Assembly: GCA_944389045.1 (NCBI GenBank)
Contig: CALXKW010000001.1
Coordinates: 1 to 47,857, forward strand
DNA: 47,857 nt
Direction: 5' to 3'
Source: an uncultured Clostridia bacterium
GTDB lineage: Bacteria; Bacillota; Clostridia; Oscillospirales; CAG-272
Notes under the pieces: model-generated
Told to the model about the DNA's origin: nothing
The model's input: only the letters and a program-made list of their open reading frames with translations
Database searches by the model: none
Position numbers and translations under genes: made by a program
In this document: positions 1-47,857 of the stretch, one piece after another
How the letters are laid out: each line of letters starts with the position of its first letter
Numbering within the stretch: the stretch's first letter is position 1

Positions 1-327
1 CCGGATGGGAAACTTGCGGCCATGCTGAACAGAAGCAGAGAATAAAAAAAGATCCCGATATTCGGGAAAAAACGGGCGAGTGAATCGGTAAGCGACCGAG
101 AAAGCGGAAAACGGGACGCGGCGGGAAAGGAAAAAGAGTTTTCCGGGAGAGGGGTGAGCGGAAAAGCGGCCATAAGAAAGCCGGTCGGGAAGCGGCTGAG
201 GGGAATTTTACGAACGGGGCGGGAATCTGTTCCCGAAAAAGACAGTTTTCGGCAAAATGACCGATCAAAGGAGCAAAAAAGCCGGCTTTTTCTCTTATAA
301 AGTGCGCCATTTTTTTATTGTCCGGCC

Positions 328-357
328 TTGACAGAACGCGGTGCTCTGTGGTATACT
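328..357 (+). promoter_or_regulatory. sigma-70-type promoter for the pyr operon (TTGACA - 18 nt - TGgTATACT)
   Basis: TTGACA at 328-333. Extended -10 TGgTATACT ends at 357, about 85 nt upstream of the SD-preceded pyrC ATG. Confidence 0.5.
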
Positions 358-441
358 AATGGAAATAAAAAATCCGAAAGCGGGCCGGCCGGTTTGGTGT
401 CATACTGCTTATGTTCGGATGACCGAAGAGGAGAATGGGCG

Positions 442-1644
442 ATGGAAAAAGAAGCGGTGTCGTCGATGGCGGCTATGTCGGTCCAGGAGAAACACAAGCT
501 CCTTTCGGATAACGGGGCGCTTTTTTTCGATTCCCCCGAATATGTGGTTTTACCCGGTTTTTGCGATGTGCATGTGCATTTTCGTGAGCCGGGCTTTTCT
601 TATAAAGAAACGATCCGTACCGGAAGTCTTGCGGCGGCAAGAGGCGGCTATACCGCGGTCTGTACCATGCCGAATCTGAAGCCGGTTCCCGACTCGCCGG
701 AAAACATGCGCCGGCAGACCGAGATCATTCAAAAGGATGCGGCGATCGCCGTCTGTCCCTATGCCGCGATCACCGTGAACGAGGCCGGAGAAGAGCTTTC
801 GGACATGGAGGGGCTTGCGCCGGATGCCGTCGCCTTCTCCGACGACGGGCGGGGGGTTCAGGACGAGGCCGTGATGGAAGAGGCGATGCTCCGGGCCAAG
901 GCGCTCGGCAAGATGATTGTCGCCCACTGCGAGGTCAACGCGCTTTTACGCGGCGGCTACATTCACGACGGGCTTTACGCGCGGGCACACGGCCACCGCG
1001 GCATTTCCTCCGAGAGCGAATACCGTCAGATCGAGCGGGATCTTTCCCTCGCCGAGAAGACCGGCTGCGCCTACCATGTCTGTCATGTCTCGGCCAAGGA
1101 GAGCGTAGCGCGGATCCGTGCCGCCAAAAAAAGAGGCGTGAACGTGACCTGTGAGACGGCGCCGCACTATCTTGTGCTCGACGAGAATAATCTTGAAGAG
1201 GACGGGCGCTTCAAGATGAATCCTCCTTTGCGGGGAAAAGAGGATCGGGAGGCACTGCTCGAAGGGATTCTCGACGGGACAATCGATATGATTGCCACCG
1301 ACCACGCGCCCCATTCGGCCGAGGAGAAGAGCAGGGGACTGGAAAAGAGCGCATTCGGCATTGTAGGGCTGGAGACTGCTTTTCCTCTTCTCTACACGCG
1401 CCTTGTGAGGACCGGCATCCTCACGCTTGACCGCTTGATCGAGCTTCTCTCTTCCGCGCCCCGCCGACGCTTCGGTCTTCCGCCGCATGACGGCTTCTCG
1501 GTCTGGAAGCTTGAAGAAAGCTTCAAGGTCGATCCCGAATGCTTTCTCTCGAAGGGGCGTGCCACGCCCTTTGCGGGTATGAAGCTGTTCGGGGTGAATT
1601 ATCTCACCGTTTGGAACCAAAAGACCGTATACCGGAAGACGTAA
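442..1644 (+). CDS. pyrC: dihydroorotase
   Basis: ORF 328-1644. ATG 442 is preceded by GAGGAG (428-433). Amidohydrolase metal motifs are present: PGFCDVHVHFREPG, YHVCHVS, IATDHAPH. The start is uncertain (466 also possible). Confidence 0.9.
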   Translation: MEKEAVSSMAAMSVQEKHKLLSDNGALFFDSPEYVVLPGFCDVHVHFREPGFSYKETIRTGSLAAARGGYTAVCTMPNLKPVPDSPENMRRQTEIIQKDAAIAVCPYAAITVNEAGEELSDMEGLAPDAVAFSDDGRGVQDEAVMEEAMLRAKALGKMIVAHCEVNALLRGGYIHDGLYARAHGHRGISSESEYRQIERDLSLAEKTGCAYHVCHVSAKESVARIRAAKKRGVNVTCETAPHYLVLDENNLEEDGRFKMNPPLRGKEDREALLEGILDGTIDMIATDHAPHSAEEKSRGLEKSAFGIVGLETAFPLLYTRLVRTGILTLDRLIELLSSAPRRRFGLPPHDGFSVWKLEESFKVDPECFLSKGRATPFAGMKLFGVNYLTVWNQKTVYRKT

Positions 1645-1756
1645 AAAACGCAGAATGGCGCCGTGCGCCGGGATACGGGACGGCAGGAAGACAGACGCTT
1701 GCAGCACACGGACAGCAAAAAGGAATATTTAGATAGATTTTTTTCGGGAGGCTAAC

Positions 1757-4700
1757 ATGGCAAAGAGAACAGACATGAAAAAAATTCTGATCATCGGATC
1801 GGGTCCGATCGTGATCGGACAGGCGGCGGAGTTCGACTATGCCGGCACACAGGCTTGTCTTGCCCTCAAGGAAGAGGGCTACGAGGTGGTGCTGGTCAAC
1901 TCCAATCCTGCCACCATCATGACCGACACCACCATTGCGGACAAGGTCTACATGGAACCGCTGACGCTTGAATACATCGCGAAGATTCTGCGGTACGAGC
2001 GCCCGGACGCCATTCTGCCCGGCATCGGCGGACAGACCGGTCTGAATCTCGCCATGCAGCTTGAAAAGAAGGGCGTTCTCAAGGAATGCCATGTGGAGCT
2101 TCTCGGAACCTCCAGCGAGAGCATCGAGCGGGCCGAGGACCGCGAGCTCTTCAAGGAGCTCTGTCAGTCGATCGGGGAACCTACGATCCCCTCCGAGATC
2201 ACCTACAGCATTGAGGAAGCAAAGGCTGCGGCAAAGCATATCGGCTATCCGGTGGTGCTCCGCCCCGCCTTTACGCTCGGCGGGACGGGCGGCGGGTTCG
2301 CCAACAACGAGGAGGAGCTCGTGGAGATCGGCATGAACGGCTTCCGCCTCTCCCCGGTTCATCAGGTTCTGGTCGAGAAGAGCGTGAAGGGCTACAAGGA
2401 GATCGAGTTTGAAGTCATGCGCGACTCGAACGATCATGCGATCACCATCTGCGGCATGGAGAACGTCGATCCGGTGGGCGTACATACCGGCGACTCGATT
2501 GTGGTGGCGCCCATCATGTCGCTGAACGATCACGATCTGAAGATGCTCAACGACAGCGCCATCAAGATCATCCGCGAGCTGAAGATCGAGGGCGGCTGCA
2601 ACGTGCAGTTCGCGTTGAATCCTACCTCGAGCGAATATTATCTGATCGAAGTCAATCCCCGCGTTTCGCGCTCCTCCGCGCTGGCGTCCAAGGCCAGCGG
2701 CTACCCCATCGCCCGCGTCACTGCCAAGATCGCCGTGGGCATGGCTTTGGAGGAGATCAAGGTGGCGGGCGGTACGGCCGCCATCGAGCCTTCGCTCGAT
2801 TATGTGGTGGCCAAGTTTCCCCGTTTCCCCTTCGATAAATTTACCTCGGCCTCGAACATTCTGGGAACCCAGATGAAGGCGACCGGAGAGGTCATGGGGA
2901 TCGGCTCCAATCTCGAAGAGTGTATGCTCAAGTCGGTTCGTTCGCTGGAGATCGGCGTCTGCCATTTCCATATGGCCAAGTTCGATTCCATGAGCCGGGA
3001 AGAGCTTCTTTCCTATATTTCCGAGTTCCGCTCGGACAACATCTTCGCCATAGCGCAGCTCATGCGGCTGGGAGTTGACGACGCGGTCATCTACGACGTG
3101 ACCCGGATCACGCCCTACTTTCTCGAATCGATCCGCCGGATTGTGAAGATGGAGGAATCGCTTGCGGCCGCGCCGGGCGATCTCTCTCTTCTCCATGCCG
3201 CCAAAAAGATGGGCTTTTCGGACAAGTATATCGGGAAGCTCTGGAAAACCGACGAGCTTACGGTCTGCCGCACCCGGAAGGAGGCGGGAATTGTTCCGGT
3301 CTTCCGTATGGTGGACACGCTTCATACCGGCACCTACATTCCCTATCTCTATTCCTCCTACACCGGCGAGAACGCCTCACTCTTGACCGACAAGAAAAAG
3401 CTGGTGGTTCTCGGCGCGGGACCGATCCGCATCGGGCAGGGGGTGGAATTCGACTATTCTACCGTCCATGCCGTGACGACAATCAAAAATTCCGGCTATG
3501 AGGCCATCATCATCAACAACAACCCGGAGACCGTCTCGACCGACTATACCACGAGCGACAAGCTTTATTTCGAGCCTCTGACCCCGGAAGATGTGATGAA
3601 CATCATCGATTTTGAAAAACCCGAGGGCGTGATCGCCTCGCTCGGAGGCCAGACGGCGATCAATCTCGCCGACCCGCTGATGCGCCGGGGCGTGAAGATT
3701 GTGGGAACCGACTGCGACGCGATCGACCGGGCAGAAAACCGCGATCTTTTCGAAAAGGTTCTGGAAGAGCTCAACATTCCGCAGCCTCAGGGTCAGGCGG
3801 TGACGAAGATCGAGGACGGCGTCAGGGCCGCGGCACGCATCGGCTATCCGGTTCTGGTGCGCCCCTCCTTTGTGCTCGGCGGGCGCGCGATGCAGATCGT
3901 GGCCGACGAGGCGCAGCTTCGCCACTATCTGAAGACCGCCGTTGAAATCGACGAGGACAAGCCGGTTCTTGTGGACAAATACATCAGCGGAAAAGAAGTA
4001 GAGGTGGACGCCATCTGCGACGGGCGCGACGTCTTTGTCCCCGGCATCATGGAGCTGGTGGAGCGGACCGGAATTCACTCGGGCGACTCGATCAGCGTCT
4101 ACCCGACCTTCAGCATTTCGGATAAGGTCAAGGGCACGATTCTCACCTACGCCAAAAAGCTGGGCCTCGGAATCGGCATCGTGGGACTTTATAACATCCA
4201 GTTCATCGTGGACGAGATGGATCGGATCTTCATCATCGAGGTCAACCCCCGTTCCTCCCGGACCGTCCCCTTTCTTTCAAAAGCGACCGGCTTCTCGCTG
4301 GCCGATATCGCCACCGAAGTCATCATGGGCAAGAGCCTGAAGGAGCAGGGAATCTTCGACATCTATCCCGAAGAGCGCAAGCGCTGGTATGTGAAGGTCC
4401 CGGTCTTCTCCTTCAATAAAATCCGGGGCTTGGATGCCTACCTCTCGCCCGAGATGAAGTCGACCGGCGAGGCCATCGGGTATGACGACAAGCTCAACCG
4501 GGCGCTTTACAAGGCGCTTCAGGCGTCGGGTATGCATTTGCAGAATTACGGCACGGTCTTCGCCACCATCGCCGACAAGGACAAAGCGGAGGCGCTTCCC
4601 CTGATCCGCCGCTTCTACGATCTCGGCTTCAACATCGAGGCCACGCAGGGAACGGCATGCTTTTTGAAGGAAAACGGAATCCGTACCCACATTCTCGGCA

Positions 4701-4930
4701 AGATCAGCGAGGGAAGCGAGGAGATTTTCGATTCGTTGCGGCAGGGCCACATCGCCTATGTGATCAATACGAGCGACGTGGGCGCAACCGATCAGATGAG
4801 CGACGGATACAAGATCCGGAAGTACGCCACCGAGAACAACGTGACCATGTTCACCTCGCTCGACACCGTCAAGGTTCTTTTGGACGTGCTGGACGAGACC
4901 ACCCTGCGTATTTCCACCATCGACGCGTGA
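1757..4930 (+). CDS. carB: carbamoyl-phosphate synthase large subunit
   Basis: 1057 aa with two ATP-grasp halves (IIGSGPIVIGQAAEFDYAG and VLGAGPIRIGQGVEFDY) and an MGS-like C-terminus. SD GGGAGG lies upstream. Confidence 0.97.
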   Translation: MAKRTDMKKILIIGSGPIVIGQAAEFDYAGTQACLALKEEGYEVVLVNSNPATIMTDTTIADKVYMEPLTLEYIAKILRYERPDAILPGIGGQTGLNLAMQLEKKGVLKECHVELLGTSSESIERAEDRELFKELCQSIGEPTIPSEITYSIEEAKAAAKHIGYPVVLRPAFTLGGTGGGFANNEEELVEIGMNGFRLSPVHQVLVEKSVKGYKEIEFEVMRDSNDHAITICGMENVDPVGVHTGDSIVVAPIMSLNDHDLKMLNDSAIKIIRELKIEGGCNVQFALNPTSSEYYLIEVNPRVSRSSALASKASGYPIARVTAKIAVGMALEEIKVAGGTAAIEPSLDYVVAKFPRFPFDKFTSASNILGTQMKATGEVMGIGSNLEECMLKSVRSLEIGVCHFHMAKFDSMSREELLSYISEFRSDNIFAIAQLMRLGVDDAVIYDVTRITPYFLESIRRIVKMEESLAAAPGDLSLLHAAKKMGFSDKYIGKLWKTDELTVCRTRKEAGIVPVFRMVDTLHTGTYIPYLYSSYTGENASLLTDKKKLVVLGAGPIRIGQGVEFDYSTVHAVTTIKNSGYEAIIINNNPETVSTDYTTSDKLYFEPLTPEDVMNIIDFEKPEGVIASLGGQTAINLADPLMRRGVKIVGTDCDAIDRAENRDLFEKVLEELNIPQPQGQAVTKIEDGVRAAARIGYPVLVRPSFVLGGRAMQIVADEAQLRHYLKTAVEIDEDKPVLVDKYISGKEVEVDAICDGRDVFVPGIMELVERTGIHSGDSISVYPTFSISDKVKGTILTYAKKLGLGIGIVGLYNIQFIVDEMDRIFIIEVNPRSSRTVPFLSKATGFSLADIATEVIMGKSLKEQGIFDIYPEERKRWYVKVPVFSFNKIRGLDAYLSPEMKSTGEAIGYDDKLNRALYKALQASGMHLQNYGTVFATIADKDKAEALPLIRRFYDLGFNIEATQGTACFLKENGIRTHILGKISEGSEEIFDSLRQGHIAYVINTSDVGATDQMSDGYKIRKYATENNVTMFTSLDTVKVLLDVLDETTLRISTIDA

Positions 4931-4948
4931 CGAAGGCGGAATCGAAAT

Positions 4949-5692
4949 ATGAAACAGGGAATCTTTCGCATTTGCGAAAATAAACCGCTGACCAAAAACG
5001 TCTATTCGATGCGGCTTGCCGGGGATATTTCCGCCGTCACCGCGCCGGGTCAGTTTGTCAACATTCTGCTGGACGGCTTTTTTCTGCGGCGTCCGATCTC
5101 GGTATGCGACATTTCCGAGTCGGAAAACACAATTACTATTTTGTACAAAGTAGTCGGACATGGCACCGAAAAGATGGCGGATCTTCCCGTCGGGGAAACG
5201 CTCGATCTGCTTACGGGGCTCGGCAACGGCTATGATCTCGGCCCCTCCGGCGACCGTCCTCTCCTCCTTGGCGGCGGCGTGGGCGTTCCGCCCCTCTATC
5301 TCTTAGCCAAGCGGCTGTTGGAGGCGGGGAAGAGCGTTACGGCCGTTCTCGGCTTCAACACGCGCGACGAAGTCTTCTATGAGGAAGAATTTCGCCGTCT
5401 GGGCGCATCGGTTCTCGTGACGACGGCGGACGGCTCCTATGGGATTCCGGGCTTTGTCACCGACGCCATGAAAGACCTTTCCTACAGCTATTTTTATACC
5501 TGCGGGCCCGAGCCCATGCTGAAGGCGGTCTTCTTCGCGGCGAAGACCGGCGGACAGTTCAGCTTTGAGGAGCGCATGGGGTGCGGCTTCGGCGCCTGCA
5601 TGGGCTGCTCCTGCAGGACCGTGACCGGCTACAAGCGGATCTGCAAGGAGGGTCCGGTGCTGAAAAAGGAGGAGATCATATGGCAGAGATGA
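4949..5692 (+). CDS. pyrK: dihydroorotate dehydrogenase (class 1B) electron-transfer subunit
   Basis: Ferredoxin-reductase-like fold. C-terminal 2Fe-2S motif MGCGFGACMGCSC. Sits directly upstream of pyrD. Confidence 0.9.
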   Translation: MKQGIFRICENKPLTKNVYSMRLAGDISAVTAPGQFVNILLDGFFLRRPISVCDISESENTITILYKVVGHGTEKMADLPVGETLDLLTGLGNGYDLGPSGDRPLLLGGGVGVPPLYLLAKRLLEAGKSVTAVLGFNTRDEVFYEEEFRRLGASVLVTTADGSYGIPGFVTDAMKDLSYSYFYTCGPEPMLKAVFFAAKTGGQFSFEERMGCGFGACMGCSCRTVTGYKRICKEGPVLKKEEIIWQR

Positions 5693-6606
5693 AGGTTACG
5701 CTCTGCGGCATCACGCTCGATAACCCCGTGATTCCCGCCAGCGGCACGTTCGGCTACGGTTACGAGTTCGCCTCGCTTTACGATATCAACCTGTTGGGTA
5801 CCTTCTCCTTCAAGGGAACCACGCGCGAGCCGCGCTTCGGCAATCCCACGCCCCGCATTGCCGAATGCCCGGCGGGCATGATCAACGCGGTGGGTCTTCA
5901 GAATCCCGGCGTGGAAAAGGTGATTTCCGAGGAGCTTCCGCGTCTGCGCCAATGCTTTTCCAAAAAGGTGATGGCCAATGTCAGCGGTTTTTCGGTGGAG
6001 GATTACGCCTACACCTGCAGTCGGCTGGACGCCTGTGAGGAGATCGGATGGTTCGAGGTCAACGTGAGCTGTCCCAACGTCCACGGAGGCGGGATGAGCT
6101 TCGGGACCTCTCCCGAGGCGGCCGCGGAGGTCACCCGAGCAGTACGCGGCGTGACAAAGAAGCCGGTTATCATCAAGCTTTCTCCCAATGTGACCGACAT
6201 TGTCTCGATCGCCAAGGCCTGTGAGGAGGCCGGGGCGGACGGAATCAGTCTGATCAACACCCTTCTGGGCATGCGGATCAATCTCACGACCCGCAGGCCT
6301 GTCGTCGCCAATACCATGGGCGGCTTTTCGGGCCGCGCCGTCTTTCCCGTGGCCCTTCGCATGGTCTATCAGGTGGCGCAGGCGGTCAGGATTCCCGTGG
6401 TGGGCATGGGCGGCGTCAGCTCCGCCGAGGATGTTCTCGAAATGATGCTGGCGGGCGCCACTGCTGTGGAAGTGGGGGCCGCCAATCTGGTCAACCCGTT
6501 CGCCTGCCGGGACATTCTTTCCGATCTGCCGCGGGTGATGGAAAAATACGGCGTGGAATCGCTTCAGGAAATCATAGGAGGAATCAAGTTATGGGAAGAG
6601 ACGTAA
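5680..6606 (+). CDS. pyrD: dihydroorotate dehydrogenase class 1B catalytic subunit
   Basis: [34 protein letters not shown] and [10 protein letters not shown] motifs. ATG 5680 follows AAGGAGGAG and overlaps the pyrK stop. The ORF-track start 5581 is an in-frame upstream extension. Confidence 0.93.
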
Positions 6607-7289
6607 TCGTGGCCTGCGATTTTGACAGCGCGGAGAAGACCTTCGCTTTTCTCGACCGTTTTCACGGACGCAAGCCTTTTGTCAAGATCGGTATGGAGCT
6701 CTATTATGCCGAGGGCCCCGCGATCGTCCGGGAGATCAAAAAGAGAGGACACAAGATCTTTCTCGATCTGAAGCTGCACGACATTCCGAACACGGTCAAA
6801 AAGGCCATGGCGGTTCTCTCGCGCCTCGACGTGGATATGTGCAATCTGCACGCGGCCGGAACGAGCCGCATGATGGAGGCGGCGCTTGAGGGGCTTACCC
6901 GGGCGGACGGCTCCCGGCCGCTTCTGATCGCCGTTACGCAGCTGACCTCTACCGACGAGGAGATCATGCGGCGCGAGATTCTTATCGAAAGGCCGATCGA
7001 CGAGGTCGTGATGCGGTATGCGCTTCATGCGAAGAATGCCGGACTTGACGGCGTGGTCTGTTCGCCTCTTGAAGCGGGCAAGGTGCATGAGAGCTGTGGG
7101 AAGGGCTTCTTGACCGTTACCCCCGGCGTTCGCTTTGCCGACGGGGAGATCGGGGACCAGAAGCGGGTGATGACGCCGGCGGAGGCCGCCCGGATCGGTT
7201 CGGATTATATTGTGGTGGGGCGGCCGATCACCGCCGCCGAAGATCCGGTCGCGGCCTATGAGCGCTGTGTGCGGGAATTTGTCGGCTGA
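6591..7289 (+). CDS. pyrF: orotidine-5-phosphate decarboxylase
   Basis: [12 protein letters not shown] and VVGRPIT motifs. Overlaps the pyrD end. Confidence 0.93.
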
Positions 7290-7492
7290 CAGCCGTTTTT
7301 CGCCCGGCTTTTAACCGGACTTTCCTGATTTTACAGACCGGGTGTTGCGCTGCCTGTCGGACGGGGAGCGCGTTGCTGCATGAATAAAGGGAAATACAAG
7401 GCCGTGTCTGTCTATGCGTCGCGGGAAGCGGCCGCGAATCGAAGATAGAATATCATCGAAGATAGGATATCAAAGAAAGGATAAAGATAGCT

Positions 7493-8131
7493 ATGGAAAA
7501 GAAAATTGCAAAGGATCTGCTCTCGATCCGGGCGGTGTTTTTCCGTCCGGAGGAACCTTTCACTTGGGCCAGCGGCATCAAAAGTCCGGTCTACTGCGAC
7601 AACCGGCTGACTCTGACCGCCCCAGCCGTTCGTCTCGATGTGGAGAACGGGCTGGCGGAAATTATCCGCACCGATTATCCCACGGCCGAGGTGCTGATGG
7701 GCACTTCGACCGCCGGCATCGCCCACGCCGCCATCACGGCGCATATTCTGGGACTGCCTATGGGGTACGTCCGTTCGGGCGCAAAGGATCACGGCCGCCA
7801 GAATCAGATCGAGGGCCGTCTTGAGAAGGGGCAGCGGGTGGTCGTTGTGGAGGATCTGATCTCCACCGGCGGAAGCGTGCTCGAAGTGGTGAACGTTCTG
7901 CGCGAGGCGGGCGCGGAAGTACTTGGCATTGCAAGCATCTTTACCTACGGCATGAAAAAGGGAATCGAGAGGCTGGCCGCCGCCGGAGTGACCAACCGGT
8001 CCCTGACCAATTTTGACGTGGTGGCGGCGACCGCCGCCGAGGAAGGCTATATCAGGCCCGAGGACGTCAAGCGTCTGATCGCCTTCCGGGACAATCCTTC
8101 GGACGAGAGCTGGATCGGCAAGACGGTATGA
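7493..8131 (+). CDS. pyrE: orotate phosphoribosyltransferase
   Basis: PRPP-binding loop [13 protein letters not shown]. 212 aa. Confidence 0.93.
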
Positions 8132-9228
8132 GAAGTCTGATCGATATTGAAGATCTTTCGGTCGATGAGCTGAACGAGCTGATCGCCGTTGCCAACGACA
8201 TCGCCGCCCATCCCGAACAGTACGCTGACGCCTGCCGGGGCAAAAAGCTGGCGACGCTCTTCTTCGAACCCTCCACCCGTACCAGACTGAGTTTTGAGGC
8301 GGCGATGATCGAACTGGGCGGAAGCGTCATCGGCTTTTCGGAGGCCAACAGCTCCTCGGCTTCCAAGGGGGAAAGCGTGGCCGACACGGCGCGGGTCATC
8401 AGCTGTTACGCCGACATCATTGCCATGCGTCATCCCAAAGAGGGCGCTCCCTATGTCGCCTCGCAAAACGCCTCGGTGCCGGTCATCAACGCCGGGGACG
8501 GCGGGCACTGCCACCCAACCCAGACCTTGGCCGACCTTCTCACGATTTATCGGGAGAAGGGAAGGCTCTCGCATATGACGGTGGGCTTCTGCGGCGACCT
8601 CAAATACGGCCGAACGGTGCATTCCCTGATTGCCGCGCTTTCGCGTTATCCGGGCGTCGAAGTCGTTCTGATTTCCCCCGAGGAGCTGAAGCTTCCCAGC
8701 TATGTGATCTACGAGACGCTCAATAAAAAGAAGATGGCCTACCGACAGACCGATGATCTCGAGGGGGCGATCCCGTCTCTCGACGTTTTGTATATGACCC
8801 GCGTGCAGCGGGAACGTTTTTCCGACCCTGCTGTCTATGAGCGTCTGAAGGACAGCTATATTCTGACGGTCGAAAAGCTTGCGGGTGCCAAGCCCGATCT
8901 TTCGATCCTGCATCCGCTTCCCCGCGTACACGAGATCAGCGTTCGGGTGGACAAAGACCCCCGCGCCTGCTATTTCAAGCAGGTTATGAACGGAAAACTG
9001 ATGCGCATGGCGCTGATTCTGAAGCTTTTGAACGAGGCCTCGCACGGCCGAAGCGAGTGCGGCCCCGCCGGGGATCTTCTGATCAATCGGGTCAGGTGCC
9101 GCAATCCCCGCTGCATCACCTCCACAGAGCAGGAGCTGGATCAGATCTTCCGATGGACCGAAAAGGAAAACGGGATCTGCCGCTGTCTCTATTGCGAGGC
9201 CAAAGAGATCATTGACGAAAGGAAATAA
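8128..9228 (+). CDS. pyrB: aspartate carbamoyltransferase catalytic chain with fused C-terminal PyrI-type zinc domain
   Basis: [21 protein letters not shown] and HPLPR motifs. The extra roughly 60 aa [15 protein letters not shown]...CRCLYCE matches the CxNxxCI(S/T)...CxYCE zinc domain of the regulatory chain. Confidence 0.92.
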
Positions 9229-9235
9229 AGAAAAG

Positions 9236-10741
9236 ATGGCTACCTTTATCAACGAACCCTCCCATACTTTTAACGAATATCTTCTGATTCCGGGATATTC
9301 TTCCGACCGCTGCATTCCCGCGAATGTCAGCCTGAGGACGCCTCTTGTCAAGTATTGTAAGGGAGAAGAGCCGGCGATCTCCATGAACATCCCCATGGTT
9401 TCCGCAATCATGCAGTCGGTCTCGGGCGACCGCCTCGCCGTGGCTCTGGCAACCGAGGGCGGCGTCGCCTTTATTTACGGTTCCCAGTCGGTGGAGGATG
9501 AGGCGGCCATGGTCCGCCGGGCCAAAAACCACAAGGCGGGCTTTGTCATCAGCGATTCGAACATCACGCCCGATGCCACGCTCGCCGACGTGGTGGCGCT
9601 GAAGGAGAAGACCGGGCATTCGACCGTCGCGGTCACCGACGACGGAAGCGCCAACGGCAAGCTTCTCGGAATCGTCACCAGCCGGGACTACCGCGTCAGC
9701 CGCATGTCCTTCGATACGAAGGTGGCCGATTTTATGACGCCCTTCTCCAAGCTGATCTGGGCTAAAGAAGGAACCACCCTCAAGGTGGCCAACGACATCA
9801 TCTGGGACAACAAGCTCAATTCACTGCCGATCATCAACGACGAGGGCCGTCTTTGCTACATGGTCTTCCGCAAGGACTACGACACGCATAAGCAGAACCC
9901 GAACGAGCTGCTCGACGCCTCCAAGCGCTATGTCGTCGGAGCGGGCATCAATACCCGCGACTATGCCGAACGGGTTCCCGCGCTGGTCGAGGCCGGGGCC
10001 GATGTGCTCTGCATCGACTCTTCCGAGGGCTTTTCGGAGTGGCAGAAGCTGACTCTCGCCTGGATCCGCAGCCAATACGGCGACAGCGTGAAGGTGGGCG
10101 CCGGCAATGTGGTGGACGCCAAGGGCTTTCGGTTTCTGGCCGACTGCGGCGCCGATTTCGTCAAGGTCGGCATCGGCGGCGGTTCGATCTGCATCACCCG
10201 CGAGACCAAGGGCATCGGCCGCGGACAGGCCACAGCGCTGATCGACGTCTGCGCCGAGAGAGACCGCTATTTTAAGGAGACCGGCGTCTACATTCCGGTC
10301 TGCTCGGACGGCGGGATTGTCTACGACCATCATATCACTCTGGCACTGGCCATGGGAGCCGATTTTGTCATGCTGGGCCGCTATTTCGCCCGTTTTGACG
10401 AATCGCCTTCGAACCGCGTCAGTATCGGCGGGACCTATTACAAAGAATATTGGGGCGAGGGCTCGGCCCGCGCCCGCAACTGGCAGCGGTATGATCTGGG
10501 CGGCGACAAGAAGCTCTCGTTCGAGGAGGGCGTGGATTCCTATGTGCCGTATGCCGGAAGCTTAAAGGACAATGTGGCCATGTCGCTTGCCAAGGTGCGC
10601 TCTACGATGTGCAACTGCGGTGCTCTGACGATTCCCGAGCTTCAGGAAAAGGCGGTTCTCACGCTTGTCTCCGCCACGAGCATTGTGGAGGGCGGCGCGC
10701 ATGACGTTATCCAGAAAGACAAGGGCAATTTCAATAAATAA
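9236..10741 (+). CDS. guaB: IMP dehydrogenase
   Basis: [21 protein letters not shown]-terminus, a CBS pair, and the catalytic loop [13 protein letters not shown]. The ORF-track TTG 9212 is an alternative start. Confidence 0.93.
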
Positions 10742-10760
10742 AAGCAAGGAGAACAAAAAT

Positions 10761-11741
10761 ATGGAAAACAACAAACGTCCCGAAACGATGGCACGCATCA
10801 ACACGCCGGCGCTTGCCGAAGCGTTCATCGAAGACGAAATTCAGAAGCTCCGCGCTGAAATCGGCGATAAAAAGGTTCTGCTCGCCCTGTCCGGCGGGGT
10901 CGATTCCTCGGTTGTGGCCGCTCTTCTCATCAAGGCGGTCGGGCAGCAGCTGGTCGCGGTCCATGTCAATCACGGCCTTCTCCGCAAAGGGGAGCCCGAG
11001 CAGGTGGTCGAGGTCTTCCGCAACCAGATGAAGGCCAACCTTGTCTATGTCGACGCGGTCGACCGGTTTCTCGACAAGCTCGCCGGTGTGGCGGAGCCCG
11101 AGAAGAAGCGCAAGATCATCGGCGCGGAGTTTATCCGCGTTTTTGAAGAGGAGGCCCGCAAGCTCGAGGGCATCGAGTTTCTTGCACAGGGAACCATCTA
11201 TCCCGACATCCTCGAGAGCGACGGAGTGAAAGCGCATCACAATGTAGGAGGGCTGCCCGAGGATCTTCAGTTCAAGCTGGTGGAGCCGCTGAAATTCCTC
11301 TATAAAGATGAGGTGCGCGTGGTCGGCAAGGCGCTCGGTCTGCCCGACTCGATGGTCTACCGTCAGCCTTTTCCGGGCCCCGGCCTTGGGGTTCGCTGTC
11401 TTGGCGCGATCACGCGCGAGCGCCTTGAGCTGGTCCGGGAGTCGGACGCCATTCTGCGCGAGGAGTTTGCCAAGAGCGGCCTGGAAGGGAAGGTCTGGCA
11501 GTATTTTACCGCGATTCCGGACTTCCGTTCGGTCGGCGTGAAAAACGGAGTCCGCACCTTCGCCTATCCGGTCATTCTCCGCGCCGTCAACACGACCGAT
11601 GCCATGTCCGCCACCATCGAGCCTCTCGATTACGCGCTTCTTGCCCGCATCACGGCGCGTATCACCGAGGAGATCCCGGGCATCAACCGCGTTCTCTATG
11701 ACGTGACCCCCAAGCCCTGCGCTACGATCGAGTGGGAGTAG
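10761..11741 (+). CDS. guaA: GMP synthase, ATP-pyrophosphatase/dimerisation part only (no glutamine amidotransferase domain)
   Basis: P-loop LALSGGVDSSV is about 43 aa from ATG 10761 (SD AAGGAGA upstream). The C-terminus ends TIEWE. 326 aa versus about 510-525 aa for fused GuaA. Confidence 0.88.
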   Translation: MENNKRPETMARINTPALAEAFIEDEIQKLRAEIGDKKVLLALSGGVDSSVVAALLIKAVGQQLVAVHVNHGLLRKGEPEQVVEVFRNQMKANLVYVDAVDRFLDKLAGVAEPEKKRKIIGAEFIRVFEEEARKLEGIEFLAQGTIYPDILESDGVKAHHNVGGLPEDLQFKLVEPLKFLYKDEVRVVGKALGLPDSMVYRQPFPGPGLGVRCLGAITRERLELVRESDAILREEFAKSGLEGKVWQYFTAIPDFRSVGVKNGVRTFAYPVILRAVNTTDAMSATIEPLDYALLARITARITEEIPGINRVLYDVTPKPCATIEWE

Positions 11742-11751
11742 TTGCGAAGTT

Positions 11752-11794
11752 CCCGAAAACCCTTATTCTATAAGGGTTTTCGGGGTTTTCTTTT
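11752..11794 (+). terminator. rho-independent terminator of guaA
   Basis: 14-bp perfect stem CCCGAAAACCCTTA / TAAGGGTTTTCGGG with a 5-nt loop, followed by GTTTTCTTTT. Confidence 0.85.
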
Positions 11795-11807
11795 GTCCAG
11801 AGGTACA

Positions 11808-11900
11808 CGAAAGGTACACGGAGAACGCGAAACCCCTTATCCGATAAGGGTTTCCGGGTTCCTGCTTTTTTCCGATATACGCGAAAGGTACACGGAGAAC
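11808..11900 (+). repeat. two perfect 19-nt direct repeats CGAAAGGTACACGGAGAAC (11808-11826 and 11882-11900) within a diverged 74-bp tandem duplication
   Basis: Read directly. Each copy is preceded by a related hairpin (11752-11784 and 11829-11854). Confidence 0.85.
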
Positions 11901-11915
11901 CGTACTGTGCCCAAT

Positions 11916-12974
11916 CTATGCAAATATCTCAAGTTTTTCGGCGACCTCGTTCTGTTGGTCGGGATAGAGATGAGAATAGATTTCCAAAGTTGTGGTCACA
12001 TTTTCGTGTCCAAGTCTCTCACTGATAAGCAGAGGAGGAAACCCAAGATGGATTAAAAGGCTTGCATGGCTGTGGCGTAAATCGTGTATTCTTATCGGCT
12101 TTACTCCTGACGCCTTGCAGCCCCGTTCCATTTCATGCTTCAGATAGTATTTTGTTATTTCAAACAACCTGTCTGAAGGATGATAGCTGTATAACTTGCT
12201 TACATATTCCCTTACCATATCAAATACAAACTGCGGCAAAGCAATTTTGCGATTGCTCCTTGGAGTTTTGGGCTCAAGGAGCAAATCTTCCCCATTCATT
12301 CTGGCATAATTTTTTGTGATAGAAACTGTCCGTACCTCAAAGTCGAAATCATTCAAAGTTAACGCGAGCAATTCGCCTGAGCGCATTCCGGACCAGTACA
12401 GCAGATTAAAAATAACGGCTGAAGCAGGCTTGTCGCTGACGGCACTTACAAACAATTTAAATTCTTCCGGAGTCCAGAACTGATTCAAATCAGCGCGTTT
12501 CTTTCCGATACTGCCGCTTTTATGTACGGGATTCTCTTTTAGCCCGTAGTATTTTACGGCAAAGTTAAATATGGCGGAAAGCTGATTGTTCAGCGTGCGA
12601 AGATAAGTAGGCTTATACTTCTTTGGACTGCTCAAAAGCTTGGTCTGCCATCTGCGGATAGTCATCGGCTGAATCTCATTTATCTTAAAATGTTTGAAAT
12701 ACGGAAGTATGTGCTGTGAAAAAACAATCTGCTTGCCTTGGTATGTAGTGGGCTTTAATCTCACGGCACAGTCCTCCATATAGATGTCCGTCAAAGCTTG
12801 AAAGGTCATATCGCAATTGTCGGAGGTCTTGCTCAGGAAATCCAGTTCATACTGCTTGGCATCCCTCTGCAAAAGAAAGCCTTTTTTCTTTTTCTGCTTT
12901 CTTTCGCCTGTCCAGTTGGTATAAACAAATTTGCAGTACCATAACCCTGTTTTTTCGTCTTTGTAGGTCGGCAA
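11916..12974 (-). CDS. int: tyrosine site-specific integrase (Tn916/phage-integrase type)
   Basis: N-terminal arm-binding-like KTGLWYCKF. Catalytic GMRSGELLAL, HDLRHSHAS and LGHENVTTTLEIYSHL. TTG start follows GAGGGAGG. Confidence 0.93.
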   Translation of the reverse strand: MPTYKDEKTGLWYCKFVYTNWTGERKQKKKKGFLLQRDAKQYELDFLSKTSDNCDMTFQALTDIYMEDCAVRLKPTTYQGKQIVFSQHILPYFKHFKINEIQPMTIRRWQTKLLSSPKKYKPTYLRTLNNQLSAIFNFAVKYYGLKENPVHKSGSIGKKRADLNQFWTPEEFKLFVSAVSDKPASAVIFNLLYWSGMRSGELLALTLNDFDFEVRTVSITKNYARMNGEDLLLEPKTPRSNRKIALPQFVFDMVREYVSKLYSYHPSDRLFEITKYYLKHEMERGCKASGVKPIRIHDLRHSHASLLIHLGFPPLLISERLGHENVTTTLEIYSHLYPDQQNEVAEKLEIFA

Positions 12975-13028
12975 AAATCTCGCCTCCCTCTTTATATTTT
13001 ATTTTTCCTCGCTTGAATACAGCTGCAT

Positions 13029-13214
13029 TTAGATATATACATGCTCGTAGAAATATCTCGCGGCAATCTTACCGGGAACGATAATTTTGCCTTCGGCCGC
13101 GAGCTTGTCATTCATTTTCTTTACAATGCGGTAAGCGGTGCTGACAGATACATCTAAAATTTCCGCAACCTCCGCCGCTGTTAAAAATTTCTTGTTTGCA
13201 GGAATAGCCGTCAA
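13029..13214 (-). CDS. xis: excisionase / small HTH DNA-binding protein
   Basis: 61 aa with LTAAEVAEILDVSVSTAYRIVKKM. Lies immediately upstream of int. TTG start follows GGAGG. Confidence 0.75.
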   Translation of the reverse strand: MTAIPANKKFLTAAEVAEILDVSVSTAYRIVKKMNDKLAAEGKIIVPGKIAARYFYEHVYI

Positions 13215-13697
13215 ATTCTAAACCTCCTTCCCGACAGCCTACAGCAGCGGATTGTATTCTTCGCTGTTATTCATTATACTATAATTGAATCCAAATCCCC
13301 TTTTAAGCTGTCCGAGAAATAAATGCTGTATCTTTTCTGGCGCCTTATCGCCGGGCCATTTCCTTTGCTCCCTTTGACCAAGTATTGTCAGGCCGTGCTA
13401 TGCACTGTTTCATCTGTGGGCGAGCGGGGCGGGCATAACTGCTTTCGACCGGAACACGCCGATGCTCCCATAGCATCGGCTATGTTGCGAAAAAAAGTAG
13501 TTTATACGGCACAATGCACACTATCCGCAAATCCTGTATAACACCCGGCATAAGGCTATTCAATTGTAAAAATGCTTTTCTAATAAAAGCACTTTCATAA
13601 TATAAATAGGGCCCGGTAGGGTTGTTTTCTTCAAACTTGAAAAATTTTTCATAAAAAATTTTTCCGGCTATTTCATACAATATCCTGACAAAACGCC

Positions 13698-13726
13698 TTG
13701 ACAAGCACTATATCTTGTGGTACAAT
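13698..13726 (+). promoter_or_regulatory. near-consensus promoter of the long + strand operon (TTGACA - 17 nt - TGgTACAAT)
   Basis: TTGACA at 13698-13703 and TACAAT at 13721-13726, with a TG extension. Confidence 0.7.
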
Positions 13727-14090
13727 ACCATTGTAATTGATTTTTTGTGCTTGTCCTACAGGACTTTCCGGTGAGCAGGCTTGCAAGCAGGCCGCCGCAT
13801 TGCACACGTTGTTAAGTTTGTATGTAGTCAGTACACAGCCGCCCTTTTTGATACGGGCGATATGTATTGGCTTTTTATTTTTTTATGGGACGTGTCTCCC
13901 ACACATAGCGAGAATGAATCCGGCTTGCGTTCGGGCAGGCGAGAATACCGATTTGGGTATGGGATTTCATTCCCGCTTTTTTTATTTTCGCCGTACAGCC
14001 GACAGGCTTATGGATAAATACAAACAGAAAGGCGGTTCAGAATATGAACAACAAACCCTACAGGCGTTATCGCCGAAAAAAGGACTCAAA

Positions 14091-15260
14091 ATGCAAACAG
14101 CAAATTTTAAGAAAGGAAATTCAAAAGCAAGCGAAGTACCCTATACAGGCCGAATACAGGCAGAAAGTATTCCTGAAACAAAACCGAAGGCGGGGAGCGT
14201 AATGGGAGGAACCAAACCTTTATCTTACCGGCCGCAGGTTCTTGTGGATACGGCAAACCTGCCGGAGAAGGAGTGGCTTGATTACCGCAGGCGAGGAATC
14301 GGCGGCAGTGACGCTGCGGCGATTCTCGGGGTATCCCCCTTTTCAACAGCAAGAGACCTCTATTACGACAAACTGAAAATCGTAACTTTTGAGGATCCGG
14401 AGGATAACTGGGTACAAAAGAAGATGGGACATCTCTTAGAAGACTTGGTGGCTGAAATATTCCATGTCAGAACGGGATATGAAATCTATCAGGTCAAGAA
14501 GATGTTTTATCATTCTAAACATCCCTTTATGCTGGCGGATGTTGATTACTTTATTACATTGCCAAACGGTGAAACAGCGATTCTTGAAATCAAGACAACC
14601 AATTACAACGCAACAGGCCAATGGTGGAAAGACGGCGCCGAAGCGGTTCCCGTCAACTATGAAATCCAAGGACGGCACTATATGGCGGTTTTGAATGTCA
14701 ATCATGTGTTCTTCTGCTGCCTTTACGGCAATAGCGAGCAAGAGACCATCATTCGCCGCATTGAACGCGATATGGACTACGAGGAAGAGCTGATCGCTCT
14801 TGAAAGCGACTTCTGGAACAATCACATACTCACAAGAACACCCCCTCGCTATGTTGAGGACGGCGACTTGGTGATTGAAAGCGTCAAAAATCATTTTGGG
14901 CCTGCCGACCCGAATGCCGCCGCCATAGAGCTTAGTCTTACAAGCTTTAGTAACGTAACGCGTTATTTAGAGTTACAGGCAGAAAAGTCTGCTCTCAATG
15001 CTGAAGTGAAGCGTGTAGACAATGAAATGAAACGCTTGCAAGGAAGGATTATTGATGAAATGGGCAGGTGCTGCACCGCGGTTTACAGCCGCGATGAAAG
15101 CGACTATACCATTACCTATAATCCCGTTCAGAAAGCCACAATCAGCAAAGAGAATCTGTTCCGGCTGCAGATGCAGCATCCCGACATCTACGAGCAGTTT
15201 GTGAGCATTTCTGAGTCAAGAAGATTTAATGTCAGGAAATCAGCGCAAAAAGCCGCTTGA
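14091..15260 (+). CDS. YqaJ-type (lambda-exonuclease-like) recombination exonuclease
   Basis: EWLDYRRRGIGGSDAAAILGVSPFSTARDLYYDK, and a PD-(D/E)xK-like ADVDYF...AILEIKTT. Start is uncertain (14010, 14091 or 14202). The ORF-track part before 14010 does not look coding. Confidence 0.8.
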   Translation: MQTANFKKGNSKASEVPYTGRIQAESIPETKPKAGSVMGGTKPLSYRPQVLVDTANLPEKEWLDYRRRGIGGSDAAAILGVSPFSTARDLYYDKLKIVTFEDPEDNWVQKKMGHLLEDLVAEIFHVRTGYEIYQVKKMFYHSKHPFMLADVDYFITLPNGETAILEIKTTNYNATGQWWKDGAEAVPVNYEIQGRHYMAVLNVNHVFFCCLYGNSEQETIIRRIERDMDYEEELIALESDFWNNHILTRTPPRYVEDGDLVIESVKNHFGPADPNAAAIELSLTSFSNVTRYLELQAEKSALNAEVKRVDNEMKRLQGRIIDEMGRCCTAVYSRDESDYTITYNPVQKATISKENLFRLQMQHPDIYEQFVSISESRRFNVRKSAQKAA

Positions 15261-15306
15261 TTTTCAAGAAAGGAAAACAATATGAAGAAAGGTATAATTA
15301 CGGGAG

Positions 15307-17565
15307 GTGACGAATGTGAGCTACACCGGTGTGTATGACAAGACGATTTACTACAACCCTGTCAGCAAATACTGTGTTATCAGCGTAAAGACAAACGATC
15401 AGACCGTGCCGCAGAAAGCACGCAGCGCATTTCACTATCGGGACAAGCTGATACGATTTACCGCTGTGGGGTATGAGCTTCCTCAGACGGATAGAGTCAG
15501 CATGATTCTGGATGGCGTATGGCAAAACGGAAAATACGGACCGCAGCTGCAAGTTGAGAGCTGTGAGGAAATTGTACCGCAAACCAAAGACGGCGTTAAG
15601 GGATATTTATCCTCCCGCCTAATTAAAGGAGTCGGCGAAAAAACAGCCGAGTTGATTGTTGAACGCTTCGGCGCCGATGCACTTCGCATTCTGGAAAACG
15701 ATCCGGAACGGCTGCTTGAAATCAGAGGCATTACCCCCCAGAAGCTTGAAGAAATCAAATCTTCATATGATGAAAGCCGATGCCTGCGTGATTTAATGAT
15801 TCTGCTCTCTCCGTATAACGTAACACCGGTGACAGCAACGAAGATTTATGAGTACTTTGGCGCCCGAAGTGTAGACATACTTAAAAACAATCCCTATGAG
15901 CTTTGCCAGATATCGGGTTTCGGTTTCAAAAGAGTAGACGCTATTGTCCGCAAAGGAGATTACCCGCTCAATTCTCCTATGAGAATACACGGGGCGATTT
16001 ATGCCGCACTCGACGCCAAGCGTAATGATGAGGGACATCTTTATCTGGAGCTTGACGTACTGCTAAGGGAGAGCTTCCGGCTTCTGAACGATCGCATTCT
16101 TTCGCCAAAGCAGAAAGTGTCTGCGGAAGAGATTGCAGCAATACTTGAAAACATGGTGCAGAACGGCGAGGTTGTCAGCAGCAAGGGACGTATCTACCAA
16201 AAGGCAAGCTTTGTACAAGAAGATGAAACTGCGAGAAAGATTGCGCAGATGCTTTCTGTTCCTGCCGAACGCATAGATATCGGCTCAGTACTTGAATCCA
16301 TACGGCAAAATCTTGGTATCGCCCTGTCTCAAAGGCAGAGCGAAGCAGTCTATATGGCGTTCCGCAGCAATCTCTCGGTTATCACGGGTTCGCCCGGTAC
16401 GGGAAAAACTACTGTGCTGAGAGCCATAATTGAGGTATTTACACGCATATATCCCGGCTGCAAAATCATGCTGGCGGCACCTACGGGACGGGCAAGCCGC
16501 AGGATGGCGGAAAGCACGGGAAGAAGCGACGCAAAAACTCTGCACAGCCTTTTAGGTTTGTTGGGTGAGAGCGGCTTTGTCAGGAATGAAAAGCAGGAAC
16601 CGCTTGACGCGGACTTGATTATTGTTGATGAAAGCTCGATGGTCGATATGCGGCTTGCCATGCAGTTCTTTTCCCGCGTAAAAACAGAAACCAAGGTAAT
16701 CCTGGTGGGCGACGCGGATCAGCTGCAAAGCGTTGGTGCGGGAGATGTATTCCGTGAGCTTATAAACAGCGGCAAAATCCCGGTTACAGTACTCAACGAA
16801 ATTTTCCGTCAAAAAAAGGACAGTCTGATTGCGTATAACGCCAAAAGCATCAACGAAGACAGTACCAATCTGTATTATGGCGATGACTTTTCATTTGTTA
16901 AATGCAAAACGCAGGAAGAAGCTGCGGACATTATCTGCCGTATTTTCTGCGAACAAGCGAGACAATACGGAATAGAGCATGTGCAGATTCTGTCCCCGTT
17001 CCGAAGTGAAGGACTAACGGCGGCAGAACAGCTCAACCGGACAATTCGTGAAATGGTAAACCCCATGCAAAACGAGGGGATCCCGGATCTGAAAATCGGG
17101 AGCCGCTTTTTCCGGGAGAACGACAAGGTGATGCAGACCAAGAACAACAGCAAGGCTTCGAACGGAGATATCGGATTTATCCGGAAGATAGACACCGGAG
17201 GCAAGAATGGAATGACGGTTACGATTGATTTCGGCAGCGGCAGAATTGTGGAGTACGGTCCCGAGGAAATGAGCAACATTGAGCTTGCCTATGCCACCAC
17301 AATTCATAAAGCCATGGGGTCAGAATTCGATATCGTAATTATCCCCATTATCCGCAATCATGCAATAATGCTGAAGCGAAACCTTGTTTATACAGCTATC
17401 ACCCGTGCCAGACGGCGTGTGATTCTGGTCGGTGAGAAAGGAATGCTGTTTATGGCAATTCACAAGAATGACACCGGCAAGAGGAATACCATGCTCGGTG
17501 AGCGCATCGGAAAATACCTTACGGCCTTTGCGGTCGAACAAGAAAAACTGAAAAAAGTAAGTTAA
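15307..17565 (+). CDS. RecD2-like SF1B DNA helicase
   Basis: HhH region LIKGVGEKTAELIV, Walker A GSPGTGKTT, motif II IIVDESSMVD, C-terminal ATTIHKAMGSEFD and VYTAITRARRRVILVG. GTG 15316 is an alternative start. Confidence 0.9.
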   Translation: MTNVSYTGVYDKTIYYNPVSKYCVISVKTNDQTVPQKARSAFHYRDKLIRFTAVGYELPQTDRVSMILDGVWQNGKYGPQLQVESCEEIVPQTKDGVKGYLSSRLIKGVGEKTAELIVERFGADALRILENDPERLLEIRGITPQKLEEIKSSYDESRCLRDLMILLSPYNVTPVTATKIYEYFGARSVDILKNNPYELCQISGFGFKRVDAIVRKGDYPLNSPMRIHGAIYAALDAKRNDEGHLYLELDVLLRESFRLLNDRILSPKQKVSAEEIAAILENMVQNGEVVSSKGRIYQKASFVQEDETARKIAQMLSVPAERIDIGSVLESIRQNLGIALSQRQSEAVYMAFRSNLSVITGSPGTGKTTVLRAIIEVFTRIYPGCKIMLAAPTGRASRRMAESTGRSDAKTLHSLLGLLGESGFVRNEKQEPLDADLIIVDESSMVDMRLAMQFFSRVKTETKVILVGDADQLQSVGAGDVFRELINSGKIPVTVLNEIFRQKKDSLIAYNAKSINEDSTNLYYGDDFSFVKCKTQEEAADIICRIFCEQARQYGIEHVQILSPFRSEGLTAAEQLNRTIREMVNPMQNEGIPDLKIGSRFFRENDKVMQTKNNSKASNGDIGFIRKIDTGGKNGMTVTIDFGSGRIVEYGPEEMSNIELAYATTIHKAMGSEFDIVIIPIIRNHAIMLKRNLVYTAITRARRRVILVGEKGMLFMAIHKNDTGKRNTMLGERIGKYLTAFAVEQEKLKKVS

Positions 17566-17629
17566 GCGAGATATTTTTGCAGAAAAGCGCAAGGGTATCT
17601 CCTATTTTATTATTAAGGAGTTTAGAAAA

Positions 17630-18553
17630 ATGAATGAAAACAAAACCATGTACAACACAATACCAATCGTATCCGAGCTCAATAAGGTCAAGGGCTTTGA
17701 TCCTACAAGATTCCTTCGCAGAACCAAGGACGGAGCTAAGCTCGATTTAAGTATCAAAAAGCTTTGGTTCAGGCTCAAATATCCCAACGGCAGAATTAAG
17801 CTGTCCGCTCTTAAAATCACAGATCAGCTTGCTATTATTGAGGCAAAGGTGTTTTTTGACAAGAACGATATAAATCCGGCCTCCAGCTTTGTTTCCCAAA
17901 GGGAGAAAGAAAGCACGCCGGGCGGACTTTACATTGAGGCGGCACAGCATGGAGCCATCGATGAAGCATTGTCTTCAGCAGGCTTTGGCATTCAGTTTAT
18001 CCCTGCCGATCCAAGCAATGAAAAGACAGAGAAATATGCTGCCGGAGCAGAAACTTTGCCGCCAAGGACGGAAAAGCTTGTATCATCCGCCGCTGCCGCT
18101 GAATCTAAGACAGAGACTGATGCGGAAAAAACCACGGGAACGCAGCCTACCGCGGCAGAATCTATGAAAGAAACGTATGCCGCAGCGGAATCGACCGACA
18201 AAAAGGAAGAAGCTCATGCAGAAGAGTTTATAGCCGCATCCGAAACCAATTCCGTACAAATTGCAGATACGTCTGAAGAACAGGCCGAGGTTACCGAGAT
18301 CAGAGAGGAAGAAACCGCGCTTCCTTATACCAGAGACATGCCTGTAGATGAAATCTACGCCCGTATGAGCGTTGAGGAGGCAGGTAAAATTATTGTTCCT
18401 GTTGGTACTTGTAAGGGTTGGACCCTTTCTCAGGTGGCGGACAGGCGTCCGTTTTCAATAAAATGGTATCTGACAGGATATTCCGGCGACGACAACATTC
18501 TTCGTGCGGGAGCCAGAATCATGCAGGACTTGATAGACAAGACTGCGGCATAA
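17630..18553 (+). CDS. hypothetical protein, possible Rad52/Sak-like single-strand annealing protein with acidic linker
   Basis: The N-terminal roughly 125 aa end in IEAAQHGAIDEALSSAGFGIQF (Rad52-like helix-GFG pattern). An E/A/T-rich linker follows, then a conserved-looking C-terminal 60 aa. Assignment is tentative. Confidence 0.4.
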   Translation: MNENKTMYNTIPIVSELNKVKGFDPTRFLRRTKDGAKLDLSIKKLWFRLKYPNGRIKLSALKITDQLAIIEAKVFFDKNDINPASSFVSQREKESTPGGLYIEAAQHGAIDEALSSAGFGIQFIPADPSNEKTEKYAAGAETLPPRTEKLVSSAAAAESKTETDAEKTTGTQPTAAESMKETYAAAESTDKKEEAHAEEFIAASETNSVQIADTSEEQAEVTEIREEETALPYTRDMPVDEIYARMSVEEAGKIIVPVGTCKGWTLSQVADRRPFSIKWYLTGYSGDDNILRAGARIMQDLIDKTAA

Positions 18554-18594
18554 TTAAACCTGCTTACGCACCGCCGGCAAAGGAGGATTAAAAG

Positions 18595-20295
18595 GTGAAC
18601 AAACCGCACGATTTCCCGTTTGGAATTATGGATGTCGCTGAAATCCTGCAATTGCGGATGCGGCGGCCACATGCTACCGGAGGATATTATGATTGTCCGT
18701 TTTGCGGTGACAAGCGCGGCAAAATGAGTATCAGTACCGAAAAAGATGCCTGGCGCTGTAATTACTGCGGTGAGCACGGCGGTATGCTGGCTTTGTATGC
18801 AAGAATAAACAATATCAGCAATTCCGAAGCCTATCGGGAAATCTGTGAGTCATTGCAAAACGGTGAGTTTGGCAGTTGCTGCGAACCGGTATCTCCTGAC
18901 CACAGGAAGCAGGATTATGCAGAACAAGCACCGCTTGCGGATATCCGTACCATTCACCAGACCTTTTCAATGATGCTGAATATGCTTTCCTTATCCAAGG
19001 AGCACAGAGAGCATTTACGAACTGTGCGCGGGCTCACCGACGGGCAGATTGACGAGCTGATGTACCGAAGTACGCCTCCCTTTTATCTGTGCAAAAAGAT
19101 CGCGCGGCAATTGATTGAAAAAGGCTGTACTCTGCAGGGCGTTCCCGGCTTTTATATGAAAGACGGCGCATGGACCGTTAAATTCTATTCCAAAACGTCA
19201 GGAATTCTGATTCCCGTGAGAGGAATAGACGGTCTTATCCGAGGCATGCAGATACGCCTTGATGTACCGATCAAGGATGATGACGCTCCGGACAAAAGCG
19301 GATCAAAATACATATGGCTGTCCTCTGCCGGAAAAGAGATGGGCGTGTCATCGGGATCTCCCGTTCATTTTACGGGAGATCCCTTTGCGCGGGCTGTCTT
19401 TATTACCGAAGGTTTTTTAAAGGCTGATATCAGCCATTATCTGATGAACCGTTCCTTCGTTGCCATTGCCGGAATCAACAATACATCTCAGCTTGAGCTG
19501 ATGTTTGAACTGCTAAAGGAAAATGGAACGGAGATTATCGTAGAGGCCGCCGATATGGACAAGTTCAGCAACCGGAATGTGGACAGAGGCATTTCTAACA
19601 TTCGTTTGATTGCAAAGAAATGCGGGCTTGAATTCCGCCGCCTGACCTGGAACCCCAATTACAAGGGGATTGATGACTGGCAGCTTGCTCTGAAAAGAAA
19701 GCAACATGGAAAGAAAAACCCGGAGATGAATTTTAAGAAACGCTTTATTTACGGCCTTTGCAGTTTTGACATTATTGACGATGAAATAGCGGAGTGGTAC
19801 GAGTCTGCGGAGAAAAAAGAAACGCTGGAAGAACACCTCGGTTTTACTGCTGAGGAATATTCTGTTTTTATTCAGTCGGATAAGGACACACTTAAAAACA
19901 AGCTGCTTGCCCAAAGGAGAAAGCAACGCTATCGGATCTATCAGCTTGATTTTTCCGATGGAAAACCAAAATCTTTTGCTTTTGGGGGAATCGCGGCACT
20001 TAGAGAGGCGGGATATGAACAGCCTCCCGCGTCGGAATATGCGCTGGTGTGCGAGGACAGTTTGTTTTGCTTTGCAGCCGATACGGAGAAAACGTGTCTT
20101 GAACGGATTTCAGACCGTTACAGCGATAAGCTTCCGGAAGGATATCGGGGCAGGAGCGTCGCTCCATCCGATATTGTAGAGCTTTATGACGAAAATGAAC
20201 GACGATATTTTTACCGCGAAAAGGAATCTTTCTGTCCGGTTAAATTTTCTCCGTTTCTTGTAAAGAAAGCTTCTTGTAAAGAAAGCTTCTTGTAA
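18595..20295 (+). CDS. zinc-ribbon / Toprim-type primase-like protein with YodL-like C-terminal domain
   Basis: CPFCGDKRGK...CNYCGEHGG, Toprim-like FITEGFLKAD and VEAADMD, tail YRIYQLDF...SVAPSDIVELYDE. GTG start follows AAGGAGGA. Confidence 0.7.
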   Translation: MNKPHDFPFGIMDVAEILQLRMRRPHATGGYYDCPFCGDKRGKMSISTEKDAWRCNYCGEHGGMLALYARINNISNSEAYREICESLQNGEFGSCCEPVSPDHRKQDYAEQAPLADIRTIHQTFSMMLNMLSLSKEHREHLRTVRGLTDGQIDELMYRSTPPFYLCKKIARQLIEKGCTLQGVPGFYMKDGAWTVKFYSKTSGILIPVRGIDGLIRGMQIRLDVPIKDDDAPDKSGSKYIWLSSAGKEMGVSSGSPVHFTGDPFARAVFITEGFLKADISHYLMNRSFVAIAGINNTSQLELMFELLKENGTEIIVEAADMDKFSNRNVDRGISNIRLIAKKCGLEFRRLTWNPNYKGIDDWQLALKRKQHGKKNPEMNFKKRFIYGLCSFDIIDDEIAEWYESAEKKETLEEHLGFTAEEYSVFIQSDKDTLKNKLLAQRRKQRYRIYQLDFSDGKPKSFAFGGIAALREAGYEQPPASEYALVCEDSLFCFAADTEKTCLERISDRYSDKLPEGYRGRSVAPSDIVELYDENERRYFYREKESFCPVKFSPFLVKKASCKESFL

Positions 20296-20319
20296 AGAAA
20301 CTTCTTGCTAAGAAAAAGG
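20257..20319 (+). repeat. four tandem copies of a 15-16-nt unit CTTGTAAAGAAAGCTT spanning the primase stop codon (iteron-like)
   Basis: Units at 20257-20272 and 20273-20288 are both perfect. 20289-20303 has one deletion. 20304-20319 is diverged. Confidence 0.85.
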
Positions 20320-20416
20320 AAAAATAGGGCGGCATGCCAACAAGTTAAAATGGGTACGGGAAAGCGCAAAACGCTATCTTGTACCCACATTTTTATTTAA
20401 ATGAGGTGATATAAAA

Positions 20417-21250
20417 ATGGGAGTATTCTCAGAAATTAATATTGATAAAAATATAAATAATACCTTTACCGGCGCACAAACCATCACAGAGAAAACAATG
20501 GCCGAAAAAGTCGAAGCACTTGACGACGCGCGTCAGGCCGCCGAGGCGGAGGCAGCACAGGCAGCCCTTGCCCAAATGACCGGCTGCGCATCCGAAGCTG
20601 CCGGCAAGGACACGGAAGAAGCCCCTGCAGAGGAAAGCGAGGATATAACGCGAAAAGAACATGAGGAAAAAGAGGCAAAGAGAAAAGCCGAATGGGAGAC
20701 AAAGCGCAAAGCCAAAGAGGAAGAAGAAACCTTTGCATGGGAAAACGCGATAGCTCTTGAAGACGACGCCCTTGTGGCGGCCTCTATGAAACGTGTGGGC
20801 GACGATGCAGAGCGTATAACCAGGCGAAATATGAAGCAATGCGTTACCGAAATGGTACAAACCTACTGTATTGAGGATTTGGACTTTGCCCGGCAGGTAA
20901 TGCATCCGCGCAAAAATATGATACGGTGTTTCCGGTATATCAACCGAAAAGCCCGCGCATTTATTGAACAGGAGATGAAAGATAACGATGAAAAGCCGAT
21001 TAACGGCATTTATGGCAGCGATGTGCCGGATGATCTCTGTTATCAGTGGGCGCGGGAATATTTTATGGATATGGATGCCGAGGAGGACAAAGAAAATGAA
21101 GAGAAATTTGTATCTAAACCCTATACAGGCAAATCGGCGGTTGTCAAATCCCCCAATAAGTCTGCAAAGAAAAAGACGGAGCCCAAAAAAGAAGCTCCTA
21201 AAACGAACACTGCTTCTTTGTCAGACGACGGGCAAATCAGCTTATTTTAA
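20417..21250 (+). CDS. PcfK-like protein (conjugative-element family of unknown function)
   Basis: Acidic A/E/K-rich N-terminal half. The C-terminal part MKQCVTEMVQTYCIED...DVPDDLCYQWAREYF matches my memory of the PcfK-like family. Not verified. Confidence 0.5.
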   Translation: MGVFSEINIDKNINNTFTGAQTITEKTMAEKVEALDDARQAAEAEAAQAALAQMTGCASEAAGKDTEEAPAEESEDITRKEHEEKEAKRKAEWETKRKAKEEEETFAWENAIALEDDALVAASMKRVGDDAERITRRNMKQCVTEMVQTYCIEDLDFARQVMHPRKNMIRCFRYINRKARAFIEQEMKDNDEKPINGIYGSDVPDDLCYQWAREYFMDMDAEEDKENEEKFVSKPYTGKSAVVKSPNKSAKKKTEPKKEAPKTNTASLSDDGQISLF

Positions 21251-21270
21251 TGAAAGAAGGTACAGTATAA

Positions 21271-23280
21271 ATGGACAAAAGAGCTTTGCGAAAAATTTCG
21301 GGGCCGAACAGAAAACTGAATTGTCGCAGCGGTGTTTTTTATGCCGAACAGATTCAGTATGTTGTTTGTACGGAAGTTAAGAATATCGCACATCGCCGCA
21401 CTCTTGTCTTATATGTCTATGACAAAGAGCGCGTGCTTGCCGGGGACTCTATCCCAAAGTGGACAGTATTTCAGAGTAAAGAGGAGTATATTGCTCTATG
21501 CCGGGATGAAGAAGGGACACGGTGGCATCAGTCTATGTTCAACTCCCTCAACAGGGAGTATTGTTTTTCCGGAAAGTGTTCCTTTTACTCCTATGCCGAT
21601 GAAGAAAGAGTTACTCGTTTCTGTCAAAAAGCAAATCTCAAAGGTTTTAACAGTTTGGATGGACTCCAGTATGAACTGTTTTGCAAAAGGCAAAAAGCCA
21701 GAAGATTAAAAAGTCAGAAGAAAATTGCGGAACGAATGAAGCCGGTAAAATCACTGCCAAGGGATATCAAAGGATTTATTTTCAGAGAGACCCTGCCTCA
21801 CTATATCTTTTACGATTATGTGAAGGGTAAAGCGCCGCGGAATGCCTGCTGCACCGCCTGCAGGCACGAAGTATTTGTTACTGAGGCAAAGCATAACGGC
21901 AAGGGTATATGCCCTCGCTGCAAAAGTGACGTAATCTACAAGAGCCGCGGCCGCCGCGGAAATATCGTTGACCGTTCCACGGTGCAGGTAATTCAGCGCG
22001 CAGGAGAAAATGAAGTGATTATCCGTATTGTAAAGTCCTATTGCCGGTATTGCAAGAGCGATACGCCGAAATACGACATTTATGAAAACGCAAGGTTGTT
22101 TCTCTTCCGGGAGGACGGCAAACCGGTAAAACAGGAGGACTATTACTATTGTTATGACAGGAAACAATTAACTCCGTGGCACAAAGGAAAACGCCCGGGA
22201 TTCGGCGCATGGTCGTATAATTTCGAGGCGGATTATTCCGGGTATCTTTATCACCGCAATCTGGAAAACGAACTGAAAGGAACGCCTTGGCAATACTCGG
22301 CGCTGAAGGAATACTATATGGCAGATCCCACACCGCTTTATGTTGATCGGTATCTGAATGAGTATCTACACTATCCGATGCTGGAATATTTGGTGAAGTT
22401 GAAGTTATTCCGCCTTGCAACCTACGTTGTTTACGGAGATGCAGACGGTTCTAAATTCTACGGAAACAACGAGGTTCTCAACAGCAGTGGTAAAACCCTG
22501 ACGGAGATACTCGGCGTTGAAAAGAAGCATGTCCCGTTTTTGCAGACGATCAATCCGGGCGGAAAGCAGCTTAAATTAATAAAGTCGTTGCTGAGGGAAG
22601 GCATTGAGTTGGATGTGGATTTGCTGAAATGGTGCAGTGAAAACAGCGTGGGAAACGCAGAATACCTTACTGTTCCTCTGCGCTATATGACACCCCATAG
22701 GCTGCTGCGCTATGCCACAGAGCAGTTTGCAGCGCACAGAAAGATTTCCAATACAGATAATGGTTATTATTCTGTGAACTACATGATGTCCGATTACAAG
22801 GACTATCTTTGTATGTGCATGGCGCTGGATCACGATATGAAGAGCAGCTTTGTCCTGTTTCCAAATGATTTGAAAGCAGCGCACGACAGAGTGAATGATT
22901 TGAATCAAGCGGAAATCACAGAAGCATACGACAGGAGGATTGCGAAAATGTTTAATGAGTTGCAGGAGCGGTATTCTTTCAAAAAAATGGGGTTTATGGT
23001 AATTGCTCCGCGTTCTTCAAAAGAGATTATTCGAGAAGGAGACAAGCTGCATCACTGTGTTGGCCGGTATGTCAAGGATGTGGTGAAAGATAATTGCACC
23101 ATTCTGTTTATCCGTAAAGCTTCCGCTCCGAAAGAACCGTTCTGCACAGTAGAAATTAAACATGGTGATATAGTTCAGGCACGAATACAGAATAACGGAA
23201 GCCCTCCGCCCGAGGTACAAAGGTTTATCGAGTTATGGAAACAGCAGGTGCTTTATGCTCCTGCGACAACTGCGGCGTAG
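21271..23280 (+). CDS. PcfJ-like protein
   Basis: C-terminal GDKLHHCVGRYVKDVVKDNCTILFIRK...FCTVEIKHGDIVQARIQNN is the PcfJ-type signature. There is an internal zinc ribbon CCTACRHE...CPRCKSD. Confidence 0.6.
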   Translation: MDKRALRKISGPNRKLNCRSGVFYAEQIQYVVCTEVKNIAHRRTLVLYVYDKERVLAGDSIPKWTVFQSKEEYIALCRDEEGTRWHQSMFNSLNREYCFSGKCSFYSYADEERVTRFCQKANLKGFNSLDGLQYELFCKRQKARRLKSQKKIAERMKPVKSLPRDIKGFIFRETLPHYIFYDYVKGKAPRNACCTACRHEVFVTEAKHNGKGICPRCKSDVIYKSRGRRGNIVDRSTVQVIQRAGENEVIIRIVKSYCRYCKSDTPKYDIYENARLFLFREDGKPVKQEDYYYCYDRKQLTPWHKGKRPGFGAWSYNFEADYSGYLYHRNLENELKGTPWQYSALKEYYMADPTPLYVDRYLNEYLHYPMLEYLVKLKLFRLATYVVYGDADGSKFYGNNEVLNSSGKTLTEILGVEKKHVPFLQTINPGGKQLKLIKSLLREGIELDVDLLKWCSENSVGNAEYLTVPLRYMTPHRLLRYATEQFAAHRKISNTDNGYYSVNYMMSDYKDYLCMCMALDHDMKSSFVLFPNDLKAAHDRVNDLNQAEITEAYDRRIAKMFNELQERYSFKKMGFMVIAPRSSKEIIREGDKLHHCVGRYVKDVVKDNCTILFIRKASAPKEPFCTVEIKHGDIVQARIQNNGSPPPEVQRFIELWKQQVLYAPATTAA

Positions 23281-23338
23281 GAAAGGAGTTAAGTCAAATG
23301 AATGCATTCTTCGCTATGGCGGAGTGATTATGTTACTT

Positions 23339-23370
23339 CAAAGGGAGAAGGCGGCCGCCTTCTCCCTTTG
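23339..23370. repeat. perfect 32-bp palindrome CAAAGGGAGAAGGCGG/CCGCCTTCTCCCTTTG (GCGGCCGC core)
   Basis: All 16 position pairs are complementary. Lies 28 nt upstream of the next start codon. No U-tract follows. Confidence 0.9.
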
Positions 23371-23398
23371 ACTTTATATCAGAAAGGATTAAAAACGA

Positions 23399-24718
23399 AT
23401 GGAAGAATTAAAAAAAGCCTTTTATGAAGTGATGTACAAATACCAAAAGTCTTTCAGCGAGCATGGCGTCATGCAGAACCTGAATGCATGGGCCGAGGGC
23501 AAGAGCCAATTGCTCTCTCTTTTGCGCCGGCATCCGAACTGGAATGAGAAAGCTAAAGCGGTCGTAATTGAGTTCAAGGAGGGGCGCGAAATTGAGCGTG
23601 ATACGGTTGATGAAATCGCCTTTACGATGCTGAGTATTGCAGACCGAGTGATAGGAGAGAGCGACAGAGCTTTGTTTTGCACCGCTTTTAACGCGGCAGT
23701 CCATAAATACAGCAAGACGCTTTCCGAGGAGACACTTGAAATTATTCGTCAAAACGGAGGCATCAAGTGCGCTGTGGGACAAAAAACAAGCCGTATCATC
23801 GGCAAGCTTTGCCGCAAATTTGGGCTGGAATCATGTGAGGACTATGAAAGAATATATGCACGGCTTTCGGATGCTTTGAACCCATTGCAGATTGAAAAAA
23901 CAGCGGTATTGTCGGTACATCCGTGTGACTTTCTGGAAATGTCAAGCTCCAGTAATACATGGACCTCCTGCCACAATCTTGCTACCGGCAAATATCAAAG
24001 CGGGTCGCTGTCTTATATGACGGATGAGGTCAGCATGATATTCTTTACTGTTGACCCCGACGTTACAGAAAGCTTTTACCGCGCCCCAAGACGTACAAGA
24101 CAGATATTTATCTTCAAAGACAACTGCTTGTATCAATCAAGACTTTATCCCAATGAGGATGAGGACGTCTTCACTCAGAACCGGGAAATCGTACATAAAA
24201 TTCTTGCGGGCTGTCTTGGCGTGCCTAATTTGTGGGTACTGAAAAGCAATTGTAACAATGTAAATTGCTGTGAGTCGGCAAAAGGCAGTGCTCAATACCC
24301 CGATTACGATTTTTGCGGGAATTTGTCTTATATCAAAGGAACAACCAGTATTGCTCATATGGTAATCGGAAAGCCGCCGCTCTGCGTCTGCTGCGGGAGG
24401 CCTTTCCGAGCATTCAAAAGCATTAAATGCGACTGTGAGAAAACCGTTGTTTGTCAGGATTGCGGAAGAACAGTACCGATAAACCGGGCGGTATATGACG
24501 AGGGCGCGTTTCATTGCAGCACCTGCCGTCATATTTGTGCTAAGTGCAAGAGAGCGATTAGTGATACGGTATATCCTGCATTCGACAGAAAAGGAAACCC
24601 TGTTGAAATTTGCTTTGAATGTTACCAAACGGCTACGGAGCCTTGTGCGTTTTGCAGCGTAAAAGGAGTGTGCAGTATTATAGGCGGCTCTCTTTGTCAG
24701 CATGCCGCTATCCGGTAG
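23399..24718 (+). CDS. hypothetical Cys-rich protein (unassigned N-terminal domain plus multi-zinc-ribbon C-terminus)
   Basis: 439 aa. Has an LSVHPCDFLEMSSSSNTWTSCHN signature. The C-terminal 110 aa contain CVCC, CDC, CQDC, CSTC, CAKC, CFEC and CAFC. Confidence 0.75.
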   Translation: MEELKKAFYEVMYKYQKSFSEHGVMQNLNAWAEGKSQLLSLLRRHPNWNEKAKAVVIEFKEGREIERDTVDEIAFTMLSIADRVIGESDRALFCTAFNAAVHKYSKTLSEETLEIIRQNGGIKCAVGQKTSRIIGKLCRKFGLESCEDYERIYARLSDALNPLQIEKTAVLSVHPCDFLEMSSSSNTWTSCHNLATGKYQSGSLSYMTDEVSMIFFTVDPDVTESFYRAPRRTRQIFIFKDNCLYQSRLYPNEDEDVFTQNREIVHKILAGCLGVPNLWVLKSNCNNVNCCESAKGSAQYPDYDFCGNLSYIKGTTSIAHMVIGKPPLCVCCGRPFRAFKSIKCDCEKTVVCQDCGRTVPINRAVYDEGAFHCSTCRHICAKCKRAISDTVYPAFDRKGNPVEICFECYQTATEPCAFCSVKGVCSIIGGSLCQHAAIR

Positions 24719-24734
24719 AATAGGAGGATGTGTC

Positions 24735-25745
24735 ATGATAAGCAATGTAAATGAGCTCAAAACAGTTATTCAAATGAAGCAAAAGCAGCTGAAAATCTAT
24801 CTTGAGGCTGCCCTGAAAAAAATGGGATACTTGCCTGAAAGTCATAAAGGCTTTCTTTATGCGAAAGGCCGCATACCCGTTCTCTTGGTGGCTCATCTTG
24901 ATACTGTGCATTGCGGTCAAGCCGAGATCATCTGCTTCTCCGAGGATCTGCGTTATGTCATGTCCCCCCAGGGGATAGGCGGCGACGACAGATGCGGAGT
25001 CTATATGATCCTACAGATTATACGGCAAGCCAAATGTCATGTACTTTTCTGCGAGGATGAAGAAATCGGCGGTCGTGGCGCCGGCGCATTTGCCGGCAGC
25101 AAAATCATGCCCAAGGTAAACTACATTGTAGAAATTGACAGAAAGAGCGAAAATGACGCCGTTTTTTATGAGTGCGACAATCCGAGCTTTACCGATTTCG
25201 TACTTGGCTTTGGATTTGAGGAAAGGTCCGGAAGCTTTTCCGATATTTCTGTTGTGGCGCCGCATCTCAATACGGCAGCAGTCAATATTAGCGCAGGGTA
25301 TTATAACGAACACAAGCGGTATGAATATATTGACATGCTTGCTGTAGAGAATAATATACGGCGTATTACACAAATGGTATTGACCGACACCGGGCATTTT
25401 AACTACATAAAAAGAAACAATCAATTATCCCTGGTTGATTGGATGCCGGCAGCTTTTCCCTCCATGGTCACGGGCGGTAAGCAGAGATTGCTGATGGATG
25501 TGCCCGCTGAAGCGCATATCATTACCAATGGCTGTGAGATATGCTCCGGGACAACCTATTTAATTGACCGGGCGAGCAAGGTATATATTTACCTTAAAGA
25601 ATTGAACGCCGCCGTTGAGTCCGAATATTGCTATGCCTGCGGAGACAATGGCGAGCAGATTGCTTTTTCCGACAGCATTGCAAAAATACTGCCCGTTATT
25701 TCCTTTGAGGAAGCAGTTGAACGTCTGACGATGAATTACGGCTGA
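24735..25745 (+). CDS. clan MH (M28/M20-like) zinc metallopeptidase with C-terminal zinc-ribbon extension
   Basis: LLVAHLDTVH, GIGGDDRCGVYM, FCEDEEIGGRGA, EIDR and GYYNEH. The extension carries CEIC...CYAC. ATG 24735 follows AGGAGGA. The ORF-track start is 24702. Confidence 0.7.
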   Translation: MISNVNELKTVIQMKQKQLKIYLEAALKKMGYLPESHKGFLYAKGRIPVLLVAHLDTVHCGQAEIICFSEDLRYVMSPQGIGGDDRCGVYMILQIIRQAKCHVLFCEDEEIGGRGAGAFAGSKIMPKVNYIVEIDRKSENDAVFYECDNPSFTDFVLGFGFEERSGSFSDISVVAPHLNTAAVNISAGYYNEHKRYEYIDMLAVENNIRRITQMVLTDTGHFNYIKRNNQLSLVDWMPAAFPSMVTGGKQRLLMDVPAEAHIITNGCEICSGTTYLIDRASKVYIYLKELNAAVESEYCYACGDNGEQIAFSDSIAKILPVISFEEAVERLTMNYG

Positions 25746-25835
25746 CTTTTGTTCGCCGCAGAGAGAGATTCAAGCTATTAAAAAGCAGGTATTCTACAAA
25801 AGGGAAGAGTGTCTTTTCGGCTTTTCTCAGAGATA

Positions 25836-25872
25836 TATACCCCAGAAAGCCGCGAAGGCTTTCTGGGGTATA
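25836..25872. terminator. 16-bp perfect stem-loop after the + strand operon
   Basis: TATACCCCAGAAAGCC-GCGAA-GGCTTTCTGGGGTATA. No clean U-tract on either strand, so terminator function is inferred from position only. Confidence 0.45.
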
Positions 25873-26065
25873 CAAACACAGGTTTAGTATATCACACAAT
25901 CGGAATTTTGAATTTTTCAGAGGCATTACTTTGCTGACTGAAATTTAGAGTTGACAAGCATTGCTCGTAAATTGTTTCAAAAGCTCCCCAAAAATAAGGT
26001 TGCACAAAATAAATGTCATTTTGTTGGATGTTTTGTACAATTTTAAAAATTTTTTCATGCAAGTA

Positions 26066-26094
26066 TTGTAATTAAAAATAAATAATGGTATAAT
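26066..26094 (+). promoter_or_regulatory. promoter TTGTAA - 17 nt - TGgTATAAT
   Basis: TTGTAA at 26066-26071. TATAAT at 26089-26094 with a TG extension. About 290 nt upstream of the 653-aa gene. Confidence 0.55.
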
Positions 26095-26388
26095 TTAGTC
26101 GAAAACGGTATGTCCGCACTTTACATCAATCCGGCAATTTTAGAAGGTTAGGAGGTGTTTCCCATGAAATAAAATTCCCGCCCCGCCTGAGTCATGCTAT
26201 TTTAACTTCAAGGAGGTGCTGCGGCGAATACTATTACCGAAATGTTGGCAGCAATATGTGAAAGCAATGTTAATTCCATTGCGTCGGCACTAACCCACAA
26301 CCAAACACTATGCGAATACACAGGTGAATTTTCTGATTATACCCATATCCACACATGAAATTAATTTTCTACAATATGAAAGGATTAG

Positions 26389-28350
26389 ATGTGTATCATT
26401 ATGAAACCAAAAGTGATTAGTCGTTTTGTTTCGTTGCTCCTTGCGCTCTCGCTGTTTTTAACACTGTTTCCTTGTATGGCATTTGCTGAAGGTACAACTT
26501 CAACCGTCTCCACGAGACAACCAACATTCGAAGATATTCTTGCCGGAAATGTAACACCTGAAGAATTTGAGCTTTTTTTCAACAATCAGAACGTAGCTAC
26601 TACATATAATGTATCAGCAACGTCCTATATTTCAAACGACACCTATTATATAAACAATAGCTACTGCGGCAAATATCTTTCTTATTCATCATCTTCGGCT
26701 GCGGTAGCGTCGGGATTGATGTCGTCTTTAGGAAATTCTATTCTTTGGGAAGTTAGCAGTATTAGTGGAGGATATGTAATTCGTTCAAAATCCGATTCTA
26801 CTAAATATCTTGGCGTTCCATCAAGCACATCGAATTCTGGCGTTTCCATAGTTACTGTGAGCAGCGGCTCTTCTGTCCCATCAAGATGTATTTGGACAAT
26901 ATCAACAGCAAGTAATGGCGGTACACTCATAAAAAATACATACAATTCCCGTTATCTTTATTCTCTTGGAACCGCGCTGGCCACAGCATCCAGTACCGGT
27001 ACGGTTGGATCCGTTGATTACGACTCAAAGGTATGGCGAATTGCAACCGATTCATACTATGGTTCTTCCGGTACATATAAGGAATTAACTTCATATACCG
27101 TATCCAATACTTCCATTTGCATAGGGGAACCGATAAACCCAACTATTGTAAAAAGTCCTTCTAATACTTTGTGGGCATCTGCAAAAGACTTTACTTATTC
27201 ATCCGGAGACCAATATCAGGTTGATTATCGTACCGGAACAATTACCGGAACTCAGAACGGCAGCAAACAAGTTACAGCCACACACAAAGTGACCGGAAAG
27301 ACTGCAACTTTCACTATAACCGTAGATGATTCCATGCTCGCAGCAAGTTGTCTCGAAGGGGCGACTTATAATATTCGTTATAATGCGGGAAATAATTGCA
27401 GCGGCCTTACAAATGGAGTTGTTTGGAGCTCCTCTGATACAAGCGTTGCGACGGTATCGTCTTCCGGTGTGGTTACAGGAGGCGAATCCGGGTACGCATT
27501 TATTTATGCAGAAAACTTGGATGAAGAAATAATTCTTGCATGTGAAATCAAAGTCCAAAGTGTTCTAAATCAAAAATTAGCTAACCTCTCTTCTAATGAA
27601 ATTCAATATTTATATTGTCCGAGTTCTTATTTATCCTTATGGACTTCAAGCCTGCCGGATCCGTTTGAATTCAAATTAAATGTACTCTATTGTCTGCGCG
27701 AATATTATACAAAGCCGCAAAGTCAACACCCAACAGGAGCAGAGTTGGTGACCATATTAAGTGATTTTTTAGTTATTGATGCCGATTCTGCTTTGTGGTT
27801 GTTTAACGAATGCTACTTGGGTTATCATGGCCTTTATAATAGCGATTTCTTAACCGCGCAGCGTATAAACTATTTTAATTACTTAAAAGAAATCATTACC
27901 TTCTGTGCCTTCAGCATGGCGGCGAATCTGGACCCCGTGAACTCGCTCTCCAACTGCAACGGATATGATGACTTCGTCTACGATTTGTCTAGAGAATGGG
28001 GACATAATGAGTCCAGTCCAAACGTAATGCTTGGTTCAAATGGTCATGAAGGAAAATTTTACTTCAAGGAAGCACAAAAATACGGCTATAGATACTTCCA
28101 TTCCTATGAATACGATTCAGTTCTTAACAAATACGGAAGTGAAGTTGTTCGATCGGCAAATATAAGATTCATACAAAGATGCCTTAATGACAACAATAAT
28201 TTCTTTTTTTCGCATGATCCAACACGAGCTCCACTGAATTCTTCTCTGCATATGGAATATTCTTATTTATATAATTACTACCTCAATGAATGGGGAGTTG
28301 TATATTTGAAAAAAGAATTTGGACTTTGGTTCTTTTCAGATACTCCGTAA
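26389..28350 (+). CDS. secreted protein: signal peptide, ricin-type beta-trefoil, Big_2-like Ig domains, unassigned C-terminal domain
   Basis: Signal peptide MKPKVISRFVSLLLALSLFLTLFPCMAFA (ATG 26401 is an alternative start). Three xxW subrepeats (ILWEV, CIWTI, KVWRI). Big_2-like VTATHKVTGKTATFTITV and VVWSSSDTSVATVSSSGVVTG. Confidence 0.7.
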   Translation: MCIIMKPKVISRFVSLLLALSLFLTLFPCMAFAEGTTSTVSTRQPTFEDILAGNVTPEEFELFFNNQNVATTYNVSATSYISNDTYYINNSYCGKYLSYSSSSAAVASGLMSSLGNSILWEVSSISGGYVIRSKSDSTKYLGVPSSTSNSGVSIVTVSSGSSVPSRCIWTISTASNGGTLIKNTYNSRYLYSLGTALATASSTGTVGSVDYDSKVWRIATDSYYGSSGTYKELTSYTVSNTSICIGEPINPTIVKSPSNTLWASAKDFTYSSGDQYQVDYRTGTITGTQNGSKQVTATHKVTGKTATFTITVDDSMLAASCLEGATYNIRYNAGNNCSGLTNGVVWSSSDTSVATVSSSGVVTGGESGYAFIYAENLDEEIILACEIKVQSVLNQKLANLSSNEIQYLYCPSSYLSLWTSSLPDPFEFKLNVLYCLREYYTKPQSQHPTGAELVTILSDFLVIDADSALWLFNECYLGYHGLYNSDFLTAQRINYFNYLKEIITFCAFSMAANLDPVNSLSNCNGYDDFVYDLSREWGHNESSPNVMLGSNGHEGKFYFKEAQKYGYRYFHSYEYDSVLNKYGSEVVRSANIRFIQRCLNDNNNFFFSHDPTRAPLNSSLHMEYSYLYNYYLNEWGVVYLKKEFGLWFFSDTP

Positions 28351-28431
28351 GTAATCTTACAGGTAATGGGATATCCATTTACAGATATCCCATTACTGCT
28401 ATTTTTCAATAAACTTGGAGATTCATCGCTT

Positions 28432-29220
28432 ATGCAATTTACATTAACACCCTTTAGAACTATTTTAAAAACCGGGATCGCAGAAAACACCCCTTTAGCC
28501 AGCCGTATTATTGATGAAATATGGCGCAAATTTAATGTTCGTGTAGTTTACTTTGAGGTACAAGACAGCACTAAACTGATAATTCCTCCCAAGACCTCTA
28601 TAGAAAAGCTTATAAAATCAAACAAAATTGAATTTGTCCAAGAAGCAATCCTAACACTTAACATCCATTCTATTAAATCAAACCTGCCCGCTGACATGGA
28701 ATCTTTGAAAAAAGAGCTGCAGGATTTCTTCTTTAATTTTTTAAGCGATAACGGGGTATCCTTTGATTATAAACGATTATATGTACCTGATGAAATGAGA
28801 TACTACGGTTGGTATAACACCCGAAAAAGTGATTGGGATACCACAAAGATTATCCCTACAAAGCCGACTACTCTGAAAAGAGAATTTACTGATATTGAAA
28901 AGATAGATACTTTGGCTCTTTGGCATTATATGAGCGACACATTAAAAAAAGCCAACAATTGTGAAATCGCCAAATATTATGGCGCTCAAGTGTACATTAC
29001 ATTTAGAAAAGGAGTCTCAACATACATCGCTATTATACCCAAAGTGATAATTAGAGATATGAACCGTTCTGCCTTTGCAAAAGAATTTGCCGCTTATATG
29101 ACTTCTGTTTTGAAACCGCTCGATGTTTGGGATATTGTTTCGCCAAAGACCATGACACCAATTGTTACCACTTGGGATGCGCTGACGCCGGAAGAACGGT
29201 TTTGTATTTTAAGAAATTAA
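28432..29220 (+). CDS. hypothetical cytoplasmic protein, possible partner or immunity protein of the upstream secreted protein
   Basis: ORF 28366-29220. ATG 28432 has GGAGA 10 nt upstream. No signal peptide and no recognisable motif. Confidence 0.55.
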   Translation: MQFTLTPFRTILKTGIAENTPLASRIIDEIWRKFNVRVVYFEVQDSTKLIIPPKTSIEKLIKSNKIEFVQEAILTLNIHSIKSNLPADMESLKKELQDFFFNFLSDNGVSFDYKRLYVPDEMRYYGWYNTRKSDWDTTKIIPTKPTTLKREFTDIEKIDTLALWHYMSDTLKKANNCEIAKYYGAQVYITFRKGVSTYIAIIPKVIIRDMNRSAFAKEFAAYMTSVLKPLDVWDIVSPKTMTPIVTTWDALTPEERFCILRN

Positions 29221-29286
29221 GCAAATAATTTATGCTTTTTTCCCTTTGGGAAACACAAGCCGGTGAATTCCGGTATTGCTTTGTAG

Positions 29287-29322
29287 AAAGCCTCTGAGAT
29301 AACAGTTCTCAGAGGCTTTTTT
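29287..29322 (+). terminator. rho-independent terminator
   Basis: 13-bp stem AAAGCCTCTGAGA / TCTCAGAGGCTTT with a 7-nt loop, running into a T6 tract. Confidence 0.85.
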
Positions 29323-29442
29323 GTGTAAGATAGTAATTATCCCTCAAAAGGGAAGTGTACTTTTTCGGCCGCTCTTAGATTGGGACTACTTGGCTTGCGT
29401 TTGAGGTTGGGAAGGATAAATAGATTTTTATAGAGAAAGTGG

Positions 29443-29476
29443 GAGCGGTATCGTTATCCGATACCGCTCTTTGTTT
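29443..29476. terminator. 11-bp stem-loop GAGCGGTATCG-TTATC-CGATACCGCTC, likely a convergent/bidirectional terminator; a related copy lies at 37315-37345
   Basis: 35 nt downstream of the - strand lipoprotein stop. T-rich on the + side (TTTGTTTATT). Confidence 0.5.
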
Positions 29477-29504
29477 ATTATTGCGCATCTACTCTATATA
29501 AAAC

Positions 29505-30269
29505 TTATTCCACAGAAAACCAATAGAGTCTTCCGTCCGGTTTATATTGCAAGAAACCTCTGTCACATCCTATATACAAAACGTCGTCCAAAAACACCAT
29601 GGAAGTCGGACCCAAGGATCTCCACCATGCGCCGGAAATTACAATTTCCACATTGCCTTCTCTGTCGATTTTAAGCAGATTCGACGAGGTGATCACATAC
29701 GCATTTTCTTCCGAATCACACGCAAAATCGGCTATGAACCAGTCCTCAATTGTCGCATATCTTTCCCATTTCCAATATCCCGATTCGTTTTCGGGGGTAT
29801 ATTGCAAGAGATACAAATAGCTTTGATAGTCGACGGCCGAACTCGTGCATGTCACAAAGCAACCGTCCGCTATCTCTTCAAAGCCGTGACAGCTCTCTCT
29901 TGCAATGAGAATATCCTCTTCTCCGCTAACATCGCTATGGTATTCCGAATACCGCAGCCAGCCGTCAAATTCCCCCAGATCCAATCCGGTAAAATACCCG
30001 TAACCTCCCATGGCAACATGTGCATTTATGGGCTTTCGATACGAGGACAATACCAATTTGCCGCAATACTCATCGACTACAACATAGTCCGATTTTGCAG
30101 TAATATCCAAAGTCACCCCATTCTCATCCAGCAATACGCCCGCGTACTCGGTTATTCCATAATCCATGGACAAGACTTCCATTGTATATTCCGCCTGACC
30201 GCAGGAGGTTAAGAAAAGACAGCCAATCGCTATGAACAGGAAAATTTTAGTCCGAGAAGATTTTTTCAT
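29505..30269 (-). CDS. lipoprotein, candidate immunity protein for the Rhs tip
   Basis: MKKSSRTKIFLFIAIGCLFLTSCGQ (lipobox LTSC). ATG 30269 follows AAAGGAAG. Lies directly downstream of the Rhs gene. Confidence 0.65.
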   Translation of the reverse strand: MKKSSRTKIFLFIAIGCLFLTSCGQAEYTMEVLSMDYGITEYAGVLLDENGVTLDITAKSDYVVVDEYCGKLVLSSYRKPINAHVAMGGYGYFTGLDLGEFDGWLRYSEYHSDVSGEEDILIARESCHGFEEIADGCFVTCTSSAVDYQSYLYLLQYTPENESGYWKWERYATIEDWFIADFACDSEENAYVITSSNLLKIDREGNVEIVISGAWWRSLGPTSMVFLDDVLYIGCDRGFLQYKPDGRLYWFSVE

Positions 30270-30398
30270 TTTCTTCCTTTCTGACACTCATCGTCACCAT
30301 AGATGTATTTTTTGATTAACCGTTAATTGTGTTAGTATGACAGGGAAATAGCCATTTGAGGTAAATCTTTTACTTCCTCCTCTGTTTTTTTGTTGTTA

Positions 30399-33300
30399 TT
30401 AGTTCATATAAGTCCAAATCAAAATATCTTCATATTGATAAGGTCGCTTTCGATCATATTCCAAATAGTAGACACTATGTAGTGCGCCTCCTCGCAAATC
30501 ATCCATAACGGCTAAATAGAATTCAATATTTGGGTGGCGATACGCAAATTTAACATCCGGAAGAGAAAACAACGAATGATCAGGCTTTGGATGTGAATGA
30601 ATTTGTGCAACAACTACAGCATATGCTGGTTTTTTATCAAGCTCCACAGTAAGACGGGTGTTCATTTCTGAAGTGTACATCATATTCACATCGTAATAAA
30701 ATTTAGGATCACCTTCATATTGAAAAATGTTAATCCCATACTCATATCGGGTTATTCGATGCTCTTTTTCCATTTCAAAACTTGCAGAAATGACCGCTTC
30801 TTCTATTGTATCAAAACCAGTTTCCGGTTTATAAATATCATCCGATTCATCATAATCGGAATTATTACATCCGGATAGTGCAAATAACGAAACAACAGCC
30901 AGTCCGGCCGCAACAAATATTGAAATTATAAACCGCCCGCTATTATCAACATACATGATAGGATTGTTGGAGCAGTAGGCGTACATATTGAAGCCTATAA
31001 TATCGCCATTTGCATTGACAGAACTATCAACATTGATGAATCTGCCTATCGTTGGGTCATAGTAGCGGCTTCCGAGGTAGTAAAAACCACTTTCACTATC
31101 CCGATAATATCCGCGGTAACGGAAAGGATTGTAGATAAAGGCATTGCTGTCGGTATAGCTCTGGCTGACCGTATTTCCCCAAGCGTCGTAGACATAGGTC
31201 ACCACACGGTCTCCCACGGCATTTATGATTCCGACAATATCCCCCTGCAGATTCTTCTCATAAGTATATGTCGTCCCATTCAGCTTCATACCGATCGGAG
31301 AACCCGCCCCATCGTATAGATAGACGATGACTGTACTTCCTTGTTTTTCGGCGAGGATTCGGCTTCCGTCCAGCACATATTCGGTGACCGTGCCATTGCG
31401 GCTTTTGCTTATCCGGTTTCCTTCCGCATTATAAACGTACTGGGTGATATCGGTAGATCCCCTTGCCAATGCGTTTAACTTTCGGCCTTTACTCCAGAAC
31501 AGATTACAGAAAGATCCGTTGTAATAAGAAGTGGGGTTTCCAAGAGCATCGTAACTCAATGTGACCCCTCGGTAAGCGGTCATTTGATCGCCCCATTCCG
31601 CATTGCCATAGCTATAGTCGTATGTGCTCTGTACGCTTCCCAGCGTTCCGGTCGTATAGGCGTAGGTCTTCTTTGACGTGATATTCCCGCCCTTGTCATA
31701 GGCATAGACATAGCTCTTGCCTGCCTCCGCATTGTCTTCCCGGATAAGCTGGCTCAGGTTGTCGTAGCTATAGCGGTACTTCAGTACGCCGTTCAGCCGG
31801 ATCTCGGTAATGTTACCAAGTCTGTCGTAAGTATAAGTGTAGGCAGTCGAACTCTTGGTCGTTGTCAGATACTCGATTGTCGAAGTGAACTGCTCCACCT
31901 GTCCGGTCTCGCTCTCACCTTTGCTTCCGTTGGCCAGGCGGTAAGTGTAAAGGTTATATTGCTTCACGCTGCCCAAACTCGTGGTTTTACCGGCCAGACG
32001 ACTCATTCCGTCGTAAACGTAATAAATGGTATCCGACGATGAAGTACCTCCGAAATAGAGCGTATCGAGCCGGCCGGCTGTATCGTAGACGAAGCTGTAC
32101 GCTTCACTATACTGGGTTCCCCCCAGAAGATACACAGCTTCTGTCTCCGAGAGCTGGCCCTTGCTGTCATACTGCAGATTCTGACGATATTCTACCGAAA
32201 CCGTCCCGCTCGTCTGATCAAGGCGTGTTACAGAGAGCATCTTACCATCCGCGTCATACTCATAATTGTATTTTGCTTTCTCGATATAATCGATGAATTC
32301 CGATACATAGCCTTGGCTGTTATAGACGTACTCACAGGCCGTCGTGTACGAATAGCTGTCATAGCTGCTGTCACTTGTCGGCAATGTTCCGGATATCTGA
32401 GTATAACACTCTTTCGAGAGACGTTCAAGAGAATCGTAGATGTATTTGACTACATATCCGTTTCCATACACCACATACTTCAGTTTTCCGTTTGCGGCAT
32501 TATAGATGTACTTGGCAATTTCAGCGTCTCCCACCGAAATCGCAGTTTGGTTCCCATAGGCGTCGTAATCGAAAGTGTAGGTGGTAGTTGCCGTTGCAAT
32601 CGCCGCAAGTTCACTACCCTCGTAAGTGAACAAGGCCCTCTCGGAATTATTCTCGGTTATATATCCCGTTCCGCTGACTAAGGCGGGGCGCGCCGAAACC
32701 TGACGCCTCAGCGCGTCATAGCTGTAGGCCATTCCGGTCCCGTCCGAGTAAGTGACCGCCAGCAGATCCCCGTTTGTCTCGTTATAATAGTAGGTCGTGA
32801 CGAGTCCCGTGTTGTCCTCGTATGTAAGCGGTTTTCCGAAAATCCGAGGCGTCTGTGAGTAGGTGTAGCTCGTGTCCGCCACTCCCTCATCCCCCGCAAT
32901 CTCTCCGATGTATTCGGGATTTCCCCAATCGTCATAGAGGATGTGGCAGTACGAAATAAAGCCTCCGTTTTCGTCGTACTTCCATATATCGATTACCCTA
33001 TGCTTTTCGTAGTCATATTTGATCTTTTTTCCATCCGCATAGATAATCGTATCGATTTCTCCGCCCGCGTCCGGATCGGTTTCCGAGTAATAGGTGGTGT
33101 CGGAACTTGAATAGACATCTCCATTTTTGACCGCGGTAACCCGTCCCTTGCTGTCATAGGTATAGTCTACCGTATCGGCGTGCGGCACCAGCATAATGTC
33201 GTCGAAGTACGCCTCTCCGTGGTTGTAGCCGTAGAGACAGTCAATCTGAATTAGGACCGGATAGCCCTTCTCCGGATCGGTCATCACCGGAATGCTGACA

Positions 33301-36300
33301 AACTGCCATGAGCTGATGCTGTCACTAAAGGATGCGTCAAAATACTCATACTCCCGCGTACTGCTCCCCGGCTTGACATATTCTACAATCGCCTGTATGC
33401 CAAACGTGCGGTCGCCGCGGAGCTTCAGCGAATCGGCCTTGGCCCAGCCGGACAGCAGGTAAGACCGCACAGGATTTTCCTTACTATAGGCCGCGTTCTG
33501 TATGATGGAGTTGACTTCGCTTTCACTCATCAGCGAGATCTCCTGCCCCTCAAAGCACAGAACATCCAGGTCTCCGGTAATGTTCAGCGAATAGCGGCCG
33601 GTGTGTGTCTGTGCCGTCGAGGTGTCGATTCCTCCCCATTTCTGGCCGGTCCAGGAAGGATTCTCAAAGCTGCCGTCCTCAATCAGCGAAAATTTACCCG
33701 CGCCTTCGTCTTTTACCAGTACTGCGTCGTCGATTGCAAAGATCGCGCTATACGAGGAAGACGAACGACTGGTCATAATCGATACCGTATAGTTTCCCGC
33801 CGTCGTCACCTTGAAAGTCGTACTCAGCGGGATATAGTCGAGCGTCATCGGTGTCCCGGATGCAAAGGAGAGCGTCTCACCTGTACGAATCACCTCAGTT
33901 CCGGAGGGCGCCCCCAAACGGATGGTCGAGGAGGTTGAAGAGCTTCCCGCCTTGCGCACAAAGGCCGAGAAGGTATAAGTTCCGGGTGTGAGATAAAGGC
34001 TTTGCTGACAGCCTCCCGACGTTTTTCCTGACCCGAACAATAATTGGACCGCCCTGTCTCCGCTCTTAGGTCCGCTCTGTACCGAGGCAAGCGTCGTCCC
34101 ATTGATCGAAGTCCAAGGGCTGTTTCCCGTAATCTCAAATCCGCCGTTCAGAAGAAGATTGGTTTGTGAGGCCCCCGAAGAAGACACCGTCCCCGGCTTA
34201 TTCGCAAGTTTCGGATTATTCTCCTCGTCTTCGAGATAGGAGGCCGAGGAAAAGCCATATACCATGCTGCTGTTAATATCAGTCACATAGGAATTGATCA
34301 CACGGAGATGATCATCATAGAGAATGACCGTCTGCAAATCGTCGCTGTTTCCGTACACGTCATCCGGTCCGGAACTGCGGATGAGATTGCGGCCGGAGGA
34401 ATGGGTCATGTTGATACGCTGCCCGGCTACGCTCCCTTCTCCGTATTCATACAAATTCGCCAGTTTCCCCGAGCCATTGAAGAAATATTTGAGCTTTGTT
34501 CCACTCAGTCCATCTACCGCTTCACTCAGGTAGCCTTGCGAATAGGTATAGCTGACCGTCGCTGCCAAAGAACCGTTGTAAAACTCGATGCGCCGCAGGT
34601 ACTTGGTCTGACTCTGGGAAATGTCGGTAGTTCCGGTTTGGGATGCGGAATAATACAGCTTGATGGAACGGCCGGTTCCGGTATAGGTAATCCCTGTTAG
34701 CACAGTCGCGTCACTTCCGGTATAATAGGAAAAACTTACTTGTATAAAAGAACTTTTACCCACGGGCTTAAGGGAAACCGATGCGAGACGTGCTCCTATA
34801 CGATTATAAATGCGCTCGTTTCCAAAGCTGTCAATTTCTTTGACCAGATAGCCGGACACGTCGAATCCCAGCAGATTGCCATGACCGTCGTGAATCTGGT
34901 ACTTCATCCCATTTGTCGTGGTGGAGAGAACCTCCAGTTCGAGGCCCAGTCCGTCTTCGTCGTAATATACCGTTCCTGACGAGCTGCTGTGGGGCAGGAA
35001 GGCATGTTCGGTCCCGTCGGCGTCAATCCAGATGTAATAGGCTTTTGATACTCCGCTCGGATCGTAATACGACTGAATAACAACCGACTGCTGGGAATCG
35101 AGCTTCCAGCCATACCCGGTGTTCGCCTGCATCGTAGTGGGGGCGTATGACGTATTGAAAAAGGCGTTCTTCTGATTGGAATTGTAGACCAGAGACGGGG
35201 TGTAAGGCATCAGTCCATCGTCTGTCGACCAACCCGAGAACTGGAAGGTCAGTGCGCCGGTTGCCTGATTCACATATCCATTTCCGGCCAGCCCCGCCCC
35301 TTGGGTCATATAGCTCCAATATGACTCTGTGCCATTTACTTTTCGGTAGTCCGCCCGATAGATCGGACGGTGTGTATTCGCATTGGTCGAATAAAAACGT
35401 ACATAGGAACGAATATTATCGATGCCGCGCAGAACCACACCGGTATTATTGCTGCTATTGACATACCAGCTCTCGGCCAGCTCGGTAATATCCCATTCGA
35501 GTTCGCCTCCGTCATTGTAGGTGTCGATGCGCACGCTGTCGATTACCCCGTCTGAGCCGGTAAACGAACCGTTCAGCGAGTTCCATGTGCTGGAGTAGCT
35601 CCAGCTTGCCGGCGCTTCGTAGAGTCCTACGTTGATATGAGTAGGATAGTAGGTAGAAAAAGCGATGCAGTAGAGAGTCAGCGAAGCCGAGATCAGAGTT
35701 GCCCCCGCCGGCAGAGAAGGAAGCGTCTCCGCCTTCCAGTAGGTGATGTATTCCTCTCCGCTGTTGGCCTCTCCCACATACAAATAGCTGCTTCCGCCGT
35801 AGGAGGAAGAGGGAGAGCCGCTGTAAATATAGGTATCGGTCATGTCGTTGTACCTGTTGGTACAAAGCGGCGGATCGATAGTGACCGGATAGACGCGGGA
35901 GGGGTCGTGCATCCATTCGTCGTCGGCCGTTACGGTGAGCTTCCAGCTGTTGTTGCCTGTTTGGGTCAGCGTGTAGTACGCTGTGCCCTCCGGGGCGTGG
36001 TCCCCAGCACCATCGTATACCACCGGCACGGGAATTGTATAGACTAACTCTCCGCTCTTTTGGTCTGTAATCACAACCGCACCGTCCTCGCCAAGCTCCG
36101 CCGTGAGATTGTTTAACTTCATCGTAAAGCTAAAGCTGTAGGAGGGGAGTGGCTTCTTGACGATGAGATTTTCCTTGATATTCAGGCTCTCGACTATGTA
36201 CTCAAGGTCTACTCCCTCCAGAATGTCGGAATAGATCACCCGCGAGGTCAGCTTGTCGAGCGTCGTCAGCTTCTGGAGCAGCGTCGCGCTCTCGTCAAGC

Positions 36301-36791
36301 TGCGTCTCGGTATTGATGGCCTTGCCCGCTGTTTTTTTGACCGCTCCATCCAGCGACATGGTGAGCTTGCGGTTCTGCTCGTGCAAAGTAAAGAGCACTT
36401 CGTTGCCGGTGATCTTTTTTGCAAACTTTACCCGCGCGTTCGGCGTGCCGTACTCGCTCCCCGACTCGCTTAGTGTGTTATCAATTTCCTGCCACTTGCC
36501 GTTTTCATCGAGAACATGAACAGGCAGCTCATACTGAAATGCCGAGTAGCTCCCGTCCGCGTGTCGGAAATGCTTCACGCTTTCCTCGCGCAGCTCAGTA
36601 ACCTCAAACACTTCATCCCCGGCATAGACCACGTTTCCTGCGTCGGTCTGTTCTTCATTTATATTGGTTGTATCAGCGGATTCCCGGTTCTCTTGGAGAA
36701 CCTCCGCGTAGACTCCGATTGGTACTGCAAAGACAGCTATCAGAATCGCTAAAAATACCGATAAACTTCTTGTTAACCAACTTCTCTTCAT
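30399..36791 (-). CDS. Sec-signal Rhs/YD-repeat polymorphic toxin-like protein (DNRLRE-like N-domain, two CBM-like modules, YD repeats, Rhs core, DUF4329-like C-terminal tip)
   Basis: Signal peptide MKRSWLTRSLSVFLAILIAVFAVPIGVYA. DNRLRE-like TDTYIYSGSPSSSYGGSSYLYVG...LPAGATLISASLTLY. CBM-like NLLLNGGFE and IEDGSFENPSW. Many YD units (YTYDSKGRVT, YSYDALRRQV, YEYDADGKML, YAYDKGGNIT, YVYDAWGNTV). Core RYRGYYRDSESGFYYLGSRYYDPTIGRFINVD and NNPIMYVDNSGRF. Tip EYGINIF...HSHPKPDHSLFSLPD. Confidence 0.92.
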   Translation of the reverse strand: MKRSWLTRSLSVFLAILIAVFAVPIGVYAEVLQENRESADTTNINEEQTDAGNVVYAGDEVFEVTELREESVKHFRHADGSYSAFQYELPVHVLDENGKWQEIDNTLSESGSEYGTPNARVKFAKKITGNEVLFTLHEQNRKLTMSLDGAVKKTAGKAINTETQLDESATLLQKLTTLDKLTSRVIYSDILEGVDLEYIVESLNIKENLIVKKPLPSYSFSFTMKLNNLTAELGEDGAVVITDQKSGELVYTIPVPVVYDGAGDHAPEGTAYYTLTQTGNNSWKLTVTADDEWMHDPSRVYPVTIDPPLCTNRYNDMTDTYIYSGSPSSSYGGSSYLYVGEANSGEEYITYWKAETLPSLPAGATLISASLTLYCIAFSTYYPTHINVGLYEAPASWSYSSTWNSLNGSFTGSDGVIDSVRIDTYNDGGELEWDITELAESWYVNSSNNTGVVLRGIDNIRSYVRFYSTNANTHRPIYRADYRKVNGTESYWSYMTQGAGLAGNGYVNQATGALTFQFSGWSTDDGLMPYTPSLVYNSNQKNAFFNTSYAPTTMQANTGYGWKLDSQQSVVIQSYYDPSGVSKAYYIWIDADGTEHAFLPHSSSSGTVYYDEDGLGLELEVLSTTTNGMKYQIHDGHGNLLGFDVSGYLVKEIDSFGNERIYNRIGARLASVSLKPVGKSSFIQVSFSYYTGSDATVLTGITYTGTGRSIKLYYSASQTGTTDISQSQTKYLRRIEFYNGSLAATVSYTYSQGYLSEAVDGLSGTKLKYFFNGSGKLANLYEYGEGSVAGQRINMTHSSGRNLIRSSGPDDVYGNSDDLQTVILYDDHLRVINSYVTDINSSMVYGFSSASYLEDEENNPKLANKPGTVSSSGASQTNLLLNGGFEITGNSPWTSINGTTLASVQSGPKSGDRAVQLLFGSGKTSGGCQQSLYLTPGTYTFSAFVRKAGSSSTSSTIRLGAPSGTEVIRTGETLSFASGTPMTLDYIPLSTTFKVTTAGNYTVSIMTSRSSSSYSAIFAIDDAVLVKDEGAGKFSLIEDGSFENPSWTGQKWGGIDTSTAQTHTGRYSLNITGDLDVLCFEGQEISLMSESEVNSIIQNAAYSKENPVRSYLLSGWAKADSLKLRGDRTFGIQAIVEYVKPGSSTREYEYFDASFSDSISSWQFVSIPVMTDPEKGYPVLIQIDCLYGYNHGEAYFDDIMLVPHADTVDYTYDSKGRVTAVKNGDVYSSSDTTYYSETDPDAGGEIDTIIYADGKKIKYDYEKHRVIDIWKYDENGGFISYCHILYDDWGNPEYIGEIAGDEGVADTSYTYSQTPRIFGKPLTYEDNTGLVTTYYYNETNGDLLAVTYSDGTGMAYSYDALRRQVSARPALVSGTGYITENNSERALFTYEGSELAAIATATTTYTFDYDAYGNQTAISVGDAEIAKYIYNAANGKLKYVVYGNGYVVKYIYDSLERLSKECYTQISGTLPTSDSSYDSYSYTTACEYVYNSQGYVSEFIDYIEKAKYNYEYDADGKMLSVTRLDQTSGTVSVEYRQNLQYDSKGQLSETEAVYLLGGTQYSEAYSFVYDTAGRLDTLYFGGTSSSDTIYYVYDGMSRLAGKTTSLGSVKQYNLYTYRLANGSKGESETGQVEQFTSTIEYLTTTKSSTAYTYTYDRLGNITEIRLNGVLKYRYSYDNLSQLIREDNAEAGKSYVYAYDKGGNITSKKTYAYTTGTLGSVQSTYDYSYGNAEWGDQMTAYRGVTLSYDALGNPTSYYNGSFCNLFWSKGRKLNALARGSTDITQYVYNAEGNRISKSRNGTVTEYVLDGSRILAEKQGSTVIVYLYDGAGSPIGMKLNGTTYTYEKNLQGDIVGIINAVGDRVVTYVYDAWGNTVSQSYTDSNAFIYNPFRYRGYYRDSESGFYYLGSRYYDPTIGRFINVDSSVNANGDIIGFNMYAYCSNNPIMYVDNSGRFIISIFVAAGLAVVSLFALSGCNNSDYDESDDIYKPETGFDTIEEAVISASFEMEKEHRITRYEYGINIFQYEGDPKFYYDVNMMYTSEMNTRLTVELDKKPAYAVVVAQIHSHPKPDHSLFSLPDVKFAYRHPNIEFYLAVMDDLRGGALHSVYYLEYDRKRPYQYEDILIWTYMN

Positions 36792-36963
36792 TTTGTTTTC
36801 CCTTCCTTTTATGTTCAGATTGATAGTTTTTAACTGATGTTCTGATGTTTCTTGAATCCATTGCCGTGGGAAAAGCAGGGTATTTTCAACGCTTTCCGGG
36901 GTTGCAATCGATTGACAGCCTTTAATCTCTCATAAGCGCTCCCTCCCGTAAAATAGTTTCAGA

Positions 36964-37003
36964 TGAAAAAACGCATAAGCCGGCTTGTCCCCAACTTATG
37001 CGT
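36964..37003 (-). terminator. rho-independent terminator in the Rhs upstream region
   Basis: On the - strand: ACGCATAAG - 15 nt - CTTATGCGT followed by TTTTTTC. Confidence 0.75.
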
Positions 37004-37129
37004 AAATTCACCCATTCTGCCGACGCTTTCGTACAGCTTTTTTACCGCCATACCCTAAAAACTTCGGCAAATCTTGCTTTTGCGCACAGATTGTCGGGTA
37101 CATTTTTTTCTACTGTTTCCTATATCTGT

Positions 37130-37158
37130 ATATTATCATTTTTTTCCTGTATTGTCAA
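37130..37158 (-). promoter_or_regulatory. promoter TTGACA - 17 nt - TAATAT (- strand)
   Basis: Reverse complement of 37153-37158 is TTGACA and of 37130-37135 is TAATAT. Confidence 0.55.
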
Positions 37159-37314
37159 TATATAAAATAACTGGAATTAAAAAATGGGTGAAATATTTTT
37201 TTCACGACTATAAAATGGATTTTTATCATGAGAGTGGGCCGATTTACGATAGGGCAGAGTACTTTTTACTCAAGAAGCGGTTACCGGAGAAATCTGACGT
37301 GTCGTTGCAAAGTG

Positions 37315-37345
37315 AAGAGCGGTACCGTATAACGATACCGCTCTT
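37315..37345. terminator. stem-loop AAGAGCGGTA - 11 nt - TACCGCTCTT after the lipoprotein gene; related to 29443-29476
   Basis: 10-bp stem 50 nt downstream of the stop at 37394. No clear U-tract. Confidence 0.45.
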
Positions 37346-37393
37346 TGACTTAAGAAGTTAAACTATATGAATGTCACCTGTATTTTTACAGTC

Positions 37394-38245
37394 TTATTTG
37401 TTCGTATCAAGCTTATCGAATTGCTCAACCTTTGTAATTGAACTTTCAAATTTTGTACTGTCGGTTGAAAAGATAGAGGCAACAGAACCGAATGTGTCTG
37501 AATTCATAAATGCAGTATATTGCTGATAGGCTTCCGCCGCATCGCTTGACGAAGCGGTCGTAACAGAAATAAAGTAATTCCCCATCATGATCCCGGCCAT
37601 TCTTGGTATTCCATTTCTGTAGGTATATACCACTTCTTTTTCACCTGTCCTGCGCAATACATATCCTGTGTCAATATTTTCAGAAACGCTAAAATTCTGA
37701 GATGAATATGCGATTGAGGCATAGTCACAATATGCAGCATAATATTCCGTTGTTGTCATATCGGAAAAACACCCGGGAGAATAGGTTACCGTAATATAAT
37801 TGTGTTTGAAATGATAATTGAATACAACACAATCCGAGGTAATTTGAAAGGAAACAGATTCAAACTCATCCATTTCATCAAGATTTAATCCAAATACTGT
37901 TTCTAATGATACATATCCGCTGAGCGCATACTCATTTGTTTTGTAGCCGTCAATCTGCGGAAAGTTTTCAAATTCGGGGGAATTTGTGTAATCACTACTT
38001 TGAACCGAGCCTGTGTACAGATAGGTTTCCAAATCCTCAACCGAATAGAAAAGGCATTCTACTGCATCATGAGAAAAAATATTTTCAATGTTGTTGCCGG
38101 AAACCGGCCGGTTATCGTCTGATGTATTTGGACTACTATAGTCCTGAGTACTGTTTTCGGGCTTTGAATCCTGGTTTACACTTTCACAAGAACAGACTGC
38201 AATAATCATCAAAAATACTATGAGAATTAATGCTATTTTTTTCAT
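37394..38245 (-). CDS. lipoprotein of unknown function
   Basis: MKKIALILIVFLMIIAVCSCES (lipobox AVCSC). Starts 42 nt after the metzincin gene stop, with its own SD. Confidence 0.7.
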   Translation of the reverse strand: MKKIALILIVFLMIIAVCSCESVNQDSKPENSTQDYSSPNTSDDNRPVSGNNIENIFSHDAVECLFYSVEDLETYLYTGSVQSSDYTNSPEFENFPQIDGYKTNEYALSGYVSLETVFGLNLDEMDEFESVSFQITSDCVVFNYHFKHNYITVTYSPGCFSDMTTTEYYAAYCDYASIAYSSQNFSVSENIDTGYVLRRTGEKEVVYTYRNGIPRMAGIMMGNYFISVTTASSSDAAEAYQQYTAFMNSDTFGSVASIFSTDSTKFESSITKVEQFDKLDTNK

Positions 38246-38287
38246 AATATCCTACCTTTCTGTTTCAGATGATATGTTTAACACGGG

Positions 38288-40336
38288 TTAATTGGACATG
38301 TTATACAGTTTGAATTTGTTAGCATTTACTGTACTCATACATACACTGCACATTGTTAGATTGGCGTTAACATCTGCCGTATTAATACTCATTATGCAAT
38401 CTTCTGTTTTATCGCAATGAGGAGCTCCCAAAAGATGCAAATGCTCATGCACTGTTGTTCTCAAAATACGATCAATGTTTCCACTATTAATATATGCGTT
38501 GAATAAAGCAGACATTATTACAATTCTATTTCCGTTTAAATATGACCATCCATATGCGGATTGCGTGGAATGCGTTGTTCCATCTGTATAACAACCCCTA
38601 TGACCAGTATATAGTATATTCGTTTGTTCAGCATTTTCTAATGATTGTCCATTTGAAATATTACCGAGAAACTTGGTTTCAGCTTTATGATGCAAACCAT
38701 TTGTACATTCTTCTACAGTACTGTCAGATGCAGCACTTTTGCAATCGTAGCAATAGACATCGATTTGATTTTTATGGTTACAATTACTTGTATATGGATA
38801 TGATTCGTACACACTATCTGAATAATCCACATCTAATCTTATTCCAAATCGCTCTTTGAATACGCTGGCAAAAGATAACCCTGCCGAATTGTCTCCATAT
38901 ATGCTTTTCAAAACATTCATATATGAAGTACCGTATCTGTCTACAAATCCTTGATCATATATAACATTAATTTTTAATGTTAAAGCCTCAATATCCCAGT
39001 TGCAGCTATTTGAATAACTGCCTTGTACAAGATTCCCGGATTCAATCTTCAAATATAGTGGATTACTCGCTCCACGTTCATACTGATTTTTACTTTGAAT
39101 TCTATAGTGTCCATCACTAGTCTTCTCGATTTTCCACAAACCATATACGCTGGAATATGTTGATTGAGATATTTTAGCACCTTCTGAATTACTTGCCGGA
39201 GCTCTTAAATAATATCCTGTAACGTCATTTTTGATTTTATAAAATCCATTTTCATATTCAAATTTCCACATCATTGATGTACGCGAATATGAGTATGTAT
39301 TCGCGACAATATAAGAACCAACATCTGCATTCGCCGGCTGGAATAAAAGGCTGCTTGATGCATTTTTGAAAAAGTGAACAATATCATCTTCAAAGTTAAT
39401 TGTAACTAATCTGCTCCAAATCCAAGGGGCACCTGAATAGGTCCACTGAACTCTTATAATTCCACCTTTCAATGCAGTCAGTAGCCCACTCGAAGAATTA
39501 ATTGTTGCTTTATCTGTTTCCGAATAATCCGGTTCACTTACGCTGTACACAATAGGGCCGTTTATTCCAACCGTTGAACTATACATGCAAACATCAAAGT
39601 CGAAGGTCTCACCTCGCATCAGTTCATTGGTATATGAGATGCTTGTTGTGCTATTTATAGCTGCTCCTGTGTATTGATAAAATTGCCACTTTGTACCCGT
39701 ATCATTGGGGTTGGTTGTAAATTTAAGTATAGGACCGCCACCAGTATCTGATGTGGATTTAATATAATACGTCGTACTACCATCATTATACCAGATGTAC
39801 TTGTATCCATCTGTAGTTGTTGTCATTTTCCATGTATATTTGATTGATAAATTACTATCTGTAGCGGGTTGTCCAGAGACCTTTACTTTTCCCGAAACTG
39901 GAGCGTTGTTTAACACACTCGGATATATTATAATCTCGTTATTTAACATGCTCCTAATAACATAGTCATTCGTTTCCGATCTGTATGCTATTTTAAATAA
40001 AAATTCACGGTCTGTACTACTGATAGGTGGTGTCGAGTTTGTTTCTTGATAGACCCACGAGAGTGAACTAAGAGTGTTATTTTGGACATAAACATTAGTA
40101 TTCGCTTTTCTAATCGCATATACACCGTTGATCGTAGAACTTGACGTTAACTGTTGCTCAACACTCTCGCTTTCTGCTACATAGCTATCATTTGGTATAA
40201 TGTCATACTCTTGAAGCGGTTCTTTGTTTACCGTTTGAATTTCCTCCACATTTGTCAATGCAGTAACAGGTATTGATAACACAACCATAAATAGTGCAAT
40301 TAACACAGATAATAATCTTGTTGTTTTATGATTCAT
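38288..40336 (-). CDS. secreted zinc metalloprotease (metzincin/reprolysin-like) with two ricin-type beta-trefoil modules
   Basis: Signal peptide. xxW triplets (YTWKM, TKWQF; MMWKF, GLWKI, CNWDI). Catalytic TVHEHLHLLGAPHCD (HExxHxxGxxH) followed by CIMS (Met-turn). Confidence 0.8.
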   Translation of the reverse strand: MNHKTTRLLSVLIALFMVVLSIPVTALTNVEEIQTVNKEPLQEYDIIPNDSYVAESESVEQQLTSSSTINGVYAIRKANTNVYVQNNTLSSLSWVYQETNSTPPISSTDREFLFKIAYRSETNDYVIRSMLNNEIIIYPSVLNNAPVSGKVKVSGQPATDSNLSIKYTWKMTTTTDGYKYIWYNDGSTTYYIKSTSDTGGGPILKFTTNPNDTGTKWQFYQYTGAAINSTTSISYTNELMRGETFDFDVCMYSSTVGINGPIVYSVSEPDYSETDKATINSSSGLLTALKGGIIRVQWTYSGAPWIWSRLVTINFEDDIVHFFKNASSSLLFQPANADVGSYIVANTYSYSRTSMMWKFEYENGFYKIKNDVTGYYLRAPASNSEGAKISQSTYSSVYGLWKIEKTSDGHYRIQSKNQYERGASNPLYLKIESGNLVQGSYSNSCNWDIEALTLKINVIYDQGFVDRYGTSYMNVLKSIYGDNSAGLSFASVFKERFGIRLDVDYSDSVYESYPYTSNCNHKNQIDVYCYDCKSAASDSTVEECTNGLHHKAETKFLGNISNGQSLENAEQTNILYTGHRGCYTDGTTHSTQSAYGWSYLNGNRIVIMSALFNAYINSGNIDRILRTTVHEHLHLLGAPHCDKTEDCIMSINTADVNANLTMCSVCMSTVNANKFKLYNMSN

Positions 40337-40478
40337 AATAAACTCCTTTCTCGTCTACATAGTGGTGGCATAATCCCAAAGTAAACTACCGGAAGGACAG
40401 AGGGATTCTGCAGTCGGTGAATGGGGTTGTTGATTGTTTTTTCATTCTAAGGCATCCCTCCTTAAAAATATAATTTTA

Positions 40479-40570
40479 CAAAAAATAGCGCACAAAACCG
40501 CCGGTATAATGTTCCTTGGTTCTATGCGCTTAATATTCTGTTGTACTGAAGGCAAAAAGTTAGCGCATAG
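40479..40570 (-). promoter_or_regulatory. attenuator: terminator helix (40479-40530) with a competing upstream antiterminator segment (40562-40570)
   Basis: RNA segment AGCGCAUAG(AACC) can pair with upstream CUAUGCGCU (9 bp). Alternatively it pairs with downstream GGUUUUGUGCGCU (13 bp including 2 GU), which is followed by AUUUUUUG. Confidence 0.55.
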
Positions 40571-40613
40571 ACGGTCCGTTGGATAAATGTGTTCGGCTAC
40601 TAATTGCATTTCA

Positions 40614-40642
40614 ATTGTACCATAAATTTCTACAAATGTCAA
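40614..40642 (-). promoter_or_regulatory. consensus promoter TTGACA - 17 nt - TACAAT (- strand)
   Basis: Reverse complement of 40637-40642 is TTGACA and of 40614-40619 is TACAAT. Confidence 0.65.
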
Positions 40643-40715
40643 TAATAATTTGCGAATTATTTCCTGTTTTTTGAAACTGGTACTTTTTATACAAAACATA
40701 TATGCTTTATGTATA

Positions 40716-40772
40716 TAAAAAAGAAAAAATGGAGGAAAATTGTCGAGGCAGTATTACCCGCAATTTTCCTCC
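40716..40772 (-). terminator. rho-independent terminator of the sigma/orf8-like operon
   Basis: On the - strand: GGAGGAAAATTG - 18 nt - CAATTTTCCTCC followed by ATTTTTTCTTTTTT. Confidence 0.88.
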
Positions 40773-40790
40773 TCGGTTCATGCGAAAAGT

Positions 40791-40973
40791 TTATAGTTCA
40801 AACTTCTCAATGCAGTTCATGAAGCGCAAACAGAGCTCTTGATATAAATCTTTATCGAAGGTGCCGTCAACTATGGATTCTTTTACAAGAAGCGGGGTGT
40901 ACATATTCAAAAGCTCTTCGACCGCAGCAATATCATTCTGTTTTGCACGAATAAGTAATTCCTTGAAATTCAT
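40791..40973 (-). CDS. small helix-turn-helix protein (Tn916 orf8-like partner of the sigma-like protein)
   Basis: 60 aa: MNFKELLIRAKQNDIAAVEELLNMYTPLLVKES. Resembles sigma region-2-like small proteins that follow orf7-like genes. Overlaps the upstream gene by 4 nt. Confidence 0.6.
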   Translation of the reverse strand: MNFKELLIRAKQNDIAAVEELLNMYTPLLVKESIVDGTFDKDLYQELCLRFMNCIEKFEL

Positions 40974-41359
40974 TTGCTTTCACCTCCAATCAGTGCTCTC
41001 AATTTGGCAATGGTTCTGTAATAAACGGAAGCCACCCCTTTGTATTTCATACCAAGCTCATTCGCAATTTGAGAAAAACTTTTTTCATATAAAGCCCGTG
41101 CAAGAAAGATATATCGTTCTTTCTCCTTGATATTTCGCAGTGCCCATGAAAGACTGTCGCTCTCTCCCAGTTCGGTGATAATATCTGAATTGTCAACAAT
41201 GTTCAGATGGTATTCCTCAAGCTCAATTTCGATTTTCAAACGGTTGAATCTGTTCTTTAAATAGGCAAGCTTTTCTCTGCGGATCGCTGTGAGTATGTAG
41301 GCCGTGAATTTATTTTGTAAAATATCCGGTTCACTTGAACCACCATTTCGGTATATCAT
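40970..41359 (-). CDS. sigma-70 family (region 4) protein, Tn916 orf7-like
   Basis: FTAYILTAIRREKLAYLKNR, and region-4 HTH SFSQIANELGMKYKGVASVYYRTIAKLR. ATG 41359 follows AAGGAGGA. The ORF-track extension to 41494 does not look coding. Confidence 0.75.
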   Translation of the reverse strand: MIYRNGGSSEPDILQNKFTAYILTAIRREKLAYLKNRFNRLKIEIELEEYHLNIVDNSDIITELGESDSLSWALRNIKEKERYIFLARALYEKSFSQIANELGMKYKGVASVYYRTIAKLRALIGGESK

Positions 41360-41444
41360 TTTATCCTCCTTAAATTTTGAATTTATGCTGTCAGATAAAT
41401 TTATAAGGAGGCGCACGAATTGGGGGAAAGGGACTGCAAGTATA

Positions 41445-41493
41445 ACAAAAAATGCGCTCGTTAAACGGCATATTTGGCCGAATAATGAGCGCA
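41445..41493 (-). terminator. terminator-like hairpin inside the leader of the sigma gene
   Basis: On the - strand: UGCGCUCAUUA..(inner CGGC/GCCG)..UAACGAGCGCA followed by UUUUUUG. Confidence 0.6.
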
Positions 41494-41605
41494 ATAAGAT
41501 GGTGATGTAGCTGTCCTTGAATACTACTTCTTTGTTCCATTAAAAATGTCAATTTTATTTTTTAATCCAATCCATTATTTCAAATCTTTTCCAATATTTG
41601 ATTAG

Positions 41606-41634
41606 ATTTTACATAATTTGATTAAATTTGTCAA
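41606..41634 (-). promoter_or_regulatory. promoter TTGACA - 17 nt - TAAAAT (- strand)
   Basis: Reverse complement of 41629-41634 is TTGACA and of 41606-41611 is TAAAAT. Confidence 0.6.
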
Positions 41635-41643
41635 TATCTGGGG

Positions 41644-41688
41644 AAAATAAAAAATTCCCCTTGGACTTCCGGCCGGAAGTTCAAGGGG
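41644..41688 (-). terminator. rho-independent terminator after the DUF5131 gene
   Basis: On the - strand: CCCCTTGAACTTCCGG/CCGGAAGTCCAAGGGG (one GU) followed by AATTTTTTATTTT. Confidence 0.88.
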
Positions 41689-41762
41689 AAAGAGCTTTTT
41701 CAAGGGGTTATAATATGGACAGTATCCTTTGTTATACATGCTGTTATGGAGTCAGCTCAAAA

Positions 41763-42722
41763 CTATCGTCTTGGACACCACGGCGGAGAGGTTCGTGCAA
41801 ACCGACCTTTAATGTGAAGTCCGTCGGTCTCTCTGTGTTTAGCCAGTATGTTTTGATGCGTACAGATATGGCGTATGCCTCGTTTTCCTTCTTGAAACTT
41901 ACGACAATATTTACACTCGTTGCAGCGGGGTATTGGCTTATCCTTTGGATGCTGCAAGAGTGCAGGATACTGGCATATCAGTTTTTCTTTCCACAGCGCT
42001 TTCATATTGTTATTGTCTTTCATAAACAAGGGAGTATCGCCGATTCGGTTTATAAAGTCTTCGATATGTTTTTGCCTGGCGGCAATGTTCTGCTTGCTGG
42101 AGACAAACGGCTGACAGCCGATAATAATCCATTCGCTCCTCGGCAGATTTCGACTTAGTTTAAACTTCTCAATTGCTTCTATCCAAATGTATGTATGATA
42201 GCCGTCATGGACAAAGACATCCTGATTTAGATTGATTCTGCTGCCATACCAAAAGTTGTCCCCGGTCGGCAATACTTCTTGTTCCGCCAGTTCGGCATAT
42301 CGTTTGGGATTACAGGTCATAAACAGATAATTGTGCCATGGAGCAGCTTGACACATCTTAAATACTTCCATGATCCATTCTGTCGGAACACCGTCTCCAA
42401 ACATGTCTCCGATACTGCCGACATAAATGTTCGCCGGCTTTTTCTTATGCCTTATCATACTGAGTCTGTATTTGTGGAACGTATAGTTAAACCCTACAGG
42501 AAATTGAAGGACAGCACCTTTCTCTGTATGAAAGGGTGCATTCAGCACAAACAATCCTCGTTCGGGATCCTTTTCGATTTCTTTGCTGCTTAAATTTAAC
42601 CGAAGATTTCCGGTGAACCGCTTTGCAATACTAATTGCAAAGCAGGAAGAACAATGCTTACCGCAGCCCGTTATCGGATTCCAAGAAAAATCGCACCATT
42701 TAATAAGACTTTTTTTCATCAT
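41763..42722 (-). CDS. DUF5131 (phage Gp37/Gp68 family) protein with Cys-rich C-terminal extension
   Basis: LIKWCDFSWNPITGCGKHCSSCFA N-terminal signature. VGSIGDMFGD, LFMTCNPKRY and EWIIIGCQP match the family layout. The extra tail carries CNECKYC. Confidence 0.75.
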   Translation of the reverse strand: MMKKSLIKWCDFSWNPITGCGKHCSSCFAISIAKRFTGNLRLNLSSKEIEKDPERGLFVLNAPFHTEKGAVLQFPVGFNYTFHKYRLSMIRHKKKPANIYVGSIGDMFGDGVPTEWIMEVFKMCQAAPWHNYLFMTCNPKRYAELAEQEVLPTGDNFWYGSRINLNQDVFVHDGYHTYIWIEAIEKFKLSRNLPRSEWIIIGCQPFVSSKQNIAARQKHIEDFINRIGDTPLFMKDNNNMKALWKEKLICQYPALLQHPKDKPIPRCNECKYCRKFQEGKRGIRHICTHQNILAKHRETDGLHIKGRFARTSPPWCPRR

Positions 42723-42915
42723 TTTTCTTTACCTCTTTATCCTTTTTCGCTTGTTCCATGGGACATTTTCCATTGTCCATGCAAATCGGAAAATCTGTAA
42801 CCTTTAACTTATCGGTTAATTTTATATCATAACTGCACAGAGCAAAACCTCTGCCAAAGGGACAAAGTGCGTGTACGCAGTCATCCCATTTCATTTTCCT
42901 TTTTATTTTAGCCAT
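42700..42915 (-). CDS. small Cys-rich hypothetical protein (71 aa)
   Basis: ATG 42915 follows AAGGAG with 7-nt spacing. Five Cys residues. Overlaps both neighbours. Confidence 0.5.
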   Translation of the reverse strand: MAKIKRKMKWDDCVHALCPFGRGFALCSYDIKLTDKLKVTDFPICMDNGKCPMEQAKKDKEVKKNDEKKSY

Positions 42916-43174
42916 ATTTATACTCCTTATTGATTGAATGCAGATATTCGCGGCTCGCCCACATGCTGCCTCCGGTTTGGGCCAGATAATCAAATAGATG
43001 ATTGCCTGTATTATCGGAAACAGATTTTATAAACCGAACTTTTGCGATGGGTCTGTTATCATGCTTTTGTGTTTTTAACTCTAAGATTTCAACGATTGCT
43101 TCGCATAATCCACCTTCATGAGTGGTAAATGTATATACCGCAATATCGCCGATACTTATTCTGTTCTCTTTCAT
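42908..43174 (-). CDS. hypothetical protein (88 aa)
   Basis: ORF with SD-like AAAGGAAC upstream. No recognisable motif. Confidence 0.5.
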   Translation of the reverse strand: MKENRISIGDIAVYTFTTHEGGLCEAIVEILELKTQKHDNRPIAKVRFIKSVSDNTGNHLFDYLAQTGGSMWASREYLHSINKEYKYG

Positions 43175-43187
43175 TTTGTGTTCCTTT

Positions 43188-43237
43188 CTAAAAAAATAAG
43201 AGACAAAGCCAGATAGGCTTTGTCCCCTTTTTTTCTG
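43188..43237. terminator. bidirectional rho-independent terminator after the Fic gene
   Basis: GACAAAGCC-AGATA-GGCTTTGTC, flanked by an A7 run on the left and a T7 run on the right. Confidence 0.8.
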
Positions 43238-43277
43238 GTGTACGAAAACAATCGCACATGTTTCTTGTAATATGGGT

Positions 43278-43991
43278 TTAGTTATCGGTGTATTGGTGCG
43301 GTTTCTCTTTGTAGTTCTTTACCTCATAATCACCGATTTTCTCATACTTTTTAGCGGCCTCTTCCGTTTTATTCTCTGTTCTGCTGTACTCATGAAGTAT
43401 TGCATCGTAGAATATCTTTTCCAAATACTCGTATTTAGAATAAATACCTTGCGACGCCCATACAAGAGCATTGCGTACATAGGAGGAATGAATACGAAAC
43501 AGCTCATGCTCTACCTCAAAGCCAAGCGATTTGGCAAATAAGACAGCAAAAACGATAGTTGTTCTTGTATTGCCTTCCCGGAAGGGATGAATTTGCCAAA
43601 TCTGCGAGATAATGCGAACCAACCGAAATACAATATCACGGTCATTGTCACCATTGCGCTTGAGCTTGGATAATTCTTTCATAGAAGCAGTAAGCTGCTT
43701 TTTTATTTCCTTTGGATAAGCATAACGAACCGTATCTCCCCCCAATACATCTTCCGCTTTGATCATTTGAATGGTGCGAAATTCTCCCGCCCAATCGTAT
43801 ATTTGACCAAAGATTGTTAAGTTGATGTCCTGCAAAGTTTGAGTATCGAATTTATCGTATTTTCGGTTGTATATGCCGGCCATAGCCAGATTTGTTATAT
43901 CCGCCTCGGCGGTGCGCAACAGTTCGGAATTTTTGATATTGGCGCGGTTCTTTAGGACATCGACGTCATCAAATAAATACGGATCTCTCAT
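43278..43991 (-). CDS. Fic/Fido-domain protein with non-canonical active-site motif
   Basis: HPFREGNTRTTI, compared with the canonical HxFx(D/E)GNGRxxR. Confidence 0.85.
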   Translation of the reverse strand: MRDPYLFDDVDVLKNRANIKNSELLRTAEADITNLAMAGIYNRKYDKFDTQTLQDINLTIFGQIYDWAGEFRTIQMIKAEDVLGGDTVRYAYPKEIKKQLTASMKELSKLKRNGDNDRDIVFRLVRIISQIWQIHPFREGNTRTTIVFAVLFAKSLGFEVEHELFRIHSSYVRNALVWASQGIYSKYEYLEKIFYDAILHEYSRTENKTEEAAKKYEKIGDYEVKNYKEKPHQYTDN

Positions 43992-44518
43992 ATTGTACCT
44001 CCGTTTTCGAAGCCGTATCGCTTTAGTGTGGCTTCATATACGGTTAGAAACGATACCTTTCCATTCTTCCATTCGTTCATTTCAACAGAAGTTTGGCTGC
44101 TGACCGGAACACCCTCTATGGCATTCATGGCATTAGCAAAGGAAATGCTCTTTTCTTTTTGAGATCTGTCCAACTCATCCATTCCAATACTGCATTTCAG
44201 CAGCATAAGAGTTCGGCCTAAGTCATTACTGATGAGACGGGCTGCCTGTTCAAGTTCGGCCAAGCGTTGGGCGATGCCGGGCAATTCGTCCTCATATTCT
44301 TTTCTTGCGGACAATTGTTTCGCTATCCGTTCGGTTTCTCCGGACCTCAGATATTCACTTTTCACCTTGCCATTTACGCGGTACTGCAAATAATCATAGG
44401 TTTTACCATTGATGGTTTTGTAAGTAATATATCCGCGCGGTAATTCGGTTAATTCCTTTTCGATAAACAGTTTCCTTGACAGCAAATTCTTGTATTCTAA
44501 TATAATGTCGTTATTCAT
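43988..44518 (-). CDS. putative Fic antitoxin-like protein (VbhA-like C-terminal helix on a longer 176-aa protein)
   Basis: ATGA overlap with the Fic gene. C-terminal SISFANAMNAIEGVPVS resembles the xxxE(G/N) inhibitory helix. The N-terminal 100 aa are unassigned. Confidence 0.5.
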   Translation of the reverse strand: MNNDIILEYKNLLSRKLFIEKELTELPRGYITYKTINGKTYDYLQYRVNGKVKSEYLRSGETERIAKQLSARKEYEDELPGIAQRLAELEQAARLISNDLGRTLMLLKCSIGMDELDRSQKEKSISFANAMNAIEGVPVSSQTSVEMNEWKNGKVSFLTVYEATLKRYGFENGGTI

Positions 44519-44541
44519 TGCATCACTTCCTTTACATTATT

Positions 44542-44570
44542 ATTATAACATACTTTAACCTCTTAGTCAA
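44542..44570 (-). promoter_or_regulatory. promoter TTGACT - 17 nt - TATAAT for the antitoxin-like/Fic pair
   Basis: Reverse complement of 44565-44570 is TTGACT and of 44542-44547 is TATAAT. Lies about 25 nt upstream of the start codon. Confidence 0.65.
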
Positions 44571-44670
44571 CGATATATTCGCTTAATGTGGGTTAAAACG
44601 CTATATCCGTTCGCAGGTTTATTATGCCGTCATTGAGTAAAGCGCCATACGAGCGCACTTGTTGCTCGTA

Positions 44671-47600
44671 TTAAGCGATATTCTGTTTGCCCCATCGGAT
44701 ACGAATTTTTCCTTCGCTATCTTCCTCACGGTACATCAGCATAGAGAGTAGATCGTAGTCCACACCAAAGCGTTCATAGATCTCGTCAAGGTCTGTATCC
44801 TGTCCTTTCATAAACAAGTTGATTTTTTCTTTGGCTATAATCATCTGCATGAGGTTTGACTCAATGCTGCCTTGGTATGTAACAAAGCAGATGTCCTTCC
44901 ACTCGGTAGAGGTATATCGCACGAAGCGCATATAGAACTGGCTCATACGGGAGTTATTGTAATGAAGTTCCGGGATGATTATTTTATTGACGTACTCAAA
45001 ATTCACACTGCTGGGAAGGCTTTGCTGGGTACATAAGAGAATACCGTTTCCGCTTTCCTTGAGCGTTCTGCGCAAGGCTCTGCGCTTGGCAAAGGTGGTG
45101 TTGCCCCCCGTTACCACGAACAAAGGTCTGTCCGGGAATGCCTTGGAAATTGCTTTTCTGTATTCCTCAAGCACGGGAATATGCCGCACACCGATAGCGA
45201 CGATTTCGTCGCCCCATTCCCCGATCATAGAAAGCAACTTTTTAATCTTGACAGGCACACCGCCAACGTACTCGTTCATTGAGCTTGGTGCGGCGCTGAT
45301 GCGAAGGAGCGTGAGGATCTGCTGCATCAGTATCATCATAGAGTCCTTGCGAGAGTTGCCGGTGGATTGAAAGTAATTCCAACGCATCTCATAGAACTTT
45401 TCAATTGCCTGCTGATAAACGGCTTTTTCCGCCTCGCTGAACTTAACGGTAACCTGATGAATTCTTCGCATATCCTTGCCTGTAATTTCCTCGAAAGTTC
45501 GGGTGATAACTGTCTTTCCGATCATCTCGCTGAGAACGCCGGCGTTGTAAATATCCTGCGTTTGCTGTCCTACGCCAAAAACGGTTATCTTTTCGGGCAG
45601 ATGAGAAGCGGAAAACAAGGAATATCCTCGCTTATATGCCGGAATGGGCGTACCGAAATAATCATTATCCTCGGTGTATAGCTCACCGCTTTCCTTATCT
45701 CTCTTGTATATGCGTTCGCACCAAGAAAGCATATTATAAGAATTGTTATACAGCAATTCCAACTGCGGCGCAAACTCGGAGATGTTGTTTCTGGTACTCG
45801 TTCCTGTTTCGAGCAGCTTGTATTGGCAGCGGCGGAAGCAATCCAGGCACGCCTTTGTTGTTGCTCCCGAGGGATTGGAGATTTCGTCACTCTCGTCAAA
45901 GATCAGCTGGAGCTTCTCGTTGTGTATGCGTACCCATCGCTTGATCTGCTTTTGATACTTCCGCAGGGCGTTCAGAGTAATGATTACAAAGTCGCCCTTT
46001 TGGATACGGGAAAAGTCGGAGAGATTTTCAACGAACACATAGGATAATCCGTAGTTTTTAAGCACGATATCCCAGTTATTGCGTATCGAGATCGCCGAGG
46101 ATATAACCCATGTGTGATGCACGTTCTGGTACTGCATATTGTAAAGTCCTACGGCAATGCCGGCAAGTGTTTTCCCGCAGCCCTGCTCCCACTGCAAGAG
46201 TCCATACCTCTTTTGAAGCATCAGATTGATGTCATGCTTTTGCATATCATTCAGACGTATTTCTTCCTCGTTCTCGGCATCCCAAAGCACAAATCCGTCA
46301 AGAGCGCGGGCAATATTTTCGTCGGGCTCCATATCCGCAAACGGCTGGTTTTGTATCGTATATTCGCGCTGCTTTTTGCGGATCAGCTTGGCGTAGCGAG
46401 TGAATCCGTTGTCACCGTCCGAGGATGCCAGCAGATATGTCGGAAATGGCGTTTTCATCTGCTCGCTGAGCTGACGATTCGACATATAGGAATAACCCTT
46501 ATAGACGAAATCGTAATTTCTCTTGACAAGAGCGATCCTATCCTCGGGCGGTCTCTCATTCTGCTTTCTGAGTACCTTTTTGAGATAGGTAAGCACCTTT
46601 GCTTCGGTGAGTCGTACACGGCACCACTCCTCATACGGCATACTGTCGGGCTGCTTTTCGGTATAAAAGCGGTGAACGTAAGCGCAGCAGCGGGAGTGCT
46701 CGGAAGTAAGGCGCGGATGTACCTTGATTTGATAGAGCATTTTGTCCACCCGATACGCAAAATCTGCCGACGTTTGTTTATTGTGTGCCGTTACCTTGAG
46801 CAAGTCCATACGGCTGTCCAAAAGTTCCGCTTTAGCCTTTTTTATTCGCTCTATAAGCTCGTTTGAGGCTGAGGGGGCACACTCGGTAATGTATTGCATT
46901 GAATCATCATCCGCATCTTTCTTTTTCTGCCAGAATTGGAGCTTTGTCGGGAAAGAGACTACTCCCATTGCGCTAAACGCATTGTCGGGCAAGGAAAACT
47001 GTCCGAGAAAACGGAATCTCTCGTTCATTTTCGTAATCATGTCGCCGTTTGTGAAATCGTCCGCAAGAAAAGAACTTGGAACGACGATTGCAAGAATACC
47101 GCAAGGCTTTAATAGTTCGTGCGCCTTGATACAGTAATAGAGTTGAGACTTTACCTCTTGATTGCCGTCAATCCACCATTTCAGGTTAAAGGGCGGATTA
47201 CCGAGCACATAGTCAAAAAGGATATCCGGCTGATATAGCCGGATATCCTGATTTACAATGTTGGCGTCCGGATACAGATACCGGGCTACCTTATAGGCTT
47301 TGTTATCAATTTCACAGCCATACAGATTGTTTTCTGTAGGCATAAAATTGAAAAAGTTGCCCATGCCGCAGGTTAGATCTGCGACAAGATCGCCTTTATC
47401 CACTCCGATACATCCAGCGGCTGTTTGACATATGCTCGGCGGCGTGAAGAATTGTCCGTTCTCGATCTCCTTTTTGGCGTTGCTGTAATCAGAATAACTG
47501 TCGTAATCGGAACGCCTAATACCGTGCAAACCGCCGTCTCCTGTATAGACGTTGTAAATATCCTCACGGGATATATCGGCTTCCTCGGTCAGTCCCGCGT

Positions 47601-47679
47601 CGATCAGATACAGTATTTTATCATTGAGCTCGCGGCGTCTGTCCTGCGGAATACGTTCGTTACGGGCAATATACTTCAC
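44671..47679 (-). CDS. N6-adenine DNA methyltransferase fused to SNF2/DEAD-like helicase
   Basis: MTase motif I DLTCGMGNFF and motif IV GNPPFNLKW. Helicase motif I WEQGCGKT, motif II IFDESDE, TGTSTRNN, and C-terminal QFYMRFVR. GTG start follows GGAGGTG. Confidence 0.88.
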   Translation of the reverse strand: MKYIARNERIPQDRRRELNDKILYLIDAGLTEEADISREDIYNVYTGDGGLHGIRRSDYDSYSDYSNAKKEIENGQFFTPPSICQTAAGCIGVDKGDLVADLTCGMGNFFNFMPTENNLYGCEIDNKAYKVARYLYPDANIVNQDIRLYQPDILFDYVLGNPPFNLKWWIDGNQEVKSQLYYCIKAHELLKPCGILAIVVPSSFLADDFTNGDMITKMNERFRFLGQFSLPDNAFSAMGVVSFPTKLQFWQKKKDADDDSMQYITECAPSASNELIERIKKAKAELLDSRMDLLKVTAHNKQTSADFAYRVDKMLYQIKVHPRLTSEHSRCCAYVHRFYTEKQPDSMPYEEWCRVRLTEAKVLTYLKKVLRKQNERPPEDRIALVKRNYDFVYKGYSYMSNRQLSEQMKTPFPTYLLASSDGDNGFTRYAKLIRKKQREYTIQNQPFADMEPDENIARALDGFVLWDAENEEEIRLNDMQKHDINLMLQKRYGLLQWEQGCGKTLAGIAVGLYNMQYQNVHHTWVISSAISIRNNWDIVLKNYGLSYVFVENLSDFSRIQKGDFVIITLNALRKYQKQIKRWVRIHNEKLQLIFDESDEISNPSGATTKACLDCFRRCQYKLLETGTSTRNNISEFAPQLELLYNNSYNMLSWCERIYKRDKESGELYTEDNDYFGTPIPAYKRGYSLFSASHLPEKITVFGVGQQTQDIYNAGVLSEMIGKTVITRTFEEITGKDMRRIHQVTVKFSEAEKAVYQQAIEKFYEMRWNYFQSTGNSRKDSMMILMQQILTLLRISAAPSSMNEYVGGVPVKIKKLLSMIGEWGDEIVAIGVRHIPVLEEYRKAISKAFPDRPLFVVTGGNTTFAKRRALRRTLKESGNGILLCTQQSLPSSVNFEYVNKIIIPELHYNNSRMSQFYMRFVRYTSTEWKDICFVTYQGSIESNLMQMIIAKEKINLFMKGQDTDLDEIYERFGVDYDLLSMLMYREEDSEGKIRIRWGKQNIA

Positions 47680-47693
47680 TGCATATCACCTCC

Positions 47694-47857
47694 TACGCAA
47701 CAAGACCGAGATACCGCTCGGCAAACTGATGCGCCAATTCCTTACCGGCAAACTTAATGACAACACGGCTGTTCTTAAACAAACGAATCTTCTTAAACTT
47801 CTCATAGTCAAAATCGTATGAGGAAGAGTATTTATCTGCGTGTCCAACAAGCAAAGC
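47694..47857 (-). CDS. 3' end of an unassigned CDS continuing beyond the window
   Basis: Open frame ...DFDYEKFKKIRLFKNSRVVIKFAGKELAHQFAERYLGLVA ending at TAG 47694-47696, 14 nt upstream of the MTase start. Confidence 0.5.

Follow-up and report, generated by a model that had tools for sequence, protein, structure and literature searches.

A conserved gene pair of Firmicutes phages and integrative elements encoding a protein of no known family and a predicted two-zinc hydrolase

No sign of a functional system is more reliable than a gene pair that remains constant amid changing surroundings, and this approach has yielded most of the defence and anti-defence systems discovered in the past decade. 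Among mobile-element pairs of a metallopeptidase and a partner protein, ImmA/IrrE is a HEXXH zincin (M78), carried on ICEs and prophages, that cleaves its partner, the small HTH repressor ImmR. Phages also carry standalone "peptidase" genes (PHROG 34186, 4191 and 21791), with Thermus P23-45 gp56, Lactococcus P087 gp23 and Bacillus Tsamsa gp22 as examples; Tsamsa gp22 is found near an ocr-like gene, and P23-45 gp56 belongs to the block of genes 1-77, to which the RNAP encoded by the phage itself binds (bioRxiv 10.1101/2022.12.01.518664). Anti-CRISPR genes are represented by AcrIIA9, which carries a PcfK domain (PMC6739104). Here we describe a pair of adjacent genes, referred to as G1 and G2, in a window of 47,857 nt (the whole stretch of DNA analysed) from an uncultured Clostridia bacterium. 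No description of the pair was found in the literature on PcfJ/PcfK/AcrIIA9, YodL, polyvalent proteins and phage M28/aminopeptidases, and comparison of both proteins with the PADLOC-DB v2 defence models returned no family at E ≤ 0.01. In phages and integrating elements of gut Firmicutes, the pair has the appearance of a two-protein tool, so far undescribed, that serves invading DNA. The idea of an undescribed two-gene system, raised by an initial annotation made from the sequence alone, is supported by the results on the three points on which it could have failed, namely the family of G1, the conservation of the two genes as neighbours and the alignment of the peptidase ligands.

Layout of the locus and conservation of the pair

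The features of the locus are compiled in Table 1. ORF calling gave 24702-25745 as the longest frame over G2, and the initial annotation had proposed an SD-preceded ATG at 24735 instead; in an alignment of 45 homologues the N-termini fall on that Met, and an AGGAGG begins 3 nt past the G1 stop (24716-24718), both in agreement with this start, so the two genes are 16 nt apart. Two hairpins had been reported on either side of the pair, and both were recovered. The upstream palindrome is perfect and slightly longer than claimed (34 nt), resembles the stem-loop of a terminator or attenuator, and has CTTTATAT directly after it; the downstream stem-loop, with its 16-nt arms, was confirmed by folding, lies 90 nt past the G2 stop and has no T-tract. 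None of the shuffled sequences folded as stably as either hairpin. GC-rich hairpins were also present 30-70 nt 5' of G1 in four of nine related loci examined (L007, L001, L014 and L025), and the position of the palindrome is a variable insertion slot in relatives, occupied for example by LigA in locus L055.

Table 1. Coordinates of the gene pair, its domains and its surroundings in the window
Feature	Position	Strand	Description
Tyrosine integrase	11916-12974	-	
Xis-like HTH	13029-13214	-	
Operon promoter candidate	13698-13726	+	
PcfK-like gene	20417-21250	+	4.6e-17; RefSeq relatives annotated as AcrIIA9 family
PcfJ gene	21271-23280	+	4.1e-42
Perfect palindrome, 17+17 nt	23338-23371	+	between PcfJ and G1; dG -27.7 kcal/mol, z -6.6
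G1	23399-24718	+	439 aa; no curated family
G1 residues 1-320	23399-24358	+	alpha/beta domain, fold without known match; pLDDT mostly >90
G1 core motif block S172-P251	23912-24151	+	from alignment
G1 residues 324-433	24368-24697	+	Cys-pair array; 16 invariant Cys; LIM/zinc-ribbon-like
G2 ribosome-binding site AGGAGG	24722-24727	+	7 nt before ATG 24735; read from sequence
G2	24735-25745	+	336 aa; predicted clan-MH two-zinc hydrolase
G2 residues 1-228	24735-25418	+	minimal MH catalytic domain (predicted), no inserted lid or PDZ-like domain
G2 H54 codon	24894-24896		predicted ligand
G2 D85 codon	24987-24989		predicted ligand
G2 E109/E110 codons	25059-25064		predicted general base/ligand
G2 D135 codon	25137-25139		predicted ligand
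G2 H193 codon	25311-25313		predicted ligand
G2 residues 249-336	25479-25742	+	beta-rich C-terminal domain; integrative-element clade only
Stem-loop	arms 25836-25851 and 25857-25872	+	5-nt loop; dG -29.7 kcal/mol, z -7.5

An element has inserted directly behind guaA, and the integrase/Xis region (11916-13726) is its left end. The PcfK/PcfJ-like genes noted upstream of the pair were confirmed by family searches, and they adjoin it in the window as well as in 19-20 of the 22 genome-derived locus groups. The pair had further been called the last unit of its operon, which holds for the conserved backbone here, but the operon of relatives continues past the pair with HU and an RNase_T-like gene. Carriers of the pair include int/xis elements without capsid or T4SS genes.

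The neighbourhood survey comprised 51 non-redundant locus groups (22 from Clostridia genome assemblies and 29 from phage/viral records), and G1 and G2 were adjacent on the same strand in all of them, with G1 first in 50. They were the sole genes common to all 51 groups, which span integrative elements and phages, and every other ORF cluster was confined to 10 or fewer of the 29 phage groups. All 79 viral loci anchored on G2 carried a neighbouring G1, and G2 was found in all 12 viral loci anchored on G1, in all sufficiently long genome loci and beside each of the five distant G1 representatives with enough flanking DNA; since every locus was found by G1 or G2 similarity, and the G2-anchored set by close-subfamily motifs, these figures of 100% describe this clade and not all phage MH peptidases. 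The distant phage peptidases P23-45 gp56, P087 gp23 and Tsamsa gp22 had no G1-like gene within 5 kb. In records with called or annotated genes, the spacing between G1 and G2 varied between -13 and +28 nt, and a single record (P0243) showed an in-frame G1-G2 fusion. The P0243 fusion reads through the intergenic region and may be an assembly error.

An obligatory PcfK-PcfJ-G1-G2 block was rejected on account of phage loci lacking PcfK/PcfJ and of the variable slot between PcfJ and G1. The linkage to PcfK/PcfJ is lineage-specific and outside the module, and G1-G2 is a real self-contained two-gene module rather than a by-product of the PcfK/PcfJ operon, because the pair is constant across the groups while PcfK/PcfJ are not. 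Carriers included lytic Enterococcus phages; other phage loci were rich in small unassigned ORFs and in ParB-like, DUF3846, LPD28, DpnD-PcfM and RelB/ParE genes, and PHROG annotation of ten phage neighbours yielded only a ParB-like protein, a transposase and an integrase. A virion or prohead protease was discarded as an explanation, given that the pair resides on capsid-less int/xis elements and never beside structural genes.

Predicted properties of the two proteins

The predicted metal ligands of G2 are H54, D85, E110, D135 and H193, with E109 as the catalytic general base, and these residues, together with D56 and D84, were 100% conserved in 52 diverse sequences. The motifs from which a full di-zinc M28/M20-type ligand set had been read (HLDTVH, GGDDRCG, EDEEIGGRG, EIDR and YYNEH) were all found, and the ligands match the PepT motifs HxD, GADD, DEE and GGYNxH residue for residue, the matches to PepT consisting of three separate short stretches. 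The AlphaFold model (pLDDT 86) adopts a clan-MH alpha/beta fold in which the five ligands occur in canonical order with the preceding Glu, and Foldseek returned 172 PDB matches at E ≤ 1e-3, the best being M42 PhTET1, PepT and the DapE catalytic domain. G2 scored below the Pfam cut-offs of M42 (18.2 vs 23.2 bits), M28 (17.3 vs 21.3) and M20 (13.6 vs 24.6), and some homologues reached the M28 threshold (precomputed PF04389; P0243 at 25.0 bits), so the assignment is made at the level of the clan and is borderline for M28. The lid/dimerisation domain of M20 is absent, as only 58 residues separate D135 from H193. Alignment and model establish G2 as a predicted two-zinc clan-MH exopeptidase or amidohydrolase with a complete set of ligands and general base. 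A disordered linker (residues 230-247) precedes the beta-rich C-terminal domain, in which a CEIC...CYAC zinc ribbon had been suggested; this ribbon was dropped, since the four Cys are not conserved in the broad alignment, where Cys does not reach a majority at any of their positions, and C302 alone is nearly invariant within the close family.

Searches of Pfam, NCBIfam and PADLOC gave no match for G1, in line with the earlier view that it belongs to no characterised family, and its PHROG matches were families of unknown function only. No PDB entry matched by sequence or fold, except for LIM/zinc-finger-like matches to the Cys array; for residues 1-320 of the AlphaFold model (overall pLDDT 87), a PDB fold search returned nothing at E < 0.1, and the structural relatives of this domain were uncharacterised phage proteins only. 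The family is large (3930 clusters at 50% identity, E ≤ 1e-3). Among 58 diverse homologues, D177, S182, S190, C191, G197, G202, Y206, D209, R234, Y250, Y300 and D302 were invariant, and K35, G127, K129, R132, D158, S172, P175, W188, H192, S205, Q246, R248, P251, R262 and W279 were conserved at 90% or more. More than 25 polar positions were (near-)invariant among sequences that share no more than 17-35% identity with G1 of the window, and were retained in paralogues without the zinc array; by these conserved polar residues, G1 looks like an enzyme. The core motif reads S-x-[H/N]-P-x-D ... W-x-S-C-H ... G-x-Y-x2-G-x2-S-Y-x2-D ... R ... Q-x-R-x-Y-P. The signature HPCDFLEMS...W-T-SCH highlighted in the initial annotation is present at residues 174-192, with a gap of 5 residues rather than 6, but H174 and C176 are kept in the integrative-element clade only: in 32 phage members, H174 is replaced by Asn in 23 and C176 by Leu, Ile or Met in 19. 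HPCD...SCH was thus rejected as a universal zinc site, the general residues being D177, S190, C191 and H192.

The remaining resemblances of G1 were slight. Sub-threshold Pfam hits to TM1506/DUF1893 and zf-dskA_traR occurred in one of 33 family members and were treated as noise, and a relationship to PcfJ (PF14284) was rejected at hhalign probabilities of 0.07% (single sequence) and 1.3% (profile vs profile). The order of the motifs N/H-P-x-D, S-C-H and L-Y-Q-S-R recalls the thymidylate synthase (TS)/dCMP hydroxymethylase superfamily. A TS-like identity was provisionally rejected, as hhalign against approximate TS query sequences gave 0.2-0.8% and left the motif region uncovered, and no TS structure appeared among the Foldseek PDB matches listed. 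The sole recurrent fold echoes, themselves very weak, were to the GNAT-type aminoacyl-tRNA transferases FemX and ATE1 (probability 0.06-0.15 over 70-90 columns), and these model-based GNAT/FemX/ATE1 echoes serve as a very weak lead only.

The Cys cluster described for the C-terminal part of G1 (CVCC, CDC, CQDC, CSTC, CAKC, CFEC and CAFC) was located in full at residues 329-419. Its 16 Cys were invariant in 56 homologues, most being retained in phage members as well, and are enough for about four predicted Zn(Cys4) sites. The model depicts the array as beta-hairpins with the paired CxxC-type ligands of zinc-ribbon/LIM-like modules, and most family members carry it, whereas second paralogues found in phages have no counterpart of it.

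Possible roles of the pair

The pair very probably works as a functionally coupled module whose hydrolase is active. Our preferred reading, somewhat short of an even chance, is a two-protein enzyme in which an enzyme-like, target-binding partner and an exopeptidase would serve establishment or counter-defence, and this role in establishment or counter-defence is itself put forward a little more tentatively. The module would move between phages and integrative elements of Firmicutes, and G1 and G2, presumably translated from one mRNA, would act jointly, whether by forming a complex or by treating one substrate in successive steps. The G1 pocket and zinc-finger array may provide target recognition and/or the first chemical step, after which G2 would strip the terminal residue(s). 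More speculatively, the target might most likely be a host protein or a peptide-bearing molecule, and the purpose might be establishment in a new cell through counter-defence or host take-over. The carriers share only being invading DNA, the pair is sited in non-structural early or accessory regions, and its neighbours are of the conflict type (the anti-CRISPR-like PcfK and other conflict-type domains), which would point to a host target and to establishment. Since G2-like peptidases work without G1 in other phages, G1 appears dispensable for the basic activity. As a counter-point, the siting between ribonucleotide-reductase operons in Enterococcus phages and the DNA-metabolism neighbours in integrative elements fit a role on nucleic acids or nucleotides equally well.

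Chance inheritance of two unrelated neighbours in one lineage would be compatible with the integrative-element clade, where the whole operon is syntenic and adjacency is therefore uninformative by itself; it is effectively refuted by adjacency across the 29 phage groups without any other common gene, which persists at 17-30% G1 identity and has withstood two gene-order inversions (L118 and L160) and changed flanking genes. A two-step modification or salvage of a nucleotide, nucleic acid or small molecule is rather unlikely but the strongest competitor. G1 would here be a Cys-dependent transferase or ligase for a phosphate-rich substrate, consistent with its Lys/Arg-rich invariants (K35, K129, R132, R234, R248 and R262) beside the Ser-Cys-His motif, and G2 an M20-type deacylase or amidohydrolase like DapE or ArgE, consistent with the many non-peptidase amidohydrolases in clan MH and with the DapE catalytic domain among its top matches. 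In Enterococcus phages the pair is flanked by the anaerobic and aerobic ribonucleotide-reductase (RNR) genes, the integrative elements provide DNA-metabolism neighbours (LigA directly 5' of the pair in L055), and L056 has a radical-SAM gene 3 kb downstream. However, no nucleotide-modifying fold or family was detected, the TS-like resemblance failed in both hhalign and Foldseek, no further pathway gene consistently co-occurs with the pair, and the elements have no dUMP/dCMP hydroxymethylase-type genes.

A defence, exclusion or addiction module, with a toxic or effector activity in G2 and a sensor or regulator in G1, is distinctly less likely. PADLOC was without match, large Enterococcus phages that are strictly lytic carry the pair, as do 29 phage groups, where it occupies early-type regions, lone G2-like phage peptidases indicate that such enzymes are not intrinsically toxic, and G1 is much bigger and more enzyme-like than an antitoxin; these points are set against the defence and toxin-antitoxin genes that mobile elements commonly bear, RelB/ParE near the pair in L155, the conflict cargo of the window element (RHS, Fic and an SNF2-methylase fusion) and the typical layout of an upstream regulator with a downstream effector. 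Slightly less credit still is given to an accessory of the element's DNA replication or processing, which would clear protein or peptide adducts from DNA ends or be architectural through its zinc-finger array. The aminopeptidase PepA (family M17) has such an architectural DNA role in Xer recombination at cer, nucleic-acid binding by a multi-zinc array is conceivable, and in integrative elements the pair shares its operon with a YqaJ exonuclease, a RecD2-like helicase, a primase-type zinc ribbon/YodL protein, LigA, HU and a DnaQ-like exonuclease. Yet in phage loci the pair is found without any of these replication genes, the array is LIM-like (LIM modules being protein-binding) and dispensable in paralogues, and a role that is architectural alone is hard to square with the invariant predicted catalytic residues. 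Oligopeptide signals of the arbitrium, Phr or pheromone type are in use among Firmicute phages and conjugative elements, and G2 might degrade such imported peptides with G1 as binder or regulator; the nearest structural relatives of G2 are indeed oligopeptide exopeptidases (PepT tripeptidase and TET aminopeptidases) and all carriers are Firmicute mobile elements, but no signal-system genes are linked to the pair, the proposal is pure inference and it leaves the conserved pocket of G1 without a role, making this interference quite improbable.

An elaboration of the preferred two-protein enzyme is unlikely in its full extent: G1 would have a novel enzyme fold whose Ser-Cys-His centre sits within a basic pocket, and with the G2 aminopeptidase it would edit host protein termini, or else build an aminoacyl or peptidyl adduct and trim it. 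The pair would then represent a novel class of enzymatic systems for counter-defence or host takeover, common to lytic phages, temperate phages and integrative elements. The pair is abundant, ranges over lytic phages, large phages of the gut and integrative elements of small size, and adjoins an anti-CRISPR-family gene in elements of dominant human-gut Clostridia. Identification of its target would reveal a new enzymatic activity among the establishment functions of mobile elements and provide a function for thousands of "hypothetical" phage genes, and, as the pair-bearing Enterococcus phages are cultivable, direct testing is possible.

Relation to known systems

With the clan-MH enzymes (M20 PepT/DapE, M42 TET/FrvX and M28), G2 shares the fold (Foldseek E 1e-9 to 1e-6) and the ligand order H-x-D ... 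D ... E-E ... D ... H, whereas it has neither the lid/dimerisation domain of M20 nor the PDZ-like domain of M42, carries its own C-terminal beta domain, and occurs on mobile elements only, fixed beside G1. The standalone phage peptidases possess the same compact MH catalytic domain (G2 matched phrog_34186 at 1e-41 and phrog_4191 at 3e-26, with 27-30% identity to standalone relatives) and are likewise found in non-structural, early-type regions, but unlike G2 have no G1 neighbour. Residues 324-433 of G1 resemble LIM, zinc-ribbon and treble-clef modules in their regular Cys pairs, with sequence and fold matches to LIM and C2H2 arrays; these matches are compositional (E 1e-3 to 1, or repeats), the eukaryote-type LIM consensus is absent, and the array, unlike such modules alone, is joined to a 320-aa domain without known fold. 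PcfK/AcrIIA9 and PcfJ, conjugative-element genes and the direct upstream neighbours of G1, are not homologous to it (hhalign probability 0.1-1.3%) and are absent from phage loci. ImmA/IrrE-ImmR is likewise an adjacent mobile-element pair of a metallopeptidase and a partner protein; in a test for ImmA/IrrE (M78) and SprT-like zincins, neither sequence contained HEXXH and neither gave an HTH or M78 Pfam match, so that G1/G2 differs from that pair in lacking both HEXXH and HTH, in the fold of its peptidase and in being present in lytic phages as well.

Conserved synteny of G1 and G2 on mobile elements

Our data demonstrated that G1, a Cys-rich protein of an uncurated family, and G2, a clan-MH peptidase-like protein, are encoded in obligate, tightly spaced synteny within the retrieved loci, every one of which was found by similarity to G1 or G2 itself. 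A G1-anchored scan of one genome per species yielded 47 loci from Oscillospiraceae, Lachnospiraceae, Eubacteriales, Erysipelotrichia, and other Bacillota, with G2 located 3′ of G1 in genome loci wherever the downstream DNA was long enough, and G2 was present in 12/12 viral contigs found via G1. The G2-anchored search matched 212 viral stretches, and a G1-family ORF directly adjoined G2 in all of the best 79 loci. When loci with G1 or G2 at least 80% identical were merged, 51 non-redundant groups (22 genome assemblies, 29 phage/viral records) were obtained; the pairing of G1 with a metallopeptidase proposed in the initial annotation was borne out by same-strand adjacency in 51/51 groups, genome-derived and phage alike (G1 first in 50). 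Clustering of 6258 ORFs revealed that G1 and G2 alone were common to every group, the next real ORF cluster among phages occurring in 10 of 29 groups. G2 also adjoined G1 for five family representatives picked irrespective of neighbors (P0349, P0390, P0375, P0360, and P0329; 5/5, one with reversed order). Chance adjacency is excluded, and the pair was carried by mobile elements only, in their non-structural regions. The related loci L027, L045, and L051 contain G1-G2 without the PcfK/PcfJ block.

The spacing between G1 and G2 in called or annotated genes ranged from -13 to +28 nt. An in-frame fusion of 799 aa on one contig continues across the intergenic sequence and may be erroneous. In L027 (Subdoligranulum variabile MAG), two ORFs (193 and 131 aa; 11401-12383) make up the G2 homologue beside an intact G1, a split that may reflect a pseudogene or a sequencing error. 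In the window, the longest G2 ORF begins at 24702; G2 was assigned to the downstream ATG because AGGAGG (24722-27) lies 7 nt before it and the N-termini of 45 homologues align with its Met, in agreement with the 16-nt gap after the G1 stop proposed earlier. The upstream palindrome is present but slightly longer than first described (34 nt, 23338-23371). Both stem-loops flanking the pair are far stronger than shuffled controls (upstream: dG -27.7 kcal/mol, z -6.6; downstream: dG -29.7, z -7.5).

In the lytic Enterococcus phages EF1/H1, a 399-aa G1 paralogue is followed by a 368-aa G2 with a stop-start overlap between them, and a second, 623-aa paralogue is encoded nearby; the two paralogues lie at 4569-6440 and 7667-8866 in locus L054. 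The longer EF1 paralogue has Cys pairs and the shorter an acidic tail, with one peptidase only. Many phages carry an extra G1 paralogue without the zinc-finger array about 2-4 kb 3′ of G2 (L080-L090, L113, L120, L128, and L131-L142). In L045 (Pseudoflavonifractor capillosus ATCC 29799) and L064 (IMG/VR 185-kb contig), the pair follows a ~1680-aa ORF with no family match in phage-like surroundings (DUF3825, a sigma-factor-like gene, and a RecJ-like gene). For L045, these features point to a prophage of very large size in a strain that is in culture, which would make it accessible to experiments.

Predicted features of the two proteins

G2 matched M42, M28, M20, and PepT in Pfam and NCBIfam, all below threshold. 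The ligand set of a di-zinc M28/M20-type peptidase, recognized by eye in the initial annotation, was upheld by a profile of 46 homologues, in which HLDT, GGDDR, EDEE, and GYYNEH align with the PepT ligand motifs, and by 100% conservation of H54, D56, D84, D85, E109, E110, D135, and H193 in 52 diverse sequences. The AlphaFold model (pLDDT 86) gave 172 PDB matches at E ≤ 1e-3, the best being TET aminopeptidases, PepT, and the DapE catalytic domain, and contained no inserted lid domain. Alignment and modeling thus identify G2 as a clan-MH two-zinc hydrolase with an intact predicted active site. Residues 230-247 are disordered in the model, and residues 249-336 form a beta-rich domain limited to the integrative-element clade; the zinc ribbon read there in the initial annotation was not supported, as its Cys residues are not conserved across homologues. 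No G1 lies within 5 kb of phage peptidases that are only 27-30% identical to G2 (P23-45 gp56, P087 gp23, and Tsamsa gp22), and the G1-coupled peptidases therefore represent a distinct clade of a wider phage early/accessory peptidase family.

G1 had no match in Pfam, NCBIfam, or PADLOC, nor did 33 diverse family members; its two PHROG matches are families of unknown function, and its relatives are all named "hypothetical protein" in their sources. The confident AlphaFold model (pLDDT 87) retrieved no PDB structure at E < 0.1 in Foldseek, where the matches listed comprised LIM-like ones to the Cys array and scattered low-probability ones. Significant matches among predicted viral structures were uncharacterized phage proteins only, and sequence searches of the PDB returned zinc-finger and LIM proteins only. 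These results agree with the initial description of G1 as unassigned. The family is sizeable: a word-indexed search found 453 members, and 3930 clusters at 50% identity were recovered by a full profile search (E ≤ 1e-3; 838 at E ≤ 1e-30).

Among 58 homologues, many just 17-35% identical to the window protein, D177, S182, S190, C191, G197, G202, Y206, D209, R234, Y250, Y300, and D302 were invariant, and K35, G127, K129, R132, D158, S172, P175, W188, H192, S205, Q246, R248, P251, R262, and W279 were at least 90% conserved. The number of invariant polar residues points to a putative catalytic or precise ligand-binding pocket. Every motif listed initially was found in G1 and G2; the HPCDFLEMS...SCH signature occurs in the window with a spacer before W of five residues rather than six, and its H174 and C176 are fixed in the integrative-element clade only. 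The dense C-terminal Cys cluster was confirmed as 16 Cys (residues 329-433), invariant in the close family and mostly retained in phages, whereas some paralogues are without the entire array. Conservation and modeling identify G1 as an enzyme-like partner with a predicted zinc array of the protein-interaction type.

The element surrounding the pair

The pair closes an operon whose PcfK- and PcfJ-family assignments, made initially by eye, were confirmed. Six contigs carry the same gene block around a 50%-identical G1 homologue. In Vescimonas fastidiosa, the minimal form of the element is seen in a small but complete relative (int-xis, then exonuclease-RecD-hyp-YodL-"AcrIIA9 family" (PcfK)-PcfJ-hyp-LigA-G1-G2, then HTH, sigma-70, HTH), which carries neither capsid genes nor type IV secretion genes.

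Features of the window around G1 and G2
Feature	Coordinates	Strand	Remark
Pyrimidine and purine biosynthesis genes	328-11741		last one guaA
Hairpin 1 of two similar ones	11751-11785		directly 3′ of guaA stop
Hairpin 2 of two similar ones	11830-11859		3′ of guaA stop
Tyrosine integrase	11916-12974	-	
Xis-like HTH protein	13029-13214	-	
Near-consensus promoter	13698-13726		candidate
Operon		+	YqaJ exonuclease, RecD2-like helicase, uncharacterized gene, DnaG-type zinc ribbon/YodL protein, PcfK, PcfJ, G1, G2
G1	23399-24718	+	439 aa
G2	24735-25745	+	336 aa; start ATG 24735
Secreted Big_2 protein	26389-28350		cargo right of pair
RHS-repeat protein	30399-36791	-	cargo; 2130 aa
Ricin-lectin/M54-like protein	38288-40336	-	cargo
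Sigma70_r4 protein	40973-41494	-	cargo
DUF5131 protein	41763-42722	-	cargo
Fic protein	43278-43991	-	cargo
N6-methylase-SNF2 helicase fusion	44671-47679	-	cargo

The repeat GAAAGGTACACGGAGAAC occurs at about 11809-11826 and 11884-11901, adjoining the integrase gene, and the attachment site of the inserted element probably lies in 11742-11915, the segment with the hairpins and repeat. The YqaJ/RecE-like exonuclease ORF (13737-15260) spans 507 aa, compared with 352 aa in relatives, with its domain starting at residue 168-179; its true start probably lies ~150 codons further downstream. In the 566-aa protein (18595-20295), a CHC2 zinc ribbon of the DnaG type is joined to a YodL domain at the C-terminus; this arrangement has been reported in polyvalent proteins from conjugative elements (PMC5512222), and the protein gave weak PADLOC matches to DRT "RTasDnaG-like" models. 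Relatives of the PcfK-like gene (20417-21250) are labeled "Cas9 inhibitor AcrIIA9 family protein" in RefSeq; the PcfK match is confined to the C-terminal half (residues 135-277), and the N-terminal half is low-complexity and Ala/Glu/Lys-rich. The PcfJ-G1 gap (23281-23398) is a variable insertion slot, also seen in L055 (13708-15907), L057 (2373-5301), L011, and L020, among others; it holds only the palindrome in the window and 2-4 kb of extra genes in relatives, such as an NAD-dependent DNA ligase in Vescimonas pMM35_02.

Proposed role and comparison with known systems

In the proposed mechanism, G1 and G2 would be translated together and share a substrate, on which they would act either as a complex or one after the other; G1 would contribute recognition or an initial chemical step, and G2 would remove terminal residue(s). 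We tentatively favor a role in establishment, counter-defense, or host takeover, a reading from context that we hold at somewhat below even odds, because the carriers share only their status as invading DNA and the neighbors are of conflict type, namely PcfK (AcrIIA9 family; PMC6739104), DUF3846, LPD28, and DpnD-PcfM. An ocr-like gene is located near the Tsamsa homologue of G2. The main rival, in which the pair performs two steps of a nucleotide, nucleic-acid, or small-molecule modification or salvage pathway, would fit the predicted basic pocket of G1, the RNR neighbors in Enterococcus phages, and the surrounding DNA-metabolism operon, and we consider it unlikely, at around one chance in five. 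Lower probabilities are given to a defense or addiction module, to an accessory of replication, and to degradation of peptide signals.

The polyvalent-protein survey mentions YodL, with no M20, M28, or aminopeptidase partner (PMC5512222). For G1 and the pair, no matching family, solved fold, or defense model was found, nor any description in the searchable literature; the initial view that the pair is not a named defense, anti-defense, or TA system agrees with the absence of a PADLOC match or published description. G2 shares the clan-MH fold and ligands with M20, M28, and M42 but falls under their curated thresholds and is without the accessory domains of those families; by fold and ligands, G2 alone is a clan-MH member and is not novel in kind. 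As a system, the pair is rated categorically new, with its function read from context.
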